Part shown: piece after piece, positions 1 through 17,216 of the stretch
Layout of the letters: each line of letters opens with the position of its first letter
How positions within the stretch are numbered: the stretch's first letter is position 1
IMG/VR virus record: IMGVR_UViG_3300043172_001413
Length of the DNA stretch: 17,216 nucleotides
Source of the DNA: a virus
Direction: 5' to 3' (one strand)
Made by a program: the position numbers and the translations under genes
Notes under the pieces: model-generated
The model's database searches: none
Told to the model about the DNA's origin: nothing
Seen by the model: only the letters and a program-made list of their open reading frames with translations

Positions 1-122
1 AGGCATTCAATAACTGCTTTTTTATATCCTATCTTTGCCCTTGACAGAAGTCCGAGATGTTTGTTTCTGTTCTCCTTCAATTTTTGAAGAAGCTCTGTTT
101 TTTTAACTGTGACGCTATTCAT
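1..122 (-). CDS. Hypothetical protein, N-terminal part only (MNSVTVKKTELLQKLKENRNKHLGLL...); continues past window start
   Basis: ATG at 122..120 overlaps the TGA stop of the upstream gene (ATGA coupling); AAAAGGAGGTAAA Shine-Dalgarno sequence immediately upstream on the minus strand; open to the window edge. Confidence 0.4.
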   Translation of the reverse strand, partial: MNSVTVKKTELLQKLKENRNKHLGLLSRAKIGYKKAVIEC

Positions 123-427
123 TTTACCTCCTTTTTAACAGCTTTACTTAACAATGCTATTTCTCCTATGAGTTCCAGTAAATCTGAATCGTTAATAGGA
201 GACTCCAAAGTTTTATAGAGAGTCCGGTTTTTATCATTTTTAGCCCTTTTACGGTCACAAGCAAAAATATATATCCAGTTTTTATCTTGATATGTTTGAA
301 TTCTAAGGATATCCTGACCAGGCCAATTTTTAGCTTTTTTACGAGCATCAGCAGGAACATATGTTATACGAAGTTCATTTATTTCTACATAAAGATTACC
401 TGCACTATCTTTTTGAGCAAATTCCAT
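119..427 (-). CDS. Hypothetical protein, 102 aa
   Basis: ORF in a compact co-directional minus-strand gene string; no family recognised. Confidence 0.45.
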   Translation of the reverse strand: MEFAQKDSAGNLYVEINELRITYVPADARKKAKNWPGQDILRIQTYQDKNWIYIFACDRKRAKNDKNRTLYKTLESPINDSDLLELIGEIALLSKAVKKEVK

Positions 428-455
428 GACATACTCCTAAATGTTCAATTCTTTT

Positions 456-665
456 TTAGATTTCATCCAGTGTTTTAGAAGCCTCTTCCAGTGCTTTTGA
501 GGCGTGAGACAGAGTCTCTGAAGCTTTTGCCATAGCTTTATTTATTTTAAGTGCTTCAGGGCTATTAGAATCTATATGTTTATTATTTAAAATATAGATC
601 TGTTTAACAGTCGTAATGTCTCTTAAAGGCTTTAAAATAAAATCAATAAATTTCTTTAATATCAT
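456..665 (-). CDS. Hypothetical small helical protein, 69 aa
   Basis: ATG preceded by TTAAGGAGACATT (SD) on the minus strand; tightly spaced behind the preceding gene. Confidence 0.45.
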   Translation of the reverse strand: MILKKFIDFILKPLRDITTVKQIYILNNKHIDSNSPEALKINKAMAKASETLSHASKALEEASKTLDEI

Positions 666-675
666 AAATGTCTCC

Positions 676-1074
676 TTAATCTATATCGAATTCATCAGGA
701 CTGCCACAATCCGGGCATTTAGCAATGCCTTTTTTGTAATCTTTTTTGAAAGCTTTATCTGTCCACCACTTCTGGCGTTTGAATCTCCAGAAGATATTTT
801 TAAATTCTCTCCATGCCAGCCACCAGGAATGAGGATCTATTCTGCATTTATTTTCTTTTGCCCAGTTGCTGTCGAGTTTTATTCTACGGGGAAACCAGTA
901 TCCTTTATACTCAAACATGCGGGATAAGAAGACAGAAAAGGGATTGTAGGACCAGCCGAAGAGTTTTATGGGGCCTATCTTGAAAGTAAAATAGCCGGAT
1001 TTTCCGAAACTGAAGTTCCACCAATCGTCCTGGCTCCAGTTGCATCCTTTTGTATGACAGTGGAGATAAGCCAT
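676..1074 (-). CDS. Hypothetical Trp/Cys-rich protein, 132 aa, with CHTKGC (N-terminal) and CPDCG (C-terminal) pairs suggesting a zinc ribbon
   Basis: ORF with 12 Trp and two Cys pairs; co-oriented operon position. Confidence 0.5.
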   Translation of the reverse strand: MAYLHCHTKGCNWSQDDWWNFSFGKSGYFTFKIGPIKLFGWSYNPFSVFLSRMFEYKGYWFPRRIKLDSNWAKENKCRIDPHSWWLAWREFKNIFWRFKRQKWWTDKAFKKDYKKGIAKCPDCGSPDEFDID

Positions 1075-1244
1075 TAATCTTCTTCCTTTTTTATAGTAAA
1101 GATACCTTCTATGTCTTTTTTGAAAGCTTTCAACTGAGTTACAGACCCATTAGTTATTTGCCAACGAGCCCGTGCCTCAGAACTCGTCGGCTATCGTTTA
1201 CGTTTACACTTTCGCTTACACTTCATAAATAGCCTCTTTTTTAG

Positions 1245-1601
1245 CTACCAGCCTCTAGCTGGTGGAGATTCTCGTCCTCGCCATGTCGGACTATCGTCGT
1301 CTCCAGATATATAATACCCATCAGAATGAGATCGAGTCAGATCTTTGCAACTATCAGCAATCACAAAAATAATCACCAAAATTCCAAATAAAATCATTAT
1401 GATGGTTAGCGTTGATTCATTGAATACTTCGTCAGTTTTGAATCTTATCCAGTCTATTACTGATCCACCGACTAAAAATAAGATTAAGATGACGAAAACC
1501 CAGAATATAAACTCAATCTTTAGATTTCTTGCTAGAAAGTACAACATAACGAAGATGCCTCCACACAACACTACACCCAGAAGCCAAACTAGTCTCTTCA
1601 T
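1245..1601 (-). CDS. Small membrane protein (2-3 predicted TM helices)
   Basis: Long hydrophobic stretches (LVWLLGVVLCGGIFVMLYFL, IFWVFVILILFLVGG, IIMILFGILVIIFVI); the C-terminal tail may be an over-extension. Confidence 0.4.
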   Translation of the reverse strand: MKRLVWLLGVVLCGGIFVMLYFLARNLKIEFIFWVFVILILFLVGGSVIDWIRFKTDEVFNESTLTIIMILFGILVIIFVIADSCKDLTRSHSDGYYISGDDDSPTWRGRESPPARGW

Positions 1602-1643
1602 CAGCTCACTCTCTTTTCAAGTTCAAAAAGCTGATCTTCACAT

Positions 1644-1925
1644 TTAATCTTCTTCTTTTTTTATCGTCATGGTTCCTTTAACTGCATCAGGAAGACCTTG
1701 AGGGCTGATTGAAATTTCCGTTTGCTGCCAGCTCACGGAATATTTAGTCTCTTCATCCTCATCGAGAAAGTCATCTGTGTCATCTTCATTGTCGTCAACG
1801 TTGGCACTAAAACCACTGGGCCAGCCCCTCCACCAGACTGATAAAAAGAACATTGACGCTAATATAAGGAAGGTTATTAAAAAAGGATGAGTTTCAAAGT
1901 GCTCTAATAGAAGTTCTACGTCCAT
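1644..1925 (-). CDS. Small membrane protein with one TM helix and an acidic (D/E-rich) segment
   Basis: FLITFLILASMFFLSVWW TM segment followed by DDNEDDTDDFLDEDEE; overlaps the 73-aa gene by 32 nt, so the true start may be further downstream. Confidence 0.4.
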   Translation of the reverse strand: MDVELLLEHFETHPFLITFLILASMFFLSVWWRGWPSGFSANVDDNEDDTDDFLDEDEETKYSVSWQQTEISISPQGLPDAVKGTMTIKKEED

Positions 1926-2115
1926 TATTTTTTATTTCCTTTTTTACTAATGTTATGATTCCTCTGGCTGCAGGAATCCAGTTAAGCAAGGATTTTGCTA
2001 TATATTCACTGCGTTTCATACCGGCTACTTTTCTTCTTTTCTCCTGTGTGCCGGCCCAGTACTGTGTAGCGAGTATTCGAGCTATTCTTTTTTCTAATTC
2101 AAATTCTTTAGACAT
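1894..2115 (-). CDS. Small basic helical protein, 73 aa, translationally coupled to the E1 gene
   Basis: ATG at 2115 overlaps the E1 stop (2108) by 8 nt; Lys/Arg-rich. Confidence 0.35.
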   Translation of the reverse strand: MSKEFELEKRIARILATQYWAGTQEKRRKVAGMKRSEYIAKSLLNWIPAARGIITLVKKEIKNNGRRTSIRAL

Positions 2116-2755
2116 GAAATTCGTTAATTTTCAGATCCTTGAGAGTGATAAAGTAATTCTTTTTTGTACCATCGTTAAGATATTTAATTATAGTCTCAGA
2201 AGCAACCGCTACTGATAAAAGAATCACATTTCGGGCCAGCGGGTACTCACAAACATCGAGACCCTTCGGTTCCCCCGGTACCGTGTAAAATTCGTTCCAG
2301 ATAACTTCCGCGTAGTCTTTAAATAGCCCTACGTGCAGACAATCCAATTGATTTTCTTTACAATAATTATATAGTAACCCACGACTCTTTGATTCATCAA
2401 AAGAATCAATAACAATCTCGAAATTGGGCTTCTTTAAAATCTTTCCTATATTGTTTTCGGAGAGTTCTTTTGGTAATGAATTGAGAATAGTACCGGTTGA
2501 ATTATATATTTTTGTTTTCATTCTCTCAGTTTTTAAACCGCCAACATCAAGACGGTCCCATATTTGGGTGCCTTTATTGTGGTCTTCGACGCGGTCTTTA
2601 TCGACAGTAGATAGAGTTTTAAAGCCCTGCCGCGCCATATTATCGATGAGATTTGAACCAATGGCACCACATCCAGCAAACATTATACGTACCGCAGCCA
2701 TTTTCGTTAATAGTTTTTCCGTCCGGTATTCCTGTTCATGAGTGAATAAATCCAT
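2108..2755 (-). CDS. Minimal E1-like ThiF/MoeB-family adenylyltransferase (ubiquitin-activating-like)
   Basis: Rossmann nucleotide motif VRIMFAGCGAIGSNLIDNMARQGF followed by TLSTVDKDRVEDHNKGTQ, matching the ThiF/MoeB GxGxxG...D.D.VE.sN..RQ pattern; candidate catalytic Cys in LDVCEYP; sits 3 nt downstream of the JAB gene. Confidence 0.75.
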   Translation of the reverse strand: MDLFTHEQEYRTEKLLTKMAAVRIMFAGCGAIGSNLIDNMARQGFKTLSTVDKDRVEDHNKGTQIWDRLDVGGLKTERMKTKIYNSTGTILNSLPKELSENNIGKILKKPNFEIVIDSFDESKSRGLLYNYCKENQLDCLHVGLFKDYAEVIWNEFYTVPGEPKGLDVCEYPLARNVILLSVAVASETIIKYLNDGTKKNYFITLKDLKINEFHV

Positions 2756-2758
2756 AGT

Positions 2759-3157
2759 TTATCCGATCTTTATTCTGATGAAATGCCCTATTTTTTTGAA
2801 TGATACTTCATGGCATTCTACTTTTTTTTCTACTCTTCCGTAGATATACATTTTTTGTCTACCATTACCTTCTATACCGCATATGAGCGGTTTGCCCAAA
2901 GCTTTGACCCAACCTATCATTGTTGTGTCATCGATAGCAGACGGTGAAGGAGAGCCTCCTGGATGAGTATGGCTAAATCCTAAAATTTTTTTAGCATTTC
3001 GGACAACTTTTTTCCAGTTAAAATCAACGGAACCAGGATTACCCTCGGATTCATAAATAAAAACACCATATAGATATTCTCCCCATTTATATCCATAGAT
3101 GATCCAGCAATTTTCATTGAAAATTCTGTCTATCAATTTATCCGCCCTGTCTATCAA
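2759..3157 (-). CDS. JAB/MPN (JAMM) metalloprotease, 132 aa
   Basis: Exact JAMM signature E...FSHTHPGGSPSPSAIDD (HxHx7Sx2D) with the upstream Glu in VFIYESEGN; the annotated start is a TTG preceded by AAGGCGG. Confidence 0.8.
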   Translation of the reverse strand: MIDRADKLIDRIFNENCWIIYGYKWGEYLYGVFIYESEGNPGSVDFNWKKVVRNAKKILGFSHTHPGGSPSPSAIDDTTMIGWVKALGKPLICGIEGNGRQKMYIYGRVEKKVECHEVSFKKIGHFIRIKIG

Positions 3158-3167
3158 TTTATCCGCC
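3126..3167. repeat. Perfect 21-nt tandem duplication (ctgtctatcaatttatccgcc x2) covering the SD/start region of the JAB gene
   Basis: Direct repeat read in the sequence; on the minus strand it duplicates GGCGGATAAATTGATAGACAG, i.e. RBS-like GGCGG plus TTG start plus IDR codons. Confidence 0.7.
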
Positions 3168-3283
3168 TTGTTTCAGTAAAATGAGAATAACAGCTATGAA
3201 TAGTAAAATGATAAAGGGTAAAACCCTATTTTTAGAAAGAGTAAAAACAACAAAAAATAAGGTGTCTTTAAAAATATTTTTCT

Positions 3284-4144
3284 TCATAATGCCCTGCTTA
3301 TCTGGCCGGACCGCTGCCCTTCTTGAATAACAGAGATGAGACTCTTTAAATCAAAATCTTTATCACCCTCTCTGCCTGTGCCATGGTCAGTCAGACATAT
3401 CCCAGCAGTTATAACCCAATGTGCCGGATCTTTGGAAATAACTGAGTTGAATGTGTGCCCGTCTACTTCATAGGTAACAAAGAGATGGTCTGAGCGTTCC
3501 TTGCTTTCTATAAATTTTCCACCGGCATATTCTACGTCTCTCTGTATGTTTCCTTTTTTCTTTTCATCAGCAATTTTTTTATCAAGTTTATATTTAATGC
3601 TGTAAGCAATTTTTTCCTCAAGGGTTAAGCCGAAATGTTTTATCCTTCCCGGTGTTCTCAATTTTTTTATGGATTCCCTGAGGTAATCCGTCCGGATCGG
3701 ATCACCTGACATGTCTATGGAATCAAACCACAGGTTTGCACCGTCATATCTGCATATGCATTTAGCGAAGTCCTCTGCTGTATCGTCGAACAGGAATATC
3801 GGCAATAAATCGTTAACTTTGAAGTTCCAGTTATTGCTTTTCATGGGGACTCCGAAATACGCTTTCTTTTTCTTAAACACCAAAATCAGTCGTACTTTAG
3901 GTAAAAAGTTAAGATACCTCTGAATTTTATCTATGTCTGCGGGTGAGGTAACTTTTGCCCTTTTGTTATTGATAGCTTTAAAAGAATACCAACCCGGATC
4001 GGTTTTCGGTATCTCAAGACGGTAGATAATACCTTCGATCCGGGTGATGATCTCTCGATTATAAAAGATGGGAGAGATGATTTCCTTTTCAGTTATCATC
4101 TCCTCCTGCACTCCTATTCTATCAATTGTATCAAGAATGTTCAT
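3284..4144 (-). CDS. 286-aa protein whose C-terminus resembles a UBC/E2 active site (HWVITAGICLTDH versus E2 HPNI...G.ICLD); N-terminal ~200 aa unassigned
   Basis: ATG overlaps the stop of the upstream vWA gene (ATGA); motif similarity only, with a short tail after the Cys, so the E2 assignment is tentative. Confidence 0.5.
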   Translation of the reverse strand: MNILDTIDRIGVQEEMITEKEIISPIFYNREIITRIEGIIYRLEIPKTDPGWYSFKAINNKRAKVTSPADIDKIQRYLNFLPKVRLILVFKKKKAYFGVPMKSNNWNFKVNDLLPIFLFDDTAEDFAKCICRYDGANLWFDSIDMSGDPIRTDYLRESIKKLRTPGRIKHFGLTLEEKIAYSIKYKLDKKIADEKKKGNIQRDVEYAGGKFIESKERSDHLFVTYEVDGHTFNSVISKDPAHWVITAGICLTDHGTGREGDKDFDLKSLISVIQEGQRSGQISRAL

Positions 4145-5715
4145 GCTGCTTTTTTCTTTTTGCCGAAGTCTTTTCTCTTGGGAAGTGGTGTGTCCATGAT
4201 CTCATATAGAAGATCAAGTTTTGACTTCCGTGATAGTAAAGGTATAAGACCAGGTAATGCATAATAATCATCACCTTCAGGCTCGTAATAATCAAATGCA
4301 ATTTTAGCCAGTTTTAAACTCTGGCTGAGTTTTTTATTACCCCAATTAGTCTTCATGTATATAATGGTAATAGTAGGAGTAATGTTGTGCCTCAGTTCAT
4401 ACTTTTTAAAGGTATCAGCGAACCAAGGATCAGTATTCTCATCTTCATCAGTGATAATAACGATTTGTTCAACACAACGCCCTTTTCTCATAAGGAAATC
4501 CAAAGCTGAGCCAATGGATGTTCCGCCGTGAGCGTGCAACGGTTTGAAAGCTCTCTCCCAGGCAGACATACCAGTTTCGCCTTCTTCTGCAACAATCTCA
4601 CGCGCTGCTGTATCGAAAGCCACTACAATTAAATTAGCTTCAGTGGCTCCTGAGACGAGAGAAGAGACGCTTTTACCCACTTCGAGAGCTGTTTGCATAG
4701 ACCCACTTTTGTCGATAAAGATGGCAGTATCAACTTTTATGACACCTCTTTTCTTTATTTGGGTGTCTGCAATTTCCTCCAGAATTTTGACACTATTCTC
4801 ATCCTTGACTCTACCGGTTTTTACTGCTTGTTTTGACTTCAATGCAGAGACACTCTTTGATTTCTTTGCCTTTTCGAGTTTCTCTGTAATGAGTTTTTTG
4901 GTGTCCTCATTTTTCATCGCACCTTTTTCTTCAAGAGAAGCATAGTTGTTTATAACTTCCTGAGGAGACATGGCATTGATCAGAGCAACCAGAATTGATG
5001 GAGTAACTTTCTCAACCAATCCAACAGCGACGGTGTAAGGAATTTTGTTCTCTACAATCAGTCGTGCAACTTTTGCAGGGCTTTTCGTATCTGCTATCTG
5101 CTGAAAAACATTAAGCTTGCTGTCTTCAGGGTATTTGCTCTTGAAGAGAATCTCTTCAGCACGGTTGCTTGGTGCAATATGAAGAGTTGCATAGAGCCCT
5201 TTCAGATCATTTTTGTTTCTGATAACAATTGAATCAAAGATATCAGTTTCGGTTTCAATGTAATTTAAGAAAGCTCTGATATCATTTCTGAAAGATGTCG
5301 GTATATTCTTGAAGAGGCCTACAGTTTTTTCCTCTATAGTTATTTCATCGACTTTTCTCTTGCCTTTGAGAATTTTCTTCCCTGTTTTCCTTCTCAGCTT
5401 TATTTTCTTTCCTTTAACAAAGCCGACAACTTTCCTTTTCAGGAATGTAGGTAGATCTCTGAATAGAGCAAGACCAACTTCACGGTTTTCATGGTACGTA
5501 TCACATACAAGCGCTCCTACGAACACTTCTTTATGATCGCGTATATCTCCATTTTTGAAATACCATGCCGCCAGATGTGAGTAAAAGACTGGGTCGATTT
5601 TTTGCAGTTCCAGGTGCACATCTTTGAGTTTGTCAGTATCCCGGTGAGGGCAGCTTAAAAAGGAATTCAACATTCCGACTCTGACATCCTGTTCGTTTTC
5701 TCTAACTCTGTTCAT
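4141..5715 (-). CDS. 524-aa protein with a C-terminal von Willebrand factor A (vWA, MIDAS) domain, an alpha-helical N-terminal half and a lysine-rich basic linker; architecture resembles Ro60/Rsr (TROVE + vWA)
   Basis: MIDAS motif AIFIDKSGSMQ...(T)...VIITDEDEN; basic stretch KGKKIKLRRKTGKKILKGKRK; AAWYFKNG resembles Ro60 ADWYNEKG but the motifs are not colinear with Ro60, so TROVE is unproven; strong GGAGG SD. Confidence 0.8.
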   Translation of the reverse strand: MNRVRENEQDVRVGMLNSFLSCPHRDTDKLKDVHLELQKIDPVFYSHLAAWYFKNGDIRDHKEVFVGALVCDTYHENREVGLALFRDLPTFLKRKVVGFVKGKKIKLRRKTGKKILKGKRKVDEITIEEKTVGLFKNIPTSFRNDIRAFLNYIETETDIFDSIVIRNKNDLKGLYATLHIAPSNRAEEILFKSKYPEDSKLNVFQQIADTKSPAKVARLIVENKIPYTVAVGLVEKVTPSILVALINAMSPQEVINNYASLEEKGAMKNEDTKKLITEKLEKAKKSKSVSALKSKQAVKTGRVKDENSVKILEEIADTQIKKRGVIKVDTAIFIDKSGSMQTALEVGKSVSSLVSGATEANLIVVAFDTAAREIVAEEGETGMSAWERAFKPLHAHGGTSIGSALDFLMRKGRCVEQIVIITDEDENTDPWFADTFKKYELRHNITPTITIIYMKTNWGNKKLSQSLKLAKIAFDYYEPEGDDYYALPGLIPLLSRKSKLDLLYEIMDTPLPKRKDFGKKKKAA

Positions 5716-5747
5716 TCAATTTTCCTCCTTTTTGGTTAGAATGAATC

Positions 5748-6005
5748 TCAGGTACCGAAAGTCGCATTCGGTCTTACAGTAATATCACCTGACTTGTGGA
5801 ACTCAACAATCAGTTCGTTGAATTCATCTACCGGCTTGTCGAAATGATTTGCCAGGGCTCTTTTGATCTGGTCTCCGTTCAGATCTTTTGACTGAAGCTC
5901 AGCATCGTCTTCGATACCAAGACCAGCTCTGTCATCCACTGGGATAAGATCATCAAGATCAATATCCTCAGTTCTGCCATCATAAACGATGTGTACAGCG
6001 TCCAT
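5748..6005 (-). CDS. Small acidic protein with a beta-grasp-like N-terminus (candidate ubiquitin-like modifier), first gene of the operon; ends ...ATFGT
   Basis: MDAVHIVYDGRTEDIDL resembles the first beta-hairpin of ubiquitin (MQIFVKTLTGKTITLEV); AGGAGGAG SD; lies upstream of E2-like, JAB and E1 genes as in Ubl-E2-JAB-E1 operons; single C-terminal Gly followed by Thr. Confidence 0.45.
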   Translation of the reverse strand: MDAVHIVYDGRTEDIDLDDLIPVDDRAGLGIEDDAELQSKDLNGDQIKRALANHFDKPVDEFNELIVEFHKSGDITVRPNATFGT

Positions 6006-6043
6006 TATGACTCCTCCTGTTAAAGTAAAAAGTGTCCTCAGTT

Positions 6044-6074
6044 TATTATACCCATTTTCAACTGAGATTGTTCA
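6044..6074 (-). promoter_or_regulatory. Candidate sigma70-type promoter for the minus-strand operon (-35 TTGAAC, 19-nt spacer, -10 TATAAT)
   Basis: Minus-strand TATAAT at 6049..6044 and TTGAAC at 6074..6069; the spacer is 2 nt longer than optimal. Confidence 0.3.
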
Positions 6075-6194
6075 AGAAAATCACACTTTATTAATGATAC
6101 TGGTTTTTAGCTGTTAATTTAAACTAAAAAATGGTAATAATATAATTTTTTTCTGGGTCAAAGTAAAAAAAAATTAAAATAGTGAAAATAAGTG

Positions 6195-6223
6195 TTGACA
6201 GAACTTCTTTTTAGTGGTATATT
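6195..6223 (+). promoter_or_regulatory. Strong sigma70-type promoter: TTGACA, 17 nt, TG-n-TATATT (extended -10)
   Basis: TTGACA 6195..6200, spacer gaacttctttttagtgg, TATATT 6218..6223 with TG at 6215..6216; drives the plus-strand RNA cluster. Confidence 0.6.
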
Positions 6224-6258
6224 ATTCTTCGTAGAGTCTCTGCGCCCAAATTTATCGG

Positions 6259-6266
6259 GCGTACAT
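6259..6266 (+). promoter_or_regulatory. GCNTACAT motif copy A (gcgTACAT), 2 nt before tRNA-Val
   Basis: One of seven copies of (G)GCNTACAT-W, each immediately 5' of an RNA gene. Confidence 0.4.
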
Positions 6267-6268
6267 TT

Positions 6269-6343
6269 GAAGATATAGCTCAGTGGTAGAGCGATCATTT
6301 TACAGATGATAAGTCCCTGGCTCGAAACCAGGTTTCTTCACCA
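6269..6343 (+). tRNA. tRNA-Val (anticodon UAC), encoded CCA
   Basis: Cloverleaf folded by eye: acceptor GAAGATA/TTTCTTC (one T.T mismatch), D-arm GCTC-AGTGGTA-GAGC, anticodon stem ATCAT/ATGAT with loop TTTACAG, 5-nt variable loop, T-arm CCTGG-CTCGAAA-CCAGG (unusual C54), discriminator A, CCA. Confidence 0.75.
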
Positions 6344-6407
6344 AATCAGCACGATTAACTTGCGCAGGACTTTCTTTGAAATTATAGCAGAAAACCTAAC
6401 GGTAGAT

Positions 6408-6415
6408 GCTTACAT
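6408..6415 (+). promoter_or_regulatory. GCNTACAT motif copy B (gctTACAT)
   Basis: Motif copy preceding structured RNA B. Confidence 0.35.
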
Positions 6416-6524
6416 AACGTGAAGTCGAAAGACTTCCAGCCCCTCCACCTGCTCACAATCGGTAAGTGAGTTAGTGGTGGGGCTGGATTATCCCGGTTCG
6501 CCGGGAAGCACCTCAAACTTTTTT
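6416..6524 (+). ncRNA. Structured ncRNA B (~110 nt): GAAA-tetraloop hairpin, 12-bp GC-rich stem enclosing an inner hairpin, UUCG-tetraloop hairpin, then T6; boundaries approximate
   Basis: GAAGTC-GAAA-GACTTC (6421..6436); CCAGCCCCtCCAC/GTGGtGGGGCTGG (6436..6448 with 6474..6486) around CTCAC-AATCGGTAA-GTGAG; TCCCGG-TTCG-CCGGGA (6491..6506); T-run 6519..6524. Confidence 0.45.
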
Positions 6525-6567
6525 CTGCTTATTATAAATCGTAAATGGGCAACATCAGACATTGAGG

Positions 6568-6575
6568 GCTTACAT
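6568..6575 (+). promoter_or_regulatory. GCNTACAT motif copy C (gctTACAT)
   Basis: Motif copy preceding structured RNA C. Confidence 0.35.
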
Positions 6576-6671
6576 TAATTTTTAGGAATTAATCGTCCCC
6601 TGTAGAGTCAGGGGGCAAACCTCGGGGAAACCCGGGGAAAGCACTTAAGACTTGGTTGCTCATTTTTTTTT
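6576..6671 (+). ncRNA. Structured ncRNA C (~95 nt) ending in a T9 run: CCCCTG-TAGAGT-CAGGGG hairpin and a 7-bp GAAA-tetraloop hairpin; probable end of the first transcription unit
   Basis: Hairpins at 6597..6614 and 6620..6637; T9 at 6663..6671 preceded by only a weak AGCA/TGCT stem; boundaries approximate. Confidence 0.4.
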
Positions 6672-6676
6672 GGTCT

Positions 6677-6704
6677 TTGAAATTTTAATGTCACAACCTA
6701 ATTT
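6677..6704 (+). promoter_or_regulatory. Candidate promoter for tRNA-like D: -35 TTGAAA, 16 nt, -10 TAATTT; predicted start at the GCGTACAT motif
   Basis: TTGAAA 6677..6682; TAATTT 6699..6704; the -10 ends exactly 8 nt before TACAT, the same geometry as units E and F. Confidence 0.35.
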
Positions 6705-6709
6705 TTAAT

Positions 6710-6717
6710 GCGTACAT
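6710..6717 (+). promoter_or_regulatory. GCNTACAT motif copy D (gcgTACAT), abutting tRNA-like D
   Basis: The last T of TACAT is position 1 of the tRNA-like gene. Confidence 0.4.
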
Positions 6718-6790
6718 TATCGATAGCTCAGTGTAGAGCGCAAGAACGCTAATCTTGATGTCGTAGGCTCGAAACCTACTCGATGAACCA
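6717..6790 (+). tRNA. tRNA-like gene (74 nt with CCA) with an atypical anticodon loop ACGCUAA (C33; nominal anticodon GCU) and a short variable loop; identity and function uncertain
   Basis: Acceptor TTATCGA/TCGATGA (one G.U), D-arm GCTC-AGTGTA-GAGC, anticodon stem CAAGA/TCTTG, variable loop ATGTC, T-arm GTAGG-CTCGAAA-CCTAC (C54 again), discriminator A + CCA; a GCU anticodon without a long variable arm is not a normal tRNA-Ser. Confidence 0.6.
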
Positions 6791-6877
6791 AACAAAGCAT
6801 TTTCAACTTTTGTGACATTTATTATAAAATTTGTTCTTTGAAAAATGGGATCTGATATTTTTAATTGGCACATTTCC

Positions 6878-6896
6878 TAACTTTGGGAGCCTACAT
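6878..6896 (+). promoter_or_regulatory. -10-like TAACTT (6878..6883) plus GCNTACAT motif copy E (gccTACAT, 6889..6896)
   Basis: Same 8-nt gap between the -10-like hexamer and TACAT as in units D and F; no -35 at optimal spacing (TTGAAA lies 34 nt upstream). Confidence 0.3.
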
Positions 6897-7007
6897 TAGT
6901 TAATTTGGAGGTTCAATTCCTCCTCCCGGCACCACAAGTGCTTGATTTTCAAGTGCTTCTGATGCCGGGATGGCCAAATTGGTAAAGGCGACTGTCTTCA
7001 GAACAGT
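6897..7007 (+). ncRNA. Circularly permuted tRNA-like module: T-arm, acceptor 3' strand, ACCA, 29-nt linker hairpin, acceptor 5' strand, D-arm, complete anticodon arm with UCA
   Basis: GGAGG-TTCAATT-CCTCC (6907..6923), TCCCGGC-A-CCA (6924..6934), linker CAAGTGCTTGATTTTCAAGTGCTTCTGAT (imperfect inverted repeat), GCCGGGA (6964..6970, perfect complement of 6924..6930), TG, GCC-AAATTGGTAAA-GGC, G, ACTGT-CTTCAGA-ACAGT (6991..7007; U33, anticodon UCA, R37). Confidence 0.5.
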
Positions 7008-7067
7008 TTTAAAAAACTTGTTAACCTGCTCTTTTAACTTGAATGTGTCAATTTAAAATATCGGTCT

Positions 7068-7095
7068 TTGAAAAAAAAGGCATTTCACCTAATCT
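7068..7095 (+). promoter_or_regulatory. Candidate promoter for RNA F: -35 TTGAAA, 16 nt, -10 TAATCT
   Basis: TTGAAA 7068..7073; TAATCT 7090..7095; 8 nt upstream of TACAT (7104), matching the unit D geometry. Confidence 0.35.
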
Positions 7096-7100
7096 TTGGA

Positions 7101-7108
7101 GCCTACAT
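7101..7108 (+). promoter_or_regulatory. GCNTACAT motif copy F (gccTACAT)
   Basis: Motif copy preceding structured RNA F. Confidence 0.35.
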
Positions 7109-7227
7109 AAAAAATTCCGGTTCGACTCCGGGTTTCCCCGCCTGACAGACTTTAATAGGTCTACCAGGCGGGGAAACTAGCCGTGTGGATGGCATCAGAT
7201 AGTGAATCTGACAAAATAAATTTTTGT
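7109..7227 (+). ncRNA. Structured ncRNA F: T-arm-like hairpin (TCCGG-TTCGACT-CCGGG) followed by a perfect 13-bp hairpin and a 6-bp hairpin; 3' boundary uncertain
   Basis: 7116..7132 T-arm-like with canonical TTCGANT loop; GTTTCCCCGCCTG (7132..7144) / CAGGCGGGGAAAC (7165..7177) perfect inverted repeat with inner AGAC/GTCT; TCAGAT-AGTGA-ATCTGA 7195..7210. Confidence 0.3.
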
Positions 7228-7258
7228 TACTGCTCTTTTAACTTTGAAATGCTCTTTT

Positions 7259-7266
7259 AAATACAT
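7259..7266 (+). promoter_or_regulatory. Degenerate motif copy G (aaaTACAT)
   Basis: TACAT conserved but the upstream GC is replaced; precedes the last structured segment. Confidence 0.25.
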
Positions 7267-7392
7267 AGGATTGGGTGGTTACTCACCGAGTAATCTTTAT
7301 TTGGTTTGCCCAGCCCTCTCCTCAGAGTTACCTAGTTGGGCAATTAGCCGTAAGCCGGGAAGATTTTTCTTTAACTTCCCGGCTTATTTTTT
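7267..7392 (+). ncRNA. Structured RNA segment G (hairpins GGTTACTC-ACC-GAGTAATC and TTGCCCA...TGGGCAA) ending in the cluster terminator
   Basis: Inverted repeats read in the sequence; may be a 3' UTR-like tail of the F transcript rather than a separate RNA. Confidence 0.3.
7352..7392 (+). terminator. Rho-independent terminator: perfect 11-bp stem AAGCCGGGAAG/CTTCCCGGCTT, 12-nt loop, then ATTTTTT
   Basis: Inverted repeat 7352..7362 / 7375..7385 followed by T6 at 7387..7392; closes the RNA cluster 13 nt before the next CDS. Confidence 0.7.
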
Positions 7393-7404
7393 GTACCATT
7401 AAAT

Positions 7405-10050
7405 ATGAAATGTCCTATCTGTGGTAATTCCTATTTCTCTGATTTCTTGAAATGCCCCGCCTATAAAATCTGTCTCATCTGTAATTTATGCTGCCAAGAA
7501 ACTTTACCGGAAAAAGTATATGAAGGACTGGAAGAAAATGATGGGAAAGGTCCCGGTACAGGCCATGAAATGTCAAATGAAGAAAAATCTATTAATACAA
7601 ATCTCGCTAATTCCCTCTATCATATGTATCTTCCCCGGACTGTCCTGGATATCGGATCCAAATATCCTATTTTTCTCCATACTTTAAAAGACCGTGCAGA
7701 AGTACTGGGAATTGACGGTATCCCTGAAATTATTAAATATGGTGAGGAACTCGGTGTCCCGGTTATTAACACTGACTTTGAATCCATAGACATTACACCA
7801 TATAAGAATAAATTTGACCTGATAACCGTCATACATACCTTTGAGCATTTTTATAATCCATTTGAGACTCTAAAAAAGATTTTGGAGTGTCTGAGTTCTC
7901 GGGGAGTTCTCTATATGCGTATCCCGAATATGGACGTATCAGGCATTGACCGGGATTTTACTAAGCATCATTTAACGATCCACCCCTTTATTTATTCCAC
8001 GCAAGCTATGTATATGTTGAGTGAAAAACTGGGTTATGAGATATTCAGGATTGATGACCAGGGAGGGTACGGGCAGAGTGATTTTTTCTTCAGGAAAAGA
8101 AAGGATAAATTCACCCTTTCAGTATGTATGATTGTGAAAAATGAAGAAAAGAATATAACTGATTGTCTTGAGAGTATTAAAGACGTGGCAGATGAATTTG
8201 TGATCGTTGATACTGGATCTACGGATAGAACGAAAGAGGTGGTCTCAAAATACACCTCTAACATCTATGATTTCAAATGGATAGATGATTTTTCTGCTGC
8301 CCGGAATTTTTCTTTGAGTAAGGCTACCGGTGATTTTGTGCTCTGGCTCGATGCAGATGATATTGTAGAGAATCCAGAAGCTATTTTACCCTTGCTGAAG
8401 GAAAGTTTTGATGCCCATGATTTCAATATTATATATGGGAATGATAATTTCAGCCAGGCACGGTTGTTCCGAAATTTCAGAAATATCCGTTTTGCCGGCC
8501 GCGTGCATGAATACCCTGTGTTGGATGGTCTGTTTTTAGAGATTCAAACGGATTTACCCACACCACAACGGGTTATTTCTCATCAGCGGGAGACAAGAGT
8601 AAATGTGTATCATAAGACAGAGAAACACAGTACTGAGGACAGGTCAGAGAGAAACTACCGCATTTTAAAAAAAGAATTGGAAGAGGATCCAGATAATTCA
8701 CGGACTCTCTTTTATCTGGGTAACGTTTTGAAAGAATTAAAAAGTTATGATGAAGCTATTGAAACATACCGGAAATATCTGAAGGTTTCAACTTGGGTTG
8801 ATGAGAAATGGATGGCTCAAAAATATATAGGCTGTATACTTCTATGGCAGGGATATTATAAAGAAGCGATAGAGGAATTTAAAGGGGCTATTGAGATAGA
8901 TAATAGATGGGCAGAATCCTATTATTATATAGGGGAATGTCTTTTTTTATTAAAAGATTACGATGGATGTATTGATTGGATGTTGAAAGCTGTGGAGAAA
9001 AAGCCCCCTTTCTCACCCCTGTGGAAAGAAACATCTGTTTATCAGGATGCACCCTATCGTTATATTTTTGCTGTCTATGATGTAAAAGGAGATTACAAGA
9101 AAGCTATTCATTATTGTAAGAGAGCCTGCGAGAAAAAACCCGGGAATGAATGGCTTGAAGGCAGGTTATTACACTTTGAAAGTCTTCTTGGGGGCGATTT
9201 ACGCGTAATAGAGTGTTTCAGGCAGGGAGCACTGGGAGACTGTTTAATGACAACTGCAGCTCTGCGAGGTCTGAAAGAGAAAGATCCTGGATGTTTTATT
9301 CGATATGTAACGCATCCTCATAGTATGCAAATTCTTGAAGGTAATAAATATATCGATGAATTGGTTTCAGAATCAAAAGAAGAACATGCGCAGAAGATTT
9401 ACTTTTCCTATCCGGACAAGGACTCTCCGTTGGAGGATGAAGGGTATCCTGATAAACCTTTGAGCAGGCATTTGATAAAAATTTTCAATGAATGTGCTGG
9501 GTTACCTGATAATAGTATGGAAATGGAGTGTACTCTTTCTGAGAAAGAGGAAAATGTGGGTCGATCATTACGCCGTCAGTATAAGAAATATTTAACATTG
9601 CATGTTAAATCTGGATGGTCCGCTTATAAAGATTGGTATAATGACCGGTGGAGACTTGTTGTTGAAAAATTATTTCAAAGAGGTTATGTGACCGTACAAA
9701 TAGGTCACAAGGAGGATTTTTTATTAAGAAATACTGTTGATTTCCGGGGTCATACGATAAAAGAAGTTTTGTCTGCTATTAAATATGCTGATGTTCACAT
9801 GGGTATTGATAGTTTCACTAATCATGTTTCTGCGACGTTTTTTGCCCCTTCAGTGATTTTATTTGGTAGTACTTCACCTATAGGGTCAGGTTATGACCAG
9901 AACATAAATATTTACAAGGACTTGCCGTGTCAGCCCTGTTATCGGGAATATAAAAGTAAAGATCCGTGTCCATGTGGGAAGAAATGTATGAGTTTGATCA
10001 CGGTTGATGAGGTTCTGAAGAGCGTTATTAAACTTCTGGAAGAAAGATGA
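7405..10050 (+). CDS. 881-aa multidomain enzyme: N-terminal Cys-rich zinc ribbon, class I SAM methyltransferase, GT2 glycosyltransferase, TPR repeats, C-terminal GT9 (heptosyltransferase-like) glycosyltransferase
   Basis: CPICG...CPAYKICLICNLCC; VLDIGSK...FDLITVIHTFEHFYNP (methyltransferase motifs); LSVCMIVKNEE...VIVDTGSTD...WLDADD (GT2 DxD); TPR-like helices in the YLGNVLKELKSYDEAIETYRKYL region; GALGDCLMTT...HMGIDSFTNHVSATFFAPSVILFGSTSP (GT9 signature). Confidence 0.85.
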   Translation: MKCPICGNSYFSDFLKCPAYKICLICNLCCQETLPEKVYEGLEENDGKGPGTGHEMSNEEKSINTNLANSLYHMYLPRTVLDIGSKYPIFLHTLKDRAEVLGIDGIPEIIKYGEELGVPVINTDFESIDITPYKNKFDLITVIHTFEHFYNPFETLKKILECLSSRGVLYMRIPNMDVSGIDRDFTKHHLTIHPFIYSTQAMYMLSEKLGYEIFRIDDQGGYGQSDFFFRKRKDKFTLSVCMIVKNEEKNITDCLESIKDVADEFVIVDTGSTDRTKEVVSKYTSNIYDFKWIDDFSAARNFSLSKATGDFVLWLDADDIVENPEAILPLLKESFDAHDFNIIYGNDNFSQARLFRNFRNIRFAGRVHEYPVLDGLFLEIQTDLPTPQRVISHQRETRVNVYHKTEKHSTEDRSERNYRILKKELEEDPDNSRTLFYLGNVLKELKSYDEAIETYRKYLKVSTWVDEKWMAQKYIGCILLWQGYYKEAIEEFKGAIEIDNRWAESYYYIGECLFLLKDYDGCIDWMLKAVEKKPPFSPLWKETSVYQDAPYRYIFAVYDVKGDYKKAIHYCKRACEKKPGNEWLEGRLLHFESLLGGDLRVIECFRQGALGDCLMTTAALRGLKEKDPGCFIRYVTHPHSMQILEGNKYIDELVSESKEEHAQKIYFSYPDKDSPLEDEGYPDKPLSRHLIKIFNECAGLPDNSMEMECTLSEKEENVGRSLRRQYKKYLTLHVKSGWSAYKDWYNDRWRLVVEKLFQRGYVTVQIGHKEDFLLRNTVDFRGHTIKEVLSAIKYADVHMGIDSFTNHVSATFFAPSVILFGSTSPIGSGYDQNINIYKDLPCQPCYREYKSKDPCPCGKKCMSLITVDEVLKSVIKLLEER

Positions 10051-10055
10051 TAGGT

Positions 10056-10385
10056 TTATTCATAATACCGAAAGATAGGTTCAATTTTTTTTAGATATAA
10101 TTCACAAAATTTTTTCGTTTTTTCCGATTCTTCTTCAGTAGGTCCATCAAAAGTTTTGTCAATTTTTTTTGAGGATATTTCAAAAGTAATTGTGTAATGA
10201 TAACTTGATTGAAGATCTTCAGCTGAGAACTGTCCCAGACATTCGTATTTCCATTTTTTTGAGAAATACCCTTCCACTGTTTTTATTATTTTCTCACAAA
10301 TTTCATTTGCTTTTTCTTCATCCATAGCGATAACACTGATGTCAATAGTTTTTAATTCTTTTACTTCATGAATTGAGAATTTCAT
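10056..10385 (-). CDS. Hypothetical protein, 109 aa
   Basis: ORF with AGGAGAAAT SD-like sequence upstream; convergent with the glycosyltransferase gene; no family recognised. Confidence 0.45.
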   Translation of the reverse strand: MKFSIHEVKELKTIDISVIAMDEEKANEICEKIIKTVEGYFSKKWKYECLGQFSAEDLQSSYHYTITFEISSKKIDKTFDGPTEEESEKTKKFCELYLKKIEPIFRYYE

Positions 10386-10400
10386 TTATTTCTCCTTTTC

Positions 10401-11021
10401 TTAACTCTTATTTGCTACATAGGCTAAGCACGAATTCTTAGCTTCAATAATCTTAATAAAATCGTTTGCATTTCCACCTTTGTCCGGATGATATATTAAA
10501 GATAATTTTCTAAATGCTGTTTTAATACTATTTTCAGTAGCTTCAGATGTTAATCCCAACTTCTCGAAGGATTTAACTGGTGTAGGTATCGAAGCTTGTA
10601 TAAAAAAATTAGCAAAACGGTTAAACATATTATCAAAAGTACCAAAAGAACTAAAAGAACTAAAACTCTGCCACTCATAAAATCTTTGATTCTCTTCGCG
10701 CTGTTTATAATAAGCTGTTTCTTTCTTTTTAAGATAATCTCCAAACAATTCGTTTTTGACTTTAATAATTACAGTAGCATAAAAATATTTCCAAAGGCTT
10801 TCAGGTAAACCTTTTCCTTTAGCTTTGTTTGAAATACCATCGAATTTTTGCCTGATTTCCTTAATTACTATTTTAAAGCGATTATAATTAAAATTATTAG
10901 TTGATGCGAGGTATTCGATAACAGCCATAAAATCTGCGGTTAGATCGACTATGAAATTATTATGATTAAATTGCTCTTGAACGTCCAACTTATACTTTTT
11001 GATATATTCTTTTGGTTTCAT
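10401..11021 (-). CDS. J-domain (DnaJ-like) protein with a C-terminal J-domain, 206 aa
   Basis: LGLTSEATENSIKTAFRKLSLIYHPDKGG contains the diagnostic HPD tripeptide in J-domain helix II/III context; GAGGAG SD. Confidence 0.7.
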   Translation of the reverse strand: MKPKEYIKKYKLDVQEQFNHNNFIVDLTADFMAVIEYLASTNNFNYNRFKIVIKEIRQKFDGISNKAKGKGLPESLWKYFYATVIIKVKNELFGDYLKKKETAYYKQREENQRFYEWQSFSSFSSFGTFDNMFNRFANFFIQASIPTPVKSFEKLGLTSEATENSIKTAFRKLSLIYHPDKGGNANDFIKIIEAKNSCLAYVANKS

Positions 11022-11207
11022 ACTCCTCTTTCATTTTTCTTTCTTCCATTGATATTATACGTGATTTCGGATTGTATTATTCTTTTTTCTGAAAAATTTG
11101 TAATATTCTCTTAATACTTCATTATATCATAATTTCTATTCTAGTGGGATATATCCAGGGGTGTGATTAAAAGCGCACTAACCTCGGCAAAAAGCTAGGA
11201 GACCTTC

Positions 11208-14200
11208 ATGTCAAAGACCAAAAGAAAATGGATCTGTGGTGTTGGTGATTTACCTGATACCACTCAGAATTACAACGCTTTTCAAGCCTTACGTGCAGAA
11301 GACATTCCATACGATCCGACTCTAAGTATTAAAGATGCTATAGAATCTGGGCTGACCGGTGTTCAGGGGCCCACTGGAGCCACGGGTACTGGTATCCAGG
11401 GCGAGACAGGAGTCGCGGGTATTTATGGAGAAACGGGTGTACAGGGTCAAACTGGAATAGGAATTCAGGGAGAAACAGGTGTTGAAGGAATACAAGGTCA
11501 AACCGGAGCTTCGGGTGGTGGAGAAACAGGAATTCAGGGAGAAACAGGTGTTGAAGGAATACAAGGTCAAACCGGAGCTTCGGGTGGTGGAGAAACAGGG
11601 ATTCAGGGAGAAACAGGTGTTCAAGGAATTGCCGGACAAACCGGAGCTCTGGGGGGTGGAGACACAGGAGTCCAGGGCGAAACGGGTATCCAGGGAATTG
11701 CCGGACAAACTGGTGCGGGTATCCAGGGTCAGACGGGTGCTGGTATCCAGGGTCAAACAGGTATTCAAGGAGAGACTGGTGCTGGTACTCAGGGCGAAAC
11801 GGGTATCCAGGGAACGCAGGGTTCACAGGGCGAAACGGGTATTCAGGGCTATACAGGAGTCCAGGGAGAGACAGGAGTTCAGGGAACACAGGGAGAGACA
11901 GGAGTTCAGGGAACACAGGGCGAGACAGGAGTTCAGGGTGAGACCGGTACTGGTATCCAGGGAGAAACGGGTGTCGCTGGAGTAGCAGGAGAGACAGGAG
12001 TTCAGGGAGATCAGGGCGAGACAGGAGTAGCAGGAGTCGCAGGAGAGACGGGTGTCCAGGGAACACAGGGAGAGACAGGAGTACAGGGTCAGACGGGTGC
12101 TGGTATCCAGGGCGAGACAGGAGTTCAGGGAACACAGGGCGAGACAGGAGTTCAGGGTGAGACCGGTACTGGTATCCAGGGCGAAACGGGTGTCCAGGGA
12201 ACACAGGGCGAGACAGGAGTTCAGGGTGAGACCGGTACTGGTATTCAGGGCGAGACAGGAGTTCAGGGAGATCAGGGAGAGACAGGAGTACAGGGTGAGA
12301 TAGGTGAAACGGGTGTCCAAGGTGATATTGGTCCTCAAGGTCCAAGAGGAGACCAGGGGGAGACCGGAGTCCAGGGAATTCAAGGTATCCAAGGAACTAC
12401 AGGGGTCCAAGGTATCCAGGGTGTCACCGGGGTTCAGGGAGAAACAGGAATCCAGGGAACCCAGGGTAATCAAGGTGAAACAGGAGTTGAAGGTATACAG
12501 GGAGACACAGGTATAGCAGGTGTAGCTGGTGTCACGGGGACCCAAGGCTCACAGGGAGTAACAGGAGTTGAGGGTACACAGGGAGACACAGGTGCAGGTC
12601 TTCAAGGTGTTACGGGTATCCAAGGGATCCAAGGCCAGACAGGTGTACAGGGAGAGACCGGTATAGAGGGTGAAACTGGAATAGAGGGCTCTCAGTTTGT
12701 CGGTTTTATGTATAATGCTTTAACAAATAGTCAATCGGATACAGATCCAGGGACAGGGAAATTAAAATGGAGTACTGTTGGTCAGACAAATGCTGCTGAA
12801 TTATATGTAGATGATGAGGATAAAAACTCTATAGATTATAGTTCACTTTATATCACTTTAAAAAATAGTGATGTTATTCGTGTCCAGCGTCAGGAAAATC
12901 CCAAACAATTTCAAATTTTTAAAATAGATGCTGTTGTTGATAGAACAGGATGGTTTCGTTTTGAAGTTTCTTTTATTGTAAGTGGAGGTTCTGTTTTTAG
13001 TCTTAATGATAATCTTATTTTGATTTTTGAGATTTCTGGACCGCAGGGAGAGACAGGAGTAGCAGGAGAGACAGGAGTTCAGGGAGACACAGGTGTAGCA
13101 GGTGTAGCGGGGGAGACCGGAGTCCAGGGAGTTCAGGGTATCCAGGGTAATCAGGGCGAGACAGGAGTTCAGGGAGACACAGGAGCGGGAGTAGCCGGAG
13201 AGACAGGAGTTCAGGGAGACACAGGTATAGGTGTAGCGGGGGAGACCGGAGTCCAGGGAGTTCAGGGAGAGACAGGAGTAGCAGGAGAGACAGGAGTTCA
13301 GGGGACTCAGGGAGAGACAGGAGTACAGGGTCAGACGGGTGCTGGTATCCAGGGGGAGACCGGAGTTCAGGGAACACAAGGAGAGACTGGTTCTCAGGGT
13401 CAGACGGGTGCTGGTATCCAGGGCGAGACAGGAGTTCAGGGGACTCAGGGAGAGACTGGTTCTCAGGGTCAGACTGGTGCTGGTATCCAGGGCGAGACAG
13501 GAGTTCAGGGTACACAGGGAGAGACAGGTTCTCAGGGTCAGACTGGTGCTGGTATCCAGGGAGAGACAGGAGTTCAGGGTACACAGGGAGAGACAGGTTC
13601 TCAGGGTCAGACGGGTGCTGGTATCCAGGGAGAGACAGGAATTCAGGGTCAGACGGGTATTCAAGGAGTCACGGGAGAAACTGGAGTCGGTATCCAGGGA
13701 GAGACAGGAGTTCAGGGAACACAGGGAGAGACAGGAGTCCAGGGTCAGACTGGTGCTGGTATCCAGGGAGAAACAGGAATTCAGGGAACACAGGGAGTAA
13801 CAGGAGCTGGGATTCAAGGAGAGACAGGAGTTCAGGGAGCACAGGGCGATACAGGAGTTCAGGGAGCACAGGGCGAGACAGGAGTTCAGGGTCAGACGGG
13901 CGAGACAGGAGTTCAGGGCGAGACAGGAGTCGCGGGTGTAGCAGGAGAGACAGGAGTTGCGGGTATTCAGGGAGAGACCGGAAGTCAGGGTCAGACGGGT
14001 GTTCAGGGAGACACAGGTATAGCAGGTATAGCGGGGGAGACCGGAGTCCAGGGTAATCAGGGTATCCAGGGTAATCAGGGAGAGACAGGAGTTCAGGGTA
14101 CACAGGGAGAGACAGGTTCTCAGGGTCAGACGGGTGCTGGTATCCAGGGAGAGACAGGAATTCAGGGTCAGACGGGTATTCAAGGAGTCACGGGTATCCA

Positions 14201-14900
14201 GGGTGAGACAGGAGCGGGTGTAGCAGGAGAGACAGGAGTTCAAGGAGACACTGGTATAGGATCGTTTATTCAAATAGACCCTAATAATATAAATAGATAC
14301 GAAGTTGCAGACGGAGGTGGTGAAGAAGTATGGATTGTTTCAAGCTCAGCTACTTATTTATTAGTGCCCTGGACAAGAGCCAGTACAAGTTTAACAATTA
14401 CTCGAGCAGGACATGGCCATGTTACAGGAAATAGAATTATTGTCAGAAATTCTAATGTTGAATATCAGTCCACGCTTATAACATCATATAATGCAAATGA
14501 TTTTACAGTAACTACTGTAGATTCAGGAGCAACATCAGGCTCATCGGCGACCTATTTATTAGGTTTTTCTTTTAGTCATACCGGCATGCCTAAAACAGGT
14601 GGAACTTTAAGTGCTCCTATAGGAGATCATGCCGATGTGCAGCTTTTATCTATGAGGGTTCGTACTGGACCGAGAGCGGGTACAACTTATGACTTGGTAG
14701 TTCCGGCAAGTTCTCTTAATGGTGCAGGGGATAATACAAGTCTTGCGGATTGCTATATCCCTGATTTTAATGTTAGAACAGATTCTAATTCATTAGCTGC
14801 CATAGCAGCTACTATAGCCACAAATATCGGCGGTTCTTATACAACATTTAGATTTGGTAATTTAGGGTCGCTATCAAGATTTATTATACTCCAATTTTAA
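11208..14900 (+). CDS. Proline-free collagen-like (G-X-Y) fibre protein, 1230 aa: N-terminal head, collagen-like region 1 (~11340..12690), globular insert (~12691..13035), collagen-like region 2 (~13036..14265), C-terminal globular domain (~14266..14897); probable tail-fibre or surface-fibre protein
   Basis: AGGAG SD 6 nt before the ATG; hundreds of GETGVQG/GTQGETG/GAGIQG triplets with Thr/Gln at Y and no Pro; frequent G-X-G one-residue interruptions; non-repeat domains at both ends. Confidence 0.85.
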   Translation: MSKTKRKWICGVGDLPDTTQNYNAFQALRAEDIPYDPTLSIKDAIESGLTGVQGPTGATGTGIQGETGVAGIYGETGVQGQTGIGIQGETGVEGIQGQTGASGGGETGIQGETGVEGIQGQTGASGGGETGIQGETGVQGIAGQTGALGGGDTGVQGETGIQGIAGQTGAGIQGQTGAGIQGQTGIQGETGAGTQGETGIQGTQGSQGETGIQGYTGVQGETGVQGTQGETGVQGTQGETGVQGETGTGIQGETGVAGVAGETGVQGDQGETGVAGVAGETGVQGTQGETGVQGQTGAGIQGETGVQGTQGETGVQGETGTGIQGETGVQGTQGETGVQGETGTGIQGETGVQGDQGETGVQGEIGETGVQGDIGPQGPRGDQGETGVQGIQGIQGTTGVQGIQGVTGVQGETGIQGTQGNQGETGVEGIQGDTGIAGVAGVTGTQGSQGVTGVEGTQGDTGAGLQGVTGIQGIQGQTGVQGETGIEGETGIEGSQFVGFMYNALTNSQSDTDPGTGKLKWSTVGQTNAAELYVDDEDKNSIDYSSLYITLKNSDVIRVQRQENPKQFQIFKIDAVVDRTGWFRFEVSFIVSGGSVFSLNDNLILIFEISGPQGETGVAGETGVQGDTGVAGVAGETGVQGVQGIQGNQGETGVQGDTGAGVAGETGVQGDTGIGVAGETGVQGVQGETGVAGETGVQGTQGETGVQGQTGAGIQGETGVQGTQGETGSQGQTGAGIQGETGVQGTQGETGSQGQTGAGIQGETGVQGTQGETGSQGQTGAGIQGETGVQGTQGETGSQGQTGAGIQGETGIQGQTGIQGVTGETGVGIQGETGVQGTQGETGVQGQTGAGIQGETGIQGTQGVTGAGIQGETGVQGAQGDTGVQGAQGETGVQGQTGETGVQGETGVAGVAGETGVAGIQGETGSQGQTGVQGDTGIAGIAGETGVQGNQGIQGNQGETGVQGTQGETGSQGQTGAGIQGETGIQGQTGIQGVTGIQGETGAGVAGETGVQGDTGIGSFIQIDPNNINRYEVADGGGEEVWIVSSSATYLLVPWTRASTSLTITRAGHGHVTGNRIIVRNSNVEYQSTLITSYNANDFTVTTVDSGATSGSSATYLLGFSFSHTGMPKTGGTLSAPIGDHADVQLLSMRVRTGPRAGTTYDLVVPASSLNGAGDNTSLADCYIPDFNVRTDSNSLAAIAATIATNIGGSYTTFRFGNLGSLSRFIILQF
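13338..13682 (+). repeat. Five near-identical tandem copies of a 69-nt (23-aa GAGIQGETGVQGTQGETGSQGQT) unit inside fibre gene 1
   Basis: GGTGCTGGTATCCAGG recurs at 13338, 13407, 13476, 13545 and 13614 (period 69) with only synonymous or near-synonymous differences. Confidence 0.8.
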
Positions 14901-14915
14901 TGGTTTGGAAATAAA

Positions 14916-17216
14916 ATGGCTAGAATAATTAACGGTTCATTATATGTAGAACTGTATAATGCCACTGCGACTCCAGGTGAATATACTTTTTCTGATGCTA
15001 CGTTTAATAATCAAGCCGACGCTCTTGGCGAGGGTTCATTAAGTATTGATTCTGGCTATGTAATGTTTATTTCTTCTATAGATTCTATTTCTTTAGTTCC
15101 TATTCCTGGTGTTGCACATAGATATCAAATCACTTCTATTTCGGCTGCTGATGGTATTCATTTATCTGCTACTATTTTGTGGGATGAAGATGGTAGTGAA
15201 GTTGATAAACCTCAGAATCAAACATTTGCTCTTTTGACAGAGGATACTACAAATCTTAGTTATGGTTTACCTATATCAAGTGAAGTTTATGTTAATCTTC
15301 CTGGGGGTATAATAGAAGCCGCTTATAATGCAGATATAAGACACATTACAGATAAACTTAGTGGAATCACGGGTATCCAGGGAGAAACGGGTGTCCAGGG
15401 AGTTACTGGTGCCGGAACTTTTGGTACAACGGGTATCCAGGGAGAAACGGGTGTCCAGGGAGTTACTGGTGCCGGAACTTTTGGTACAACGGGAGTCCAG
15501 GGAGAAACGGGTGTCCAGGGCATTCAGGGCGGGACGGGTATTCAGGGGACCCAGGGTGATACCGGAGCTGGAATTCAGGGAGAGACAGGAGTTCAGGGAA
15601 CTCAGGGAGAGACAGGAGCTGGTATTCAGGGTGAAACAGGCGTAGCAGGTGTGGCCGGTGAAACAGGCATAGCTGGAGTTCAAGGAACTACTGGGGCAGG
15701 TATCCAGGGAGAGACAGGAGTAGCAGGTGTCCAGGGTCAGACGGGTGCTGGTATCCAGGGCGAGACCGGAGTTCAAGGAATTACTGGTGCTGGAACTTTT
15801 GGTACAACCGGTGTTCAGGGAGAAACGGGTGTTCAGGGGATACAGGGTCAGACGGGTGCTGGTATCCAGGGAGAGACAGGAGTAGCAGGTATCCAGGGTC
15901 AGACGGGTGCTGGTATCCAAGGAGAGACAGGAGTTCAAGGAGTTACTGGTGCTGGAACTTTTGGTACAACCGGTGTTCAGGGAGAAACGGGTGTTCAGGG
16001 GATACAGGGTCAGACGGGTGCTGGGATACAGGGAGAGACAGGAGTCCAGGGACAGACTGGTGCTGACGGTTCAACCGGCGAGCAGGGAGAGACGGGTGTC
16101 CAGGGAACACAGGGAGAGACAGGGATACAGGGTCAGACGGGTGCTGGGATACAGGGAGAGACAGGAGTCCAGGGAATTACCGGTGTTGGAACTTTCGGTA
16201 CAACAGGAGTTCAAGGAGAGACCGGTGTTCAAGGCATTCAGGGTCAGACGGGTGCTGGTATCCAGGGAGAGACAGGAGTTGCGGGTATTCAGGGAACTAC
16301 TGGTGCTGGTACTCAGGGAGAAACCGGAATCCAAGGTGAAACTGGTGCCATGGGTGGCGGTGATACAGGTATCCAGGGAGAAACGGGTGTCGCTGGAGTA
16401 GCAGGAGAGACAGGAATTCAAGGTACCCAGGGTGACCAGGGAGAGACAGGAGTACAGGGAACTCAAGGTGATCAGGGAGAGACCGGTGTTCAGGGAGTCC
16501 AGGGTCAGACGGGTGCGGGTATTCAAGGAGAAACAGGAGTCCAGGGTATCCAGGGAGAGACAGGTGTAGCAGGTGTAGCAGGTGAAACAGGTATCCAAGG
16601 TATTCAGGGAGTCACTGGCGTGCAAGGCATCCAGGGTGTGACTGGTGTTCAAGGTACTCAGGGTGACACGGGTGTACAGGGGATTCAGGGAGACACTGGG
16701 GTTCAGGGGACACAGGGCGACACAGGAGCCATGGGAACCCAAGGTGAAACGGGTGTGCAGGGTGTCCAGGGCGAGACAGGAGTGCAAGGAGATACTGGGG
16801 TCCAGGGAGATATTGGGGTCCAGGGAGAAACAGGAGTCCAGGGTGAAACGGGTGTCCAAGGGGAGCATGGTGAGGTTGCTGGAGCTCTTCTATATCTTCA
16901 TAACGAAGCTTCAGATATAGGTGGATATAAAGATCTGCGTGTAACAGTCCACGAAGGAGCCGAGGTCAAAGCAGATGCGACTGTGATCGGTGGCGGAGGT
17001 AATGTCGAAATTGCCCCTTTTGTTACACTCTCTACTTATCCCGGGGAAGGGATCTGGCCATATGGAGAATGGCTTTTAAAAACATATGCGAGCGTGAGCT
17101 CAGATGCCGGTGATTCGCGGGTAATAGCAACTGCTTACCGAAGGGATACGGACGGCACTGAATCATTTTTGTTTGATTCCACGACTACTGAGATCAGTGG
17201 GTTCTCTCCCGTTTTG
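14916..17216 (+). CDS. Second collagen-like fibre protein (partial, >767 aa; continues past window end): 148-aa N-terminal domain, long G-X-Y region with recurring GAGTFGTTG interruptions, start of a C-terminal globular domain from ~16870
   Basis: ATG 14916 lies 15 nt after the stop of fibre gene 1; frame open to the window end; not in the supplied ORF track because no stop occurs in the window. Confidence 0.8.
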   Translation, partial: MARIINGSLYVELYNATATPGEYTFSDATFNNQADALGEGSLSIDSGYVMFISSIDSISLVPIPGVAHRYQITSISAADGIHLSATILWDEDGSEVDKPQNQTFALLTEDTTNLSYGLPISSEVYVNLPGGIIEAAYNADIRHITDKLSGITGIQGETGVQGVTGAGTFGTTGIQGETGVQGVTGAGTFGTTGVQGETGVQGIQGGTGIQGTQGDTGAGIQGETGVQGTQGETGAGIQGETGVAGVAGETGIAGVQGTTGAGIQGETGVAGVQGQTGAGIQGETGVQGITGAGTFGTTGVQGETGVQGIQGQTGAGIQGETGVAGIQGQTGAGIQGETGVQGVTGAGTFGTTGVQGETGVQGIQGQTGAGIQGETGVQGQTGADGSTGEQGETGVQGTQGETGIQGQTGAGIQGETGVQGITGVGTFGTTGVQGETGVQGIQGQTGAGIQGETGVAGIQGTTGAGTQGETGIQGETGAMGGGDTGIQGETGVAGVAGETGIQGTQGDQGETGVQGTQGDQGETGVQGVQGQTGAGIQGETGVQGIQGETGVAGVAGETGIQGIQGVTGVQGIQGVTGVQGTQGDTGVQGIQGDTGVQGTQGDTGAMGTQGETGVQGVQGETGVQGDTGVQGDIGVQGETGVQGETGVQGEHGEVAGALLYLHNEASDIGGYKDLRVTVHEGAEVKADATVIGGGGNVEIAPFVTLSTYPGEGIWPYGEWLLKTYASVSSDAGDSRVIATAYRRDTDGTESFLFDSTTTEISGFSPVL
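15369..15530 (+). repeat. Tandem 60-nt repeat (two perfect copies plus one diverged copy) encoding TGIQGETGVQGVTGAGTFGT, inside fibre gene 2
   Basis: 15369..15428 and 15429..15488 are identical; the GGTGCTGGAACTTTTGGTACAAC (GAGTFGTT) element recurs again near 15787, 15946 and 16188. Confidence 0.8.

What the first reader, a model, noticed from the sequence alone, without database searches (positions are those of the whole stretch)
1245..6005. Ubl / E2-like / JAB / E1 conjugation cassette with an embedded 524-aa vWA protein and membrane partners
The minus-strand operon encodes, in transcription order: a small beta-grasp-like protein ending ...FGT; a vWA protein with a helical, basic N-terminal half; a protein with a UBC-like H-x5-G-ICL-D motif; a JAB/MPN protease with an exact HxHx7Sx2D signature; a minimal ThiF/MoeB E1 with GCGAIGS...RQ; a basic 73-aa protein; and two small membrane proteins. 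The genes are translationally coupled, with ATGA overlaps and 3-8 nt gaps. The Ubl-E2-JAB-E1 order is that of bacterial ubiquitin-like conjugation operons (Bil-type antiviral systems, Cap2/Cap3-like modules). A large vWA protein between the Ubl and E2 genes, plus membrane components, is not part of the described core. A vWA domain could act as a substrate adaptor or Ubl receptor, as in eukaryotic Rpn10. The locus also sits beside collagen-like fibre genes, and Bil-type systems are reported to conjugate a Ubl to phage tail fibres.
Basis: partly seen in the sequence, partly recalled or inferred. Interest (0 to 1): 0.85.

Follow-up and report, generated by a model that had tools for sequence, protein, structure and literature searches.

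The report
Ro60-like RNA particle with ubiquitin-like tagging
The operon is real, but its "vWA protein" is a divergent relative of the RNA-binding Ro60 autoantigen, and together with a ubiquitin-like protein, an E1, an E2-like enzyme, a JAB protease and neighbouring tRNA-like RNAs it forms a gene module conserved in huge phages and hundreds of bacteria that I found described nowhere in the searchable literature.

Summary

The main correction concerns the 524-aa "vWA" protein. It is a divergent Ro60/TROVE protein (hhalign 97% against Ro60) and a core member of the module, not an insert. Ubl, TROVE, OB-E2, JAB and E1 keep the same order in all 17 distinct huge-phage loci. JAB went undetected in one of these and Ubl in four of the most divergent. 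In bacterial chromosomes, mostly filamentous cyanobacteria, the order is kept without JAB.

Beside the module lie arrays of RNAs in which a tRNA-like domain sits on a conserved bulged stem, as in Y RNAs. In the window and several phage loci some of these domains are circularly permuted.

The membrane proteins and the collagen neighbours are lineage-specific. No membership in Bil or CBASS families was found.

Best reading: a Ro60-like RNP coupled to Ubl conjugation. The target is unknown.

The parts
5748..6005 (-). Ubl-precursor-like protein, 85 aa, ending ...VRPNATFG-T
   Evidence: The family has an invariant Gly (G84) preceded by F, Y or W, then a non-conserved tail of 0-4 residues. Some members end exactly at the Gly. 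A tail occurs only with JAB: 11/0 versus 7/15, Fisher p=1.7e-4. No Pfam or PDB sequence match was found and the beta-grasp fold was not tested.
4141..5715 (-). Divergent Ro60/TROVE-like protein, 524 aa: helical N-terminal part plus a vWA domain with a complete MIDAS motif (D335-x-S337-x-S339, T399, D423)
   Evidence: hhalign against human and Xenopus Ro60 plus Deinococcus Rsr gives Prob 96.4% and 97.3%, E 1.9e-11, 312 columns, residues 139-456 aligned to Ro60 145-503. Pfam vWA_Ro60 is hit by 8 of 32 family members. The best PDB profile hit is a TROVE-domain protein, 9l5y (E 0.13, collinear). The MIDAS residues are invariant.
3284..4144 (-). OB-OB-E2-like protein, 286 aa: two N-terminal OB-fold barrels and a C-terminal alpha + 4-strand + Cys loop + alpha domain with invariant C250
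3159..3287 (-). 42-aa hydrophobic ORF coupled between E2-like and JAB (lineage-specific)
   Evidence: Called in L001/L002 and translated. It is not seen at this position in other loci.
2759..3157 (-). JAB/MPN+ metalloprotease, 132 aa
   Evidence: Pfam Prok-JAB scores 29.1 bits against a cut-off of 25. E...HTHP...S..D is invariant in 16 relatives. It is present wherever the Ubl has a C-terminal tail.
2108..2755 (-). Minimal E1 (ThiF/MoeB-type adenylating enzyme), 215 aa
   Evidence: Pfam ThiF E 7.6e-19. GxGxxGS, RQ, DxD, DxFDN and a Cys in C(E/D)YP(L/M)A are invariant or nearly so in 17 relatives.
1245..2115 (-). Three downstream small ORFs (73 aa basic; 93 aa with 1 TM; 118 aa with about 3 TM). 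They are co-oriented but not part of the conserved module.
   Evidence: Homologues were found only in L001/L002, which are the same phage. The 118-aa ORF has a weak holin-like PHROG hit, E 0.004.
6237..6370 (+). Scaffolded tRNA-like RNA (tRNA-Val UAC core 6269-6343) on a bulged terminal stem
   Evidence: ARAGORN and Rfam call the tRNA. The full-length match to covariance model R1 scores 91.2 bits. A sigma-70-like promoter, TTGACA-17-TATATT, lies at 6195-6223.
6688..6818 (+). Scaffolded tRNA-like RNA (tRNA core 6717-6787)
   Evidence: Rfam tRNA 51.2 bits. A 10-bp outer stem, AATGTCACAA/TTGTGACATT, lies 20 and 22 nt from the core. R1 scores 100.2 bits.
6865..7051 (+). Circularly permuted tRNA-like RNA (T arm, acceptor 3' strand + ACCA, hairpin, acceptor 5' strand, D arm, anticodon-like arm UCA) on the same scaffold
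   Evidence: Fold and motif scan. R1 full-model match 40.1 bits. Rfam gives a partial hit to the permuted (two-piece) tmRNA model at 6907-6971.
7079..7253 (+). Second circularly permuted tRNA-like RNA (anticodon-like loop GUG)
   Evidence: It has a 13-bp acceptor-like stem closed by a hairpin and a 9-bp terminal stem, GGCATTTCA/TGAAATGCT.

Best explanation
The locus is one copy of a conserved module that joins a Ro60-like ribonucleoprotein to a minimal ubiquitin-like conjugation cascade.

Shown by sequence and structure analysis:
- An E1 and a JAB protease.
- A small protein whose only invariant C-terminal feature is aromatic-Gly.
- A protein of two OB folds plus a small Cys-bearing UBC-like domain.
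- A divergent Ro60/TROVE + vWA(MIDAS) protein.
- Next to them, arrays of RNAs in which a tRNA-like domain (normal or circularly permuted) sits on a conserved bulged helix, the architecture of bacterial Y RNAs.

Inferred mechanism:
1. JAB trims the tail of the Ubl to expose the Gly. Genomes whose Ubl ends at the Gly can do without JAB.
2. The E1 adenylates the Gly, probably forming a thioester on its invariant Cys.
3. The Ubl passes to Cys250 of the E2-like domain.
4. The Ro60-like ring binds the conserved stem of the scaffolded RNAs. The tRNA-like domains recruit the OB folds of the E2-like protein, in the way a Y RNA tethers PNPase (through its KH/S1 domains) to Ro60.
5. Ubl transfer is thereby directed to the Ro60-like protein itself or to proteins that engage the tRNA-like baits, such as tRNA-targeting nucleases or modifiers.

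The frequent company of tRNA arrays, tmRNA, RNA ligases and EndoV suggests a role in tRNA and translation stress, or in tRNA-centred phage-host conflict.
For: Composition:
- Pfam ThiF and Prok-JAB are above their cut-offs.
- Ro60 homology.
- OB folds and the Cys domain.
- Ubl C-terminus.

Linkage:
- The five genes have the same order and strand in the 17 distinct viral loci, down to 26% identity of the E2-like protein. JAB went undetected in one locus and Ubl in four of the most divergent.
- The module is present in a 595-kb GenBank huge phage.
- The TROVE-seeded scan of species genomes found 355 relatives. In many, Ubl lies upstream and OB-E2 + E1 downstream on the same strand, including complete cyanobacterial chromosomes.
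- The TROVE stop overlaps the E2 start.

JAB as the Ubl-processing enzyme: tail with JAB 11, tail without JAB 0, no tail with JAB 7, no tail without JAB 15; p=1.7e-4.

RNA partner:
- 20 of 28 module-adjacent tRNAs against 5 of 49 array tRNAs have flanking stems of 9 bp or more at a fixed distance, p=5e-8.
- RNAalifold recovers the outer and inner stems, with compensatory changes in 26 of 29 pairs.
- The covariance model finds 113 full-length matches of 70 bits or more in 54 of 61 loci. Almost all are on the module strand, just upstream of TROVE. Ordinary tRNAs match only the core.
- T-AS-D order is the published YrlA layout (PMC4201824).
Against: - The beta-grasp fold of the Ubl was not tested, and no sequence link to any Ubl family was found.
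- Pfam TROVE itself is not hit, and homology is demonstrated only for residues 139-456.
- The RNA scaffold lacks the YrlA GNCGAA motif, so binding by the TROVE protein is inferred from adjacency only.
- No E3, target or effector is identifiable.
- The OB-RNA tethering and the bait idea are analogy, not data.
Confidence: 0.5

Rival explanations
1. Sulfur-carrier pathway. The small protein is a ThiS/MoaD/TtuB-like carrier that the E1 adenylates and that is then thiocarboxylated. The Cys domain relays persulfide, and the tRNA-like RNAs (or tRNAs held by the Ro60-like ring and OB folds) are thiolated.
For: The E1's best named matches are ThiF and MoeB. There is a minimal E1 with a small Gly-ending partner and a JAB, as in known sulfur-transfer operons (PMC1779556). 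There is constant association with tRNA-like RNAs, and no E3.
Against: No cysteine desulfurase, rhodanese or PP-loop ATPase belongs to the conserved set. The Cys domain's nearest folds are UBC/RWD/UEV. The C-terminus is aromatic-Gly rather than Gly-Gly.
Confidence: 0.12
2. Bil/CBASS-type antiviral defence, in which the Ubl is conjugated to phage structural proteins such as tail or collagen-like fibres.
For: It has the same four enzymatic roles and a similar gene order. E1 and JAB give generic hits to CBASS Cap2/Cap3 models. Collagen-like genes lie nearby in this window.
Against: The module is carried by 130-595-kb phage genomes themselves. The neighbours differ in every lineage. There is no Bil or CD-NTase family hit. 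TROVE and the RNA arrays, which are the most conserved parts, have no place in that model.
Confidence: 0.06
3. Two independent systems that merely travel together: a Ro60/Y-RNA RNA-surveillance unit and a separate Ubl cascade.
For: In cyanobacteria several kb and unrelated genes can separate the parts. In many bacterial loci only Ubl and TROVE are visible within 10 kb.
Against: The TROVE gene sits between the Ubl and E2 genes and overlaps E2 in phages. Order and strand are kept from phages to cyanobacteria to Planctomycetes. The Ubl, a cascade part, is the gene that stays closest to the RNA array and TROVE.
Confidence: 0.1
4. The conserved flanking stems are only processing signals (for example RNase III sites) for supernumerary tRNAs, not binding sites for the Ro60-like protein.
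For: Several cores look like ordinary tRNAs to ARAGORN and Rfam. Genuine tRNA arrays lie nearby.
Against: - Array tRNAs in the same loci lack the stems.
- The loop motifs (CCYAAC / YAACUU) are conserved across phyla.
- Permuted cores, and cores whose anticodon-loop triplets are rare in genuine tRNAs (AUU, AAU, UAU, UCA), are common.
- Cyanobacterial copies share one acceptor sequence whatever their anticodon.
- Short matches spanning the whole model, long enough only for the scaffold, sit just upstream of TROVE.
Confidence: 0.15

Closest known systems
Bacterial Ro60 (Rsr) - Y RNA (YrlA) RNPs, including the Rsr/Y RNA/PNPase machine
   Same: A helical TROVE-type region plus a vWA/MIDAS domain, about 500 aa long. 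It is encoded next to non-coding RNAs that combine a terminal stem with a tRNA-like domain, in some copies in T-AS-D (permuted) order. It occurs in phages and bacteria and is often near RNA-repair genes.
   Different: - Very divergent: no Pfam TROVE hit, and about 20% identity over the aligned part.
- The RNA stem motif differs from the YrlA GNCGAA motif.
- The RNAs come in arrays, some with complete normal or permuted tRNA cores.
- It is genetically locked to a Ubl/E1/E2(/JAB) cascade, which I found reported for no Ro60 locus.
Prokaryotic Ubl-E2-JAB-E1 operons (Iyer et al. 2006 class 6d; BilABCD)
   Same: A small Ubl with a C-terminal Gly, a separate E2-like Cys protein, a JAB and a ThiF-type E1 in one operon. 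No E3.
   Different: - No sequence-family membership.
- The E2-like domain is fused to two OB folds and lacks the HPN motif.
- The E1 is a minimal 215-aa enzyme.
- A Ro60-like protein and RNA genes are core parts.
- It is encoded by huge phages as well as by bacteria.
CBASS type II Cap2/Cap3
   Same: E1 and JAB chemistry. The E1 and JAB give weak hits to Cap2 and Cap3 models.
   Different: There is no CD-NTase and no E1-E2 fusion, and a free Ubl is present.
Sulfur-carrier systems (ThiS/ThiF, MoaD/MoeB, TtuB/TtuC with JAMM)
   Same: A minimal ThiF-like E1, a small Gly-terminated partner, an optional JAB, and a link to tRNA.
   Different: There are no sulfur-mobilising or PP-loop enzymes, a UBC-like Cys domain is present, and the C-terminus has a single Gly.
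Nidhogg viruses of Asgard archaea (Rambo et al. preprint, 10.1101/2021.07.29.454249)
   Same: The viral genomes are reported to encode a Ro60 (TROVE+vWA) protein and ThiF/E1-like proteins.
   Different: The paper lists them separately and does not link them. I did not examine those genomes.

Membership tests
ThiF/MoeB/E1 adenylating enzymes | Rossmann-type adenylation domain recognised by the family profile; GxGxxG nucleotide loop | tested here: met
   Pfam ThiF 68.2 bits against a cut-off of 28.1. GCGAIGS, DxD and DxFDN are conserved in 17 relatives.
ThiF/MoeB/E1 adenylating enzymes | Catalytic Cys for an E1~Ubl thioester (canonical E1s) | tested here: inconclusive
   An invariant Cys lies in C(E/D)YP(L/M)A after the adenylation core. 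Its structural position and its chemistry were not tested.
JAB/MPN+ (JAMM) metalloproteases | E...HxHx7Sx2D zinc site and a profile match | tested here: met
   Prok-JAB 29.1 bits against a cut-off of 25. E, HTHP, S and D are invariant in 16 relatives.
Ubiquitin-like beta-grasp modifiers | Beta-grasp fold | not tested
There is no Pfam, PDB or hhalign link. The hydrophobic pattern is compatible with beta-beta-alpha-beta-beta, but that is not a test.
Ubiquitin-like beta-grasp modifiers | Exposed or exposable C-terminal Gly used for activation | tested here: met
   The Gly is invariant, with a variable tail of 0-4 residues. A tail occurs only with JAB, p=1.7e-4. Activation itself is not testable here.
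UBC/E2 superfold | alpha + 4-stranded antiparallel sheet + Cys loop + alpha fold | tested here: inconclusive
UBC/E2 superfold | Invariant catalytic Cys after strand 4 | tested here: met
   C250 in AGICL is invariant in 39 close and 63 divergent members.
UBC/E2 superfold | HPN motif or a family profile match (UQ_con, Prok-E2_A-E) | tested here: not met
   No such Pfam hit in 102 members. H242 is not invariant. hhalign against four eukaryotic E2s gives Prob 0.4%.
Ro60/TROVE proteins | Homology to the Ro60 helical (TROVE) region and the Ro60-type vWA domain | tested here: met
   hhalign Prob 96.4-97.3%, up to 312 collinear columns covering Ro60 145-503. PF25045 vWA_Ro60 is hit by 8 of 32 members, best E 1.4e-5.
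Ro60/TROVE proteins | Match to Pfam TROVE (PF05731) at the gathering threshold; closed HEAT-repeat ring | tested here: not met
   No TROVE hit at E<=1 for the window protein or for 32 relatives. The N-terminal 138 residues are unaligned, and ring closure was not modelled.
Ro60/TROVE proteins | MIDAS motif DxSxS...T...D | tested here: met
   D335, S337, S339, T399 and D423 are invariant.
YrlA-type bacterial Y RNAs | Encoded next to Ro60; terminal stem plus tRNA-like domain (T, acceptor-like stem-loop, D) | tested here: met
   The layout is as described in PMC4201824.
YrlA-type bacterial Y RNAs | Conserved GNCGAAN0-1G Ro-binding motif; binding to Ro60 | tested here: not met
   The motif is absent (one chance match in 17 elements). 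No curated Y RNA-like family in Rfam reached threshold, only tRNA/tmRNA. Binding is not testable here.
BilABCD / CBASS Cap2-Cap3 defence systems | Membership of the component protein families; CD-NTase (CBASS) or the host-defence context | tested here: not met
   PADLOC and NCBIfam give only sub-threshold generic E1 and JAB hits, and nothing for the Ubl, the E2-like protein or the 524-aa protein. There is no CD-NTase. The module is phage-encoded.

The most novel reading that the evidence does not exclude
The tRNA-like RNAs are not just a scaffold but select or receive the modification. There are two versions.

(a) Each paralogue, with its own anticodon-like loop, baits a different tRNA-binding protein, such as an anticodon nuclease or a modification enzyme. 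That protein is then Ubl-tagged by the OB-tethered E2. This would be an RNA-programmed ubiquitin-like ligase.

(b) The E1-activated Gly is esterified to the 3' end of the tRNA-like domain, which is the same chemistry as aminoacylation. This would give a protein-RNA conjugate.
Probability: 0.12. Interest if true: 0.95.

Novelty: new variant of a known kind. Interest (0 to 1): 0.8.

Why it matters
Ro60 and Y RNAs are conserved from bacteria to humans, yet their functions are only partly understood. Prokaryotic ubiquitin-like conjugation has so far been tied to CBASS and Bil defence.

A module that locks the two together would be a new link between RNA surveillance and protein tagging. It occurs in hundreds of bacterial species, including culturable cyanobacteria, and in many huge phages.

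It offers tractable systems for asking what a Ro60-type RNP recruits and what a minimal E1-E2 pair without an E3 uses for target choice.

It also adds a large family of scaffolded and circularly permuted tRNA-like RNAs. Automated annotation currently reports these as tRNAs with unusual anticodons.

Tried and rejected
- Direct family scans of the 85-, 286-, 73- and 93-aa proteins in Pfam, NCBIfam, PADLOC and PHROGs found nothing.
- PDB sequence searches with single proteins and profiles of the Ubl and E2-like families gave only chance-level hits.
- hhalign of the Ubl family against ubiquitin, ThiS, MoaD, Urm1 and SAMP1 (also from memory) was not significant.
- A loose motif-pair scan for the RNA scaffold was no better than shuffles (119 against about 116). 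I replaced it with a constrained-distance test and a covariance model.
- Rfam has no family for the scaffold.
- Seeding the genome-contig scan with the E2-like alignment failed because no conserved stretch was long enough. I used the TROVE alignment instead.
- The apparent E2-like + JAB fusion, P0353, has a frame-shift-looking N-terminus, so I do not count it as evidence.
- Literature searches for TROVE or Ro60 together with ThiF, JAB or ubiquitin-like found no description of the module.
- I considered and dropped a giant-virus origin. The collagen-like genes suggested it, but related contigs are IMG/VR phage contigs with tRNA arrays, tmRNA and bacterial-type operons.

Full report
OBSERVATION. 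The eight co-oriented minus-strand ORFs are present exactly as listed. Pfam places the 215-aa protein in ThiF (68.2 bits, cut-off 28.1) and the 132-aa protein in Prok-JAB (29.1 bits, cut-off 25). The 524-aa protein reaches VWA_2 only below threshold (20.4 against 27). The 85-, 286-, 73- and 93-aa proteins match nothing in Pfam, NCBIfam, PADLOC or PHROGs.

The gene junctions are tighter in some places than in others. TROVE/E2 overlap by ATGA and JAB/E1 are 3 nt apart. Ubl and the 524-aa gene are 32 nt apart, and E2 and JAB are 126 nt apart, a gap filled by a coupled 42-aa hydrophobic ORF.

WHERE IT COMES FROM. The 286-aa protein has 79 close homologues, all metagenomic, on contigs of up to 512 kb. 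IMG/VR holds 19 related loci on contigs of 32-470 kb. The only GenBank phage with the genes is a 595-kb uncultured huge phage. The loci carry tRNA arrays, tmRNA, RNA and DNA ligases, PARP and sigma factors. The window is therefore from a huge phage.

THE MODULE. I searched all fetched loci with the window proteins. Homologues of the 85-aa, 524-aa, 286-aa, JAB and E1 proteins lie in that order on one strand in every distinct viral locus with room to show them. This holds even where the 286-aa protein is only 26-33% identical and where other genes are inserted between the parts. JAB was not detected in L024, and the small Ubl fell below detection in L022-L025. The 73-, 93- and 118-aa proteins recur only in L001/L002, the same phage. 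They are not part of the module, and neither are the collagen-like neighbours.

THE '524-aa vWA PROTEIN' IS Ro60-LIKE. Four results point the same way.
- A profile of the family finds a TROVE-domain protein (9l5y/9kop) as its best PDB match. The match is weak (E 0.13) but collinear.
- Eight of 32 members hit Pfam vWA_Ro60.
- Profile-profile comparison with human and Xenopus Ro60 and Deinococcus Rsr gives 96.4% probability. I had checked those sequences against the PDB.
- With a 99-sequence alignment the probability is 97.3%, E 1.9e-11, over 312 collinear columns (residues 139-456 against Ro60 145-503). That covers about 200 residues of the helical TROVE region and the vWA domain.

The MIDAS residues are invariant. 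Pfam TROVE itself is not hit and the first 138 residues remain unaligned, so this is a divergent relative.

A full-library profile search finds 674 representatives of this domain, nearly all with the same roughly 280-aa architecture. Across 63 divergent ones only G248, C250, D261 and D265 are invariant. I read this as an E2-like Cys domain fused to an RNA-binding OB pair, with the fold assignment still weak.

THE Ubl. No fold test was possible because the structure jobs were exhausted. The family nonetheless shows the hallmark of a Ubl precursor. A strand-like (I/L)T(V/L)RP is followed by four residues and an invariant aromatic-Gly, and then by nothing or a short unconserved tail.

Among loci where E2 and E1 are both in view, every Ubl with a tail has a JAB gene (11 of 11), and every locus without JAB has a Ubl ending at the Gly (15 of 15). 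Fisher p is 1.7e-4. This ties JAB to C-terminal processing. Together with the E1 it makes the Ubl reading the most economical one.

NOT ONLY PHAGES. A scan of one genome per species with the TROVE profile found 355 relatives. Most are in filamentous cyanobacteria, including complete chromosomes of Calothrix, Leptolyngbya, Phormidium and Capilliphycus. Others are in Planctomycetia, Chthonomonadaceae, Anaerolineae, Acidobacteriota and KSB1.

In these loci the Ubl lies 0.3-8 kb upstream, and OB-E2 followed directly by E1 lies downstream on the same strand. JAB is present in the Planctomycete, Anaerolineae and KSB1 versions and absent in cyanobacteria. In Leptolyngbya the order is HNH endonuclease, an eight-tRNA array, Ubl, a scaffolded tRNA-like RNA, endonuclease V, TROVE, a small vWA protein, OB-E2 and E1.

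THE RNA PARTNER. The 1.4 kb 'empty' region next to the operon (6006-7404) encodes RNAs on the plus strand. There are two tRNA-like genes and two elements in which the tRNA arms are circularly permuted: T arm, acceptor 3' strand, a closing hairpin, acceptor 5' strand, D arm and an anticodon-like arm. This is the T-AS-D order published for the bacterial Y RNA YrlA, which is encoded next to Ro60 (PMC4201824).

All four elements are clasped by a terminal stem. The same holds in other loci.
- 20 of 28 module-adjacent tRNA calls have a flanking stem of at least 9 bp about 20 nt from each end of the core. Only 5 of 49 tRNAs in ordinary arrays of the same loci do (p=5e-8).
- The stems differ in sequence in every element.
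- Between stem and core lie conserved loop motifs, (C)CYAAC on the 5' side and YAACUU on the 3' side, and a covarying inner helix.
- RNAalifold recovers both helices and the three tRNA arms. Compensatory changes occur in 26 of 29 pairs. The outer stem was selected for, but the inner one was not.
- A covariance model built from 26 elements finds 113 full-length matches of at least 70 bits in 54 of 61 loci. Almost all are on the module's strand in the few kb upstream of TROVE. Ordinary tRNAs match only the core, at 33-51 bits.
- In many cyanobacterial loci, short matches of 71-87 nt that span the whole model, long enough only for the scaffold, lie 70-250 nt upstream of the TROVE start. This may be an autoregulatory site.

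The YrlA GNCGAA motif is absent, and Rfam has no model for this scaffold.

INTERPRETATION. What is shown is a conserved gene set: Ubl, Ro60-like protein, OB-OB-Cys protein, E1, optional JAB and arrays of Y-RNA-like scaffolded tRNA mimics.

What is inferred is the following sequence. JAB exposes the Gly. E1 activates it. It passes to C250. The Ro60-like ring and its RNAs act as the platform that positions the E2-like protein through its OB folds, by analogy with Y RNA tethering PNPase to Rsr.

The target is unknown. Candidates are the Ro60-like protein itself or proteins engaging the tRNA-like domains.

The rival readings are sulfur transfer to RNA, Bil-like defence, two unrelated neighbouring systems, and stems that are mere processing signals. 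They are weighed in the rival section. None explains the whole set as well, but the sulfur-carrier and processing-signal readings cannot be excluded without experiments.

COMPARISON AND NOVELTY. Each part belongs to, or resembles, a known kind: ThiF E1 and JAB (members), Ro60/TROVE (divergent relative), the UBC superfold (weak), and Y RNA (architecture only).

I found the combination in no paper in the searchable library. The jumbo-phage survey notes TROVE proteins in a few phages without any Ubl link (PMC7824862). The classification of prokaryotic E1/E2/JAB operons has no TROVE class (PMC1779556). The huge-phage paper does not mention ubiquitin. A preprint on Asgard viruses lists a Ro60 and three ThiF proteins separately.

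I therefore rate it a new variant of known kinds, of high interest because it is widespread and experimentally tractable. Papers outside the library could not be checked.

Noticed in passing
window 6865-7051 and 7079-7253 (+); also L007, L003 7929-8073, L014 7918-8062, L008 7715-7857, L017 6854-, L005 14112/14316, L018 16170/16369: These are circularly permuted tRNA-like genes: T arm, then the acceptor 3' strand (followed by ACCA in element A), a closing hairpin, the acceptor 5' strand, the D arm and an anticodon-like arm. A descriptor scan found 33 hits against 2.0 in shuffles. They could be Y-RNA-type mimics, or genuine permuted or two-piece tRNAs.
   Followed up: partly
L066 9832-9909, L082 9843-9917, L085 9853-9926, L109 9856-9931 and about 10 other cyanobacterial loci: Short matches of 71-87 nt to the whole RNA model, long enough only for the scaffold, lie 70-250 nt upstream of the TROVE start codon. 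They may be a binding site in the 5' UTR for autoregulation.
   Followed up: no
window 6386-6529 and 6580-6672 (+): Two further strongly structured intergenic segments lie between the tRNA-like genes. One has a GC-rich 9+4-bp hairpin, and the other has two hairpins followed by a T-run. Neither matches any Rfam family.
   Followed up: no
L016 17051-17399, L018 18967-19367, L023 10686-11097, L025 16222-16621: tmRNA genes lie shortly downstream of the E1 gene in four divergent phage loci. In L016 the tmRNA begins 61 nt after the E1 stop.
   Followed up: no
L003, L008, L016, L018, L022, L078 and others: ARAGORN reports many of the scaffolded elements as tRNAs with anticodons rarely seen in genuine tRNAs (Asn-AUU, Ile-AAU, Ile-UAU, SeC-UCA, a 2-nt 'anticodon'). 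Cyanobacterial copies share one acceptor sequence (ACAUAC/GUAUG) whatever the anticodon. They are therefore probably annotated wrongly as tRNAs in public genomes.
   Followed up: partly
L107 5589-9345: In the Leptolyngbya chromosome the module follows an HNH endonuclease and an eight-tRNA array, and contains an endonuclease V gene between the Ubl and TROVE genes. This resembles the mobile 'L-array' tRNA operons linked to translational stress in Anabaena (PMC8421152).
   Followed up: partly
L107 11476-11934; L081 13410-15062: A second, small stand-alone vWA protein lies between TROVE and OB-E2 in Leptolyngbya. L081 has a second TROVE paralogue.
   Followed up: no
P0353 (396 aa, metagenomic): This is an apparent fusion of the E2-like Cys domain with a JAB domain (BLASTP to the window JAB, E 2e-10). 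Its Arg-rich N-terminus looks like a frame-shifted call, so it may be an artefact.
   Followed up: partly
window 11208-14900 (+) and 15300-17216 (+): There is a 1230-aa collagen-like protein built from G-x-x triplets (GETGVQG-type). The repeats are interrupted by a roughly 110-aa non-repeat segment and followed by a roughly 250-aa C-terminal globular domain. A second collagen-like gene runs off the window. G+C rises from 0.38 to 0.57 in the repeats.
   Followed up: no
window 7405-10050 (+): An 881-aa multidomain protein has a Cys-rich N-terminus, a methyltransferase, a GT2 glycosyltransferase, TPR repeats and a GT9-like domain (Pfam hits listed for the identical gene in L001). It may glycosylate the collagen-like fibres.
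   Followed up: no
window 10401-11021 (-) and 676-1074 (-): A phage-encoded DnaJ-domain protein of 206 aa contains the HPD motif. A Trp- and Cys-rich 132-aa protein ends in a CPDCG zinc-ribbon-like motif.
   Followed up: no
window 3159-3287 (-): A 42-aa strongly hydrophobic ORF is translationally coupled between the E2-like and JAB genes. It is specific to this phage lineage.
   Followed up: partly

What the first reader, a model, noticed from the sequence alone, without database searches (positions are those of the whole stretch)
4141..7392. Candidate Ro60/Y-RNA-like pairing: vWA protein divergently adjacent to a cluster of tRNA-like and structured ncRNAs
The 524-aa protein has the domain architecture and size of Ro60/Rsr: a helical N-terminal ~320 aa, then a C-terminal vWA with a MIDAS motif. 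Its promoter region is shared back-to-back with a 1.2-kb array of tRNA and tRNA-like RNAs. Bacterial and phage Ro60 orthologues are characteristically encoded next to Y RNAs, and YrlA-type Y RNAs carry a tRNA-like domain in which the acceptor stem is closed by a loop. That is the topology of the permuted module at 6897..7007. If true, this would link a Ro60-like RNP to ubiquitin-like conjugation machinery, which to my knowledge is undescribed. The N-terminal motif resemblance (AAWYFKNG versus Ro60 ADWYNEKG) is weak and not colinear, so this remains a hypothesis.
Basis: inference. Interest (0 to 1): 0.8.

Follow-up and report, generated by a model that had tools for sequence, protein, structure and literature searches.

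The report
Phage Ro60 with scaffolded tRNA-like RNAs
A huge bacteriophage encodes a very divergent Ro60 RNA-binding ring protein next to an operon of six small RNAs (tRNAs, rearranged tRNA look-alikes and hairpin RNAs) that all sit in one conserved two-helix frame, which extends the known Ro60/Y-RNA partnership in an unusual, modular form.

Summary
ORF 4141-5715(-) is a true but very divergent Ro60 (TROVE ring plus vWA/MIDAS). Pfam TROVE misses it. However, the AlphaFold model's 13 best PDB matches are all full-length Ro60s (E 1e-11 to 7e-9), and a 75-sequence family profile hits human, frog, Deinococcus and Thermus-phage Ro60 (E 2e-17 to 2e-8).

The adjacent 6195-7392(+) region is one RNA operon: a sigma-70-like promoter, six modules and a terminator. 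Each module is a cargo RNA inside the same frame, built from a terminal helix, a conserved internal loop, a second helix and an invariant GC|NUACAW. Both helices covary across 50 modules from 17 phage lineages (0/500 shuffles).

The cargos are two tRNAs with encoded CCA, two permuted tRNA-like RNAs with closed acceptor stems (T-acceptor-D order, as in YrlA), and two hairpin RNAs. The array stays beside the Ro60-like gene down to 28% protein identity, whichever its orientation.

The operon is 85-aa C-terminal-Gly protein, Ro60, tandem OB-fold protein, JAB, E1-like ThiF. No E2 was found.

Physical Ro60-RNA binding is inferred, not shown. I file it as a new variant of the phage Ro60/Y-RNA system.

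The parts
2108..2755 (-). E1-like ThiF-family adenylyltransferase (215 aa), last conserved gene of the operon
   Evidence: Pfam ThiF E 7.6e-19. NCBIfam ThiF/MoeB/UbaA-type hits, all below their cut-offs. PADLOC E1-E2 models match the E1 part only. Orthologues found in 11 related loci; the count is limited by the flank length held.
2759..3157 (-). JAB/MPN metallopeptidase (132 aa)
   Evidence: Pfam Prok-JAB 29.1 bits, above the 25-bit cut-off. Weak Cap3/desampylase hits. Orthologues in 15 related loci.
3284..4144 (-). 286-aa protein made of OB-fold barrels. Its start overlaps the Ro60-like stop codon (4141-4144).
4141..5715 (-). Divergent Ro60 orthologue (TROVE-like helical ring plus vWA with MIDAS), 524 aa, with a Lys-rich beta-hairpin insert at aa 103-132
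   Evidence: Foldseek top 13 hits are Ro60 proteins, E 1.4e-11 to 6.8e-9. Profile A5 against PDB: Ro60 proteins at E 1.8e-17 to 1.9e-8. MIDAS residues invariant. The family has 1456 50%-identity clusters at E<=1e-3.
5748..6005 (-). 85-aa protein, candidate ubiquitin-like or sulfur-carrier protein (ends ..ITVRPNATFG-T), first gene of the operon
   Evidence: The C-terminal Gly is invariant in the alignment. All 120 relatives examined carry RP..x[FW]G. Gly is the last residue in 73 of them, and 44 have 1-5 extra residues. Present in 21 related loci. The fold was not tested, and there is no Pfam or hhalign match.
6045..6074 (-). sigma-70-like promoter candidate for the protein operon (TGAACA-18-TATAAT)
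   Evidence: Consensus scan, 10 of 12 positions. This is a consensus match only.
6195..6223 (+). sigma-70-like promoter of the RNA operon (TTGACA-17-TATATT, with TG extension)
   Evidence: 11 of 12 positions, the best site in the region. It lies 13 nt upstream of module A.
6236..6371 (+). Module A: frame plus tRNA-Val(UAC) with encoded CCA (6269-6343)
   Evidence: ARAGORN and Rfam. Frame helices recovered by the unconstrained MFE fold and by the module finder.
6386..6529 (+). Module B: frame plus three-hairpin RNA (long hairpin 6435-6487)
   Evidence: MFE z-score -7.2. No Rfam family.
6543..6665 (+). Module C: frame plus three short hairpins, one closed by a GAAA tetraloop
   Evidence: MFE z-score -7.1.
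6687..6819 (+). Module D: frame plus tRNA-like RNA with CCA (6717-6790). Its anticodon loop ACGCUAA has C at position 33.
   Evidence: Rfam tRNA 51.2 bits. ARAGORN does not call it. Frame.
6854..7062 (+). Module E: frame (21-bp outer helix 6854-6874 / 7042-7062) plus a permuted tRNA-like RNA. Elements: T arm 6907-6923, closed and extended acceptor hairpin 6924-6970, class-II-type D arm 6972-6989, anticodon arm 6991-7007 (loop CUUCAGA, anticodon UCA).
   Evidence: Inverted repeats I1 and I3. Partial beta_tmRNA hit on T arm plus acceptor, 27.5 bits. MFE z-score -8.1. T, D and anticodon arms covary in 10 homologues. Sister modules hit YrlA below threshold.
7074..7258 (+). Module F: frame plus T arm (7117-7131), a 13-bp GC-rich closed hairpin (7132-7177), a D-like hairpin (7180-7193) and two more hairpins
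   Evidence: Inverted repeats I4 and I14. MFE z-score -6.95. Homologous UUCCCC...GGGGAA modules in L003, L009, L011 and L012.
7259..7392 (+). Unframed tail RNA (hairpins) and intrinsic terminator (7351-7386 stem, then a U-tract)
   Evidence: I12 arms are 12 nt and 100% complementary, followed by TTTTTT. MFE fold.

Best explanation
This is a phage Ro60/Y-RNA-type ribonucleoprotein locus in a new, modular form.

Shown:
- The 524-aa protein is a divergent Ro60 (a ring of TROVE helical repeats plus a vWA domain with a MIDAS site).
- It belongs to a conserved operon: 85-aa C-terminal-Gly protein, Ro60, tandem OB-fold protein, JAB, E1-like ThiF.
- Next to it lies one RNA transcription unit (sigma-70-like promoter 6195-6223, terminator 7351-7392) with six modules.
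- Every module places a different cargo RNA in the same frame. The 5' and 3' ends pair in helix 1 (9-24 bp, a different sequence in each module). Then comes a conserved asymmetric internal loop (5' YYUAAY.. opposite 3' RACUY), then helix 2 (about 8 bp, closed by invariant G-C and C-G pairs), then single-stranded NUACAW, then the cargo.

Inferred:
- The frame plays the part of the Y-RNA stem. It would be the conserved docking site for the Ro60-like ring, possibly together with the OB-fold protein whose start overlaps the Ro60 stop codon.
- The cargos would be the variable effector modules that the RNP presents to host or phage tRNA-handling enzymes, nucleases or the ribosome. The cargos are tRNA-Val, a tRNA with an odd anticodon loop, two permuted tRNA mimics with closed acceptor stems, and two hairpin RNAs. 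Bacterial Ro60-Y RNA tethers PNPase in an analogous way.
- The small Gly-ended protein with the E1-like enzyme and JAB would either modify a component of this RNP or act as a sulfur carrier. Which of the two is unknown.
For: Protein:
- Foldseek top 13 PDB hits are all full-length Ro60/TROVE proteins (E 1.4e-11 to 6.8e-9, TM 0.54-0.64, 513-586 aligned columns). vWA-only hits start at E 6e-6.
- Profile A5 hits human Ro60 at 1.8e-17, the phage phiLo TROVE protein at 1.1e-13 (profile 23-394 aligned to residues 60-432), Xenopus Ro60 at 1.4e-12 and Deinococcus Rsr at 1.9e-8.
- MIDAS residues are invariant.

RNA frame:
- Across 50 modules, 88.7% of cells are paired against 55.4% in shuffles. The covariation score is 0.909 against 0.234, with 0 of 500 shuffles reaching it. 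All 9 helix-1 pairs and 6 of 8 helix-2 pairs show compensatory changes. Sliding the partner columns drops pairing to 28-42%.
- Helix 2 was not used to select the modules, and it still beats every shuffle.
- A strict frame finder gives 44 hits in 195 kb searched on both strands, against 0.33 in shuffled sequence. In the loci fetched around the Ro60-like gene, every hit lies upstream of that gene on a single strand, and none lies downstream.
- Unconstrained MFE folds recover the frame in all six window modules.

Association:
- Arrays sit next to the Ro60-like gene in all lineages examined, from 28% to 100% identity and in either orientation.
- L019 and L026 keep the frame RNA although no Ubl-like, OB-fold, JAB or ThiF orthologue was detected there.
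- In the most divergent loci the RNA is a bare frame of 71-81 nt, a stem-loop-stem shape like a classical Y RNA.
- Ordinary tightly packed tRNA arrays in the same loci have no frame. The frame is therefore not a general tRNA-processing requirement in these phages.

YrlA likeness:
- T / closed-acceptor / D order is read directly from the sequence and supported by covariation.
- Sub-threshold RF02553 hits fall on sister modules: 31.3, 27.7 and 24.7 bits.

Precedent: phage phiLo Ro60 binds two Y-like RNAs encoded upstream of its gene (PMC12135203). YrlA RNAs lie next to Ro60 genes in more than 250 bacteria and phages (PMC4201824). A canonical Pfam-TROVE phage locus (L031) also has T-AS-D modules just upstream of its gene, at the end of a tRNA array.
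Against: - There are no binding data of any kind.
- The frame carries none of the known Ro60-contact motif (GNCGAAN0-1G or GGUCCGA). Its only occurrence is GUCGAAAG in a hairpin loop of module B, which is at chance level for 1.2 kb.
- Neither Rfam YrlA nor Y_RNA reaches threshold anywhere, and the window's own modules give no YrlA hit at all.
- Two cargos are tRNAs with 7-bp acceptor stems and encoded CCA. The permuted cargos keep canonical 7-nt anticodon loops (U33, R37), with different anticodons in different phages. That pattern fits decoding tRNAs released by processing at least as well as it fits mimics.
- The adjacency was sampled only within about 4-10 kb of the Ro60-like gene, so arrays elsewhere in these 400-600 kb genomes are not excluded.
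- All the phages are related, so part of the conserved synteny could be inheritance rather than functional constraint.
- The helix-1 arms in alignment A6 were chosen for having at least 7 contiguous pairs, which inflates their percentage paired. It does not inflate their sequence diversity.
Confidence: 0.55

Rival explanations
1. The frame is a processing and maturation cassette rather than a Y-RNA stem. The paired leader and trailer with a conserved loop would mark each unit of the polycistronic transcript for an endonuclease, in the way processing stalks flank rRNAs. The cargos would be released as free tRNAs and small RNAs. The permuted modules would be true circularly permuted class-II tRNAs: RNase P and 3' trimming or CCA addition would open the acceptor loop, and the frame helices would hold the two pieces together where the variable arm sits. 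Ro60 would then act only as a quality-control factor for these precursors, or not on them at all.
For: - Cargos A and D have 7-bp acceptor stems, a discriminator base and encoded CCA, with single-stranded linkers to the frame.
- The permuted cargos have 7-bp acceptor stems, canonical T loops, G18-G19 in the D loop, and 7-nt anticodon loops with U33 and R37. Their anticodons vary between phages: UCA, UGA, GCU, AUU, UUA, ACG.
- The D arm of module E is identical over 18 nt to that of ordinary phage class-II tRNA-Leu genes.
- M. smegmatis YrlA is itself cut by RNase P and receives CCA (PMC4201824).
- A conserved spacer motif, UCUUUGAAA, lies between modules: 5 matches in the window against 0.57 expected, and 4 of the 5 are in spacers.
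Against: - Ordinary tRNA arrays in the same loci are packed 17-70 nt apart with no frame, so tRNA maturation in these phages does not need it.
- Bare frames with only 20-26 nt of cargo are kept right next to the Ro60-like gene in the most divergent loci. That is hard to explain if the frame is only a discarded flank.
- The conserved loop sequences point to a specific protein partner, and the only invariably linked protein is the Ro60-like one.
- CCA in the acceptor loop of module E is not conserved; L003 has ACUA at that position.
Confidence: 0.3
2. The framed RNAs are bound by another protein, for example the 286-aa OB-fold protein or a host factor. Their position next to the Ro60-like gene would be inherited synteny with no direct Ro60-RNA contact.
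For: - The OB-fold protein is a plausible RNA binder.
- All sampled phages belong to one broad group of huge phages.
- The frame motif is unlike any known Ro60 site.
Against: - The frame RNA persists next to the Ro60-like gene in L019 and L026, where no OB-fold protein, JAB, ThiF or Ubl-like orthologue was detected.
- The array keeps its place although its orientation and the gene on its far side differ between lineages.
- Every characterised Ro60 has partner RNAs encoded beside it.
Confidence: 0.12
3. The 524-aa protein is an unrelated helical-repeat plus vWA protein (for example of the CoxE or MoxR-partner type), not a Ro60.
For: - Pfam TROVE gives no hit at E<=0.1 for this protein or for 10 distant relatives. 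Only weak VWA_2 and VWA_CoxE hits appear.
- Sequence identity to solved Ro60 structures is 11-16%.
Against: - The structural matches are full-length and go to Ro60 only.
- The family profile hits four different Ro60 orthologues at E 1.8e-17 to 1.9e-8, with alignments that extend well upstream of the vWA domain.
- Some relatives carry weak PF25045 (Ro60 vWA) hits.
Confidence: 0.03

Closest known systems
Bacterial and phage Ro60 (Rsr) with YrlA-type Y RNAs (Chen et al. 2014, PMC4201824)
   Same: - The protein is a TROVE ring plus a vWA/MIDAS domain.
- The partner RNA genes lie immediately beside the protein gene.
- At least one RNA has a tRNA-like domain in the order T arm, closed acceptor-like stem-loop, D arm.
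- The 5' and 3' ends of each RNA pair in a terminal stem.
   Different: - The protein is too divergent for Pfam TROVE to detect.
- There are six RNAs, not one or two, and all share a frame whose conserved loop and GC|NUACAW element are unrelated to GNCGAAN0-1G.
- The window's permuted module is opened at the variable region and keeps a complete anticodon arm. YrlA is opened at the anticodon loop.
- Bona fide tRNAs are also framed.
- No rtcB or rtcA gene is present. Instead the operon carries a Ubl-like protein, an E1-like enzyme, a JAB peptidase and an OB-fold protein.
Thermus phage phiLo Ro60 with Yrl1/Yrl2 (PDB 9KOP, 9L5Y; PMC12135203)
   Same: - It is a phage-encoded Ro60 with Y-like RNAs encoded upstream of its gene.
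- It is the best Foldseek hit (E 1.4e-11) and the longest profile alignment.
- Its RNAs have a stem-bulge-stem architecture.
   Different: - phiLo has two RNAs with a CGAA motif and no common frame or tRNA cargo.
- phiLo Ro60 is recognised as TROVE by sequence.
- No Ubl-like, E1-like, JAB or OB-fold partners are described for it.
- Binding and PNPase recruitment are demonstrated for phiLo and are only inferred here.
Circularly permuted tRNA genes and two-piece (permuted) tmRNA genes
   Same: - In modules E and F the T arm and the 3' acceptor strand lie upstream of the 5' acceptor strand and the D arm.
- Module E gives partial hits to the beta_tmRNA and tmRNA_permuted models on exactly that part.
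   Different: - There is no tag reading frame and there are no pseudoknots. The scores (27.5 and 13.6 bits) are far below the gathering thresholds (84 and 47).
- No bulge-helix-bulge motif is present (judged by eye and from my own knowledge of that motif).
- Whether the acceptor loop is ever cut is unknown.
Prokaryotic ubiquitin-like / sulfur-carrier triads of Ubl, E1-like ThiF/MoeB and JAB (Iyer et al. 2006, PMC1779556; TtuB-TtuC and SAMP-UbaA, from my own knowledge)
   Same: - The operon holds a ThiF-family adenylating enzyme, a JAB peptidase and a small protein.
- That small protein has an invariant C-terminal Gly that is either terminal or capped by 1-5 residues.
   Different: - No E2 was found.
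- The beta-grasp fold of the small protein is not demonstrated.
- The genes are interleaved with a Ro60 and an OB-fold protein. I found no description of that arrangement in the literature searches.

Membership tests
Ro60 / TROVE2 protein family | N-terminal TROVE domain detectable by Pfam PF05731 | tested here: not met
   No TROVE hit at E<=0.1 for the window protein or for 10 distant relatives. As a control, the L031 protein scores 54.9 bits.
Ro60 / TROVE2 protein family | Overall fold: helical-repeat ring followed by a vWA domain, superposable on solved Ro60 structures | tested here: met
   AF2 pLDDT 84. Foldseek ranks 1-13 are all Ro60 structures (9kop, 1yvp, 9nfa, 9nep, 9nen, 2i91, 9l5y, 1yvr, 2nvo, 9nf8), TM 0.54-0.64, 513-586 aligned columns.
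Ro60 / TROVE2 protein family | Sequence homology to Ro60 that extends beyond the vWA domain | tested here: met
   Profile A5 against PDB: 9nen 1.8e-17, 9l5y 1.1e-13 (profile 23-394), 1yvp 1.4e-12 (profile 102-420), 2nvo 1.9e-8. The narrower profile A1 gave only E 0.068.
Ro60 / TROVE2 protein family | vWA domain with a MIDAS motif (DxSxS ... T ... D) | tested here: met
   D335, S337, S339 and D423 are invariant and T399 is nearly invariant.
Ro60 / TROVE2 protein family | Binds Y RNA on the outer surface and single-stranded RNA ends in the central hole | not testable with these tools
   No binding or complex-modelling tool was available.
YrlA (Rfam RF02553) Y RNA | Covariance-model score at or above the gathering score (69 bits) | tested here: not met
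   The window gives no hit at E<=10. Related loci score 31.3, 27.7 and 24.7 bits. Modules beside a canonical TROVE gene score only 36.3 and 28.3 bits.
YrlA (Rfam RF02553) Y RNA | tRNA-like domain in the order T arm, closed acceptor-like stem-loop, D arm | tested here: met
   Module E 6907-6989 and module F 7117-7193. T and D arms covary in 10 homologues.
YrlA (Rfam RF02553) Y RNA | Anticodon-stem equivalent formed by the 5' and 3' strands (permutation at the anticodon loop) | tested here: not met
   Window module E has its own anticodon hairpin at 6991-7007. The feature is met in the L025 module.
YrlA (Rfam RF02553) Y RNA | 5' GNCGAAN0-1G Ro60-contact motif | tested here: not met
   The motif is absent from the frame. 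Its single occurrence, GUCGAAAG at 6424-6431, is in a hairpin loop of module B, about what chance gives in 1.2 kb.
YrlA (Rfam RF02553) Y RNA | Encoded adjacent to a Ro60 gene | tested here: met
Permuted tRNA / two-piece tmRNA | Free CCA acceptor end and (for tmRNA) a tag reading frame | tested here: not met
   ACCA is encoded only in the window copy and not in L003. ARAGORN finds no tmRNA. beta_tmRNA scores 27.5 bits against a gathering score of 84.
Prokaryotic Ubl-E1-JAB system | E1-like adenylation domain and JAB peptidase in one operon | tested here: met
   ThiF E 7.6e-19 and Prok-JAB 29.1 bits. Both are conserved in related loci.
Prokaryotic Ubl-E1-JAB system | Small beta-grasp protein with a C-terminal Gly | tested here: inconclusive
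   The C-terminal Gly pattern is present in 120 of 120 relatives. PDB, Pfam and hhalign give no match.
Prokaryotic Ubl-E1-JAB system | E2-like conjugating enzyme | tested here: not met
   The only unassigned operon protein (286 aa) is built of OB folds, not a UBC fold.

The most novel reading that the evidence does not exclude
The frame is a new kind of Ro60-docking module. It lets a huge phage load one Ro60 ring, together with its OB-fold partner, with interchangeable cargos: real tRNAs, permuted tRNA mimics, hairpin decoys and, in some phages, CRISPR-repeat-like units. This programmable RNP would serve to protect, repair or decoy tRNAs against host tRNA-targeting defences. It would be controlled by a dedicated ubiquitin-like E1/JAB module that conjugates the 85-aa protein to the RNP, or uses it to thiolate the RNAs.
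Probability: 0.2. Interest if true: 0.85.

Novelty: new variant of a known kind. Interest (0 to 1): 0.66.

Why it matters
Ro60 and Y RNAs are conserved from bacteria to humans, and Ro60 is a major autoantigen. What the variable part of a Y RNA recruits, and how, is still largely open.

This locus offers a natural series in which one conserved docking frame carries many different cargos. There are six in this phage and up to seven or more in relatives. That makes the two-part logic of Y RNAs, docking stem plus effector module, directly testable.

It also uncovers a large Ro60 family that standard domain models miss: 1456 clusters at 50% identity, found almost only in huge-phage metagenome contigs. 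It ties Ro60 to tRNA arrays in phages. And it links Ro60 for the first time, as far as my searches show, to an operon with an E1-like enzyme, a JAB peptidase, a Gly-ended small protein and a new tandem OB-fold protein.

If the permuted modules turn out to be working two-piece tRNAs, that would be a first for bacteria-infecting viruses.

Tried and rejected
Searches that found nothing useful:
- Pfam, PHROGs, PADLOC and NCBIfam on the 524-aa protein gave only weak vWA hits.
- The single sequence against PDB sequences gave nothing. The narrow profile A1 gave only E 0.068 to the phiLo Ro60, so it took the broader profile A5.
- Rfam at gathering and at E<=10 on the window gave no Y_RNA or YrlA hit. 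The weak YrlB hit at 7342-7400 is simply the terminator hairpin.
- A narrow DNA pattern for the frame (CTTTAACNNNNNGTGCTTACAT) re-found only the L009 contig.
- The afdb50 fold library was not available.
- tblastn against GenBank phages returned one unannotated 595-kb record.

Ideas tested and dropped:
- The repeated 5' motif (..GCNTACAT) and TCTTTGAAA as promoter elements, either sigma-70 or Bacteroidetes -33/-7 type. Rejected because the spacing is inconsistent (15-37 nt) and because the flanks form covarying helices across the motif.
- The RNA-first scan with the 18-nt D arm as a test of association. It was mostly uninformative, because the same D arm occurs in ordinary phage tRNA-Leu genes. 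It did, however, turn up the canonical-TROVE locus L031.

Ideas considered from my own knowledge and dropped:
- Integron attC sites. The 3' motif is not GTTRRRY, and the cargo sits inside the repeat rather than between repeats.
- Archaeal bulge-helix-bulge splice sites. Here the loops face each other instead of being staggered 3-nt bulges.

Full report
**Setting.** The window comes from a huge phage. The 524-aa protein is found 100% identical on a 512-kb contig, and its relatives sit on contigs of 130-570 kb. The only GenBank phage record that holds it is an unannotated 595-kb uncultured phage. The other genes in the window fit a jumbo phage: a methyltransferase / GT2 / TPR / GT9 fusion, a DnaJ-domain protein and a 1230-aa collagen-repeat protein.

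**Observation.** ORF 4141-5715(-) is 524 aa. Pfam sees only a weak vWA domain at aa 331-424 and no TROVE domain. PHROGs, PADLOC and NCBIfam see nothing. The intergenic stretch 6006-7404 holds a tRNA-Val(UAC) gene (ARAGORN) and a second tRNA (Rfam, 51.2 bits). At 6907-7007 lies a unit that reads, in order: T arm, 3' acceptor strand, a loop, 5' acceptor strand, D arm, anticodon-like arm. Its first part matches the acceptor piece of permuted tmRNA models weakly. The one anatomical correction is that an 85-aa gene (5748-6005) lies between the Ro60-like gene and the RNA region.

**The protein is a Ro60.** A 46-sequence alignment gave an AlphaFold model with pLDDT 84 and pTM 0.77.
- In Foldseek against the PDB, ranks 1-13 are all Ro60/TROVE structures: Thermus phage phiLo, Xenopus, human and Deinococcus. 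E-values run from 1.4e-11 to 6.8e-9, TM-scores from 0.54 to 0.64, over 513-586 aligned columns. Proteins that share only the vWA domain begin at E 6e-6 with TM 0.26.
- By sequence, the narrow family profile reached the phiLo protein only at E 0.068.
- An exhaustive search showed a large family: 1456 clusters at 50% identity with E<=1e-3.
- A 75-sequence profile of that family hit human Ro60 at 1.8e-17, phiLo at 1.1e-13 (aligned from profile position 23 to 394), Xenopus at 1.4e-12 and Deinococcus Rsr at 1.9e-8.
- The MIDAS residues are invariant.
- Pfam TROVE also fails on ten distant relatives. Two of them show weak hits to the Ro60-specific vWA model PF25045.

I conclude that this is a genuine, very divergent Ro60 lineage. 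It carries an extra Lys-rich beta-hairpin at aa 103-132 that many relatives lack.

**The operon.** In four lineages read gene by gene and in 22 viral loci the order is conserved: 85-aa protein, Ro60-like, 281-299-aa protein, JAB, ThiF.
- A phmmer search of the locus ORFs finds the 85-aa protein in 21 loci, the 286-aa protein in 20, JAB in 15 and ThiF in 11. The last count is limited by the flank length held. Orthologues are found down to 31% Ro60 identity.
- ThiF is an E1-like adenylating enzyme (Pfam E 7.6e-19). JAB passes its Pfam cut-off.
- The 85-aa family has no annotated relative. However, all 120 relatives examined end in RP..x[FW]G, with the Gly either terminal (73 proteins) or followed by 1-5 unconserved residues (44 proteins). 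That is the classic signature of ubiquitin-like or sulfur-carrier proteins trimmed by a JAB peptidase. This reading is an inference; the fold was not modelled.

**The RNA operon.** The best sigma-70-like promoter in the region (TTGACA-17-TATATT, 11 of 12 positions, with TG extension) lies at 6195-6223. A perfect 12-bp hairpin followed by a U-tract lies at 7351-7392. Between them, repeats and folding define six modules: A 6236-6371, B 6386-6529, C 6543-6665, D 6687-6819, E 6854-7062 and F 7074-7258.

All six share one frame:
- helix 1, formed by the two ends of the module;
- a conserved internal loop, with 5' CCUAAY.. opposite 3' AACUU;
- helix 2, which ends in invariant G-C and C-G pairs;
- single-stranded NUACAW, then the cargo;
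- on the way back, A, then GC-N6-R-ACUY, then the helix-1 complement.

Unconstrained MFE folds recover this frame in all six modules (z-scores -2.7 to -8.1).

**The frame is an evolutionarily conserved RNA structure.**
- Printing the regions upstream of the Ro60-like gene in related phages shows the same frame around every RNA. Helix 1 is perfectly complementary but has a different sequence in each module. In L009, for example, the pairs are ACAAAUGCUC/GAGCAUUUGU, AAAACUGCUC/GAGCAGUUUU, CAAGUGUUC/GAACACUUG and AAGUCAUGUC/GACAUGACUU.
- An anchored test gives helix-1 runs of at least 9 bp in 46 of 247 candidate sites, against 16 of 984 mismatched controls.
- In a gap-free alignment of 50 modules from 17 lineages, 88.7% of cells pair against 55.4% in shuffles. 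The covariation score is 0.909 against 0.234, and 0 of 500 shuffles reach it. All 9 helix-1 pairs and 6 of 8 helix-2 pairs show double changes. Sliding the partner columns lowers pairing to 28-42%.
- Helix 1 was selected for pairing, so its percentage paired is inflated. Helix 2 was not selected, and it still beats every shuffle.
- A strict detector finds 44 frames in 195 kb searched on both strands, against 0.33 in block-shuffled sequence. In the loci fetched around the Ro60-like gene they all lie upstream of it on one strand, and none lies downstream.
- L017 and L024 carry sequence variants of the frame that the regular expression missed.

**Cargos.**
- A is tRNA-Val(UAC) with encoded CCA.
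- D is a tRNA with CCA but C at position 33.
- E and F are permuted. F has a T arm, a 13-bp closed GC-rich hairpin, a D-like hairpin and further hairpins.
- E has a T arm, a 7-8-bp acceptor stem closed by an extra hairpin, a class-II-type D arm and an anticodon arm with loop CUUCAGA.
- Ten homologues of E from phages whose Ro60 is 31-100% identical keep covarying T, D and anticodon arms. Their acceptor stems are closed by 4-30 nt. Their anticodon loops are canonical (U33, R37) with differing anticodons: UCA, UGA, GCU, AUU, UUA, ACG.
- Rfam's YrlA model matches three sister modules below threshold. The L025 module scores 31.3 bits; its alignment covers the closing stem, T arm, acceptor-like arm and D arm, and there the anticodon stem is formed by the 5' and 3' strands exactly as in YrlA. 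L021 scores 27.7 bits and L011 24.7 bits.
- The window's own E and F give no YrlA hit, probably because of the long insertion in the acceptor hairpin.
- B and C are hairpin RNAs with no Rfam relative.

**Link between RNA and protein.**
- ARAGORN finds tRNA or tRNA-like genes within about 2 kb upstream of the Ro60-like gene in 19 of the 22 viral loci, and frame modules turn up in the other three (L010, L020, L026).
- The array lies beside the Ro60-like operon in every lineage examined. It is on the same strand in most, and inverted in the window/L003 clade.
- The gene on the far side of the array differs between lineages.
- In the most divergent loci the RNA is a bare frame of 71-81 nt with a short apical hairpin. 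That is the stem / internal loop / stem shape of a classical Y RNA. It is still placed directly upstream of the Ro60-like gene (L026, 28% identity; L023; L021; L022).
- L019 and L026 keep the frame RNA although no orthologue of the four other operon proteins was detected.
- Ordinary tRNA arrays in the same loci are packed too tightly to have frames, and they have none. The frame is therefore not a generic tRNA-processing signal in these phages.
- An RNA-first scan with the 18-nt D arm of module E mostly found ordinary phage tRNA-Leu genes. It also found L031, where T / acceptor / D modules lie at the end of a tRNA array, 290 nt upstream of a protein that Pfam does recognise as TROVE (E 1.1e-14). 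The best YrlA score there is only 36.3 bits. Phage YrlA-like RNAs therefore score below the Rfam threshold even beside canonical Ro60 genes.

**Literature.**
- YrlA RNAs (V, T, acceptor-like and D arms, with a 5' GNCGAAN0-1G motif) lie next to Ro60 genes in more than 250 bacteria and phages. M. smegmatis YrlA is cut by RNase P and receives CCA (PMC4201824).
- Phage phiLo Ro60 binds two Y-like RNAs encoded upstream of its gene and recruits host PNPase (PMC12135203).
- A survey of jumbo phages notes ROT/TROVE proteins in a small subset (PMC7824862).
- My searches found no description of a shared frame, of framed tRNAs, or of a Ro60 inside a Ubl-like/E1/JAB operon.

**Interpretation.** The best-supported reading is a Ro60/Y-RNA-type system in which the frame is the conserved docking stem and the cargos are interchangeable effector modules.
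- Shown: Ro60 homology, the covarying frame, the tRNA-like cargos, the conserved adjacency and the conserved operon.
- Inferred: that the Ro60-like ring binds the frame, perhaps together with the OB-fold protein; that the RNAs act as intact units; and what the E1/JAB/small-protein set does.
- The main rival is that the frame is a maturation cassette and that the cargos, including the permuted ones, are released or opened to become working tRNAs. The canonical anticodon loops and the encoded CCA ends favour that reading. The bare frames and the frame-less ordinary tRNA arrays count against it.
- The two readings are not exclusive, because Ro60 is known as a quality-control factor for RNA precursors.

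**Classification.**
- The protein passes the structural, profile and MIDAS tests for Ro60 and fails only the Pfam model.
- The RNAs fail formal YrlA membership on score, on the 5' motif and, in the window, on the permutation point. They share its topology and its genomic context.
- I therefore call this a new variant of a known kind, not a new category.

Noticed in passing
L010 ~2760-2900; L014 ~3360-3560; L015 ~2690-2870: Units that look like CRISPR repeats (a short hairpin followed by GUGGAUUGAAAC) are interleaved with frame modules in the RNA arrays of three related phages. In L014 two such units flank a frame whose cargo is only a T arm.
   Followed up: no
window 6373-6381, 6674-6682, 6835-6843, 7065-7073: The motif TCTTTGAAA sits in four of the five spacers between modules (5 matches in the window against 0.57 expected). 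It recurs in the spacers of L003, L011, L013 and L025. It may be a processing site or a promoter element; its spacing to any -10-like element is inconsistent.
   Followed up: partly
window 6996-7002 (module E anticodon loop) and 6744-6750 (module D): Module E carries anticodon UCA, which would read UGA. Its L003 homologue has UGA (Ser) and an L024 homologue has UUA, which would read UAA. Module D has C instead of U at position 33. Cargo tRNAs in related arrays often have unusual anticodons (AUU, AAU, UCA).
   Followed up: partly
window 4141-5715, aa 103-132: A Lys/Arg-rich two-stranded beta-hairpin (KGKKIKLRRKTGKKILKGKRK...) is inserted in the helical ring. Many relatives of about 490 aa lack it; their matches to the profile split around positions 100-135.
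   Followed up: no
L004 9762-11643; L005 9427-11323: In two lineages the ThiF gene is followed by an AAA_33 (polynucleotide-kinase-like) protein and a 470-aa WGR / PARP_reg / PARP protein. This hints at RNA-end repair or ADP-ribosylation functions in the same operon.
   Followed up: no
L031 (IMGVR_UViG_3300025508_000008), whole locus: This is a different phage, with a canonical Pfam-TROVE Ro60. It has a permuted tmRNA (64.3 bits), about 12 tRNAs and two T / acceptor / D modules, all on one strand and ending 290 nt upstream of the Ro60 gene. None of these RNAs has the frame described here.
   Followed up: partly
L032 1455-3635 and L075 (same strand as the RNA): Permuted tRNA-like modules with the same D arm lie 1-2.5 kb upstream of a 709-aa protein that has a vWA domain and matches the Ro60-like profile only weakly (E about 1e-6 in a small database). 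It may be a further divergent Ro60-like lineage.
   Followed up: partly
window 7259-7350: A structured tail RNA without the frame lies between module F and the terminator. Its 3' part (UUGGGCAAUUAGCCGU) resembles the 3' acceptor strand and D-arm start of module F (repeat D7, 74% identity).
   Followed up: no
window 3159-3287 (-): A 42-codon ORF between the OB-fold gene and the JAB gene is called as a gene on two identical contigs (L001 8202-8330, L002 5206-5334). It is not seen in all lineages.
   Followed up: no
window 7405-10050, 10401-11021, 11208-14900: Neighbouring genes: an 881-aa methyltransferase / GT2 / TPR / GT9 fusion, a DnaJ-domain protein and a 1230-aa collagen-repeat (tail-fibre-like) protein.
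   Followed up: no

What the first reader, a model, noticed from the sequence alone, without database searches (positions are those of the whole stretch)
6259..7266. GCNTACAT motif directly 5' of all seven RNA units; fixed 8-nt spacing to -10-like hexamers
Copies read gcgTACATtt, gctTACATaa, gctTACATta, gcgTACATta, gccTACATta, gccTACATaa and aaaTACATag. They end 0-3 nt before the tRNA 5' ends in units A and D. In units D, E and F a TAAnTT or TAATCT hexamer sits exactly 8 nt upstream of TACAT, and a TTGAAA lies 16 nt further upstream in D and F. That places the predicted transcription start on the GC of the motif. The motif is therefore either the conserved initiating region of a family of short promoters, or a shared 5'-leader and processing determinant cutting the RNAs out of polycistronic transcripts (units B, C and G lack good -10 elements). 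Reading TACAT itself as a -10 is untenable, because the tRNAs would then start inside themselves.
Basis: seen in the sequence. Interest (0 to 1): 0.6.

Follow-up and report, generated by a model that had tools for sequence, protein, structure and literature searches.

The report
Shared chassis of phage Y-like RNAs
The repeated GCNTACAT is not a promoter start but one strand of a conserved stem-and-loop "chassis" around each small RNA (tRNAs, rearranged tRNA look-alikes and others) in an array beside a huge-phage homologue of the RNA-binding protein Ro60. The array is therefore most likely an unannotated, divergent family of Y RNAs.

Summary
GCNTACAT occurs six times in the window, all on the + strand at 6259-7108, each directly 5' of an RNA unit. 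The seventh copy (AAATACAT, 7259) is not conserved and has no scaffold.

The promoter reading fails. The motif is the 3' end of a two-stranded scaffold around every unit:
- a unit-specific leader/trailer helix H1 (8-24 bp);
- a conserved internal loop (5' YC-N-AA-Y, 3' RACUU);
- a short helix H2, whose last two pairs are the G and C of the motif;
- a single-stranded N-UACA-N linker, followed by the cargo RNA.

H1 and H2 covary strongly across 45 units from 9 arrays, and about 110 motif-seeded candidate units turn up in 23 loci. The proposed -35/-10 spacing is not conserved.

In those 23 loci the array lies beside a 520-aa gene. Its AlphaFold model matches Ro60/Rsr over its full length. Cargoes are tRNAs, circularly permuted tRNA-like modules (T arm, closed acceptor stem, D arm) or other folds. 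Rfam's YrlA model gives sub-threshold hits to scaffolded units in relatives, but none in the window.

Best reading: Y-RNA-like RNAs whose chassis docks the phage Ro60. Docking itself is inferred, not shown. This is a new variant of a known kind.

The parts
6195..6223 (+). Sigma-70-type promoter (TTGACA-17 nt-TGgTATATT) upstream of unit A. It is the only strong promoter of the array. The predicted start lies a few nt 5' of H1 of unit A.
   Evidence: 11 of 12 consensus matches plus TG. The same promoter is conserved upstream of unit A in the related arrays where that region is held.
6234..6373 (+). Unit A. H1 5' strand 6234-6245, bulge CCAAAUUUAU 6246-6255, H2 5' strand 6256-6260, motif GCGTACAT 6259-6266, cargo tRNA-Val(UAC) 6269-6343, trailer GCACGATTAACTT 6349-6361, H1 3' strand 6362-6373.
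   Evidence: tRNA, 60 bits; H1 duplex -17.8 kcal/mol; the MFE fold shows H1 and H2.
6383..6532 (+). Unit B. H1 6383-6394 pairs with 6521-6532, motif GCTTACAT 6408-6415, non-tRNA three-hairpin cargo 6416-6507, trailer GCACCTCAAACTT 6508-6520.
   Evidence: z = -6.4.
6543..6665 (+). Unit C. H1 6543-6554 pairs with 6654-6665, bulge UCAGAC, motif GCTTACAT 6568-6575, cloverleaf-like non-tRNA cargo 6576-6640, trailer GCACTTAAGACTT 6641-6653.
   Evidence: z = -7.5. Orthologues are present in L004, L051 and L055.
6685..6821 (+). Unit D. H1 6685-6696 pairs with 6810-6821, bulge CCUAAU, H2 AAUGC/GCAUU, motif GCGTACAT 6710-6717, tRNA-like cargo 6717-6787 (anticodon loop ACGCUAA with C33, then CCA), trailer GCATTTTCAACTT 6797-6809.
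   Evidence: tRNA model, 51 bits. ARAGORN does not call it..
6854..7062 (+). Unit E, a circularly permuted tRNA-like module in the chassis. H1 is about 22 bp (6854-6875 with 7041-7062). Motif GCCTACAT 6889-6896, T arm 6907-6923, acceptor 3' strand plus ACCA 6924-6934, closing linker 6935-6963, acceptor 5' strand 6964-6970, D arm 6972-6989, anticodon arm 6991-7007 (loop CUUCAGA, UCA), trailer GCTCTTTTAACTT 7028-7040.
   Evidence: partial hits to two-piece tmRNA models over 6907-6971; ARAGORN finds tRNA(tca) after the halves are re-joined; z = -7.4.
7075..7258 (+). Unit F, a second permuted tRNA-like module. H1 7075-7087 pairs with 7245-7258. Motif GCCTACAT 7101-7108, T arm 7116-7132, acceptor 3' strand 7133-7142, closing hairpin, acceptor 5' strand 7167-7176, anticodon arm 7195-7211 (loop UAGUGAA), own variable hairpin, trailer GCTCTTTTAACTT 7232-7244.
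   Evidence: z = -7.8. ARAGORN finds a tRNA in this cargo after rotation (anticodon call unreliable) and in the orthologous cargoes of L004, L007 and L051.
6373..6381 (+). Spacer element TCTTTGAAA at the 5' foot of the H1 stalk. Further copies lie at 6674-6682, 6835-6843 and 7065-7073. It sits at the foot of the stalk whatever the length of H1. Function unknown: an endonuclease site or a lineage-specific promoter element are both possible.
7259..7266 (+). The seventh 'copy', AAATACAT. Not part of the family: no bulge, no H1 or H2, and not conserved.
7352..7392 (+). Strong intrinsic terminator hairpin followed by a T run, ending the array.
   Evidence: An equivalent hairpin closes the arrays of L004, L007 and L051.
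4141..5715 (-). Ro60/Rsr homologue (524 aa): a helical-repeat (TROVE-like) ring plus a vWA domain carrying a DxSGS motif of the MIDAS type. It is the candidate protein partner of the chassis.
   Evidence: AF2 model, pLDDT 79 and pTM 0.70. The top 11 Foldseek PDB hits are all Ro60/TROVE over the full length, E 3e-10 to 4e-7, TM 0.55-0.66. Weak Pfam vWA_Ro60 hits. D335, S337, G338 and S339 are invariant.

Best explanation
Each of units A-F is a Y-RNA-type small RNA built on a common chassis.

Anatomy, read 5' to 3':
- A unit-specific leader pairs with a unit-specific trailer to form H1 (8-24 bp).
- Next comes a conserved internal loop: YC-N-AA-Y on the 5' strand and (R)ACUU on the 3' strand.
- Next comes a short helix H2 of 5-7 bp. 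Its last two pairs are the G and C of GCNTACAT, paired with the GC that opens the trailer GCUCUUUUAACUU.
- N-UACA-N then forms a conserved single-stranded linker to a variable effector module.
- The module can be a complete tRNA (stalk at the acceptor end, as in D. radiodurans Yrn1), a circularly permuted tRNA-like module of T arm, closed acceptor stem and D arm (as in YrlA), or another compact fold.

Proposed working:
- The array is transcribed from the sigma-70 promoter in front of unit A through to the terminator at 7352-7392.
- Each unit folds on its own.
- The AU-rich spacers are cut and trimmed back to the foot of H1.
- The stem-bulge-stem plus UACA linker docks the Ro60 homologue encoded next door.
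- Modules with a 7-bp acceptor stem and an encoded NCCA (E, F) can be opened by RNase P. This was shown for M. smegmatis YrlA and would give a two-piece tRNA-like RNA held together by the chassis.

Shown here: the motif, its conservation, the covarying helices H1 and H2, the cargo types, the Ro60 fold of the neighbouring gene, and the linkage of array and gene.
Inferred: Ro60 binding, polycistronic transcription, trimming, and RNase P opening.
For: Scaffold in the window and close relatives:
- All six units have it, as do 45 units in 9 related arrays.
- Cognate leader/trailer duplexes average -13.95 kcal/mol against -4.36 for non-cognate pairs, Mann-Whitney p = 2e-17.
- On alignment A2, 88% of cells pair against 59% in shuffles, and 245 cells changed on both sides against 77. 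All 12 H1 pairs and 3 of 5 H2 pairs show such double changes. Sliding the 3' partners by 1-3 columns drops pairing to 32-48%.
- Across about 110 candidate units, G0-C occurs 90 times and is replaced by A-U 7 times; C1-G occurs 95 times.
- Unbiased MFE folds of all six full units recover H1, the loop and H2. UACAU is left unpaired in A, D, E and F.

Link to Ro60:
- The neighbouring 524-aa gene has the Ro60/Rsr fold.
- In the 23 loci found to carry scaffolded units, the array lies beside this gene. One of them is the published 595-kb huge phage LR756511.1.

Resemblance to known Y RNAs:
- Published Y RNAs are encoded within 4 kb of Ro60. They have a terminal stem-bulge-stem carrying a CGAA motif on the 5' strand. 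YrlA carries a tRNA-like domain that resembles a circularly permuted tRNA (PMC4201824; bioRxiv 10.1101/312249; PMC12135203).
- At the position of the window's CUAAU, L016 and L029 read CGAAUC, and two C-type units read CCGAAU.
- Rfam RF02553 (YrlA) gives 8 sub-threshold hits (21-39 bits, E 2e-5 to 3.5). Every one lies on a scaffolded unit in L166, L024, L017 or L029.
- The Rfam YrlA consensus has the same layout: stem, an 8-nt 3' loop ending AcUuG, a second stem, then a UA-containing 5' linker.
Against: - Nothing here shows binding to Ro60.
- The canonical GNCGAAN0-1G motif is absent from the window's units, which read CCUAAU, CCAAAU and UCAGAC.
- Rfam YrlA finds nothing in the window even at E <= 10 on 1.2 kb.
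- A sequence-only search of the Ro60-like profile against PDB sequences was negative.
- In the window's clade the array is divergent from the Ro60 gene. Published YrlA genes lie on the same strand.
- Units A and D hold apparently complete tRNAs with a 7-bp acceptor stem and CCA. That would equally suit a pure processing stalk.
- Distant relatives also have dense ordinary tRNA arrays next to the gene. Linkage could therefore partly reflect a general 'RNA region' of these genomes.
Confidence: 0.65

Rival explanations
1. A pure processing stalk. H1-loop-H2 is a recognition platform for an endonuclease of RNase III type or of unknown type. It releases each cargo from a polycistronic precursor. For permuted units it allows the ends to be ligated into a circle, which RNase P and a 3' nuclease then open to give a normal tRNA, as for the permuted tRNA genes of Cyanidioschyzon merolae. 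Ro60 plays no part.
For: - Units A and D are full tRNAs with a 7-bp acceptor stem and CCA.
- E and F give tRNA calls after rotation, including a UCA anticodon.
- In relatives the break point lies in the variable arm, the anticodon loop or the D loop. A break in the anticodon or D loop would need ligation for decoding.
- Leader/trailer stems flanking stable RNAs are classic RNase III substrates (own knowledge).
- Jumbo phages often encode RtcB or Rnl ligases (PMC7824862).
Against: - No ligase or endonuclease gene lies in the window or the conserved neighbourhood. The conserved 286-aa neighbour shows only OB-fold similarity.
- The loops (8-10 nt) and H2 (5-7 bp) do not make a bulge-helix-bulge motif.
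- Cargoes B and C are not tRNAs.
- In L016, L017 and L021 the tRNA-like cargo has only a 4-bp acceptor stem that merges into the chassis, so no tRNA can be released.
- Five of 16 anticodon loops read by eye lack U33 or have 6 nt: W_D, W_F, L012_0, L013_0 and L054_0. In the ARAGORN survey, whose calls on rotated sequences are uncertain, 10 of 45 lack U33.
- The tight linkage to Ro60 is left unexplained.
Confidence: 0.2
2. Each unit has its own short promoter (TTGAAA, 16 nt, TAAnnT), and GCNTACAT is the conserved initiating region, with transcription starting on the GC.
For: - D and F fit TTGAAA-16-TAAnnT-N5-GC.
- In L014, TTGACA or TTCACA sits 24 nt upstream of the GC in five units.
- T runs often follow the 3' strand of H1.
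Against: - Sequences upstream of the proposed start (H1, and 3-5 nt of H2) covary with the trailer, so they are transcribed.
- The spacer is 16-18 nt in only 8 of 36 internal units, and 11 units have no TTGAA.
- The -10-like hexamer is really the CNAA bulge. It reads CCUGAC, CUCUCAC or CCCCAAC in relatives.
- The motif is not found in front of protein genes in about 150 kb of related sequence.
- A strong promoter occurs only before unit A.
Confidence: 0.05
3. UACAU is a cleavage site (or a decoy) for a MazF/EndoA-type endoribonuclease. The MazF enzymes of B. subtilis, S. aureus and C. difficile cut U^ACAU (own knowledge). Cleavage would define the 5' end of each cargo.
For: - The window's six copies are exactly UACAU.
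- They lie in a single-stranded linker directly 5' of the cargo.
Against: - Only UACA was required by the survey; the fifth base varies (U in 61 units, A in 32, C in 12, G in 5).
- The adjacent paired GC and the other loop motifs are equally conserved.
- The host is unknown.
- TACAT is not depleted elsewhere in the window.
- No toxin gene was seen nearby.
Confidence: 0.05

Closest known systems
YrlA-type bacterial and phage Y RNAs with Rsr/Ro60 (Rfam RF02553; Chen et al. 2014, PMC4201824; Wang et al. 2018, bioRxiv 10.1101/312249; Thermus phage phiLo Yrl1/Yrl2, PMC12135203)
   Same: - Encoded beside a Ro60 homologue.
- The 5' and 3' ends pair into a terminal stem-bulge-stem.
- Conserved residues sit on the 5' strand of the bulge. 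The 3' loop ends AACUU followed by G, against AcUuG in the Rfam consensus.
- The effector module is T arm, closed acceptor stem, D arm, which is a circularly permuted tRNA.
- A 7-bp acceptor stem makes RNase P cleavage possible.
   Different: - The bulge reads C-N-A-A (mostly CUAA), not GNCGAA.
- There is an extra invariant GC-N-UACA element.
- No hit reaches the Rfam threshold: none in the window, 21-39 bits against 69 in relatives.
- There are 5-10 units per array rather than the 1-4 reported.
- Many modules keep a full anticodon arm.
- The break point varies between the variable arm, the anticodon loop and the D loop.
- In the window's clade the array is divergent from the Ro60 gene.
- The Ro60 protein is only 10-15% identical to solved ones.
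Yrn1 of Deinococcus radiodurans
   Same: The Ro-binding stem occupies the acceptor-stem position of a tRNA-like fold, with an anticodon-arm-like hairpin between the D-like and T arms. Units A and D here, and the 4-bp-acceptor units of L016, L017 and L021, have this arrangement.
   Different: - Here the cargo can be a complete tRNA scoring 51-60 bits, with a 7-bp acceptor stem and CCA.
- The binding-site sequence differs.
Circularly permuted tRNA genes of Cyanidioschyzon merolae and some other algae and archaea (Soma et al. 2007, as cited)
   Same: The 3' half precedes the 5' half. The acceptor ends are joined by a linker. Leader and trailer pair with each other.
   Different: - There is no bulge-helix-bulge motif.
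- No splicing endonuclease is known in bacteria or phages.
- Maturation to decoding tRNAs is unproven here.
Two-piece (permuted) tmRNA
   Same: The T arm with acceptor 3' strand and CCA lies upstream of the acceptor 5' strand. This explains the partial Rfam hits to beta_tmRNA and tmRNA_permuted at 6907-6971.
   Different: - There is no tag reading frame and no G3:U70 pair.
- Full D and anticodon arms are present.
RNase III processing stalks of rRNA operons and phage T7 early RNAs (own knowledge)
   Same: Leader/trailer helices with an internal loop bracket stable RNAs inside a polycistronic transcript.
   Different: - The loops have a conserved sequence.
- H1 is often only 8-13 bp.
- The stalks are linked to Ro60.

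Membership tests
Y RNA / YrlA (RF02553) | Encoded close to (within 4 kb of) a Ro60/Rsr gene | tested here: met
   The array at 6234-7258 lies 0.5-1.5 kb from the gene at 4141-5715, whose model has the Ro60 fold. The same linkage holds in the 23 loci with scaffolded units. In the window's clade the two are on opposite strands; in distant relatives they share a strand.
Y RNA / YrlA (RF02553) | Terminal stem formed by the 5' and 3' ends, with an internal bulge (stem-bulge-stem) | tested here: met
   H1, loop and H2 are supported by covariation and by MFE folds of all six units.
Y RNA / YrlA (RF02553) | GNCGAAN0-1G (CGAA) motif on the 5' strand | tested here: not met
   The window's units read CCUAAU/C, CCAAAU and UCAGAC. 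The family consensus is C-N-A-A, with C in 95 of 110 units and A in 91 of 110. CGAA occurs at this position only in some relatives: L016, L029, L051_2 and L055_2.
Y RNA / YrlA (RF02553) | tRNA-like module: T arm, closed acceptor stem, D arm | tested here: met
   Met for units E and F. Units A and D are unpermuted tRNAs or tRNA-like. B and C are not tRNA-like.
Y RNA / YrlA (RF02553) | Scores at or above the Rfam gathering threshold (69 bits) | tested here: not met
   No YrlA hit in the window at E <= 1 on 17 kb or at E <= 10 on 1.2 kb. Relatives give 21-39 bits, E 2e-5 to 3.5, always on scaffolded units.
Y RNA / YrlA (RF02553) | Bound by Ro60 in vivo or in vitro | not testable with these tools
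   Needs RIP, CLIP or EMSA.
   The spacer is 16-18 nt in 8 of 36 internal units, ranges from 14 to 39 nt, and 11 units have no TTGAA. Sequence upstream of the proposed start covaries with the trailer.
Permuted tRNA genes (C. merolae type) | The 3' half lies upstream of the 5' half, and re-joining them gives a canonical tRNA | tested here: met
   Unit E and several orthologous units.
Permuted tRNA genes (C. merolae type) | Bulge-helix-bulge motif (3-nt bulges, 4-bp helix) at the leader/trailer junction, cut by a splicing endonuclease | tested here: not met
   The loops are 8-10 nt on both strands and H2 is 5-7 bp. No endonuclease or ligase gene was found in the window.
Two-piece tmRNA | Permuted tRNA-like domain plus a tag reading frame and a G3:U70 alanine identity pair | tested here: not met
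   Only partial hits of 27.5 and 13.6 bits against thresholds of 84 and 47. The acceptor stem is GCCGGGA/UCCCGGC without G:U, and full D and anticodon arms are present.
MazF/EndoA UACAU site | An invariant UACAU pentad in single-stranded RNA | tested here: inconclusive
   The window has UACAU six times, unpaired. In relatives the fifth base is U in 61 units, A in 32, C in 12 and G in 5. The host and its toxins are unknown.

The most novel reading that the evidence does not exclude
Huge phages may carry a dedicated 'tRNA-on-a-chassis' system. Arrays of up to ten RNAs would hold complete or circularly permuted tRNAs, including a UGA-reading UCA species, on a common Ro60-docking stalk.

The stalk would both dock the phage Ro60 and act as a cut-and-rejoin (or two-piece) maturation module. 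Functional, possibly code-altering, tRNAs or tRNA decoys would then be released or exposed only when the phage Ro60 and its partners act.

That would give bacterial-type Y RNAs a direct role in tRNA supply, repair or decoying during infection. It would also be the first case of permuted tRNA maturation outside eukaryotes and archaea.
Probability: 0.15. Interest if true: 0.85.

Novelty: new variant of a known kind. Interest (0 to 1): 0.62.

Why it matters
- Ro60 and Y RNAs are conserved from bacteria to humans, yet their function in bacteria, and still more in phages, is poorly understood.
- This locus exposes a large family that current annotation does not recognise. More than 1,000 homologues of the 524-aa protein were found. 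The few that carry a name are called hypothetical or VWA proteins, and none scores with Pfam TROVE. Contigs carrying them reach 389-595 kb.
- In this family the Ro60 gene is tied to arrays of 5-10 structured RNAs on a common chassis. The chassis has a simple, searchable signature: C-N-A-A bulge, N7, GC-N-UACA, cargo, GCUYU, ACUU.
- Complete tRNAs and tRNA-like modules permuted at different positions sit on that one chassis. This makes several questions directly testable:
  - what Ro60 recognises;
  - whether Y RNAs deliver, hide or mature tRNAs during infection;
  - whether permuted tRNA-like RNAs are ever turned into working tRNAs in the bacterial world.
- On the practical side, tRNA finders miss these units. 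ARAGORN called 1 of the 4 tRNA-like units in the window.

Tried and rejected
- DNA search of INPHARED phages with the array: no match.
- IMG/VR pattern scans for leader and trailer patterns: none, or chance hits only. IMG/VR protein-based locus search: none.
- Genome contigs pattern scan: 120 or more single hits, nearly all chance. Only L166 (and possibly L062) is real.
- My first scan of the distant Ro60-like loci looked at the strand opposite to the gene and wrongly suggested they had no array. This was corrected.
- A trailer-first, motif-independent search for units was too noisy in GC-rich loci to estimate how invariant UACA is. In one search, UACA and the CTT/CTC/TTT anchor were imposed by the search, so their conservation there is by construction. 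Independent support comes from reading through the nine complete AT-rich arrays.
- Sequence-only PDB search with the Ro60-like profile: negative. PADLOC and NCBIfam find nothing for the Ro60-like, 286-aa and 85-aa proteins.
- Known self-cleaving ribozymes (hammerhead, twister, pistol, hatchet, HDV, hairpin) were considered. There are no Rfam hits and no core motifs visible by eye. The integron attC and transposon inverted-repeat readings were rejected because the conserved parts do not pair with each other and the paired parts are not conserved in sequence.
- No covariation was found between the two purine positions of the internal loop.
- Locating the 21-nt indel between the window and L002 failed through a script error and was not pursued.
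- Literature searches found no report of permuted tRNA genes or Y-RNA arrays in huge phages. The library does not cover most subscription journals.

Full report
**1. The observation**

GCNTACAT occurs six times in the window. All six are on the + strand, at 6259, 6408, 6568, 6710, 6889 and 7101. About 1.15 were expected. TACAT by itself is not enriched window-wide.

TAAnnT ends 8 nt before TACAT in D, E and F, and also in B. TTGAAA lies 16 nt further upstream in D and F.

The motif ends 2 nt before tRNA-Val(UAC) (6269-6343). It overlaps the first base of a second tRNA-like gene (6717-6787, 51 bits; ARAGORN misses it).

The seventh copy (AAATACAT, 7259) is a chance look-alike. It abuts the trailer of unit F, lacks the other elements, and reads TTATTACAAG in the nearest relative.

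**2. What surrounds the motif**

Aligning the units on the motif showed that it is only one part of a larger two-stranded scaffold. Read as RNA, each unit is:
- H1 5' strand, unit-specific in sequence;
- C-CUAAU-N7;
- GC-N-UACAU;
- the cargo;
- GCUCUUUUAACUU;
- H1 3' strand.

Leader and trailer of the same unit are complementary, although the sequences differ completely from unit to unit. Examples: B GCAGAAAA/UUUUCUGC, D GUCACAA/UUGUGAC, F GCAUUUCA/UGAAAUGC. In E the helix runs to about 22 bp.

The bases just before the motif, plus its G and C, pair with the first bases of the trailer to form H2. Examples: GGAGC/GCUCU, AAUGC/GCAUU.

Thermodynamic folding of each complete unit, with no constraints, returns H1, an internal loop, H2 and then the cargo in all six cases. 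UACAU is left unpaired in A, D, E and F. The z-scores run from -2.8 to -7.8.

**3. Relatives and formal tests**

The window is identical to part of a 46-kb Logan contig, and its genes also lie on a 512-kb contig. I used the neighbouring 524-aa protein to fetch relatives. This gave nine arrays with the same gene order, at 65-100% protein identity, holding 45 scaffolded units in all.

Tests of the helices:
- Cognate leader/trailer duplexes average -13.95 kcal/mol, against -4.36 for leaders paired with trailers of other unit types. In 24 of 26 units no trailer of another unit type did as well.
- On a near gap-free alignment of the flanks (A2), the H1+H2 structure pairs 88% of cells against 59% in shuffles. 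It has 245 cells changed on both sides against 77.
- All 12 H1 pairs and 3 of 5 H2 pairs show double changes. Sliding the 3' partners by 1-3 columns drops pairing to 32-48%.

One caveat applies. The 3' strand of H1 was placed by duplex search. It nevertheless always falls directly after the independently conserved AACUU.

Across about 110 candidate units in 23 loci, the G of the motif pairs with C 90 times and is replaced by an A-U pair 7 times. The C pairs with G 95 times. The motif is therefore two base pairs plus a linker. UACA and the trailer anchor were imposed by that search, so their invariance rests on reading through the nine complete arrays. The base after UACA varies: U in 61 units, A in 32, C in 12, G in 5.

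**4. Why the promoter reading fails**

- A start on the GC would leave H1, and most of H2's 5' strand, untranscribed. Their covariation with the trailer shows they are in the RNA.
- The TTGAAA-to-TAAnnT spacer is 16-18 nt in only 8 of 36 internal units. It ranges from 14 to 39 nt, and 11 units have no TTGAA.
- The "-10 hexamer" is the C-N-A-A bulge. It reads CCUGAC, CUCUCAC or CCCCAAC in relatives.
- Only unit A has a strong promoter (TTGACA-17-TGgTATATT, 6195-6223). That promoter is conserved in the related arrays where the region is held, with its predicted start just 5' of H1.
- One strong terminator closes the array (7352-7392).
- The full leader motif is essentially confined to the arrays in about 150 kb of related sequence.

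One conserved spacer element, UCUUUGAAA, sits at the 5' foot of the stalk whatever the length of H1. L014 has UUGACA in the same place. Its role is open. It may be a nuclease site, or a lineage-specific promoter that starts transcription before H1.

**5. The cargoes**

- A and D are tRNA or tRNA-like.
- E and F are circularly permuted. The T arm and acceptor 3' strand (with ACCA in E) come first. A linker follows, then the acceptor 5' strand, the D arm and the anticodon arm.
- Rfam's two-piece tmRNA models hit 6907-6971 for this reason.
- ARAGORN finds tRNA(UCA) in E once the halves are re-joined.
- B and C are compact non-tRNA folds.

In relatives the break point lies in the variable arm, the anticodon loop (L166 unit 1) or the D loop (L021 at 3517). 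Some unpermuted cargoes have only a 4-bp acceptor stem that merges into the chassis. Anticodons at orthologous positions differ between phages.

Several anticodon loops are irregular. Five of 16 read by eye lack U33 or have 6 nt: W_D, W_F, L012_0, L013_0 and L054_0. In the ARAGORN survey, whose calls on rotated sequences are uncertain, 10 of 45 lack U33. This suits tRNA mimics better than decoding tRNAs, at least for part of the set.

**6. The neighbouring gene**

The 524-aa protein gave only weak vWA hits in Pfam and nothing in a sequence search of PDB. Its AlphaFold model has pLDDT 79 and pTM 0.70.

The model matches Ro60/TROVE proteins over its full length. The top 11 Foldseek hits are Thermus phage phiLo Ro60, D. 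radiodurans Rsr and Xenopus Ro60 bound to Y RNA, with E 3e-10 to 4e-7 and TM 0.55-0.66. A DxSGS motif of the MIDAS type is invariant in the family.

After I corrected a wrong-strand scan, homologues at 40-55% identity also proved to have scaffolded units. There these lie directly upstream of the gene on the same strand. The loci are L014, L016-L018, L020-L022, L024, L026, L027, L029, L030, L166 and the published 595-kb phage LR756511.1.

**7. Comparison with what is known**

Published Y RNAs have these features (PMC4201824; 10.1101/312249; PMC12135203):
- They are encoded within 4 kb of Ro60.
- They have a terminal stem made by the two ends, a bulge with a CGAA motif (GNCGAAN0-1G) on the 5' strand, and a second stem.
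- In YrlA the effector module is a tRNA-like domain that "resembles circularly permuted tRNAs".
- M. smegmatis YrlA, which has a 7-bp acceptor stem, is cut by RNase P and receives CCA in vivo.
- D. radiodurans Yrn1 has the opposite orientation, with the stalk at the acceptor position.

Both orientations occur in this array. In L016 and L029 the bulge reads CGAAUC exactly where the window has CUAAU.

Rfam's YrlA model gives eight sub-threshold hits (21-39 bits, E 2e-5 to 3.5). All of them lie on scaffolded units of L166, L024, L017 and L029. Its consensus shares the 8-nt 3' loop ending AcUuG before the terminal stem.

The window's own units are not hit, even in a 1.2-kb search at E <= 10, and they lack GNCGAA. 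The units therefore work like Y RNAs and are related to them. By Rfam's criteria they are not members of RF02553.

**8. Mechanism and rivals**

Best-supported mechanism, confidence about 0.65:
- The array is transcribed as one RNA from the sigma-70 promoter.
- Each unit folds on its own.
- The AU-rich spacers are cut and trimmed to the feet of the stalks.
- The stem-bulge-stem with its UACA linker docks the phage Ro60.
- tRNA-like modules with a 7-bp acceptor stem may be opened by RNase P.

That the motif belongs to a structured, RNA-level leader/trailer module rather than to a promoter is close to certain. Ro60 docking is an inference from linkage and architecture.

The main rival, confidence about 0.2, is a pure processing or ligation stalk that matures real tRNAs. 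It cannot be excluded for units A and D. It would be the more remarkable reading for the permuted units. No nuclease or ligase gene was found nearby, and the conserved 286-aa neighbour is only an OB-fold protein.

A MazF-type U^ACAU site is a curiosity of the window's clade, because the fifth base varies elsewhere.

**9. Novelty**

No paper in the library describes Y-RNA arrays or permuted tRNA-like genes in huge phages. One review notes only that a few jumbo phages have a TROVE protein with a tRNA-like partner (PMC7824862). I rate this a new variant of a known kind.

Noticed in passing
window 6897-7027 (unit E): The permuted tRNA-like module has a regular anticodon loop CUUCAGA (U33, anticodon UCA). 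If it were ever matured it would read UGA. The orthologous loops are CGUUAAA (UUA) in L004, CGGUAAA (GUA) in L051 and CAGUAAA (GUA) in L007. The ORFs of the window are intact under code 11.
   Followed up: partly
window 6936-6958: The linker that closes the acceptor stem of unit E holds a direct repeat, CAAGTGCTT twice, separated by GATTTT. RNAfold pairs it into a hairpin.
   Followed up: no
window 6717-6787 (unit D): This tRNA-like gene scores 51 bits with the Rfam tRNA model, but ARAGORN does not call it. Its anticodon loop ACGCUAA has C at position 33.
   Followed up: partly
[not shown]
   Followed up: partly
window 5748-6005 (- strand): An 85-aa ORF lies between the array and the Ro60-like gene. 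It is conserved (84-112 aa) in every close relative and has no hit in Pfam, PHROGs, PADLOC or NCBIfam.
   Followed up: partly
window 7267-7351: The 'unit G' region between the last chassis and the terminator folds well (z = -4.75 with the terminator included). It is conserved in L004, where it carries an insertion, and is absent from L007 and L051. It has no chassis. It is an unknown RNA or a 3' extension.
   Followed up: partly
L004 (reverse strand), unit A, cargo of 53 nt: In the 80%-identity relative, the unit orthologous to tRNA-Val is a rearranged remnant: a T arm directly after the motif, then a D-stem-like piece. The chassis around it is intact. The chassis is thus kept even when the cargo decays or is reshuffled.
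   Followed up: no
L021 13-2501 and L027 656-2409: Distant relatives carry dense arrays of ordinary tRNA genes without a chassis (about 30 and about 16, with spacers under 10 nt). These lie immediately upstream of the scaffolded units and the Ro60-like gene.
   Followed up: no
L024 4146-4411: A weak Rfam hit to HEARO RNA (35.6 bits, E 3e-4, full model length) lies between the last scaffolded unit and the Ro60-like gene. It may be chance.
   Followed up: no
window 6373-6381, 6674-6682, 6835-6843, 7065-7073: UCUUUGAAA is conserved in the spacers at the 5' foot of the stalks throughout the window's clade. L014 has UUGACA or UUCACA at the equivalent place. Its function is not explained.
   Followed up: partly
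window 7405-10050 and 11208-14900: Two large genes flank the locus. One is an 881-aa fusion of methyltransferase, GT2 glycosyltransferase, TPR repeats and a GT9-like domain. The other is a 1230-aa collagen-repeat tail-fibre protein. Some homologues of the Ro60-like protein come from contigs binned as 'Candidatus Nanoarchaeia' MAGs, probably mis-binned phage contigs.
   Followed up: no

What the first reader, a model, noticed from the sequence alone, without database searches (positions are those of the whole stretch)
6416..6671. Two tetraloop-rich structured RNAs (B, C) between the tRNAs, ending at a T9 run
RNA B has a GAAA-capped 6-bp hairpin, a 12-bp GC-rich stem with a single U.U mismatch enclosing a CUCAC/GUGAG hairpin, and a UUCG-capped 6-bp hairpin. 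RNA C has a 6-bp hairpin, a 7-bp GAAA-capped hairpin and then T9. GNRA and UUCG tetraloops on GC stems are hallmarks of evolved structured RNAs, not of random AT-rich spacer. Neither RNA fits a tRNA, and no ORF with a ribosome-binding site covers them. Candidate roles are Y-RNA-like partners of the neighbouring vWA protein, phage sRNAs, or processing scaffolds.
Basis: seen in the sequence. Interest (0 to 1): 0.55.

Follow-up and report, generated by a model that had tools for sequence, protein, structure and literature searches.

The report
Y-RNA-like RNAs beside hidden phage Ro60
The two hairpin-rich RNAs are real, conserved non-coding RNAs, two of about six that share one stem "socket" and sit next to a previously unrecognised Ro60-type RNA-binding protein gene in a huge phage, so they are most likely new Y-RNA-like partners of that protein.

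Summary
They fold far better than shuffles, and relatives keep them through compensatory changes. The units are larger than described. RNA B (about 6386-6529) and RNA C (about 6543-6665) are each closed by a long-range helix (P1), an internal loop (CCUAAC//AACUU), a second helix (P2) and an invariant GCYUACAU. The T6 run, and three bases of the T9 run, belong to the 3' strand of P1.

The same socket brackets all six units of the cluster: two tRNAs, two circularly permuted tRNA-like RNAs, B and C. I found it in 47 of 50 related loci, always next to a homolog of the 524-aa "vWA" neighbour. Pfam misses that protein, but its predicted structure matches Ro60/Rsr over its full length. In related loci the permuted units in the same socket hit Rfam YrlA, the bacterial Y RNA, below its threshold.

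Best reading: B and C are non-tRNA-like Y RNAs of a divergent huge-phage Ro60 ribonucleoprotein (RNP). Binding is inferred, not shown. I rate it a new variant of a known kind, with moderately high interest.

The parts
4141..5715 (-). Divergent Ro60/Rsr-like protein (524 aa): an N-terminal helical-repeat ring plus a C-terminal vWA domain
   Evidence: Pfam gives only a weak VWA_2 hit and no TROVE hit. The AF2 model has pLDDT 84 and pTM 0.79. The top 13 Foldseek PDB hits are all Ro60/Rsr/phage phiLo Ro60, at E 1.5e-11 to 2.5e-8 and TM 0.53-0.61 over the full length.
6195..6223 (+). The only consensus sigma-70-type promoter in the cluster (TTGACA-17-TATATT, with TG). It is the likely start of a polycistronic precursor.
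   Evidence: 11 of 12 matches. The first closing helix begins about 10 nt downstream.
6232..6373 (+). Unit 1: tRNA-Val(UAC) at 6269-6343 with encoded CCA, inside the same socket (P1 6233-6244 with 6363-6373)
6386..6394 (+). RNA B unit, P1 5' strand (AGCAGAAAA)
   Evidence: Pairs with 6521-6529 in the MFE and centroid folds. Homologs have a different sequence but still pair.
6395..6415 (+). RNA B unit, 5' socket: CCUAAC loop motif (6395-6400), P2 5' strand (6405-6411), invariant GCUUACAU (6408-6415)
   Evidence: The motif recurs in all six units of the window and across related loci.
6421..6436 (+). RNA B hairpin 1 (6 bp). The GAAA loop is not conserved.
   Evidence: 3 of 5 pairs changed on both sides, 100% paired
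6437..6485 (+). RNA B hairpin 2: a long GC-rich stem with a U.U mismatch, an internal loop and an apical 5-bp hairpin
   Evidence: 5 pairs with compensatory changes
6491..6506 (+). RNA B hairpin 3 (UCCCGG-UUCG-CCGGGA). GGUUCGCC is conserved.
   Evidence: C-G to U-A change in L005
6507..6529 (+). RNA B unit, 3' socket: P2 3' strand (AGCAC...), AACUU (6516-6520), P1 3' strand UUUUCUGCU (6521-6529). The T6 run (6519-6524) lies inside this.
6543..6575 (+). RNA C unit, 5' socket: P1 5' strand AAAUGGGCAAC (6543-6553), loop AUCAGACA, P2 5' strand, GCUUACAU (6568-6575)
6574..6593 (+). RNA C hairpin H0 (AU-rich, 8 bp).
   Evidence: Present in C-type relatives in other loci.
6595..6616 (+). RNA C hairpin H1 (GUCCCCUG/CAGGGGGC)
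   Evidence: 5 of 6 pairs changed on both sides
6620..6637 (+). RNA C hairpin H2 (7 bp, GAAA). The loop is GNRA in 3 of 4 close homologs.
6639..6671 (+). RNA C unit, 3' socket: P2 3' strand, GACUU (6649-6653), P1 3' strand GUUGCUCAUUU (6655-6665), then 6 unpaired U. T9 is 6663-6671.
   Evidence: A T7-T9 run follows C in L003, L005 and L119.
6685..6819 (+). Unit 4: an atypical tRNA at 6717-6787 (loop ACGCUAA, encoded CCA) in the socket (P1 AAUGUCACAA/UUGUGACAUU)
6854..7062 (+). Unit 5: a circularly permuted tRNA-like RNA. Order: T arm, 7-bp acceptor with ACCA closed by a hairpin, Leu-type D arm, anticodon arm with UCA. The 21-bp P1 is 6854-6874 with 7042-7062.
   Evidence: (I1)
7074..7258 (+). 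Unit 6: a second permuted tRNA-like RNA. Order: T arm, closed 13-bp acceptor-like hairpin without CCA, D-like arm, one further hairpin.
   Evidence: (I4, I14)
7351..7392 (+). Canonical intrinsic terminator (12-bp stem plus T6) that closes the cluster
   Evidence: I12; sequence

Best explanation
RNA B and RNA C are two members of an array of six Y-RNA-like non-coding RNAs. The array is probably transcribed as one precursor from the promoter at 6195 to the terminator at 7351-7392. It lies beside the gene for a highly divergent Ro60 (TROVE + vWA) protein of a huge phage (contigs of about 0.4-0.6 Mb).

Each RNA is built the same way. Its 5' and 3' flanks pair into a long stem: P1, then the internal loop CCUAAC//AACUU, then P2, then the single-stranded GCYUACAU. 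This is the same stem-loop-stem layout that carries the Ro60 site in known Y RNAs. A variable 'cargo' sits on top of the stem. In B and C the cargo is three hairpins joined in a cloverleaf-like four-way junction, without D-loop or T-loop signatures. In the sibling units the cargo is a tRNA or a permuted (YrlA-type) tRNA-like domain.

Inferred mechanism: the Ro60-like ring binds the conserved stem module. The most likely contact is the 5' strand around P2/GCYUACAU, which aligns with the GNCGAA region of YrlA. The cargo hairpins would then recruit, or mimic substrates of, other factors. The known precedent is host PNPase in Ro60-Y RNA-PNPase complexes (RYPER). The outer helix P1 may additionally serve to excise units from the precursor.

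What is shown: the structures, their covariation, the shared socket, the Ro60 fold of the neighbour, the genomic association, and the YrlA similarity of the sibling units.

What is inferred: transcription as a single precursor, the mature ends, binding to the Ro60-like protein, and the function of the cargo.
For: 1. B and C fold far better than shuffles, and homologs 68-80% identical at the protein level keep the helices through compensatory changes.

2. The same socket brackets all six units in the window. P1 is real: in 85 non-redundant units defined by sequence motifs alone, 7.2 of 8 flank positions pair, against 4.80 +/- 0.12 with shuffled partners. P2 also covaries.

3. The 524-aa neighbour has a full-length Ro60 fold. 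A weak collinear profile match to the TROVE protein chains 9kop and 9l5y is its best PDB sequence match.

4. Association with the gene: 47 of 50 homologous loci with at least 2 kb of upstream sequence carry at least one socket unit within 3 kb of the Ro60-like gene, and 43 of 50 carry at least two. Density is 1.29 per kb there against 0.14 per kb elsewhere. With the strict motif it is 0.45 against 0.013 per kb.

5. In L139 about 20 ordinary, tightly packed tRNAs lack the socket. Only the two RNAs next to the Ro60-like gene have it.

6. Permuted units in the same socket in L139, L142, L136, L137 and L119 hit Rfam YrlA at E 3e-6 to 0.1, several over the whole model.

7. Precedent in the literature. 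Bacterial and phage Y RNAs lie within 2 kb of rsr. There are at least two per species, one tRNA-like and one not, and they can be processed from one precursor (PMC4201824). Thermus phage phiLo Ro60 binds two upstream Y-like RNAs that have a 5'-3' stem flanking an internal bulge (PMC12135203).

8. 'Empty' sockets lie 100-150 nt upstream of the Ro60-like genes in L137 and L138.
Against: - No binding, expression or end-mapping data exist for these RNAs.
- The literal Ro-binding motif of known bacterial Y RNAs (GNCGAAN0-1G, or CGAA) is absent. The conserved motifs here are CCUAAC and GCYUACAU.
- Rfam Y_RNA and YrlA give no hit to B, C or any window unit at E <= 10. The YrlA hits in relatives are all below the gathering score of 69 bits.
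- Bona fide tRNAs with encoded CCA sit in the same socket. That fits a precursor-processing cassette at least as well as a Ro60-binding module.
- In LR756511.1 all units share one P1 sequence, joined by GNRA loops, which looks like a repeated processing hairpin.
- The covariation for B rests on only 5 sequences and for C on 6, and both alignments were fitted to the model.
Confidence: 0.6

Rival explanations
1. The socket is purely a precursor-processing cassette, for example a site for RNase III or for a phage endonuclease at P1 and its loop. It would cut a polycistronic tRNA/sRNA transcript into units. B and C would then be stable small RNAs with a function unrelated to Ro60, like the species 1 and 2 RNAs of the phage T4 tRNA cluster (recalled from memory). 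Linkage to the Ro60-like gene would be synteny only.
For: - Real tRNAs with CCA occupy the same socket.
- There is a single promoter and a single terminator.
- P1 plus its loop lies outside the YrlA model.
- In L144 the junction hairpin ACUU-GGAUGC-GNRA-GCGUCC-CCNAC separates all units and also precedes the Ro60-like start codon.
Against: - Ordinary tRNA arrays in the same phage lineage lack the socket (L139, L088).
- The socket is tied to the Ro60-like gene in 47 of 50 loci across 41-100% protein identity.
- Sibling units are YrlA-like.
- The two readings do not exclude each other: P1 could be for processing and P2/GCYUACAU for binding.
Confidence: 0.22
2. B and C are degenerate relics of tRNA or tRNA-like cargo with no function of their own. 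They would be decaying cassettes kept only because they lie in a transcribed array.
For: - Their junction linker lengths resemble a cloverleaf: 0-1 nt, 0-2 nt and 4-5 nt, as in the D/anticodon/variable/T layout.
- B hairpin 3 reads GGUUCGCC, which looks like a T loop with 3 nt deleted (my inference).
- Strict B homologs are confined to one clade.
Against: - Compensatory substitutions maintain every helix.
- The C-type architecture persists in loci whose Ro60-like protein is only about 55-60% identical.
- The folds are much more stable than shuffles.
Confidence: 0.06
3. The elements are cis-acting transcription signals (terminators or attenuators) that end at the T6 and T9 runs, not independent RNAs.
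For: - T runs follow both units.
- After C, six U stay unpaired right after the closing helix, and T7-T9 is conserved in close relatives and in L119.
- 29% of all units are followed by T>=5.
Against: - The terminator scan does not call either site.
- 13 and 26 nt separate the last hairpin from the T run.
- The T6 run pairs with an upstream A run as part of P1.
- L009 and most C-type relatives lack the T run.
- The elaborate conserved three-hairpin cargo is unnecessary for termination.
Confidence: 0.05
4. The region encodes small proteins.
For: Eight ORFs of 20-60 aa overlap 6380-6700 on both strands.
Against: - None is long.
- The substitutions are compensatory in the helices rather than following codon positions.
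- The loops vary in length by indels.
Confidence: 0.01

Closest known systems
Bacterial and phage Y RNAs without a tRNA-like domain (S. Typhimurium / M. smegmatis YrlB, D. radiodurans Yrn2; Thermus phage phiLo Yrl1 and Yrl2)
   Same: - Encoded within 2 kb of a Ro60 ortholog.
- Several per locus, alongside a tRNA-like sibling.
- The 5' and 3' ends form a long stem with an internal loop.
- Can be processed from one precursor (PMC4201824; PMC12135203).
   Different: - No GNCGAA or CGAA motif. A different, strictly conserved socket is present instead (CCUAAC//AACUU plus GCYUACAU).
[quoted passage not shown]
- The partner protein is so divergent that Pfam TROVE does not detect it.
- There are up to about 8 units per locus instead of 2.
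YrlA (Rfam RF02553), the tRNA-mimicking bacterial Y RNA
   Same: - The sibling units share the T arm, acceptor-like hairpin, D arm order. These are 6854-7062 and 7074-7258 in the window, and their counterparts in the related loci.
- Units in L139, L142, L136 and L137 hit the model at E 3e-6 to 8e-4.
- An encoded CCA and a 7-bp acceptor recall M. smegmatis YrlA, which RNase P cuts.
   Different: - B and C themselves have no T or D arm and do not hit the model.
- The window's permuted units carry an extra anticodon-like arm and do not hit YrlA at E <= 10.
- All hits are below the gathering score.
Stable non-tRNA RNAs in phage tRNA gene clusters (T4 species 1 and 2 RNAs; recalled from memory)
   Same: Small structured RNAs of unknown function, co-transcribed and co-processed with phage tRNAs.
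   Different: T4 has no Ro60 gene and no shared socket is known for it.
Two-piece (circularly permuted) tmRNA and permuted tRNA genes
   Same: The neighbouring unit 6897-7021 has the order T arm, acceptor 3' strand with CCA, loop, acceptor 5' strand. It gives a weak beta_tmRNA hit (27.5 bits).
   Different: This concerns the sibling unit, not B or C. The score is far below the gathering score of 84, there is no tag reading frame, ARAGORN calls no tmRNA, and full D and anticodon arms are present.

Membership tests
Y RNA (Ro60-associated ncRNA, broad sense) | Encoded next to (within about 2 kb of) a Ro60/Rsr ortholog | tested here: met
   B and C lie 700-950 nt from the start of a protein with a full-length Ro60 fold. 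The array-gene linkage holds in 47 of 50 related loci.
Y RNA (Ro60-associated ncRNA, broad sense) | RNA of about 80-150 nt whose 5' and 3' ends pair into a long stem interrupted by an internal loop or bulge | tested here: met
   The MFE and centroid folds of the full units show P1, loop and P2. P1 and P2 covary across 85-173 units. The true RNA ends are unknown.
Y RNA (Ro60-associated ncRNA, broad sense) | Physical binding to the Ro60 protein | not testable with these tools
   Needs EMSA, RIP or cryo-EM.
Bacterial YrlA/YrlB-type Y RNA | GNCGAAN0-1G (CGAA) motif near the 5' end | tested here: not met
   B has AACCUAACGG and then GCUUACAU. C has AUCAGACA and then GCUUACAU. Only one relative has a literal CCGAA (the C unit of L005). 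The YrlA alignment puts the motif region on GCYUACAU, which differs in sequence.
YrlA (Rfam RF02553) | Match to the covariance model at or above the gathering score (69 bits) | tested here: not met
   No hit in the window at E <= 10. Sibling units in relatives reach 27-43 bits.
YrlA (Rfam RF02553) | tRNA-like domain: T arm, acceptor-like stem-loop, D arm | tested here: not met
   B and C have no T-loop or D-loop signature. The sibling units 6897-7021 and 7109-7225 do.
tRNA | Cloverleaf with conserved D and T loops, a 7-bp acceptor and a 7-nt anticodon loop | tested here: not met
   ARAGORN and Rfam call only 6269-6343 and 6717-6787. B and C have tetraloops at the D-like and T-like positions.
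Intrinsic (Rho-independent) terminator | GC-rich hairpin immediately followed by a U tract | tested here: inconclusive
   The scan does not call either site. The T6 run is inside P1. After C, P1 closes a multi-branch structure and is followed by 6 free U, so partial termination there cannot be excluded.
Any other curated RNA family (Rfam 15) | Covariance-model match | tested here: not met
   No family hits 6380-6680 at E <= 10.

The most novel reading that the evidence does not exclude
The Ro60-like ring plus the universal socket form a modular 'plug-in' ribonucleoprotein system of huge phages. Any RNA placed in the socket becomes a Ro60 client. The cargo seen includes genuine tRNAs with CCA, permuted class-II-type tRNAs whose giant variable arm is the socket (anticodons include UCA and UUA), YrlA-like mimics, and the new three-hairpin modules B and C. 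The array would therefore do more than tether an exonuclease. It could mature, protect or deliver tRNAs and tRNA decoys, for instance by yielding two-piece aminoacylatable tRNAs after RNase P cleavage, or by sponging host anticodon nucleases and tRNA-binding defence proteins. B and C would be shape mimics for non-tRNA targets.
Probability: 0.15. Interest if true: 0.85.

Novelty: new variant of a known kind. Interest (0 to 1): 0.62.

Why it matters
Why Y RNAs are modular, and why so many mimic tRNA, is still unclear. In this lineage a cryptic Ro60 family has more than 1000 members in the protein search and is invisible to Pfam TROVE. It is accompanied by arrays of up to about 8 RNAs that share one conserved stem socket and differ only in cargo. 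The cargo ranges from real tRNAs, through permuted tRNA-like domains, to the non-tRNA modules B and C.

That gives a natural swap series. It could be used to map what the Ro60 site is, because the motif here differs from GNCGAA. It could also show what each cargo recruits. In addition, it shows that Ro60/Y RNA systems in huge phages are under-annotated, and it adds two RNA families that are not in Rfam.

Tried and rejected
- **Rfam:** at the gathering threshold, and at E <= 10 over 6000-9000, there is nothing for B or C.
- **blastn against phage records:** the cluster gives no match.
- **PHROGs, NCBIfam and Pfam:** no family for the Ro60-like protein, the 286-aa protein or the 85-aa protein.
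- **PDB phmmer on the 286-aa protein:** nothing credible.
- **IMG/VR:** a protein-based scan found no relatives. A DNA pattern scan for the socket gave 54 single matches that were chance on inspection: coding sequence, with no second unit and no 3' motif.
- **L001 and L002:** both carry the identical RNA region, so they are useless for covariation.
- **Per-unit sigma-70 promoter:** I considered reading UCUUUGAAA...UACAUU this way and rejected it. The spacings are wrong, and the 5' strand of each covarying helix would lie upstream of the start site.
- **Self-cleaving ribozymes:** I considered hammerhead, pistol, hatchet and HDV-like ribozymes from memory. There is no core motif and no Rfam hit.
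- **Permuted tmRNA:** the sibling unit scores 27.5 bits against a gathering score of 84, has no tag ORF, and ARAGORN calls no tmRNA.
- **Archaeal BHB-type splicing/circularisation motif:** the loop is a symmetric 5x5 loop, not bulge-helix-bulge, and the promoter and terminator are of the bacterial type.
Full report

RNA B has three:
- GAAGUC-GAAA-GACUUC at 6421-6436.
- A 12-bp GC-rich stem with one U.U mismatch (6437-6448 with 6474-6485), enclosing CUCAC/GUGAG.
- UCCCGG-UUCG-CCGGGA at 6491-6506.

RNA C has CCCCUG/CAGGGG (8 bp when extended, 6595-6616), CCUCGGG-GAAA-CCCGGGG (6620-6637) and, further on, T9 (6663-6671).

On the + strand B folds with z = -6.1 and C with z = -3.4, and no shuffle does as well. 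The reverse strand of C is unremarkable at z = -1.5. Rfam has no family for either RNA, even at E <= 10. Only ORFs of 20-44 aa overlap them.

**The units are bigger than described.** A recurring pattern surrounds every structured element of the 6230-7260 cluster. Reading 5' to 3' it consists of:
- a 5' strand of variable sequence;
- CCUAAC (CCUAAU in two units, CCAAAU before tRNA-Val, AUCAGACA before C);
- a short strand ending in GC;
- an invariant YUACAU;
- the cargo;
- a strand beginning RGC;
- six nucleotides;
- AACUU (GACUU after C);
- a 3' strand complementary to the first.

Folding the full units puts these pairings in the minimum-energy and centroid structures.
- For B, P1 is 6386-6394 with 6521-6529 and P2 is around 6405-6411 with 6507-6514 (-63.3 kcal/mol, z = -6.9).
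- For C, P1 is 6543-6553 with 6655-6665 (-52.6 kcal/mol, z = -6.5).

So the T6 run (6519-6524) is part of B's closing helix. The first three bases of T9 close C's helix, which leaves six free U. C also has a third, AU-rich hairpin (H0, 6574-6593) that abuts UACAU.

The cluster has one consensus sigma-70-type promoter (6195-6223) and one canonical terminator (7351-7392). A single precursor is therefore likely. This is an inference.

**Relatives.** The exact neighbour protein occurs on contigs of up to 512 kb. Two of the fetched contigs carry the identical RNA region. Homologs of the protein at 68-80% identity gave syntenic intergenic clusters. One metagenome scan gave 80 further loci at 41-80% identity.

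RNA B is conserved in five distinct sequences (W, L003, L005, L007, L070; 74-122 bits). RNA C is conserved in four close ones (80-90 bits). Weaker relatives of the same architecture (socket, AU-rich H0, GC-rich hairpins) occur in L119, L079, L102, L087, L082, L089, L104 and L127.

Pair counts on model-fitted alignments:
- B: 90.2% of cells paired, 9 pairs changed on both sides, 0 of 500 shuffles reaching any of four measures, 34-47% paired when the partners are slid.
- C: 92.5% paired, 12 such pairs, 0 of 500 shuffles, 37-58% when slid.

The numbers of sequences are small and the alignments lean towards the model. Even so, every helix shows at least one double change. The GAAA loop of B hairpin 1 is not conserved, UUCG is, and the loop on C's last hairpin is GNRA in three of four close homologs.

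**The socket is real and general.** To avoid circularity I defined units by sequence motifs only and then asked whether the flanks pair.
- In 85 non-redundant units, 7.2 of 8 positions pair, against 4.80 +/- 0.12 when the 3' flanks are exchanged between units. 76% have at least 7 of 8 paired, against 10% with exchanged flanks.
- P2 also covaries around an invariant GC/GC core. The position after the core is UA in 69 units, GC in 23 and AU in 21. Neighbouring positions pair in 64-80% of units against 40-65% when shuffled (173 units).

A census of 185 units gives:
- 54 ARAGORN-called tRNAs;
- 30 permuted units with the order T arm, hairpin, D arm;
- 8 D-to-T domains without their own acceptor stem;
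- 8 with only a T loop;
- 13 'empty' sockets;
- 72 others, which include the B-type and C-type units and some false positives.

**The neighbour is a hidden Ro60.** Pfam sees only a sub-threshold VWA_2 domain. A family profile has as its best PDB sequence matches two 'TROVE domain' chains (E = 0.36), weak but collinear. An AlphaFold2 model built from 20 homologs (pLDDT 84, pTM 0.79) matches Ro60 structures over its full length. The top 13 Foldseek hits are X. laevis and human Ro60, D. radiodurans Rsr and Thermus phage phiLo Ro60, at E 1.5e-11 to 2.5e-8 and TM 0.53-0.61. Isolated vWA domains follow only at E > 5e-5.

The single match in the phage genome collection is LR756511.1, an uncultured phage of 595 kb (42.5% identity). 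Its upstream region again carries at least nine socket units.

**Linkage of socket and Ro60 gene.**
- With a loose scanner, 47 of 50 loci with at least 2 kb of upstream sequence have at least one unit within 3 kb of the gene, and 43 have at least two. Density is 1.29 per kb there against 0.14 per kb elsewhere.
- With a strict motif the densities are 0.45 and 0.013 per kb.
- L139 carries about 20 ordinary, tightly packed tRNAs with no socket. Only the two RNAs next to the Ro60-like gene are socketed. The socket is therefore not this lineage's generic tRNA-processing device.
- In L137 and L138, sockets with 20-27 nt of cargo lie 100-150 nt upstream of the Ro60-like genes. That would fit autoregulation, but I did not test it.

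**Link to known Y RNAs.** Rfam's YrlA model hits the permuted units of related loci below its gathering score of 69 bits, but with low E-values:
- L139 at 42.9 bits (E = 3e-6);
- L142 at 37.6 bits;
- L136 at 36.5 and 34.7 bits;
- L137 at 35.2 bits;
- L119 at 27.4 bits (E = 0.1).

Several of these alignments cover the whole model. They place YrlA's 5' stem, which carries the GNCGAA motif, on our P2/GCYUACAU. P1 and the CCUAAC//AACUU loop fall outside the model.

The literature sets the frame:
- Bacterial and phage Y RNAs are encoded within 2 kb of rsr.
- Each studied species has at least two, one tRNA-like (YrlA) and one not (YrlB, Yrn2).
- The M. smegmatis pair is cut from one precursor, and its YrlA is cleaved by RNase P and receives CCA (PMC4201824).
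- Thermus phage phiLo Ro60 binds two upstream Y-like RNAs that have a 5'-3' stem flanking an internal bulge, and it assembles with host PNPase (PMC12135203).
- A subset of jumbo phages is known to carry a ROT/TROVE protein, a protein type that in cellular organisms works with a tRNA-like partner RNA (PMC7824862).

**Best explanation.** B and C are the non-tRNA-like members of a six-unit Y-RNA-like array that serves a divergent phage Ro60. The conserved stem module is the probable protein-binding part. The cargo hairpins are the variable effector part.

B and C each form a four-way junction with P2. The linker lengths (0-1, 0-2 and 4-5 nt) recall a cloverleaf, and B hairpin 3 (GGUUCGCC) looks like a shortened T arm. 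They may therefore descend from tRNA-like cargo. This is my inference.

I put this reading at 0.6, because binding, expression and RNA ends are untested and the literal GNCGAA motif is absent.

**Main rival.** The socket, or at least P1 and its loop, could be a processing cassette, with Ro60 linkage incidental (0.22). Points in its favour:
- Genuine tRNAs with CCA sit in the socket.
- In LR756511.1 all units share one P1 sequence, joined by GNRA loops. This forms a repeated junction hairpin that also precedes the Ro60-like start codon.

The two readings can both be true: P1 for excision and P2/GCYUACAU for binding. Decaying tRNA relics, cis-acting terminators and small ORFs are unlikely, for the reasons given under the rival explanations.

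**Novelty.** Ro60 with adjacent Y RNAs in bacteria and phages is known. What is new:
- a Ro60 family that domain databases miss, widespread in huge phages;
- a socket with conserved motifs different from GNCGAA;
- arrays of up to about eight units with swappable cargo, including real tRNAs;
- two cargo architectures (B-type and C-type) that are absent from Rfam.

I therefore file B and C as working like Y RNAs, but not as members of YrlA or any curated family: a new variant of a known kind.

Noticed in passing
window 6854-7062 (cargo 6897-7021): A circularly permuted tRNA-like gene. Order: T arm (GGAGGUUCAAUUCCUCC), acceptor 3' strand with encoded ACCA, a closing hairpin, acceptor 5' strand, Leu-type class-II D arm (GCCAAAUUGGUAAAGGC), and an anticodon arm with the canonical loop CUUCAGA (anticodon UCA). 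The ends lie at the variable-arm position and continue into a 21-bp helix. It gives a weak beta_tmRNA hit (27.5 bits). It could yield a two-piece CCA-ended tRNA after RNase P cleavage. Relatives carry other loops (UUA, GUA, AAA, UGA, GCU).
   Followed up: partly
window 7074-7258 (cargo 7109-7225): A second permuted tRNA-like unit. Order: T arm, a perfectly closed 13-bp acceptor-like hairpin without CCA, a D-like arm with GG, and a further hairpin with a 5-7 nt loop. It is conserved in L003, L005, L007 and L009.
   Followed up: partly
window 6717-6787: A tRNA found by Rfam (51 bits) but not by ARAGORN. Its anticodon loop is ACGCUAA (C at position 33, anticodon GCU). It has no long variable arm despite a Ser anticodon, and CCA is encoded.
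   Followed up: no
related loci L071, L083, L089, L098, L108, L112, L114, L116 and others: Many socketed tRNAs next to the Ro60-like gene have unusual anticodons. Some have A at position 34 (AUC, AAU, AUU, AAC, AAG, ACA, AGA, AGG). Others have 2-nt or 4-nt 'anticodons' by ARAGORN. The tRNA identity at a given slot also differs between close relatives (Val, Gly, Glu or Leu at slot 1).
   Followed up: partly
L137 about 4290-4400; L138 about 3690-3790 and about 6210-6310: 'Empty' sockets with only 20-27 nt of cargo lie 100-150 nt upstream of Ro60-like genes. L138 has two tandem Ro60-like paralogs, each with one. They may be autoregulatory sites or processing junctions.
   Followed up: partly
L144 (LR756511.1, 595-kb uncultured phage) 1-4000: All socket units use the same P1 sequence (GCGUCC...GGAUGC). 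Consecutive units are joined as ACUU-GGAUGC-GAAA/GGAA-GCGUCC-CCNAC, so a local junction hairpin competes with the bracketing helix. The same hairpin sits directly before the ribosome-binding site of the Ro60-like gene.
   Followed up: partly
window 5748-6005 (-): A conserved ORF of about 85 aa lies between the RNA array and the Ro60-like gene in essentially all loci, including L083 and L144. It has no Pfam, PHROG or NCBIfam match. It could be a partner of the RNP.
   Followed up: partly
window 2108-4144 (-): The genes downstream of the Ro60-like gene are conserved in synteny: a 286-aa protein with no family, a JAB/JAMM isopeptidase-like protein (2759-3157; weak Cap3 and desampylase similarity) and a ThiF/E1-like adenylyltransferase (2108-2755). 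Together they form a ubiquitin-like conjugation/deconjugation module next to Ro60.
   Followed up: no
window 7262-7350: A further conserved structured segment lies after the last socket and before the terminator (GGAUUGGGUG, a hairpin, then UCUUUAUUUGGUUUGCCCAGCCCUCUCC...). L003 shares it. It has no socket 3' motif, and its role is unknown.
   Followed up: no
window 6372-6380, 6673-6681, 6835-6843, 7066-7074: The motif UCUUUGAAA recurs as a spacer just before the 5' strand of most units in this clade. It is not a plausible -35 element for a downstream -10, and it may be a cleavage site.
   Followed up: no
L007 3424-4714 (reverse strand; about 940-1030 of the intergenic region): Two copies of a roughly 27-nt hairpin repeat (AAUAUUCCCCACUYGUAUGGGGAU) are inserted between units. 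L003 has a related CCCCCACACGGUGGGG hairpin. They look like small mobile hairpin elements.
   Followed up: no
window 7405-10050 (+) and 11208-14900 (+): An 881-aa fusion protein (methyltransferase + GT2 glycosyltransferase + TPR + GT9 heptosyltransferase) and a 1230-aa protein made largely of collagen triple-helix repeats. NCBI labels some contigs of this lineage as Nanoarchaeia MAGs, which is probably mis-binning of huge-phage contigs.
   Followed up: no

What the first reader, a model, noticed from the sequence alone, without database searches (positions are those of the whole stretch)
6897..7007. Circularly permuted tRNA-like element carrying an opal-reading UCA anticodon arm
In gene order the element is: T-arm (GGAGG-TTCAATT-CCTCC), acceptor 3' strand TCCCGGC, ACCA, a 29-nt linker hairpin, acceptor 5' strand GCCGGGA (perfect 7-bp complement), TG, D-arm, then a textbook anticodon stem-loop ACTGT-CUUCAGA-ACAGT with U33 and purine 37. 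Every tRNA element is present and in the right relative order, but the gene starts at the T-arm. No conventional 5' half lies upstream of the T-arm and no T-arm lies downstream of the anticodon arm. Two readings are possible. (a) It is a genuine permuted tRNA gene needing circularisation or processing, as known in the red alga Cyanidioschyzon, and it would yield an opal-suppressor tRNA. (b) It is the tRNA-like domain of a Y-RNA-like molecule. Either would be unusual in a phage or bacterial context.
Basis: seen in the sequence. Interest (0 to 1): 0.8.

Follow-up and report, generated by a model that had tools for sequence, protein, structure and literature searches.

The report
Y RNA shaped like permuted tRNA
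The "permuted tRNA" is real as a structure, but it is the tRNA-mimicking domain of a Y RNA (YrlA type) encoded next to a diverged Ro60 protein gene, not an opal-suppressor tRNA; it is an unusual variant of a known RNA class.

Summary
At 6907-7007 the gene order is T-arm, acceptor 3' strand, ACCA, a 29-nt linker hairpin, acceptor 5' strand, UG, D-arm, then an anticodon-like hairpin. Un-permuted in silico, ARAGORN calls it a tRNA(UCA). Thirteen related units show strong covariation in every helix.

It is not a suppressor tRNA. The divergently transcribed gene 1.2 kb upstream (4141-5715, minus strand) is a diverged Ro60/Rsr: its AlphaFold model matches only full-length Ro60 structures. The same permuted core and leader/trailer scaffold sit beside homologues of this protein in dozens of loci, including cyanobacterial chromosomes. 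There, Rfam's YrlA model hits the core at sub-threshold scores.

The UCA loop is not conserved. The closest orthologues have CGUUAAA and CGGUAAA, and only 6 of 11 loops have U33. Relatives seal the acceptor stem with tetraloops. TGA ends 7 of the 15 long ORFs checked in the window.

New features compared with described YrlA:
- The 5'/3' stem enters at the variable-arm position, leaving a closed anticodon-like arm.
- Six scaffolded units (two ordinary-looking tRNAs among them) plus a terminal element form one array on the opposite strand to Ro60.
- NCCA is encoded in this subclade.

The parts
6907..6923 (+). T-arm mimic (GGAGG-UUCAAUU-CCUCC)
   Evidence: In the 13 related units the T-stem is 98% paired with 3 of 5 pairs compensatory, and the GGUUCRANUCC sequence is nearly invariant.
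6924..6970 (+). Closed acceptor stem. 3' strand UCCCGGC 6924-6930, A73-like 6931, CCA 6932-6934, 29-nt linker hairpin 6935-6963, 5' strand GCCGGGA 6964-6970.
   Evidence: The acceptor is 99% paired with 5 of 7 pairs compensatory. NCC follows the 3' strand in 10 of 13 units and NCCA in 4 of 13.
6971..6989 (+). U8/G9-like dinucleotide and D-arm mimic (GCC-AAAUUGGUAAA-GGC)
   Evidence: The D-stem is 78% paired with 2 of 3 pairs compensatory, and the GG in the loop is conserved.
6991..7007 (+). Anticodon-arm mimic ACUGU-CUUCAGA-ACAGU. The hairpin is conserved; the loop triplet is not.
   Evidence: The hairpin is 97% paired with 5 of 5 pairs compensatory. Loops in relatives: CGUUAAA, CGGUAAA, CUAAACA, AAUAUGGA and others. 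Y32 11/11, U33 6/11, R37 10/11, A38 11/11.
6852..6906 (+). 5' half of the scaffold. Outer-helix strand 6852-6875, internal-loop motif CCUAAC 6876-6881, helix A GGGAGC 6885-6890, invariant CUACAU 6891-6896, helix B strand about 6898-6904.
   Evidence: MFE of the array, repeat families D1/D2 and inverted repeat I1, unit segmentation. Outer helix 94% paired with 7 of 8 pairs compensatory. Helix B supported in aggregate.
7008..7064 (+). 3' half of the scaffold. Helix B strand about 7015-7025, helix A GCUCUU 7028-7033, conserved UUAACUUG 7034-7041, outer-helix strand 7041-7064.
   Evidence: AACUUG immediately before the outer stem is also in Rfam's YrlA consensus.
4141..5715 (-). Gene for a diverged Ro60/Rsr (TROVE ring plus vWA) protein, the presumed partner of the RNA
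   Evidence: Pfam sees only a weak vWA match. AF2 model has pLDDT 80 and pTM 0.76. The top 13 Foldseek PDB hits are all full-length Ro60/Rsr/phage Ro60, E 1e-11 to 2e-8, TM 0.5-0.6.
7075..7258 (+). Second unit of the same kind (P2). T-arm 7116-7132, closed 13-bp acceptor stem 7133-7176, D-arm, hairpin UCAGA-UAGUGAA-UCUGA 7195-7211, own scaffold.
   Evidence: Fold z = -7.2. Un-permuted, ARAGORN calls tRNA-His(gtg). The L004 orthologue has loop UUUAGGU instead. Included in the covariation test.
6195..7392 (+). The whole small-RNA array. Promoter-like TTGACA-17-TATATT 6195-6223. Units: tRNA-Val 6259-6361, X1 6408-6520, X2 6568-6653, tRNA-like 6710-6809, P1 6889-7040, P2 7101-7244, then a terminal element and terminator hairpin 7351-7386 with a T-run.
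   Evidence: The array is syntenic in L004, L005, L008, L009 and L012.

Best explanation
The element is the tRNA-like domain of a YrlA-type bacterial/phage Y RNA. It is one of six scaffolded units (plus a terminal element) in a small-RNA array transcribed divergently from a diverged Ro60/Rsr gene.

Shown:
- The RNA folds as a five-way junction with a T-arm, an acceptor stem closed by a linker hairpin, a D-arm and an anticodon-arm-like hairpin.
- The fifth helix is formed by the unit's own leader and trailer (helix B, helix A, a conserved internal loop CCUAAC / UUAACUUG, and an outer helix of about 20 bp).
- That leader/trailer stem leaves the junction where a class-II tRNA has its long variable arm.
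- The partner gene is Ro60-like.
- The core and the scaffold co-occur with that protein family across distant genomes.

Inferred by analogy with studied Y RNAs:
- The leader/trailer scaffold, with the AACUUG motif it shares with YrlA, is the Ro60-binding module.
- The L-shaped tRNA mimic is the effector or protective module. It would tether Ro60 to another factor (as Y RNA tethers Rsr to PNPase), gate the Ro60 ring, or engage tRNA-binding enzymes.

The loop CUUCAGA is one state of a variable loop, not a decoding anticodon. Because this subclade keeps exactly 7 acceptor pairs plus an encoded NCCA, RNase P opening as in Mycobacterium smegmatis YrlA is possible but unproven.
For: 1. The neighbour is Ro60. 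The AF2 model matches full-length Xenopus and human Ro60, Deinococcus Rsr and Thermus phage phiLo Ro60 as its top 13 hits. A profile search gave colinear weak TROVE hits.
2. Co-occurrence. A descriptor for T-arm, closed 7-bp stem, 2 nt, D-arm found 48 hits in 684 kb of loci chosen only by the protein, against 0-7 in shuffles. A relaxed scan found 67 cores with the leader motif, including cultured cyanobacteria.
3. Same family as YrlA. Rfam RF02553 hits the cores of relatives at 31-43 bits, E down to 2.5e-6, with two full-length alignments. The window's trailer motif AACUUG before the outer stem is in the YrlA consensus. The gene order T-arm, closed acceptor, D-arm is that of the YrlA crystal structure.
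4. Structure. 92.6% of cells pair, 24 of 34 pairs are compensatory and 0 of 500 shuffles reach the score. Helix B summed energy is -15.9 against -4.4 kcal/mol, 0 of 300 shuffles.
5. Not a decoder. Loop sequences differ between orthologues, U33 is present in 6 of 11, two loops have 8 nt, and relatives have tetraloop-sealed acceptor stems. TGA ends 7 of 15 long ORFs, including the Ro60 gene, whose length matches its homologues.
Against: - The window's element gets no YrlA hit from Rfam even at E<=10, and relatives score below the gathering threshold of 69.
- The GNCGAAN0-1G motif that Chen et al. use for the Rsr site is not conserved here.
- The array is on the opposite strand to Ro60, whereas described YrlAs are usually on the same strand.
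- A closed anticodon-like arm with Y32/R37/A38, an exact 7-bp acceptor and an encoded ACCA are more tRNA-like than a mere mimic needs.
- No binding, expression or processing data exist for this locus.
- Ordinary-looking tRNAs sit in the same scaffold, so the scaffold could be a processing cassette rather than, or as well as, a Ro60 site.
Confidence: 0.85

Rival explanations
1. Genuine circularly permuted tRNA gene (Cyanidioschyzon/Thermofilum type). The transcript is circularised, then opened at the acceptor end to give a one-piece tRNA(UCA) that suppresses or reassigns UGA.
For: All tRNA parts are present, and ARAGORN accepts the un-permuted sequence as tRNA(tca). The acceptor has 7 bp plus ACCA. 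Leader and trailer pair, which would bring the ends together.
Against: - The loop is not conserved. Orthologues at 77-80% protein identity have CGUUAAA and CGGUAAA (G33), and L012 has an 8-nt loop.
- The identical CUUCAGA loop in L036 sits on an acceptor stem sealed by GCAA.
- The leader/trailer junction has large internal loops, not a bulge-helix-bulge (sequence).
- Genes have Shine-Dalgarno sites and relatives are bacterial, and bacteria have no known splicing endonuclease.
- TGA terminates 7 of 15 long ORFs.
- No phage or bacterial permuted tRNA gene is reported in the searched literature.
Confidence: 0.03
2. Processed two-piece tRNA mimic. RNase P cuts 5' of G6964 and the linker is trimmed back to the encoded CCA. 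The two chains stay together through the acceptor stem and the leader/trailer helices, giving a Ro60-bound RNA with a free, possibly chargeable, CCA end. This is a sub-case of the Y RNA explanation.
For: - M. smegmatis YrlA, the one YrlA with a 7-bp acceptor, is cut by RNase P in vivo and in vitro, gains CCA, and both halves stay Rsr-bound.
- Here the acceptor is exactly 7 bp.
- NCCA is kept in the window, L004 and two L009 units while the linker sequence changes.
Against: - In these units position 73 and the CCA pair with the UGAU that precedes G1 (A73:U-1, with G73:C-1 in L009b). Leader/RCCA pairing is reported to inhibit RNase P (abstract of PMC9433436), and the pairing alone could explain CCA conservation.
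- Sister units and relatives have GCCU, ACCC, ACUC or plain tetraloops.
Confidence: 0.2
3. The leader/trailer scaffold is only a processing cassette (for example an RNase III stem) of a polycistronic tRNA operon. On this view the link to Ro60 is incidental and P1/P2 are decaying tRNA paralogues.
For: Every unit, including tRNA-Val, is bracketed by a helix of about 20 bp. One strong promoter and one terminator flank the array.
Against: - The scaffold motifs and the permuted core are conserved beside the Ro60-like gene from this clade to cyanobacteria at 42% protein identity.
- The 3' motif matches the YrlA consensus.
- P-type units show compensatory changes in all helices, which decaying genes would not.
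Confidence: 0.07
4. Junction of a permuted two-piece tmRNA gene.
For: Rfam beta_tmRNA hit at 6907-6971, 27.5 bits, E 2e-6, and tmRNA_permuted at 13.6 bits.
Against: - The scores are far below gathering (84 and 47) and cover only the T-arm/acceptor junction.
- ARAGORN finds no tmRNA.
- Pair 3:70 is C-G, not the G-U alanine identity pair.
- A D-arm and an anticodon-like hairpin follow instead of a P2 helix, pseudoknot and tag reading frame, and the next unit starts about 70 nt later.
Confidence: 0.01
5. Artefact: the 3' half of one tRNA next to the 5' half of another (dimeric tRNA or integration scar).
For: Chen et al. warn that tRNA dimers can mimic YrlA in searches.
Against: There is no D or anticodon arm upstream of the T-arm and no T-arm downstream. 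The two acceptor strands are complementary and covary across 13 units.
Confidence: 0.01

Closest known systems
YrlA (Y RNA-like A; Rfam RF02553), the tRNA-mimicking Y RNA bound by bacterial and phage Ro60/Rsr (Chen et al. 2014, PMC4201824; structure PDB 6cu1, bioRxiv 10.1101/312249)
   Same: - Encoded next to a Ro60 orthologue.
- Gene order T-arm, closed acceptor stem-loop, 2 nt, D-arm.
- Conserved T- and D-loop nucleotides for the tRNA elbow.
- 5' and 3' ends pair into a long stem.
- AACUUG precedes the 3' strand of the outer stem.
- Several Y RNAs per locus.
   Different: - The 5'/3' stem enters at the variable-arm position, and a closed 5-bp/7-nt anticodon-like arm follows the D-arm. In YrlA the 5'/3' stem is the anticodon stem and an optional V hairpin lies upstream of the T-arm.
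- No conserved GNCGAAN0-1G motif.
- Long linker hairpin with an encoded NCCA.
- Opposite strand to Ro60.
- Six scaffolded units in one array.
- Not detected by the Rfam model.
Mycobacterium smegmatis YrlA
   Same: [quoted passage not shown]
   Different: There the CA is added after cleavage, whereas here ACCA is encoded. Here the CCA is partly paired with the linker. Processing has not been tested here.
Deinococcus radiodurans Yrn1-type Y RNAs
   Same: The conventional-order tRNA-like units of the array (6259-6361 and 6710-6809) have D- and T-arms in normal order, with the scaffold continuing the acceptor stem. This recalls the opposite arm orientation described for Yrn1.
   Different: The window's units are complete tRNAs by ARAGORN/Rfam, with an encoded CCA. 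Yrn1 is only loosely tRNA-like.
Circularly permuted tRNA genes of Cyanidioschyzon merolae, some green algae and Thermofilum pendens
   Same: The 3' half precedes the 5' half, the acceptor ends are joined by a short intervening sequence, and leader and trailer pair.
   Different: Those have a bulge-helix-bulge motif cut by the splicing endonuclease, a circular intermediate and conserved functional anticodons. None of this is seen here, and relatives are bacterial.
Two-piece tmRNA from permuted ssrA genes
   Same: Same local gene order (T-arm, acceptor 3' strand, CCA, intervening loop, acceptor 5' strand). It is a precedent for a functional two-chain tRNA-like molecule.
   Different: No tag reading frame, pseudoknots or G3:U70. 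The size and context are wrong.

Membership tests
YrlA-type Y RNA | Encoded within a few kb of a Ro60/Rsr (TROVE plus vWA) gene | tested here: met
   The array starts about 480 nt from the start of gene 4141-5715. That protein's AF2 model matches full-length Ro60/Rsr structures as its top 13 hits. The strand is opposite, unlike most described cases.
YrlA-type Y RNA | tRNA-like domain in the order T-arm, closed acceptor-like stem-loop, 2 nt, D-arm, with conserved T/D loop nucleotides | tested here: met
   Covariation in 13 units. Order compared with YrlA nt 33-49, 50-64 and 67-81.
YrlA-type Y RNA | 5' and 3' ends pair into a stem that carries the Rsr-binding module | tested here: met
   Outer helix 94% paired with 7 of 8 pairs compensatory, and helix A 82% paired. 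AACUUG is shared with the Rfam consensus. That this stem binds Ro60 is an inference.
YrlA-type Y RNA | GNCGAAN0-1G motif near the 5' end | tested here: not met
   The only occurrence in the array is GTCGAAAG at 6424 in unit X1. It is absent from P1/P2 and from the L008 and L012 arrays. The corresponding strand covaries instead of being conserved.
YrlA-type Y RNA | Scores at or above the Rfam RF02553 gathering threshold (69 bits) | tested here: not met
   No YrlA hit in the window at E<=10. Distant relatives with the same scaffold score 31-43 bits, E 2.5e-6 to 6e-3.
YrlA-type Y RNA | Main 5'/3' stem occupies the anticodon-stem position, with no anticodon loop | tested here: not met
   Here a closed 5-bp/7-nt hairpin lies 1 nt after the D-arm, and the 5'/3' stem enters between it and the T-arm. 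The 42-44% clade has the canonical layout with an upstream V hairpin.
YrlA-type Y RNA | Bound by Ro60/Rsr in vivo and modified by TruB/DusA | not testable with these tools
   Needs RIP, EMSA and modification mapping.
Circularly permuted tRNA gene (algal/archaeal type) | Bulge-helix-bulge motif at the leader/trailer junction and a splicing endonuclease in the organism | tested here: not met
   The leader/trailer helices are separated by internal loops of roughly 2-10 nt per strand, not by 3-nt bulges around a 4-bp helix. The context is bacterial-type.
Circularly permuted tRNA gene (algal/archaeal type) | Conserved, canonical anticodon loop (U33, R37, fixed anticodon among orthologues) | tested here: not met
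   U33 in 6 of 11. Orthologue loops CGUUAAA, CGGUAAA and AAUAUGGA.
Opal suppressor / UGA-decoding tRNA | The genome shows in-frame UGA or avoids UGA as a stop | tested here: not met
   7 of 15 long ORFs end in TGA, and ORFs are unbroken under code 11. Only 17 kb was examined.
Opal suppressor / UGA-decoding tRNA | Free aminoacylatable 3' CCA end on a single mature chain | not testable with these tools
   ACCA is encoded but buried in a closed stem. Relatives have tetraloops there.
Permuted two-piece tmRNA | G3:U70 pair, tag reading frame and pseudoknots; detected by ARAGORN or Rfam at threshold | tested here: not met
   C3-G70, no ARAGORN tmRNA, 27.5 bits against 84.

The most novel reading that the evidence does not exclude
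In this subclade the Y RNA is more than a mimic. RNase P opens the 7-bp acceptor stem and the linker is trimmed to the encoded CCA. The result is a two-chain, full-cloverleaf tRNA, held together by its open variable arm and carried on Ro60, that can be aminoacylated. In the extreme version it enters the ribosome and reads UGA.
Probability: 0.06. Interest if true: 0.85.

Novelty: new variant of a known kind. Interest (0 to 1): 0.45.

Why it matters
This removes a tempting false lead. No permuted suppressor tRNA or stop-codon recoding is indicated here.

It also extends the Y RNA family in several ways:
- The Ro60 is so diverged that Pfam's TROVE model misses it.
- The Y RNAs are missed by Rfam.
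- The tRNA mimic is complete with an anticodon-like arm.
- The RNA is opened at the variable arm rather than at the anticodon stem.
- Ordinary-looking tRNAs and tRNA mimics share one Ro60-type scaffold in a single array.

Both permutations of the same five-helix junction exist in one protein-linked family. That makes the family a natural test set for which parts of the tRNA shape Ro60 RNPs actually need, and for whether some Y RNAs are matured like tRNAs. The conserved scaffold also gives a simple handle for finding such RNAs in metagenomes.

Tried and rejected
- blastn of the array against the phage collection found no match.
- An exact 28-mer search and a protein-guided search of viral contigs found nothing.
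- Exact-protein look-ups found only contigs with arrays 100% identical to the window, so they gave no covariation.
- I first read the leader motif as a promoter (Bacteroidetes-type -33/-7, a sigma-70 -10, or a phage RNAP promoter). I dropped this because the motif lies downstream of the only strong promoter in unit 1, its spacing to TTGAAA varies (13-32 nt), and it pairs and covaries with the trailer.
- Self-cleaving ribozymes flanking the units: no Rfam ribozyme hit at E<=10.
- An archaeal host with a BHB route, suggested by 'Nanoarchaeia' MAG labels: rejected. Shine-Dalgarno sites are visible, relatives are bacterial and there is no BHB.
- P2 as tRNA-His: GUG and a possible G-1:C73 looked right, but the loop has A33 and the L004 orthologue has UUUAGGU.
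- The GNCGAAN0-1G motif in X1 (6424) is not conserved in orthologues.
- PHROGs gave no phage hallmark, so the phage origin remains unproven.
- The 2020 Ro60/Y RNA review (PMC10870794) is not held.
Full report
**1. The observation**

- T-arm GGAGG-TTCAATT-CCTCC, 6907-6923.
- Acceptor 3' strand TCCCGGC, 6924-6930, then ACCA, 6931-6934.
- A 29-nt linker, 6935-6963, that folds as a hairpin.
- Acceptor 5' strand GCCGGGA, 6964-6970.
- TG, then a D-arm with GG in its loop, 6973-6989.
- One nucleotide, then ACTGT-CTTCAGA-ACAGT, 6991-7007.

RNAfold recovers the T-arm and the closed acceptor stem, with z = -4.56. The anticodon-like hairpin is not in that MFE fold and rests on covariation instead. ARAGORN and Rfam at gathering threshold see nothing here, and call only two ordinary tRNAs at 6269-6343 and 6717-6787. 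When the 5' half is placed before the 3' half with 2-8 nt between them, ARAGORN calls a tRNA with anticodon tca. Rfam's best sub-threshold hit is the junction of the permuted two-piece tmRNA model (27.5 bits), which has the same local topology.

**2. The surroundings**

The element lies in a 1.4-kb noncoding block (6006-7404) between two divergent genes. A second element of identical design lies at 7116-7211 (fold z = -7.2). Un-permuted, ARAGORN calls it tRNA-His(gtg).

The block is an array of units:
- tRNA-Val, 6259-6361
- X1, 6408-6520
- X2, 6568-6653
- a tRNA-like unit, 6710-6809
- P1, which is the finding, 6889-7040
- P2, 7101-7244
- a terminal element ending in a terminator hairpin at 7351-7386

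Every unit has the same flanks. The leader is (outer-helix strand)-CCUAAY-N-(helix A strand)-NUACAU. The trailer is (helix A strand)-N3-RACUYR-(outer-helix strand). In the MFE of the whole array each unit is enclosed by its own leader/trailer stem. For P1 these are 6852-6875 with 7041-7064, and GGGAGC 6885-6890 with GCUCUU 7028-7033. The best promoter-like site is TTGACA-17-TATATT at 6195-6223.

**3. The neighbouring gene**

ORF 4141-5715 (minus strand, 524 aa) gave only a weak vWA hit in Pfam. It has more than 1000 homologues of the same length, some on contigs of 240-512 kb. A profile of 13 of them gave weak but colinear hits to 'TROVE domain-containing protein' chains.

An AlphaFold2 model (pLDDT 80, pTM 0.76) was searched against the PDB. 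The top 13 hits are all full-length Ro60 proteins: Xenopus and human Ro60, Deinococcus Rsr and Thermus phage phiLo Ro60. Alignments cover 517-573 columns, TM is 0.5-0.6 and E runs from 1e-11 to 2e-8. Only vWA domains follow. The gene is a diverged Ro60/Rsr orthologue.

Ro60 proteins bind Y RNAs. Bacterial and phage YrlA Y RNAs carry a tRNA-like domain and were described as resembling circularly permuted tRNAs with closed acceptor stems. TROVE proteins have also been noted in some jumbo phages.

**4. Relatives**

Contigs carrying the identical protein have identical arrays, so I fetched 80 metagenomic loci and 80 genomic loci through the protein alone.

A descriptor for T-arm, 7-nt strand, linker, complementary 7-nt strand, 2 nt and D-arm gave 48 hits in 684 kb, against 0-7 in shuffles. 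A relaxed version found 67 cores that also carry the leader motif G[CG]NUACA, including cores in complete cyanobacterial chromosomes.

The distant relatives (42-44% protein identity) have the same scaffold: 5' CCGCGC-CCUAACUUGUGA-AGCUU-ACA ... AGCUU-UGCUAACUUG-CGCGG 3'. Rfam's YrlA model hits their cores at 31-43 bits with E down to 2.5e-6, twice over the full model. The YrlA consensus has AaAcUuG immediately before the 3' strand of its outer stem, which is the same motif as the window's trailer (7036-7041). The window's element is therefore linked to YrlA by partner protein, by core architecture and by scaffold, although Rfam itself does not detect it.

**5. Structure test**

Thirteen P-type units from the window, L004, L005, L008, L009 and L012 were aligned (A2). 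A named structure of 34 pairs in six helices was counted.
- 92.6% of cells pair, against 36-48% with slid partners.
- 24 pairs have changes on both sides.
- The covariation score is 0.564, against 0.07-0.18 for slid partners and 0.227 for shuffles (0 of 500 reach it).

Each helix is supported:

| Helix | Cells paired | Compensatory pairs |
|---|---|---|
| Outer | 94% | 7 of 8 |
| Helix A | 82% | 2 of 6 |
| T-stem | 98% | 3 of 5 |
| Acceptor | 99% | 5 of 7 |
| D-stem | 78% | 2 of 3 |
| Anticodon-like | 97% | 5 of 5 |

A further weak A/U-rich helix B forms between the leader just before the T-arm and the trailer just after the hairpin. It is supported in aggregate (summed energy -15.9 against -4.4 kcal/mol, 0 of 300 shuffles).

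The RNA is thus a five-way junction in which the leader/trailer stem takes the place of a class-II tRNA's long variable arm. Chen et al. describe canonical YrlA as having the 5'/3' stem in the anticodon-stem position and an optional 'V' hairpin upstream of the T-arm. That is what the 42-44% clade shows. The hairpin after the D-arm is confined to the window's wider clade at 50-80% identity, with 13 cases. So the same junction exists in two circular permutations within one family.

**6. Is the loop an anticodon?**

The hairpin is conserved but its loop is not.

| Unit | Loop |
|---|---|
| Window P1 | CUUCAGA |
| L004 | CGUUAAA |
| L009 | CGGUAAA and CUAAACA |
| L012 | AAUAUGGA (8 nt) |
| L005 | CAGUAAA |
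| L008 | UGGUAAA, UAGCAAA, CAUUUAA |
| Window P2 | UAGUGAA |
| L004 P2 orthologue | UUUAGGU |

Among 11 strict 5-bp/7-nt cases the loop is Y32 in 11 of 11, R37 in 10 of 11 and A38 in 11 of 11, but U33 in only 6 of 11. The loop is tRNA-derived in shape but not constrained as a decoder.

The identical CUUCAGA occurs in L036, where the acceptor stem is sealed by a GCAA tetraloop. Other relatives use UUCG, GAAA or CUCG. These have no free end to charge.

In the window, TGA terminates 7 of the 15 long ORFs I took as likely genes. These include the Ro60 gene, whose length matches its homologues, and no ORF is fragmented under code 11. There is no sign of opal recoding.

**7. What remains open**

This subclade keeps exactly seven acceptor pairs and NCC after the 3' strand in 10 of 13 units. 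NCCA is present in the window, L004 and two L009 units, while the linker sequences differ. M. smegmatis YrlA, the described case with a 7-bp acceptor, is cut by RNase P and gains CCA, and its halves stay on Rsr. A similar opening is possible here.

Against it, A73 and the CA pair with a conserved UGAU before G1, with a compensatory G73:C-1 in L009b. Such leader/RCCA pairing is reported to inhibit RNase P (abstract of PMC9433436), and it could by itself explain the conservation. I put RNase P opening at about 0.2, aminoacylation at well under 0.1, and ribosomal decoding of UGA at a few percent at most.

**8. Mechanism**

Shown: the fold, its conservation, the Ro60-like partner gene, and the co-occurrence of the two.

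Inferred from studied Y RNAs:
- The leader/trailer scaffold binds the Ro60 ring.
- The tRNA-shaped domain either tethers another protein (as Y RNA tethers Rsr to PNPase), gates access to the ring, protects the RNA from nucleases, or engages tRNA-binding enzymes.

The scaffold may also serve as a processing stem for the polycistronic transcript, since ordinary tRNAs sit in it too. The two roles are not exclusive.

**9. Genome type**

Genes have Shine-Dalgarno sites. Most ORFs are small orphans. There is a 1230-aa collagen-repeat protein that matches phage tail-fibre families through its repeats, plus a large glycosyltransferase, and no hallmark phage gene in the window. The protein occurs on a 512-kb contig. 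A huge phage is plausible but not shown.

**10. Verdict**

Reading (b) is supported and reading (a) is not. The element belongs to a known kind, the YrlA-type Y RNAs beside Ro60. It is a variant that differs in permutation point, scaffold motif, strand and array organisation, and it is invisible to current Pfam and Rfam models.

Noticed in passing
window 6259-6361 and 6710-6809; L004, L005, L008, L009, L012, L006, L010: The two conventional-order tRNAs of the array sit in the same Y-RNA-type leader/trailer scaffold as the permuted units. At syntenic positions in related arrays the anticodon differs. First unit: Val-UAC, Glu-UUC, Gly-UCC, Asp-AUC, Arg-CCU, Arg-ACG. Fourth unit: Arg-UCU, Ile-UAU, Lys-UUU. 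The window's second one (loop ACGCUAA) lacks U33 and ARAGORN does not call it. Their T-loops are odd (CUCGAAA). They may be Y-RNA modules rather than working tRNAs, or tRNAs matured out of a Ro60 scaffold.
   Followed up: partly
window 6408-6520 (X1) and 6568-6653 (X2): Two non-tRNA-like structured units sit in the same scaffold and are conserved in L004, L005, L009 and L012. X1 has a hairpin, then a 12-13-bp stem closing another hairpin, then a UUCG-capped hairpin. They are possibly YrlB-like additional Y RNAs. The GTCGAAAG at 6424 fits GNCGAAN0-1G but is not conserved.
   Followed up: partly
window 7262-7392: A terminal element has a 9-bp stem (UUGCCCAGC/GUUGGGCAA) and a stretch resembling P2's acceptor/D region (repeat D7). 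It is followed by a strong terminator hairpin at 7351-7386 and a T-run. It may be a truncated or degenerate further unit.
   Followed up: no
window 2108-4144 (minus strand); L001, L002: The Ro60-like gene is followed in the same operon by a 286-aa protein with no family, a 42-aa ORF, a Prok-JAB protein (2759-3157) and a ThiF/E1-like protein (2108-2755). This looks like a ubiquitin-like conjugation or deconjugation module linked to Ro60, and the order is conserved in the other contigs. Described rsr loci are instead linked to rtcBA RNA repair genes.
   Followed up: no
scaffold internal loop, e.g. window 6876-6884 / 7034-7041; L068, L070, L078: Both strands of the scaffold's internal loop carry nearly the same sequence (CUAACUUG facing CUAACUUG in the cyanobacterial relatives). 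This would form a symmetric loop of alternating Watson-Crick and non-canonical pairs, and is a candidate protein-recognition motif.
   Followed up: no
one search hits P0070, P0086: Homologues on contigs up to 424 kb are labelled 'Candidatus Nanoarchaeia archaeon' MAG in NCBI. Given the Shine-Dalgarno sites and bacterial relatives, these bins may contain misassigned huge-phage or bacterial contigs.
   Followed up: no
window 7405-10050 and 11208-14900: An 881-aa fusion protein combines methyltransferase, GT2, TPR and GT9 domains. A separate 1230-aa protein has 13 matched stretches of collagen triple-helix repeat. Both are large surface- or glycan-related genes flanking the RNA array.
   Followed up: no
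L078 36-3182: A distant relative locus carries about 20 conventional tRNA genes in tandem upstream of its YrlA and Ro60-like gene. That tRNA island is typical of large phages.
   Followed up: no

What the first reader, a model, noticed from the sequence alone, without database searches (positions are those of the whole stretch)
7405..10050. Multidomain Zn-ribbon / methyltransferase / GT2 / TPR / GT9 enzyme immediately upstream of the fibre genes: candidate fibre-glycosylation machinery
A single 881-aa polypeptide combines a SAM-methyltransferase core, a family-2 glycosyltransferase (DxD), TPR protein-interaction repeats and a heptosyltransferase-like GT9 domain. Two distinct glycosyltransferase activities plus a methyltransferase on one chain suggests assembly of a methylated oligosaccharide on a protein substrate recognised via the TPRs. 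The Thr-rich collagen-like fibres downstream are the obvious candidate. Established parallels are the O-glycosylated collagen-like BclA of Bacillus exosporium and the glycosylated collagen-like fibrils of giant viruses. The methyltransferase-GT2-TPR-GT9 fusion itself appears unusual.
Basis: partly seen in the sequence, partly recalled or inferred. Interest (0 to 1): 0.6.

Follow-up and report, generated by a model that had tools for sequence, protein, structure and literature searches.

The report
Three-enzyme fusion that glycosylates collagen-like fibres
A huge-phage gene fuses a methyltransferase and two sugar-adding enzymes into one protein that most likely decorates the threonines of the neighbouring collagen-like fibres, and the same enzyme-plus-fibre pairing recurs in many other phages and bacteria.

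Summary
ORF 7405-10050 (+) encodes an 881-aa soluble protein: 4-Cys Zn ribbon, class I SAM methyltransferase, GT2, TPR, GT9. All four Pfam families score above their cut-offs, and the catalytic motifs are invariant in 37 homologues of 29-86% identity.

- The GT2 domain's closest solved relatives are protein or peptide glycosyltransferases (GmaR, SunS). Its GT-A+TPR layout matches C. difficile SgtA, which O-GlcNAcylates Thr in the collagen repeats of BclA3.
- The GT9 domain carries four invariant cysteines that align with the iron finger of TibC, a protein heptosyltransferase. LPS heptosyltransferases are not aligned over this segment.
- The Zn-ribbon+MT module is structurally closest to the nucleotide-sugar methyltransferase TcaB9.
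- 18 of 26 loci with a full-length homologue hold a collagen-like ORF nearby. These loci come from huge phages, 43-kb phages and bacterial chromosomes. Thr is first or second at the Y position (G-x-T) every time.

The fusion is not rare: at least 20 of the 150 best 50%-identity clusters match over nearly the full length. None appears to be characterised.

Donor sugars, order of steps and methyl acceptor remain inferred. I rate it a new variant of a known kind, interest 0.6.

The parts
7405..10050 (+). Gene for the 881-aa trifunctional enzyme (Zn ribbon, MT, GT2, TPR, GT9); soluble, no transmembrane segment
   Evidence: ORF; Pfam; maximum Kyte-Doolittle 19-residue average 1.3; homologues matching over nearly the full length
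7405..7497 (+). N-terminal 4-Cys Zn ribbon (C3, C6, C23, C26)
   Evidence: The four Cys are invariant in alignment A3. The AF2 model (pLDDT 92.6) aligns 214 of 236 residues to TcaB9, more than the roughly 175-residue MT core, so the ribbon region is probably included. In a profile search the sugar 3-C-methyltransferase 5t64 aligns from profile position 23, where C23 of the second CxxC lies; its residues were not inspected.
7573..8100 (+). Class I SAM-dependent methyltransferase domain (aa ~57-232) with variant motif I L-D-I-G-S-K-Y-P
8113..8619 (+). GT2 (GT-A) glycosyltransferase domain (aa ~237-405); nucleotide-binding D274-x-T276, DxD = D316/D318/D319
   Evidence: Glycos_transf_2 1.2e-21; GmaR 7.8e-29 and SunS 1.2e-17; phrog_13126 2e-43; invariant residues
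8620..9195 (+). TPR region (aa ~406-597), probable substrate-recognition scaffold
   Evidence: TPR_2 1.6e-19 in 4 stretches, TPR_1 1.2e-14; OGT TPR hits; weak sub-threshold hit to the prolyl-4-hydroxylase peptide-binding TPR, PF23558, E 0.026
9196..10047 (+). GT9-type GT-B glycosyltransferase domain (aa 598-881); G-D612 motif, K742, D802-S-x-x-x-H807
9928..9987 (+). 4-Cys knuckle inside the GT9 C-lobe (C842, C845, C855, C861), the counterpart of the TibC iron finger
   Evidence: The four Cys are invariant in 37 homologues. The HMM alignment puts C842, C845 and C861 on TibC C339, C342 and C370. C855 lies two columns from TibC C358, and both are followed by Pro. The TibC finger is described in PMC4358343.
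11208..14900 (+). Collagen-like fibre protein 1 (1230 aa): two G-x-T/G-x-Q blocks, a globular middle part (aa 497-610) and a C-terminal globular domain (aa 1005-1230); proposed substrate
   Evidence: Translation; Pfam Collagen 4.7e-100; tail-fibre PHROGs; 747 aa in G-X-Y runs, 94 Thr at Y, 3 Pro, 0 Lys
14916..17216 (+). Collagen-like fibre protein 2 (767 aa or more; runs off the window); proposed substrate
   Evidence: Translation; Pfam Collagen 1.4e-55; 390 aa in G-X-Y runs, 48 Thr at Y

Best explanation
The gene encodes a soluble, cytoplasmic, single-chain glycosylation enzyme for collagen-like proteins of a huge phage. The proposed steps are as follows, each marked as shown or inferred. (1) Inferred from homology and context: the GT2-TPR module works like C. 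difficile SgtA and Listeria GmaR. The TPR region holds the unfolded or folding fibre chain, and the metal-dependent GT-A domain puts a first sugar on Thr at the Y position of the G-x-T triplets, about 94 sites in fibre 1. (2) Inferred: the GT9 domain, a GT-B enzyme with the catalytic Asp and Lys and the D-S-x-x-x-H donor motif of heptosyltransferases, adds a second sugar. It acts either on the first sugar (elongation) or directly on other Ser/Thr residues, as the protein heptosyltransferase TibC does. Its structural 4-Cys metal finger probably helps assembly or binding of the protein substrate. (3) Inferred: the Zn-ribbon+MT module, arranged like nucleotide-sugar methyltransferases, methylates a sugar, either as donor precursor or on the glycan. 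The result would be densely glycosylated, partly methylated fibres. In a Pro-free, Lys-free G-x-T collagen the sugars on Thr would take over the helix-stabilising role of hydroxyproline and also change the surface chemistry of the fibres. Shown here: the domain architecture, the conserved catalytic residues, the folds, and the conserved pairing with G-x-T collagen-like genes.
Against: There is no biochemical evidence, and donor sugars are unknown. No nucleotide-sugar biosynthesis gene lies in the window. Two full-length-enzyme loci with full 10-kb flanks on both sides have no collagen-like ORF (L085, L125), and L004 has only 21-residue collagen-like stretches. So the enzyme is either not restricted to long collagen repeats or its substrate is encoded elsewhere. 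Motif I of the MT lacks the second and third glycine (D-I-G-S-K-Y-P), although it is strictly conserved. The MT lacks the C-terminal sugar-binding domain of TcaB9. GT9 enzymes classically act on LPS cores. I did not align SgtA directly, because its sequence is not held. Many loci are related, so the Fisher test overstates independence; about 8 separate lineages are involved.
Confidence: 0.65

Rival explanations
1. The enzyme glycosylates and methylates other phage or host proteins, such as capsid, tail tube or non-collagenous fibres. The collagen-like neighbours would then simply reflect its position in a structural-gene region.
For: L085 places the homologue beside a 1041-aa protein that may be a tape measure and an SLT lytic transglycosylase, with no collagen-like ORF. 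L004 neighbours have only short collagen-like stretches. In podovirus MW202524 a GT2-TPR homologue follows the major capsid gene, with further glycosyltransferases and a methyltransferase. Capsid and tail-tube glycosylation is reported for mycobacteriophages, as cited in PMC12619734.
Against: The pairing with G-x-T collagen-like genes also holds in bacterial chromosomes, where there is no phage structural module. There the island consists only of the enzyme, collagen-like genes and one or two small genes, flanked by housekeeping genes such as PTS enzyme I, MFS and MMPL. Thr at Y is conserved in all partners.
Confidence: 0.13
2. The enzyme acts on a lipid-linked or LPS-core acceptor of the host envelope, as in seroconversion or superinfection exclusion. 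This is what the automatic source names suggest ('ADP-heptose:LPS heptosyltransferase / glycosyltransferase involved in cell wall biosynthesis').
For: The GT9 domain keeps the heptosyltransferase catalytic residues and is closest in profile score to WaaC, 1.2e-9. GT2 hits include GtrB-like phrog_841 at 1.3e-6. JGI names appear. L125 has GDP-sugar epimerase/dehydratase genes and another GT2 nearby.
Against: The protein has no membrane segment. The TPR module and the GT2 domain's nearest relatives are protein or peptide transferases. The WaaC alignment ends before the 4-Cys finger, whereas the TibC alignment spans it. No LPS or polysaccharide genes lie in the window or in the bacterial islands. 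The conserved collagen-like partner would be left unexplained.
Confidence: 0.1
3. The two glycosyltransferase domains are both initiating enzymes. Each would put a different monosaccharide directly on protein, GT2 on Thr as SgtA does and GT9 on Ser/Thr as TibC does. The MT would methylate protein, or one of these sugars, rather than an oligosaccharide being built. This is a variant of the main explanation, not an exclusive rival.
For: The TibC-like finger suggests direct contact with protein. SgtA alone adds only GlcNAc, and the elongating enzymes for BclA3 were never found. Peptide N-methyltransferases (BamL, NRMT1) are among the MT's structural neighbours.
Confidence: 0.3
4. The enzyme hypermodifies phage DNA by glycosylating and methylating bases.
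For: Phage glycosyltransferases often modify DNA, as noted in PMC12619734. A UvrD helicase gene lies near the enzyme in related loci.
Against: TPR-GT2 and GT9 types were not seen among DNA-modifying enzymes in anything found here. The family also occurs in bacterial chromosomes paired with secreted collagen-like proteins. No hydroxymethylase or base-modification genes are in the window.
Confidence: 0.02

Closest known systems
SgtA of Clostridioides difficile (O-GlcNAc transferase of the collagen-like exosporium protein BclA3)
   Same: GT-A domain followed by TPRs. The gene sits next to a collagen-like gene. The substrate has Thr in G-x-T-type repeats. The enzyme is soluble and metal-dependent (PMC7157674).
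   Different: SgtA is 358 aa and has one activity. Here the same kind of module sits between a methyltransferase and a GT9 domain. I could not compare the sequences directly.
GmaR of Listeria monocytogenes (flagellin O-GlcNAc transferase) and SunS-type peptide S-glycosyltransferases
   Same: These are the closest solved sequences to the GT2 domain (7.8e-29 and 1.2e-17). GmaR has the same GT-then-TPR order. All act on proteins or peptides.
   Different: The substrates differ (flagellin; a Cys of sublancin). GmaR carries an antirepressor domain that is absent here. The SunS NCBIfam score is far below its cut-off (71.5 vs 350).
TibC/AAH bacterial autotransporter heptosyltransferases (BAHT)
   Different: TibC has an N-terminal beta-barrel and an atypical four-stranded N-lobe. 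Here the N-lobe is predicted as alternating strands and helices and carries the G-A-L-G-D motif, as in LPS heptosyltransferases, and there is no barrel. TibC Pro300 and Trp305 correspond to D802 and H807 here, which match the D-T-G-L-S-H motif of WaaC.
LPS heptosyltransferases WaaC/WaaF and the Veillonella GT9 structure 3tov (CAZy GT9)
   Same: Best fold and profile matches. The G-D motif, K742 (on the Lys of WaaC's R-D-D-K) and the D-x-x-x-x-H donor motif align.
   Different: These enzymes are not aligned over the Cys finger segment. They are stand-alone and act on lipid A-core. Here the domain is about 284 aa, is fused to protein-directed modules, and is paired with collagen-like genes.
TcaB9/KijD1/TylC3 nucleotide-sugar C-3-methyltransferases
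   Different: The C-terminal sugar-binding domain of TcaB9 (about 405 modelled residues against 236 here) is missing. Pfam found no PF08421 or PF08484. There is no 4,6-dehydratase to supply a 4-keto sugar.
Glycosylated collagen-like BclA of Bacillus anthracis and virus-encoded virion glycosylation (mycobacteriophages, giant viruses)
   Same: The concept is the same: self-encoded enzymes put sugars on surface fibres or virion proteins, and BclA carries oligosaccharides on its collagen-like region (cited in PMC11923368 as ref. 27; PMC12619734; review PMC9614988 listed).
   Different: Those systems use several separate enzymes, and as far as I could find none has this fusion. From my own knowledge, mimivirus collagen modification goes through hydroxylysine; these fibres have no Lys.

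Membership tests
CAZy/Pfam GT2 (GT-A fold, PF00535) | Profile match above the curated threshold | tested here: met
   77.8 bits against a cut-off of 23.3, aa 239-361
CAZy/Pfam GT2 (GT-A fold, PF00535) | DxD metal/nucleotide-sugar motif and N-terminal nucleotide-binding Asp | tested here: met
   D316-A-D318-D319 and D274-x-T276 are invariant in 37 sequences
SgtA/GmaR-type protein O-glycosyltransferases (GT-A + TPR) | GT-A domain directly followed by TPR repeats | tested here: met
   GT2 aa 237-405, then TPR aa 406-597; the GmaR and SgtA architectures come
SgtA/GmaR-type protein O-glycosyltransferases (GT-A + TPR) | Sequence relationship to a characterised member | tested here: met
   GmaR GT domain 7.8e-29 over aa 238-426. 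SgtA itself was not compared because its sequence is not held.
SgtA/GmaR-type protein O-glycosyltransferases (GT-A + TPR) | Gene linked to the gene of its protein substrate | tested here: met
   G-x-T collagen-like ORF within the flank in 18 of 26 loci and in 12 of 78 GT2-TPR-only phage loci
SgtA/GmaR-type protein O-glycosyltransferases (GT-A + TPR) | Transfers GlcNAc from UDP-GlcNAc to Ser/Thr | not testable with these tools
   Needs an enzyme assay
CAZy/Pfam GT9 (PF01075, GT-B) | Profile match above threshold and GT9 fold | tested here: met
CAZy/Pfam GT9 (PF01075, GT-B) | Catalytic Asp in the N-terminal G-D motif, and the Lys and D-x-x-x-x-H donor-binding residues | tested here: met
   D612, K742, D802 and H807 are invariant and align with the WaaC G-D, R-D-D-K and D-T-G-L-S-H motifs. 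The roles of these WaaC residues are from my own knowledge.
CAZy/Pfam GT9 (PF01075, GT-B) | ADP-heptose as donor | not testable with these tools
   No heptose pathway genes in the window. The TibC stereoselectivity residue P300 corresponds to D802 here.
BAHT (TibC/AAH protein heptosyltransferases) | 4-Cys iron finger inserted in the C-lobe | tested here: met
   C842, C845 and C861 fall on TibC C339, C342 and C370. C855 is two columns from C358, and both are followed by Pro. Which metal is bound is unknown.
BAHT (TibC/AAH protein heptosyltransferases) | N-terminal beta-barrel domain and atypical four-stranded N-lobe | tested here: not met
   The region before the GT9 domain is TPR. The AF2 secondary structure of the N-lobe alternates strands and helices as in a Rossmann-type lobe, with the G-A-L-G-D motif as in WaaC. 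It is therefore not a BAHT member.
BAHT (TibC/AAH protein heptosyltransferases) | Beta-hairpin thumb and dodecameric ring | not tested
   Oligomeric state cannot be derived here
TcaB9-type nucleotide-sugar C-methyltransferases | N-terminal 4-Cys Zn domain plus class I MT core | tested here: met
TcaB9-type nucleotide-sugar C-methyltransferases | C-terminal substrate-binding domain (PF08484) and Pfam PF08421 match | tested here: not met
   Neither family appears in Pfam at E up to 1. Only a few residues separate the MT from the GT2 domain. It is therefore not a member.
Class I SAM methyltransferase (PF13489) | Profile match, motif I Gly-rich loop, acidic residue after beta-2 | tested here: inconclusive
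   42 bits against a cut-off of 27. D104 is nearly invariant. Motif I is D-I-G-S-K-Y-P with only one Gly, but D82, G84 and P88 are invariant. SAM binding is plausible but unproven.

The most novel reading that the evidence does not exclude
This family is a dedicated collagen-maturation enzyme of bacteria and phages. One chain would build a defined methylated di- or oligosaccharide on the Y-position threonines of proline-free G-x-T collagens. That glycan would be required for the triple helix to fold and stay stable, making it the functional counterpart of prolyl hydroxylation in animals. The GT9 domain would then be an evolutionary link between LPS heptosyltransferases and the iron-finger protein heptosyltransferases.
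Probability: 0.3. Interest if true: 0.8.

Novelty: new variant of a known kind. Interest (0 to 1): 0.6.

Why it matters
Thr-rich, Pro-poor collagen-like proteins are common in bacteria and viruses. It is an open question how they fold without hydroxyproline, and whether glycosylation happens before or after helix formation (PMC11923368). A single, soluble enzyme encoded next to its substrate would give a two-gene system that can be expressed in E. coli to test this directly. It also offers a way to make glycosylated recombinant collagens. For phage biology, it predicts that the long fibres of a group of huge phages (contigs of 370-470 kb) are heavily glycosylated. That would affect host recognition, stickiness and resistance to proteases. 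For glycosyltransferase evolution, it shows the TibC-type Cys finger outside the autotransporter heptosyltransferases, on an otherwise canonical GT9 scaffold.

Tried and rejected
- A megablast of window 1-10400 against GenBank phages found nothing. No isolated phage is close.
- tblastn against phages found only GT2-TPR matches at up to 27% identity, none covering 80% of the query.
- The pattern scan of genome contigs with the full alignment A1 failed because no stretch was conserved enough. I used the GT9 alignment A2 instead.
- The listing of cluster members gave no names or accessions for the NCBI-derived homologues.
- In PaBG the GT2-TPR gene is not next to a fibre gene with collagen repeats, so that phage gives no support.
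- I could not read Freeman et al. 2023 on mycobacteriophage virion glycosylation. It is cited only through PMC12619734.
- Literature searches for this fusion, or for heptosyltransferase together with collagen-like, found no description. Iyer et al. 2010 predict hydroxylation and sulfation of bacterial collagen-like proteins, not this enzyme.
- I considered that the 524-aa vWA protein upstream is a Ro60/TROVE protein with Y-RNA-like neighbours. phmmer against the PDB gave no Ro60 hit, so I dropped the idea.
- I considered a mis-assembled or chimeric ORF and rejected it because of the homologues that match over nearly the full length.
- The minus-strand and alternative-frame ORFs inside 11208-17216 appear to be artefacts of the collagen repeat and are ignored; this is my judgement and was not tested.
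Full report
**1. What is in the sequence**

The window (17,216 bp) has one long plus-strand ORF at 7405-10050, 881 aa with an ATG start. Pfam places four kinds of domain on it, all above their curated cut-offs:
- Methyltransf_23, aa 77-213, 1e-10.
- Glycos_transf_2, aa 239-361, 1.2e-21.
- Several TPR families between about aa 411 and 595 (TPR_2 1.6e-19).
- Glyco_transf_9, aa 691-852, 2.8e-10.

The first 31 residues hold CPxC...CxxC. The protein has no hydrophobic segment; the maximum 19-residue Kyte-Doolittle average is 1.3. It is therefore soluble and cytoplasmic.

Downstream lie two short minus-strand ORFs: a 109-aa ORF and a 206-aa J-domain protein. After them come two collagen-like genes, 11208-14900 (1230 aa) and 14916 to beyond the window end. 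Their repeats are G-E-T-G-V-Q-like. In fibre 1, 747 residues lie in G-X-Y runs, with 94 Thr at Y, 3 Pro and no Lys.

Upstream is a 1.4-kb stretch without convincing ORFs that carries tRNA genes. Beyond it lies a divergent minus-strand operon with ThiF, JAB and vWA proteins.

**2. Source**

No isolated phage is close at DNA level. The same protein sequence occurs on a 46-kb contig and on a contig in the 0.2-1 Mb size class. A 65%-identical homologue lies on a 469,617-bp IMG/VR viral contig. A 35%-identical one lies on a 370,804-bp viral contig. The gene order in the 469-kb relative matches the window: ThiF, a 518-aa protein in the position of the window's vWA protein, an 88-aa ORF, a gap, the enzyme, a small minus-strand ORF, then a 2980-aa G-x-T collagen-like protein. 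The window therefore comes from a huge phage.

**3. The fusion is real, conserved and apparently active**

About 90 of the top 120 hits among 5.8 billion proteins cover most of the query with the same domain order. In the exhaustive search of 50%-identity representatives, at least 20 of the best 150 match over nearly the full length in one stretch. Others lack only the MT domain.

In an alignment of 37 members at 29-86% identity, the following residues are invariant:
- MT: D82, G84, P88 (motif I), H144.
- GT2: E247, D274, T276, D316, D318, D319, R353, H368, E369.
- GT9: R606, G608, G611, D612, G737, W738, S739, K742, G800, D802, S803, H807.
- C-terminal cysteines: C842, C845, C855, C861.

The four N-terminal cysteines are invariant wherever the N-terminus is complete. 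All three catalytic modules are thus under selection. No source gives more than an automatic name, and the literature searches found no description.

**4. What each module resembles**

*GT2-TPR.* By sequence, the closest solved proteins are protein or peptide glycosyltransferases:
- the glycosyltransferase domain of Listeria GmaR (7.8e-29);
- the S-glycosyltransferase SunS (1.2e-17);
- 7msk (1.9e-14).

The best NCBIfam model is the SunS family, far below its equivalog cut-off. GmaR is a GT domain followed by TPRs, and it GlcNAcylates flagellin (PMC9638930). In PHROGs the module is phrog_13126, named only 'beta-1,4-glycosyltransferase' (2e-43).

The closest functional parallel is C. difficile SgtA. 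It is a 358-aa GT-A domain with four TPRs, encoded immediately upstream of bclA3. In vitro it adds beta-O-GlcNAc to Thr in peptides from the collagen repeats of BclA3 (PMC7157674).

D612 aligns with the Asp of the WaaC G-D motif. K742 aligns with the Lys of R-D-D-K. D802...H807 aligns with D-T-G-L-S-H.

The WaaC alignment stops before the cysteine cluster, but the TibC alignment runs through it. C842, C845 and C861 fall on TibC C339, C342 and C370. C855 lies two columns from C358, and both are followed by Pro. In TibC these four cysteines bind Fe(III) in an 'iron finger', which is needed for assembly and for binding the protein substrate (PMC4358343).

The domain is not a BAHT member. It lacks the beta-barrel, and its N-lobe is predicted as a Rossmann-type lobe. 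It does carry the mark that sets protein heptosyltransferases apart from LPS ones.

**5. The decisive comparative result**

I collected loci that encode full-length homologues from huge phages, from 43-kb siphophage-like contigs and from GTDB genomes. The bacterial sources are:
- beta-proteobacteria, on contigs up to 1.3 Mb;
- Casimicrobiaceae;
- the isolate Methylocucumis oryzae Sn10-6;
- Burkholderiaceae;
- Vicinamibacterales;
- Holophaga;
- a gamma-proteobacterium.

Of 26 loci, 18 hold an ORF with at least 80 residues in runs of six or more G-X-Y triplets. In every one of these, Thr is the first or second most frequent residue at Y, although GC ranges from 0.37 to 0.71.

The eight negatives break down as follows:
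- four have less than 2 kb of flank on at least one side of the enzyme gene (L086, L095, L098, L100), and a fifth (L093) holds about 6 kb on each side;
- L085 and L125 have full 10-kb flanks and are true negatives;
- L004 has only 21-residue collagen-like stretches in the adjacent fibre-like proteins.

Stand-alone GT9-plus-finger genes, in Vampirovibrionales and others, have no such neighbour: 0 of 13 loci, Fisher p = 2.6e-5. The loci are not all independent; about eight lineages are represented.

In the bacterial chromosomes the enzyme and collagen-like genes form a small island among housekeeping genes. Several partner proteins start with hydrophobic, signal-peptide-like N-termini by eye. 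That would fit cytoplasmic glycosylation before export, as for TibC substrates.

Phage homologues with only GT2-TPR show the same pairing in 12 of 78 loci. Nine of the twelve lie within about 1 kb of the glycosyltransferase gene, and all are G-x-T.

**6. Most likely mechanism**

The steps below are inferred unless marked otherwise.
1. The TPR region holds the fibre chain. The GT2 domain puts a first sugar on Y-position Thr, as SgtA does.
2. The GT9 domain adds a second sugar. It either extends the first or acts directly on protein as TibC does. I cannot tell which.
3. The MT methylates a sugar.

The fibres have almost no Pro and no Lys (shown). A (Gly-Pro-Thr)10 peptide folds into a triple helix only when its Thr is galactosylated, and Thr triplets are over-represented in bacterial and viral collagen-like proteins (PMC11923368). 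Glycosylation would therefore plausibly be needed for fibre stability, as well as changing the fibre surface.

Donor sugars are unknown. No nucleotide-sugar genes lie in the window.

**7. Rivals**

- Another protein substrate, such as capsid, tail or non-collagen fibres. This fits L085, L004 and the podovirus cassette next to a capsid gene. It does not explain the bacterial islands.
- An LPS or lipid-linked acceptor. This is suggested by the GT9 residues and the automatic names. It fits poorly with the lack of a membrane segment, the TPR, the protein-type GT2 relatives, the Cys finger and the conserved collagen-like partner.
- DNA modification. Nothing specific supports it.

**8. Verdict**

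The individual parts are known: GT-A+TPR enzymes that modify collagen-like Thr, protein heptosyltransferases with an iron finger, and virus-encoded virion glycosylation. Not described, as far as I could find, are the three-activity fusion, its Cys-finger GT9 domain on a canonical scaffold, and its conserved pairing with G-x-T collagens across phages and bacteria. I rate it a new variant of a known kind, interest 0.6.

Noticed in passing
window 6005-7405: A 1.4-kb stretch between the divergent operons has no convincing ORF. It holds tRNA-Val(TAC) at 6269-6343. A second tRNA-like element at 6717-6787 is found only by Rfam (51 bits). Its anticodon loop reads ACGCUAA, with C where U33 is expected, and ARAGORN does not call it. 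At 6907-6971 a T-arm plus acceptor-like piece (GGAGGUUCAAUUCCUCC...CACCA) matches part of a tmRNA model below threshold (27.5 bits).
   Followed up: partly
window 2108-6005 (- strand): This operon encodes a ThiF/E1-like protein (215 aa, ThiF 7.6e-19, also a 6A-MBL cap2_3 model at 4.8e-13), a JAB peptidase (132 aa), a 286-aa protein, a 524-aa protein with a C-terminal vWA domain, and an 85-aa protein. It looks like a ubiquitin-like conjugation and deconjugation set. ThiF and similar-sized flanking ORFs keep the same order in the related huge-phage loci L001 and L083. I tested a Ro60/TROVE idea for the 524-aa protein by phmmer against the PDB and found nothing.
   Followed up: partly
window 10401-11021 (- strand) and 10056-10385 (- strand): A 206-aa protein with a C-terminal J domain (DnaJ 9.4e-9) and a 109-aa ORF sit between the enzyme gene and the fibre gene. 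tblastn finds neither in the related phage loci, so they are specific to this lineage. A J-domain co-chaperone next to very long fibre genes may be worth a look.
   Followed up: partly
window 11208-17216, both strands: The collagen-repeat DNA (GC up to 0.57, strong GC skew) keeps several frames open on both strands, for example 12858-14273 (-) at 471 aa and 16071-16868 (-) at 265 aa. These look like artefacts of the repeat rather than genes; I did not test this.
   Followed up: no
homologues P0022, P0023, P0018, P0019, P0002; locus L124 21126-21923: Some family members are longer. P0022 and P0023 (1428-1443 aa) add sulfotransferase and Glyco_trans_1_2 domains. P0018 and P0019 (about 1160 aa) add Glyco_trans_1_2. 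P0002 (1281 aa) carries intein/LAGLIDADG domains. In L124 a separate sulfotransferase gene lies among five G-x-T collagen-like ORFs. The fibre glycans may therefore also be sulfated in some lineages.
   Followed up: no
loci L087-L102: Stand-alone GT9 proteins of 290-370 aa are similar to this GT9 domain (28-40% identity). They occur in Vampirovibrionales, Neomarinimicrobiota, Fidelibacterota and KSB1 MAGs, with no collagen-like neighbour. Their substrate is unknown. Whether they keep the 4-Cys finger was not checked.
   Followed up: partly
window 11208-11390; L002 13236-13400; L083 13574-13740; L084 21048-21200: The phage collagen-like fibre proteins share a conserved N-terminal segment, M-(S/A)-K-T-K-R-K-W...(L)RA(E/Q)DIPYD..(T/L)S(I/V)KDAI. 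It may be the attachment or recognition element.
   Followed up: no
L004 4410-7307: In the 370-kb phage relative, the UvrD-type helicase gene next to the enzyme appears to be interrupted by an intein-like insert. This is my reading of the translation only.
   Followed up: no

What the first reader, a model, noticed from the sequence alone, without database searches (positions are those of the whole stretch)
11208..17216. Two tandem giant proline-free collagen-like fibre genes with regular G-X-G interruptions and near-identical internal tandem repeats
Both proteins consist of hundreds of G-X-Y triplets with Thr, Gln, Glu, Val and Ile at X/Y and essentially no Pro. They carry recurrent single-residue deletions (GAG, GTG, GGG, and in gene 2 a conserved GAGTFGTTG cassette). 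Gene 1 has a ~115-aa globular insert splitting the helix, and both have globular N- and C-terminal domains typical of trimerising fibre heads and receptor-binding tips. At DNA level there are five copies of a 69-nt unit and 2.5 copies of a 60-nt unit at about 100% identity, with other long near-repeats within and between the genes. These are ideal substrates for slippage or recombination that would change fibre length or register, giving host-range or antigenic variation.
Basis: seen in the sequence. Interest (0 to 1): 0.6.

Follow-up and report, generated by a model that had tools for sequence, protein, structure and literature searches.

The report
Proline-free collagen-like phage fibre gene pair
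Two adjacent genes of an uncultivated large bacteriophage encode very long, almost proline-free collagen-like fibre proteins; this is a known kind of phage protein, their repeats look stable rather than hypervariable, and the two proteins are probably joined through a conserved pair of end domains.

Summary
Gene 1 (11208-14900, 1230 aa) and gene 2 (14916 to the window end, at least 767 aa) are collagen-like (Pfam Collagen E 5e-100 and 1e-55). Proline is nearly absent (4 of 861 and 0 of 507 collagen residues). There are 40 Gly-X-Gly interruptions, most often 23 residues apart.

Some details were overstated. The 69-nt units are 88-100% identical, not about 100%. Gene 2's "C-terminal" domain is an internal insert cut by the window end.

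Relatives sit on IMG/VR viral contigs of 55-279 kb and other metagenome contigs up to 314 kb, so this looks like a large phage. In 14 of 14 junctions examined, a gene ending in the gene-1 C-domain is followed within about 10-55 nt by a gene starting with the gene-2 N-domain, whatever lies between. I read the two domains as a conserved joint linking two fibre segments (inferred).

The slippage and antigenic-variation idea is not supported. Near-identical relatives from different samples show no indels across 5-8 kb of these genes. Repeat units differ almost only at synonymous sites.

Sugar-transferase genes cluster nearby, so glycosylated fibres are possible.

Verdict: a new member of a known kind, of moderate interest. 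An unrelated, more surprising feature lies at 6005-7405: circularly permuted tRNA-like genes.

The parts
11208..14900 (+). Gene 1, a 1230-aa collagen-like fibre protein. A Shine-Dalgarno motif (AGGAG) lies 7 nt upstream and the stop codon is TAA.
11208..11348 (+). Gene 1 N-terminal 47-aa conserved module (MSKTKRKW...IPYD...S.KDAI). It is a candidate virion-attachment anchor.
   Evidence: The same motif starts P0001, P0006, P0008, P0010, P0012-14, P0016, P0019 and relatives in L011, L024 and L030. There is no Pfam or NCBIfam match.
11349..12695 (+). Collagen-like region 1 (about 450 aa, roughly 129 nm if triple-helical). It holds 69-nt arrays at 11454-11660 and 12045-12251.
12696..13037 (+). 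114-aa globular insert. It belongs to a large unnamed family of roughly 105-aa domains that often occur 2-8 times per protein.
   Evidence: 1382 representative clusters match at E <= 1e-3. No Pfam model exists. The family co-occurs with DUF2793 and collagen. There is a weak match to phrog_35140.
13038..14267 (+). Collagen-like region 2 (about 410 aa, roughly 117 nm). The 69-nt array spans 13293-13775, with its core at 13362-13637. A 119-nt exact repeat lies at 13557-13675 and 14076-14194.
14268..14897 (+). Gene 1 C-terminal all-beta domain (210 aa) with an invariant HxH motif.
14916..17216 (+). Gene 2, a collagen-like fibre protein cut by the window end (767 aa visible). Complete relatives are 751-2828 aa.
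14916..15362 (+). Gene 2 N-terminal domain (149 aa): a small beta-barrel followed by a helix that leads into the collagen region.
15363..16883 (+). Gene 2 collagen-like region (507 aa, roughly 145 nm, no proline). It holds 60-nt units at 15363-15482 and 162-nt units at 15690-16013.
16884..17216 (+). Gene 2 non-collagen module, truncated by the window end. It is an internal insert, not the C-terminus.
   Evidence: tblastn matches internal parts of the L004 1348-aa and L011 2246-aa proteins. By eye it also resembles the N-terminal part of P0005.
7405..10050 (+). 881-aa fusion of methyltransferase, GT2, TPR and GT9 domains. It is a candidate fibre-glycosylating enzyme (inferred, not shown).
   Evidence: Pfam domains are. 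The best NCBIfam match of the GT2-TPR part is the SunS peptide S-glycosyltransferase family (E 6e-20, below cutoff). Sugar genes flank the fibre genes in L004, L009 and L020.

Best explanation
PROPOSAL
The two genes encode two successive segments of a very long, flexible, homotrimeric collagen-like fibre on the virion of an uncultivated large (probably jumbo) bacteriophage.

GENE 1, FROM N- TO C-TERMINUS
- A conserved 47-aa N-terminal anchor.
- About 129 nm of proline-free triple helix.
- A 114-aa bead domain.
- About 117 nm more triple helix.
- A conserved all-beta C-terminal knob.

GENE 2
- It starts with a conserved beta-barrel-plus-helix domain and continues with at least 145 nm of triple helix and further modules beyond the window.

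HOW THE TWO CONNECT
- I propose that the gene-1 C-knob nucleates trimerisation. Collagen helices are known to fold from the C-terminal end.
- I also propose that the knob is the socket onto which the gene-2 N-domain docks. Gene 2 would then extend or branch from gene 1 and carry the variable distal, receptor-binding end.
- This resembles how gp38 sits on the gp37 tip in phages T2 and S16, and how segments join in the T4 long tail fibre.

OTHER INFERENCES
- The Gly-X-Gly interruptions, often 23 residues apart, should make the rod flexible.
- The tandem 69-, 60- and 162-nt units record past growth by duplication. They are now maintained by purifying selection.
- Threonine at about half of the Y positions may be glycosylated by the neighbouring multi-domain glycosyltransferase. 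That would stabilise a helix lacking both proline and salt bridges.

SHOWN VERSUS INFERRED
- Shown: the collagen sequence pattern, the domain homologies, the viral context of relatives, the invariable gene-1-C to gene-2-N adjacency, and the absence of indels between close relatives.
- Inferred: trimer formation, docking, glycosylation, and whether the fibre sits on the tail or the head.
For: COLLAGEN IDENTITY AND COMPOSITION

PHAGE ORIGIN
- Relatives are IMG/VR viral contigs of 55-279 kb, and other metagenome contigs reach 314 kb.
- Neighbouring genes hit PHROG families: helicase, GroEL and a virion structural protein.
- Most genes have Shine-Dalgarno motifs.
- The gene-1 C-domain matches an uncultured Caudovirales phage protein at E 5e-19.
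- Mtd_N fused to the gene-1 C-domain occurs in P0234 and P0238.
- P0002 combines the gene-2 N-domain, coiled-coil and tail-fibre-like repeats, and the gene-1 C-domain.

THE JOINT
- In 14 of 14 junctions, a gene ending in the gene-1 C-domain is followed within about 10-55 nt by a gene starting with the gene-2 N-domain.
- The junctions are in the window, L004, L009, L011, L020, L024, L028, L030, L029, L033, L006 (two) and L031 (two).
- The adjacency holds whether the shafts are collagen, non-collagen or absent.
- The sizes involved range from 217 to 1611 aa and from 229 to 2828 aa.
- L006 has a chain of three such genes.
- Both domains give confident compact models.
- The gene-1 C-domain has an invariant HxH motif. 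HxH motifs bind metal ions on the trimer axis of T4 gp37 and gp12 (my own knowledge).

REPEAT STABILITY

GLYCOSYLATION LEAD
Against: - No particle, proteome or multimer model links these proteins to a virion or to each other.
- The adjacency could be inherited gene order rather than a physical contact.
- The window itself shows no hallmark structural gene next to the pair. Its upstream neighbours are DnaJ, a glycosyltransferase and tRNAs.
- A triple helix with no proline, almost no Lys or Arg (0-0.1%) and about 10% acidic residues lacks the known stabilising features, so its folding is unproven.
- Stand-alone gene-1 C-domain proteins of 217 aa (P0211) have no obvious anchor. This fits an adaptor or assembly-factor role as well as a knob.
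- The stability test used only 2-3 assemblies per lineage, possibly from related samples.
- Short-read assemblies of this very locus break inside the repeats.
Confidence: 0.6

Rival explanations
1. The two proteins are independent fibres. Each attaches to the virion through its own N-terminal domain. The gene-1 C-domain is a receptor-binding or lectin tip, and the constant adjacency is only conserved gene order.
For: - N-terminal anchor plus C-terminal binding domain is the standard tail-fibre design.
- P0002 (gene-2 N-domain ... gene-1 C-domain) and the Mtd_N fusions place the gene-1 C-domain at the distal end.
- Fold hits include the endosialidase beta-barrel and tailspikes.
Against: - The gene-1 C-domain is among the most conserved parts of the family (55-75% identity across lineages whose shafts and N-termini differ). 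That is unusual for a receptor-binding tip.
- The adjacency holds in 14 of 14 junctions, including two paralogous pairs within single genomes and proteins with no shaft.
Confidence: 0.3
2. The near-identical repeats would be an active slippage or recombination device that changes fibre length or register often, giving host-range or antigenic variation.
For: - Exact repeats of 48-119 nt exist within and between the genes.
- Collagen length differs enormously between distant relatives.
- Short-read assemblies break in the arrays, so population variation cannot be excluded.
Against: - No indels were found between close relatives from different samples. L020, L021 and L022 share 6.8 kb with 0-1 mismatches. 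L011 and L010 share 8.26 kb with 9 substitutions and 0 gaps. L006-L008 and L004-L005 also show none. The window and L003 match across arrays A and B.
- Differences between repeat units are almost all synonymous, so the units are old and under purifying selection.
Confidence: 0.1
3. The Gly-X-Y regions do not form a collagen triple helix. They would be disordered, or adopt another repetitive fold, and the proteins would not be rod-like fibres.
For: - Proline, Lys and Arg are nearly absent, so the usual stabilisers are missing.
- About 40 register-breaking interruptions are present.
Against: - Glycine keeps a strict three-residue period over hundreds of triplets and this is conserved across the family.
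- Thr and Gln at the Y position are the typical bacterial collagen pattern (PMC8968730).
- Prophage collagen-like fibre proteins were shown experimentally to form trimeric triple helices (PMC3368898).
Confidence: 0.08
4. These are not virion proteins. They would be a host-surface or spore-like coat collagen (BclA-like), encoded by a bacterium or made by the phage to remodel the host surface.
For: - The Thr-rich Gly-X-Thr pattern and nearby glycosyltransferases recall BclA.
- One homologous pair sits on a contig binned into an archaeal metagenome-assembled genome.
Against: - No signal peptide or cell-wall anchor was noticed in the translations, though this was not formally tested.
- The C-domain is not a C1q or TNF-like fold in the fold searches.
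- All long contigs carrying relatives look viral.
- The archaeal-genome contig is only 7 kb and carries just the fibre pair.
Confidence: 0.04

Closest known systems
Prophage collagen-like side-tail-fibre proteins of E. coli (EPclA-D; Ghosh et al. 2012, PMC3368898)
   Same: - They are phage-encoded Gly-X-Y domains flanked by globular modules.
- They have a C-terminal trimerisation domain and mosaic domain shuffling.
- They carry a Gly-x-x-Gly-Gly type interruption. The window has GASGGG, and relatives have GAFGGPPG.
   Different: - EPcl collagen has proline at about half of the X positions and many Lys and Arg residues. Here proline is 0-0.5% and Lys plus Arg 0-0.1%.
- The longest EPcl collagen domain is 322 aa, against two domains of about 410-450 aa in gene 1 and over 2500 collagen residues in a relative.
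- No known phage-fibre domain family is found here: Pfam reports only Collagen for the full proteins and nothing for the separate non-collagen domains at E <= 0.01.
Bacillus exosporium protein BclA
   Same: - The collagen is Thr-rich (Gly-X-Thr).
- A C-terminal domain nucleates the trimer.
- Repeat number sets filament length.
- Threonines are O-glycosylated by enzymes encoded nearby (and my own knowledge).
   Different: - BclA repeats are mostly Gly-Pro-Thr.
- Its C-domain is a C1q/TNF-like jelly roll (my own knowledge), which the fold searches did not recover here.
- BclA is a bacterial spore protein, not a viral one.
- BclA repeat number is polymorphic between strains, whereas none was seen here.
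T2/S16 gp37-gp38 adhesin attachment and the segmented T4 long tail fibre (gp34-gp37)
   Same: - Adjacent genes are involved.
- The C-terminal tip of one trimeric fibre protein binds the N-terminal attachment domain of the product of the next gene.
- The downstream protein carries the variable receptor-binding end (my own knowledge; the analogy rests).
   Different: - There is no sequence or fold relationship.
- The shafts here are collagen rather than beta-structured.
- The contact is inferred, not shown.
Glycosylated collagen-like fibrils of giant viruses (Mimivirus) and glycosylated mycobacteriophage virions
   Same: A virus encodes both collagen-like or structural proteins and its own glycosylation enzymes.
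   Different: - Mimivirus collagen is proline- and lysine-containing and is hydroxylated.
- The host here is prokaryotic, given the Shine-Dalgarno motifs.
- Glycosylation of these fibres is only a hypothesis.

Membership tests
Collagen triple-helix repeat proteins (Pfam PF01391) | Long uninterrupted runs of Gly at every third residue | tested here: met
   There are 269 and 156 Gly-X-Y triplets. Pfam E-values are 4.7e-100 and 1.4e-55.
Collagen triple-helix repeat proteins (Pfam PF01391) | Formation of a trimeric triple helix | not testable with these tools
   No multimer prediction or biophysics was available. Proline, Lys and Arg are nearly absent.
Phage tail or virion fibre proteins | Encoded in phage genomes, with homologous modules in known phage fibre proteins | tested here: met
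   - Relatives lie on IMG/VR contigs.
- A BFVD Caudovirales homologue matches at E 5e-19.
- Mtd_N fusions exist.
- PHROG tail-fibre families are hit, though mostly through the collagen part.
Phage tail or virion fibre proteins | Physical presence in the virion | not testable with these tools
   There is no isolate. No match was found in 50,697 deposited phage genomes.
EPcl / lambda Stf-type collagen-like fibres | PfN, Pf2 and PfC or phage-tail-fibre-repeat domains flanking the collagen | tested here: not met
   Pfam reports only Collagen for the full proteins. The five non-collagen segments have no Pfam match at E <= 0.01 and no convincing PHROG match apart from the insert's weak phrog_35140 hit. 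The four segments checked against NCBIfam (gene-1 N-anchor, insert and C-domain, gene-2 N-domain) have no match.
BclA-like exosporium collagens | C-terminal C1q/TNF-like jelly-roll trimerisation domain | tested here: not met
   The best fold matches of the AF2 model are an endosialidase and generic beta-barrels. No C1q or TNF-like hit appears in the lists.
Endosialidase/T5-type fibres with a C-terminal intramolecular chaperone (Peptidase_S74) | Peptidase_S74 chaperone domain at the C-terminus | tested here: not met
   There is no Pfam hit. The model is all-beta.
Contingency (hypervariable repeat) loci | Repeat copy number differs between closely related genomes | tested here: not met
   Five sets of near-identical assemblies show zero indels over 5.1-8.3 kb. 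Differences between units are synonymous. Samples were small, and array C of the window itself is not spanned by any other assembly.
Protein-glycosylation partner (SunS-type peptide glycosyltransferases) | Score above the family cutoff for TIGR04195 | tested here: not met
   The score is 71.5 bits against a cutoff of 350. This is resemblance only, and the substrate is unknown.

The most novel reading that the evidence does not exclude
The gene-1 C-domain and gene-2 N-domain would be a previously undescribed plug-and-socket pair. Large uncultivated phages would use it to chain fibre segments of any kind end to end or as branches; L006 has three genes in series. The result would be glycosylated, proline-free and salt-bridge-free collagen fibres several hundred nanometres long. 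That chemistry would show a third way of stabilising a collagen helix.
Probability: 0.35. Interest if true: 0.6.

Novelty: new member of a known kind. Interest (0 to 1): 0.4.

Why it matters
Collagen-like fibres are common but poorly understood adhesion organelles of phages.

This family shows how far the design can be pushed. Collagen runs reach 2500 residues with essentially no proline, lysine or arginine. That is relevant to designers of recombinant collagens and to models of collagen folding that rely on salt-bridge clamps (PMC11923368).

If the conserved joint is real, it offers a simple rule for predicting which fibre proteins assemble together in uncultivated jumbo phages. It would also be a modular connector for engineering phage host range.

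The negative result on repeat instability matters too. Perfect-looking tandem repeats in fibre genes should not be assumed to be phase-variable.

Tried and rejected
SEARCHES THAT FOUND NOTHING
- Megablast of window 1-11200, and tblastn of the gene-1 C-domain and gene-2 N-domain, against 50,697 phage genomes gave no match.
- An exact-protein lookup of gene 1, and of the 102-aa ORF, found nothing on record.
- A contig of 0.2-1 Mb carries the glycosyltransferase and DnaJ proteins, but it was never shown.
- Exact DNA patterns from the gene-1 C-domain (viral contigs) and from the end of gene 2 (metagenome contigs) gave no hits. The rest of gene 2 could therefore not be recovered.
- A single-protein scan of viral contigs with the gene-1 C-domain found nothing. 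The alignment-based scan worked.
- A viral-contig scan for the tRNA-unit trailer motif returned only chance hits in coding regions.
- A genome-collection scan for the permuted unit's 3' half found nothing, which argues against a host tRNA or att-site origin.

IDEAS CONSIDERED AND REJECTED
- A eukaryotic giant virus as the source. Shine-Dalgarno motifs and PHROG hits argue against it.
- Horizontal transfer as the cause of the 57% GC in the fibre genes. The composition simply reflects Gly, Glu, Gln and Thr codons.
- The many long ORFs on other frames and on the opposite strand of 11300-16900 as real genes. They are by-products of the repeats.
- The 524-aa VWA protein as a Ro60 homologue. Sequence searches give no support.

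FOLD SEARCHES
- Fold searches for both end domains gave only weak, generic matches.
Full report
**1. What is in the sequence**

Two ORFs lie on the + strand in the same frame, 15 nt apart. Gene 1 spans 11208-14900 (1230 aa) and has an AGGAG ribosome-binding site. Gene 2 starts at 14916 and runs off the window end with 767 aa visible.

Both are overwhelmingly collagen-like: Pfam PF01391 gives E 4.7e-100 and 1.4e-55.

Gene 1 has five parts:
- an N-terminal module (aa 1-47);
- collagen region 1 (aa 48-496);
- a 114-aa non-collagen insert;
- collagen region 2 (aa 611-1020);
- a 210-aa C-terminal domain.

Gene 2 has three visible parts:
- a 149-aa N-domain;
- 507 collagen residues;
- a non-collagen module cut by the window end.

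Proline is nearly absent, with 4 in 861 collagen residues of gene 1 and none in 507 of gene 2. X positions are mostly V, E and I; Y positions are mostly Q and T. There are 23 and 17 one-residue-deletion (Gly-X-Gly) interruptions plus GGG sites, and the most common spacing is 23 residues. GAGTFGTTG occurs 4 times plus one variant.

The high GC and GC skew of 11.2-17.2 kb simply reflect this codon content. The many long ORFs in other frames and on the opposite strand are by-products of the repeats.

**2. Repeats**

- The 69-nt array in collagen region 2 has four core units (13362-13637). These are identical in protein and 93-100% identical in DNA. Flanking units are 88-90% identical.
- Two shorter 69-nt arrays lie at 11454-11660 and 12045-12251.
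- The 60-nt unit has two copies at 95% plus a diverged part-copy. A 162-nt unit is duplicated at 95%.
- Long exact repeats do exist: 119 nt (13557 vs 14076, 519 nt apart and in frame), 82 nt within gene 2, and 48 nt between the genes.

**3. Source**

The window is 100% identical to a 46-kb Logan contig that ends in the first 69-nt array. It also matches, with one mismatch, a 5-kb JGI contig that ends inside the main array. Short-read assemblies therefore break at these repeats.

Several lines point to a prokaryotic virus:
- Most genes have Shine-Dalgarno motifs.
- Neighbouring genes hit PHROG families, including a helicase; relatives carry GroEL and a virion structural protein.
- Relatives of both fibre genes lie on IMG/VR viral contigs of 55-279 kb and on other metagenome contigs up to 314 kb.

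Nothing similar exists in 50,697 deposited phage genomes. I conclude it is an uncultivated large phage, probably of jumbo size. The host is unknown. One related 7-kb contig is binned in an Altiarchaeales genome, which I treat as weak evidence.

**4. End domains**

None of the non-collagen parts has a convincing Pfam or PHROG match, and the four checked against NCBIfam have none. The only exception is the insert's weak hit to phrog_35140.

*Gene-1 C-domain.*
- It has about 70 metagenomic homologues at 34-80% identity.
- Nearly all sit at the C-terminus of proteins whose N-terminal parts differ. Those parts include collagen of various lengths, coiled coil, tail-fibre-like repeats, Mtd_N (the N-domain of the Bordetella phage tropism determinant), or almost nothing (217 aa).
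- Its AF2 model (pLDDT 81) is all-beta.
- An HxH motif is invariant.

*Gene-2 N-domain.* Its model (pLDDT 91) is a small beta-barrel plus a helix leading into the collagen. Fold matches are only generic.

*Gene-1 insert.* It belongs to a very large unnamed family, with 1382 representative clusters. The domain is about 105 aa and often occurs 2-8 times per protein.

*Gene 2's last visible module.* It matches internal modules of complete relatives of 1348 and 2246 aa, so it is not a C-terminus.

**5. The conserved junction**

In every locus where both sides are visible, a gene ending in the gene-1 C-domain is followed within about 10-55 nt by a gene starting with the gene-2 N-domain. The 14 junctions are in the window, L004, L009, L011, L020, L024, L028, L030, L029, L033, L006 (two) and L031 (two).

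The rule holds whether the upstream protein is 217 or 1611 aa and the downstream one 229 or 2828 aa, and whether the shafts are collagen or not. In L006 the middle protein (P0002) carries both domains, making a three-gene chain. Searches seeded from either domain recovered the partner, and I found no counter-example.

I read this as a functional joint. The C-knob of one trimer would be the docking site for the N-domain of the next. This is analogous to gp38 on the gp37 tip in T2 and S16, and to the segmented T4 long tail fibre (my own knowledge). This step is inference.

The rival is that each protein is an independent fibre and the adjacency is inherited gene order. Two observations argue against it: the unusually high conservation of a supposed tip domain, and the presence of paralogous pairs within single genomes.

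**6. Collagen chemistry**

The family as a whole is proline-poor:
- proline is 0-5% in most members;
- one relative has 0% over 884 collagen residues;
- a 2828-aa relative has 0.8% over 2519 residues.

Across most of the family, Thr is about 13-19% of collagen residues (roughly half of the Y positions), Gln 7-22% and aliphatic residues 14-26%. Lys plus Arg is 0-2.6% throughout.

Thr and Gln at the Y position are the usual bacterial pattern (PMC8968730). The combination of no proline and no basic residues removes both known stabilisers: imino acids, and the KGE/KGD salt-bridge clamps (PMC11923368).

At 0.286 nm per residue, the three visible helices would be about 129, 117 and 145 nm long. Gly-X-Gly breaks are known to bend or loosen triple helices, for example in mannan-binding lectin (PMC9898670). 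At about 23-residue spacing they predict a flexible, hair-like fibre.

**7. Are the repeats a variation device?**

Near-identical genomes from different samples have no indels in these genes:
- L020, L021 and L022: 6.8 kb, 0-1 mismatches.
- L011 vs L010: 8.26 kb, 9 substitutions, 0 gaps.
- L006, L007 and L008: 5.4-5.5 kb compared, 0-1 mismatches, no gaps.
- L004 vs L005: 5.1 kb, identical.
- Window vs L003, which spans arrays A and B.

Within the window, repeat units differ almost only at third codon positions. The core array has 6 of 6 synonymous differences (P = 3e-4), and other arrays have 8 of 10 and 6 of 8. The units are therefore old duplications kept by purifying selection.

Length does change enormously over longer distances, so the repeats matter for evolution. 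There is no sign of rapid, contingency-type switching.

Caveats apply. There were few genomes per lineage. No other assembly spans the main array of this phage.

**8. Glycosylation lead**

An 881-aa fusion of methyltransferase, GT2, TPR and GT9 domains lies 1.2 kb upstream on the same strand. The best NCBIfam match of its GT2-TPR part is the SunS peptide S-glycosyltransferase family (E 6e-20, far below the cutoff).

Sugar genes also flank the fibre genes in relatives:
- Sugar-nucleotide epimerases, methyltransferases and GT2, GT8 or GT9 enzymes in L004 and L009.
- A homologue of the 881-aa protein in L020.

BclA offers a precedent, and glycosyl-threonine is known to stabilise collagen helices (cites this mechanism). 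Thr-glycosylated fibres are therefore plausible, at about 0.35, but untested.

**9. Comparison and verdict**

Collagen-like phage fibre proteins are well known. Examples are the PHROG tail-fibre families, EPclA-D (PMC3368898), and the collagen-like repeats in the host-specificity proteins of Streptococcus thermophilus phages.

This pair is a new, extreme member. It has new end domains, a proline-free and base-free helix, and a conserved two-gene junction that I have not seen described. It is not an EPcl, BclA or Peptidase_S74-type fibre, because the defining domains were tested and not found.

Interest is moderate at 0.4. It would be higher if the joint and the glycosylation are confirmed.

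**10. Side observation outside the finding**

The ORF-free gap 6005-7405 is a small-RNA cluster. It holds two ordinary tRNAs, two structured small RNAs, and two units in which the tRNA parts are circularly permuted.

The order in each permuted unit is:
- T arm;
- 3' acceptor strand (plus CCA in unit A);
- a 30-33-nt hairpin linker;
- the perfectly complementary 5' acceptor strand;
- D arm;
- anticodon arm.

Supporting evidence:
- Rejoining the halves gives ARAGORN tRNAs with anticodons UCA and GUG for almost every junction tried.
- The same cluster, in the same place between the same genes, occurs in a related phage contig (proteins 73-84% identical). It has compensatory changes in the T and acceptor stems and a third permuted unit.
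- Rfam gives only sub-threshold hits, to permuted (two-piece) tmRNA models, which share this topology.
- I found no report of permuted tRNA genes in phages.

This may be the most novel thing in the window and deserves its own follow-up.

Noticed in passing
window 6880-7045 and 7090-7260 (+ strand); L098/L127 (reverse complement): Two circularly permuted tRNA-like genes lie here. The order in each is:
- a leader (GAGCCTACAT);
- the T arm;
- the 3' acceptor strand (with CCA in unit A);
- a hairpin linker;
- the complementary 5' acceptor strand;
- the D arm and anticodon arm (anticodon loops read UCA and GUG);
- a trailer (TGCTCT).

Rejoined halves are called as tRNAs by ARAGORN. A related phage contig has the same units with compensatory stem changes, plus a third unit. 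The only Rfam hits are sub-threshold matches to permuted tmRNA models. They could be two-piece or permuted tRNAs opened in the variable arm. I found no phage precedent in the paper library.
   Followed up: partly
window 6005-7405: The whole ORF-free gap is a conserved small-RNA cluster:
- tRNA-Val(TAC) at 6269-6343;
- a second tRNA at 6717-6787, found by Rfam only;
- two structured small RNAs at about 6390-6520 and 6575-6690.

Each unit is preceded by a G-C-N-TACAT motif and an upstream CTTTGAAA motif. A hairpin followed by a T-run at about 7352-7395 looks like a terminator. The cluster is syntenic in L098/L127 at about 75% nucleotide identity.
   Followed up: partly
window 2108-6005 (- strand): This looks like an operon with the following genes:
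- an 85-aa protein;
- a 524-aa protein with a weak C-terminal VWA domain;
- a 286-aa protein of unknown function;
- a 42-aa ORF;
- a JAB deubiquitinase-like protein (132 aa);
- a short ThiF/E1-like protein (215 aa).

PADLOC matches only the E1 and JAB parts of CBASS-type E1-E2 and JAB models. It may be a phage-encoded ubiquitin-like conjugation or deconjugation module.
   Followed up: partly
window 7405-10050 (+): An unusual 881-aa fusion protein combines a SAM methyltransferase, GT2, TPR repeats and a GT9 (heptosyltransferase-like) domain. Its GT2-TPR part most resembles SunS-type peptide glycosyltransferases. It is 78% identical in the related phage L127 and 30% identical in L020.
   Followed up: partly
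window 12696-13037 (gene 1 insert): The insert belongs to a very large family of roughly 105-aa domains with no Pfam, PHROG or NCBIfam name. The family has 1382 representative clusters, up to 8 copies per protein, and proteins up to 3202 aa. The core motif is Y.FD..T.DADPG.GK.R.NN....ATE.Y.DD.
   Followed up: partly
window 11459-11490 and 13640; L001 and L003 ends: Public short-read assemblies of this phage end exactly inside the 69-nt arrays. L030, probably a long-read assembly, has frameshifts throughout its collagen genes. Gene callers then report off-frame fragments. Collagen fibre genes are therefore systematically under-represented or broken in protein databases.
   Followed up: yes
window 10401-11021 (-): A 206-aa protein has a C-terminal DnaJ (J) domain. 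A recently described lineage of large aquatic phages ('moraphages', PMC12619734) is noted for DnaJ and DnaK genes and several core glycosyltransferases. Whether this window belongs to that lineage was not tested.
   Followed up: no
L004 5914-8106: In a related 239-kb phage contig, a sugar epimerase next to the fibre genes is interrupted by an intein with a LAGLIDADG endonuclease. Malectin-domain and RCC1-repeat proteins follow the fibre genes.
   Followed up: no
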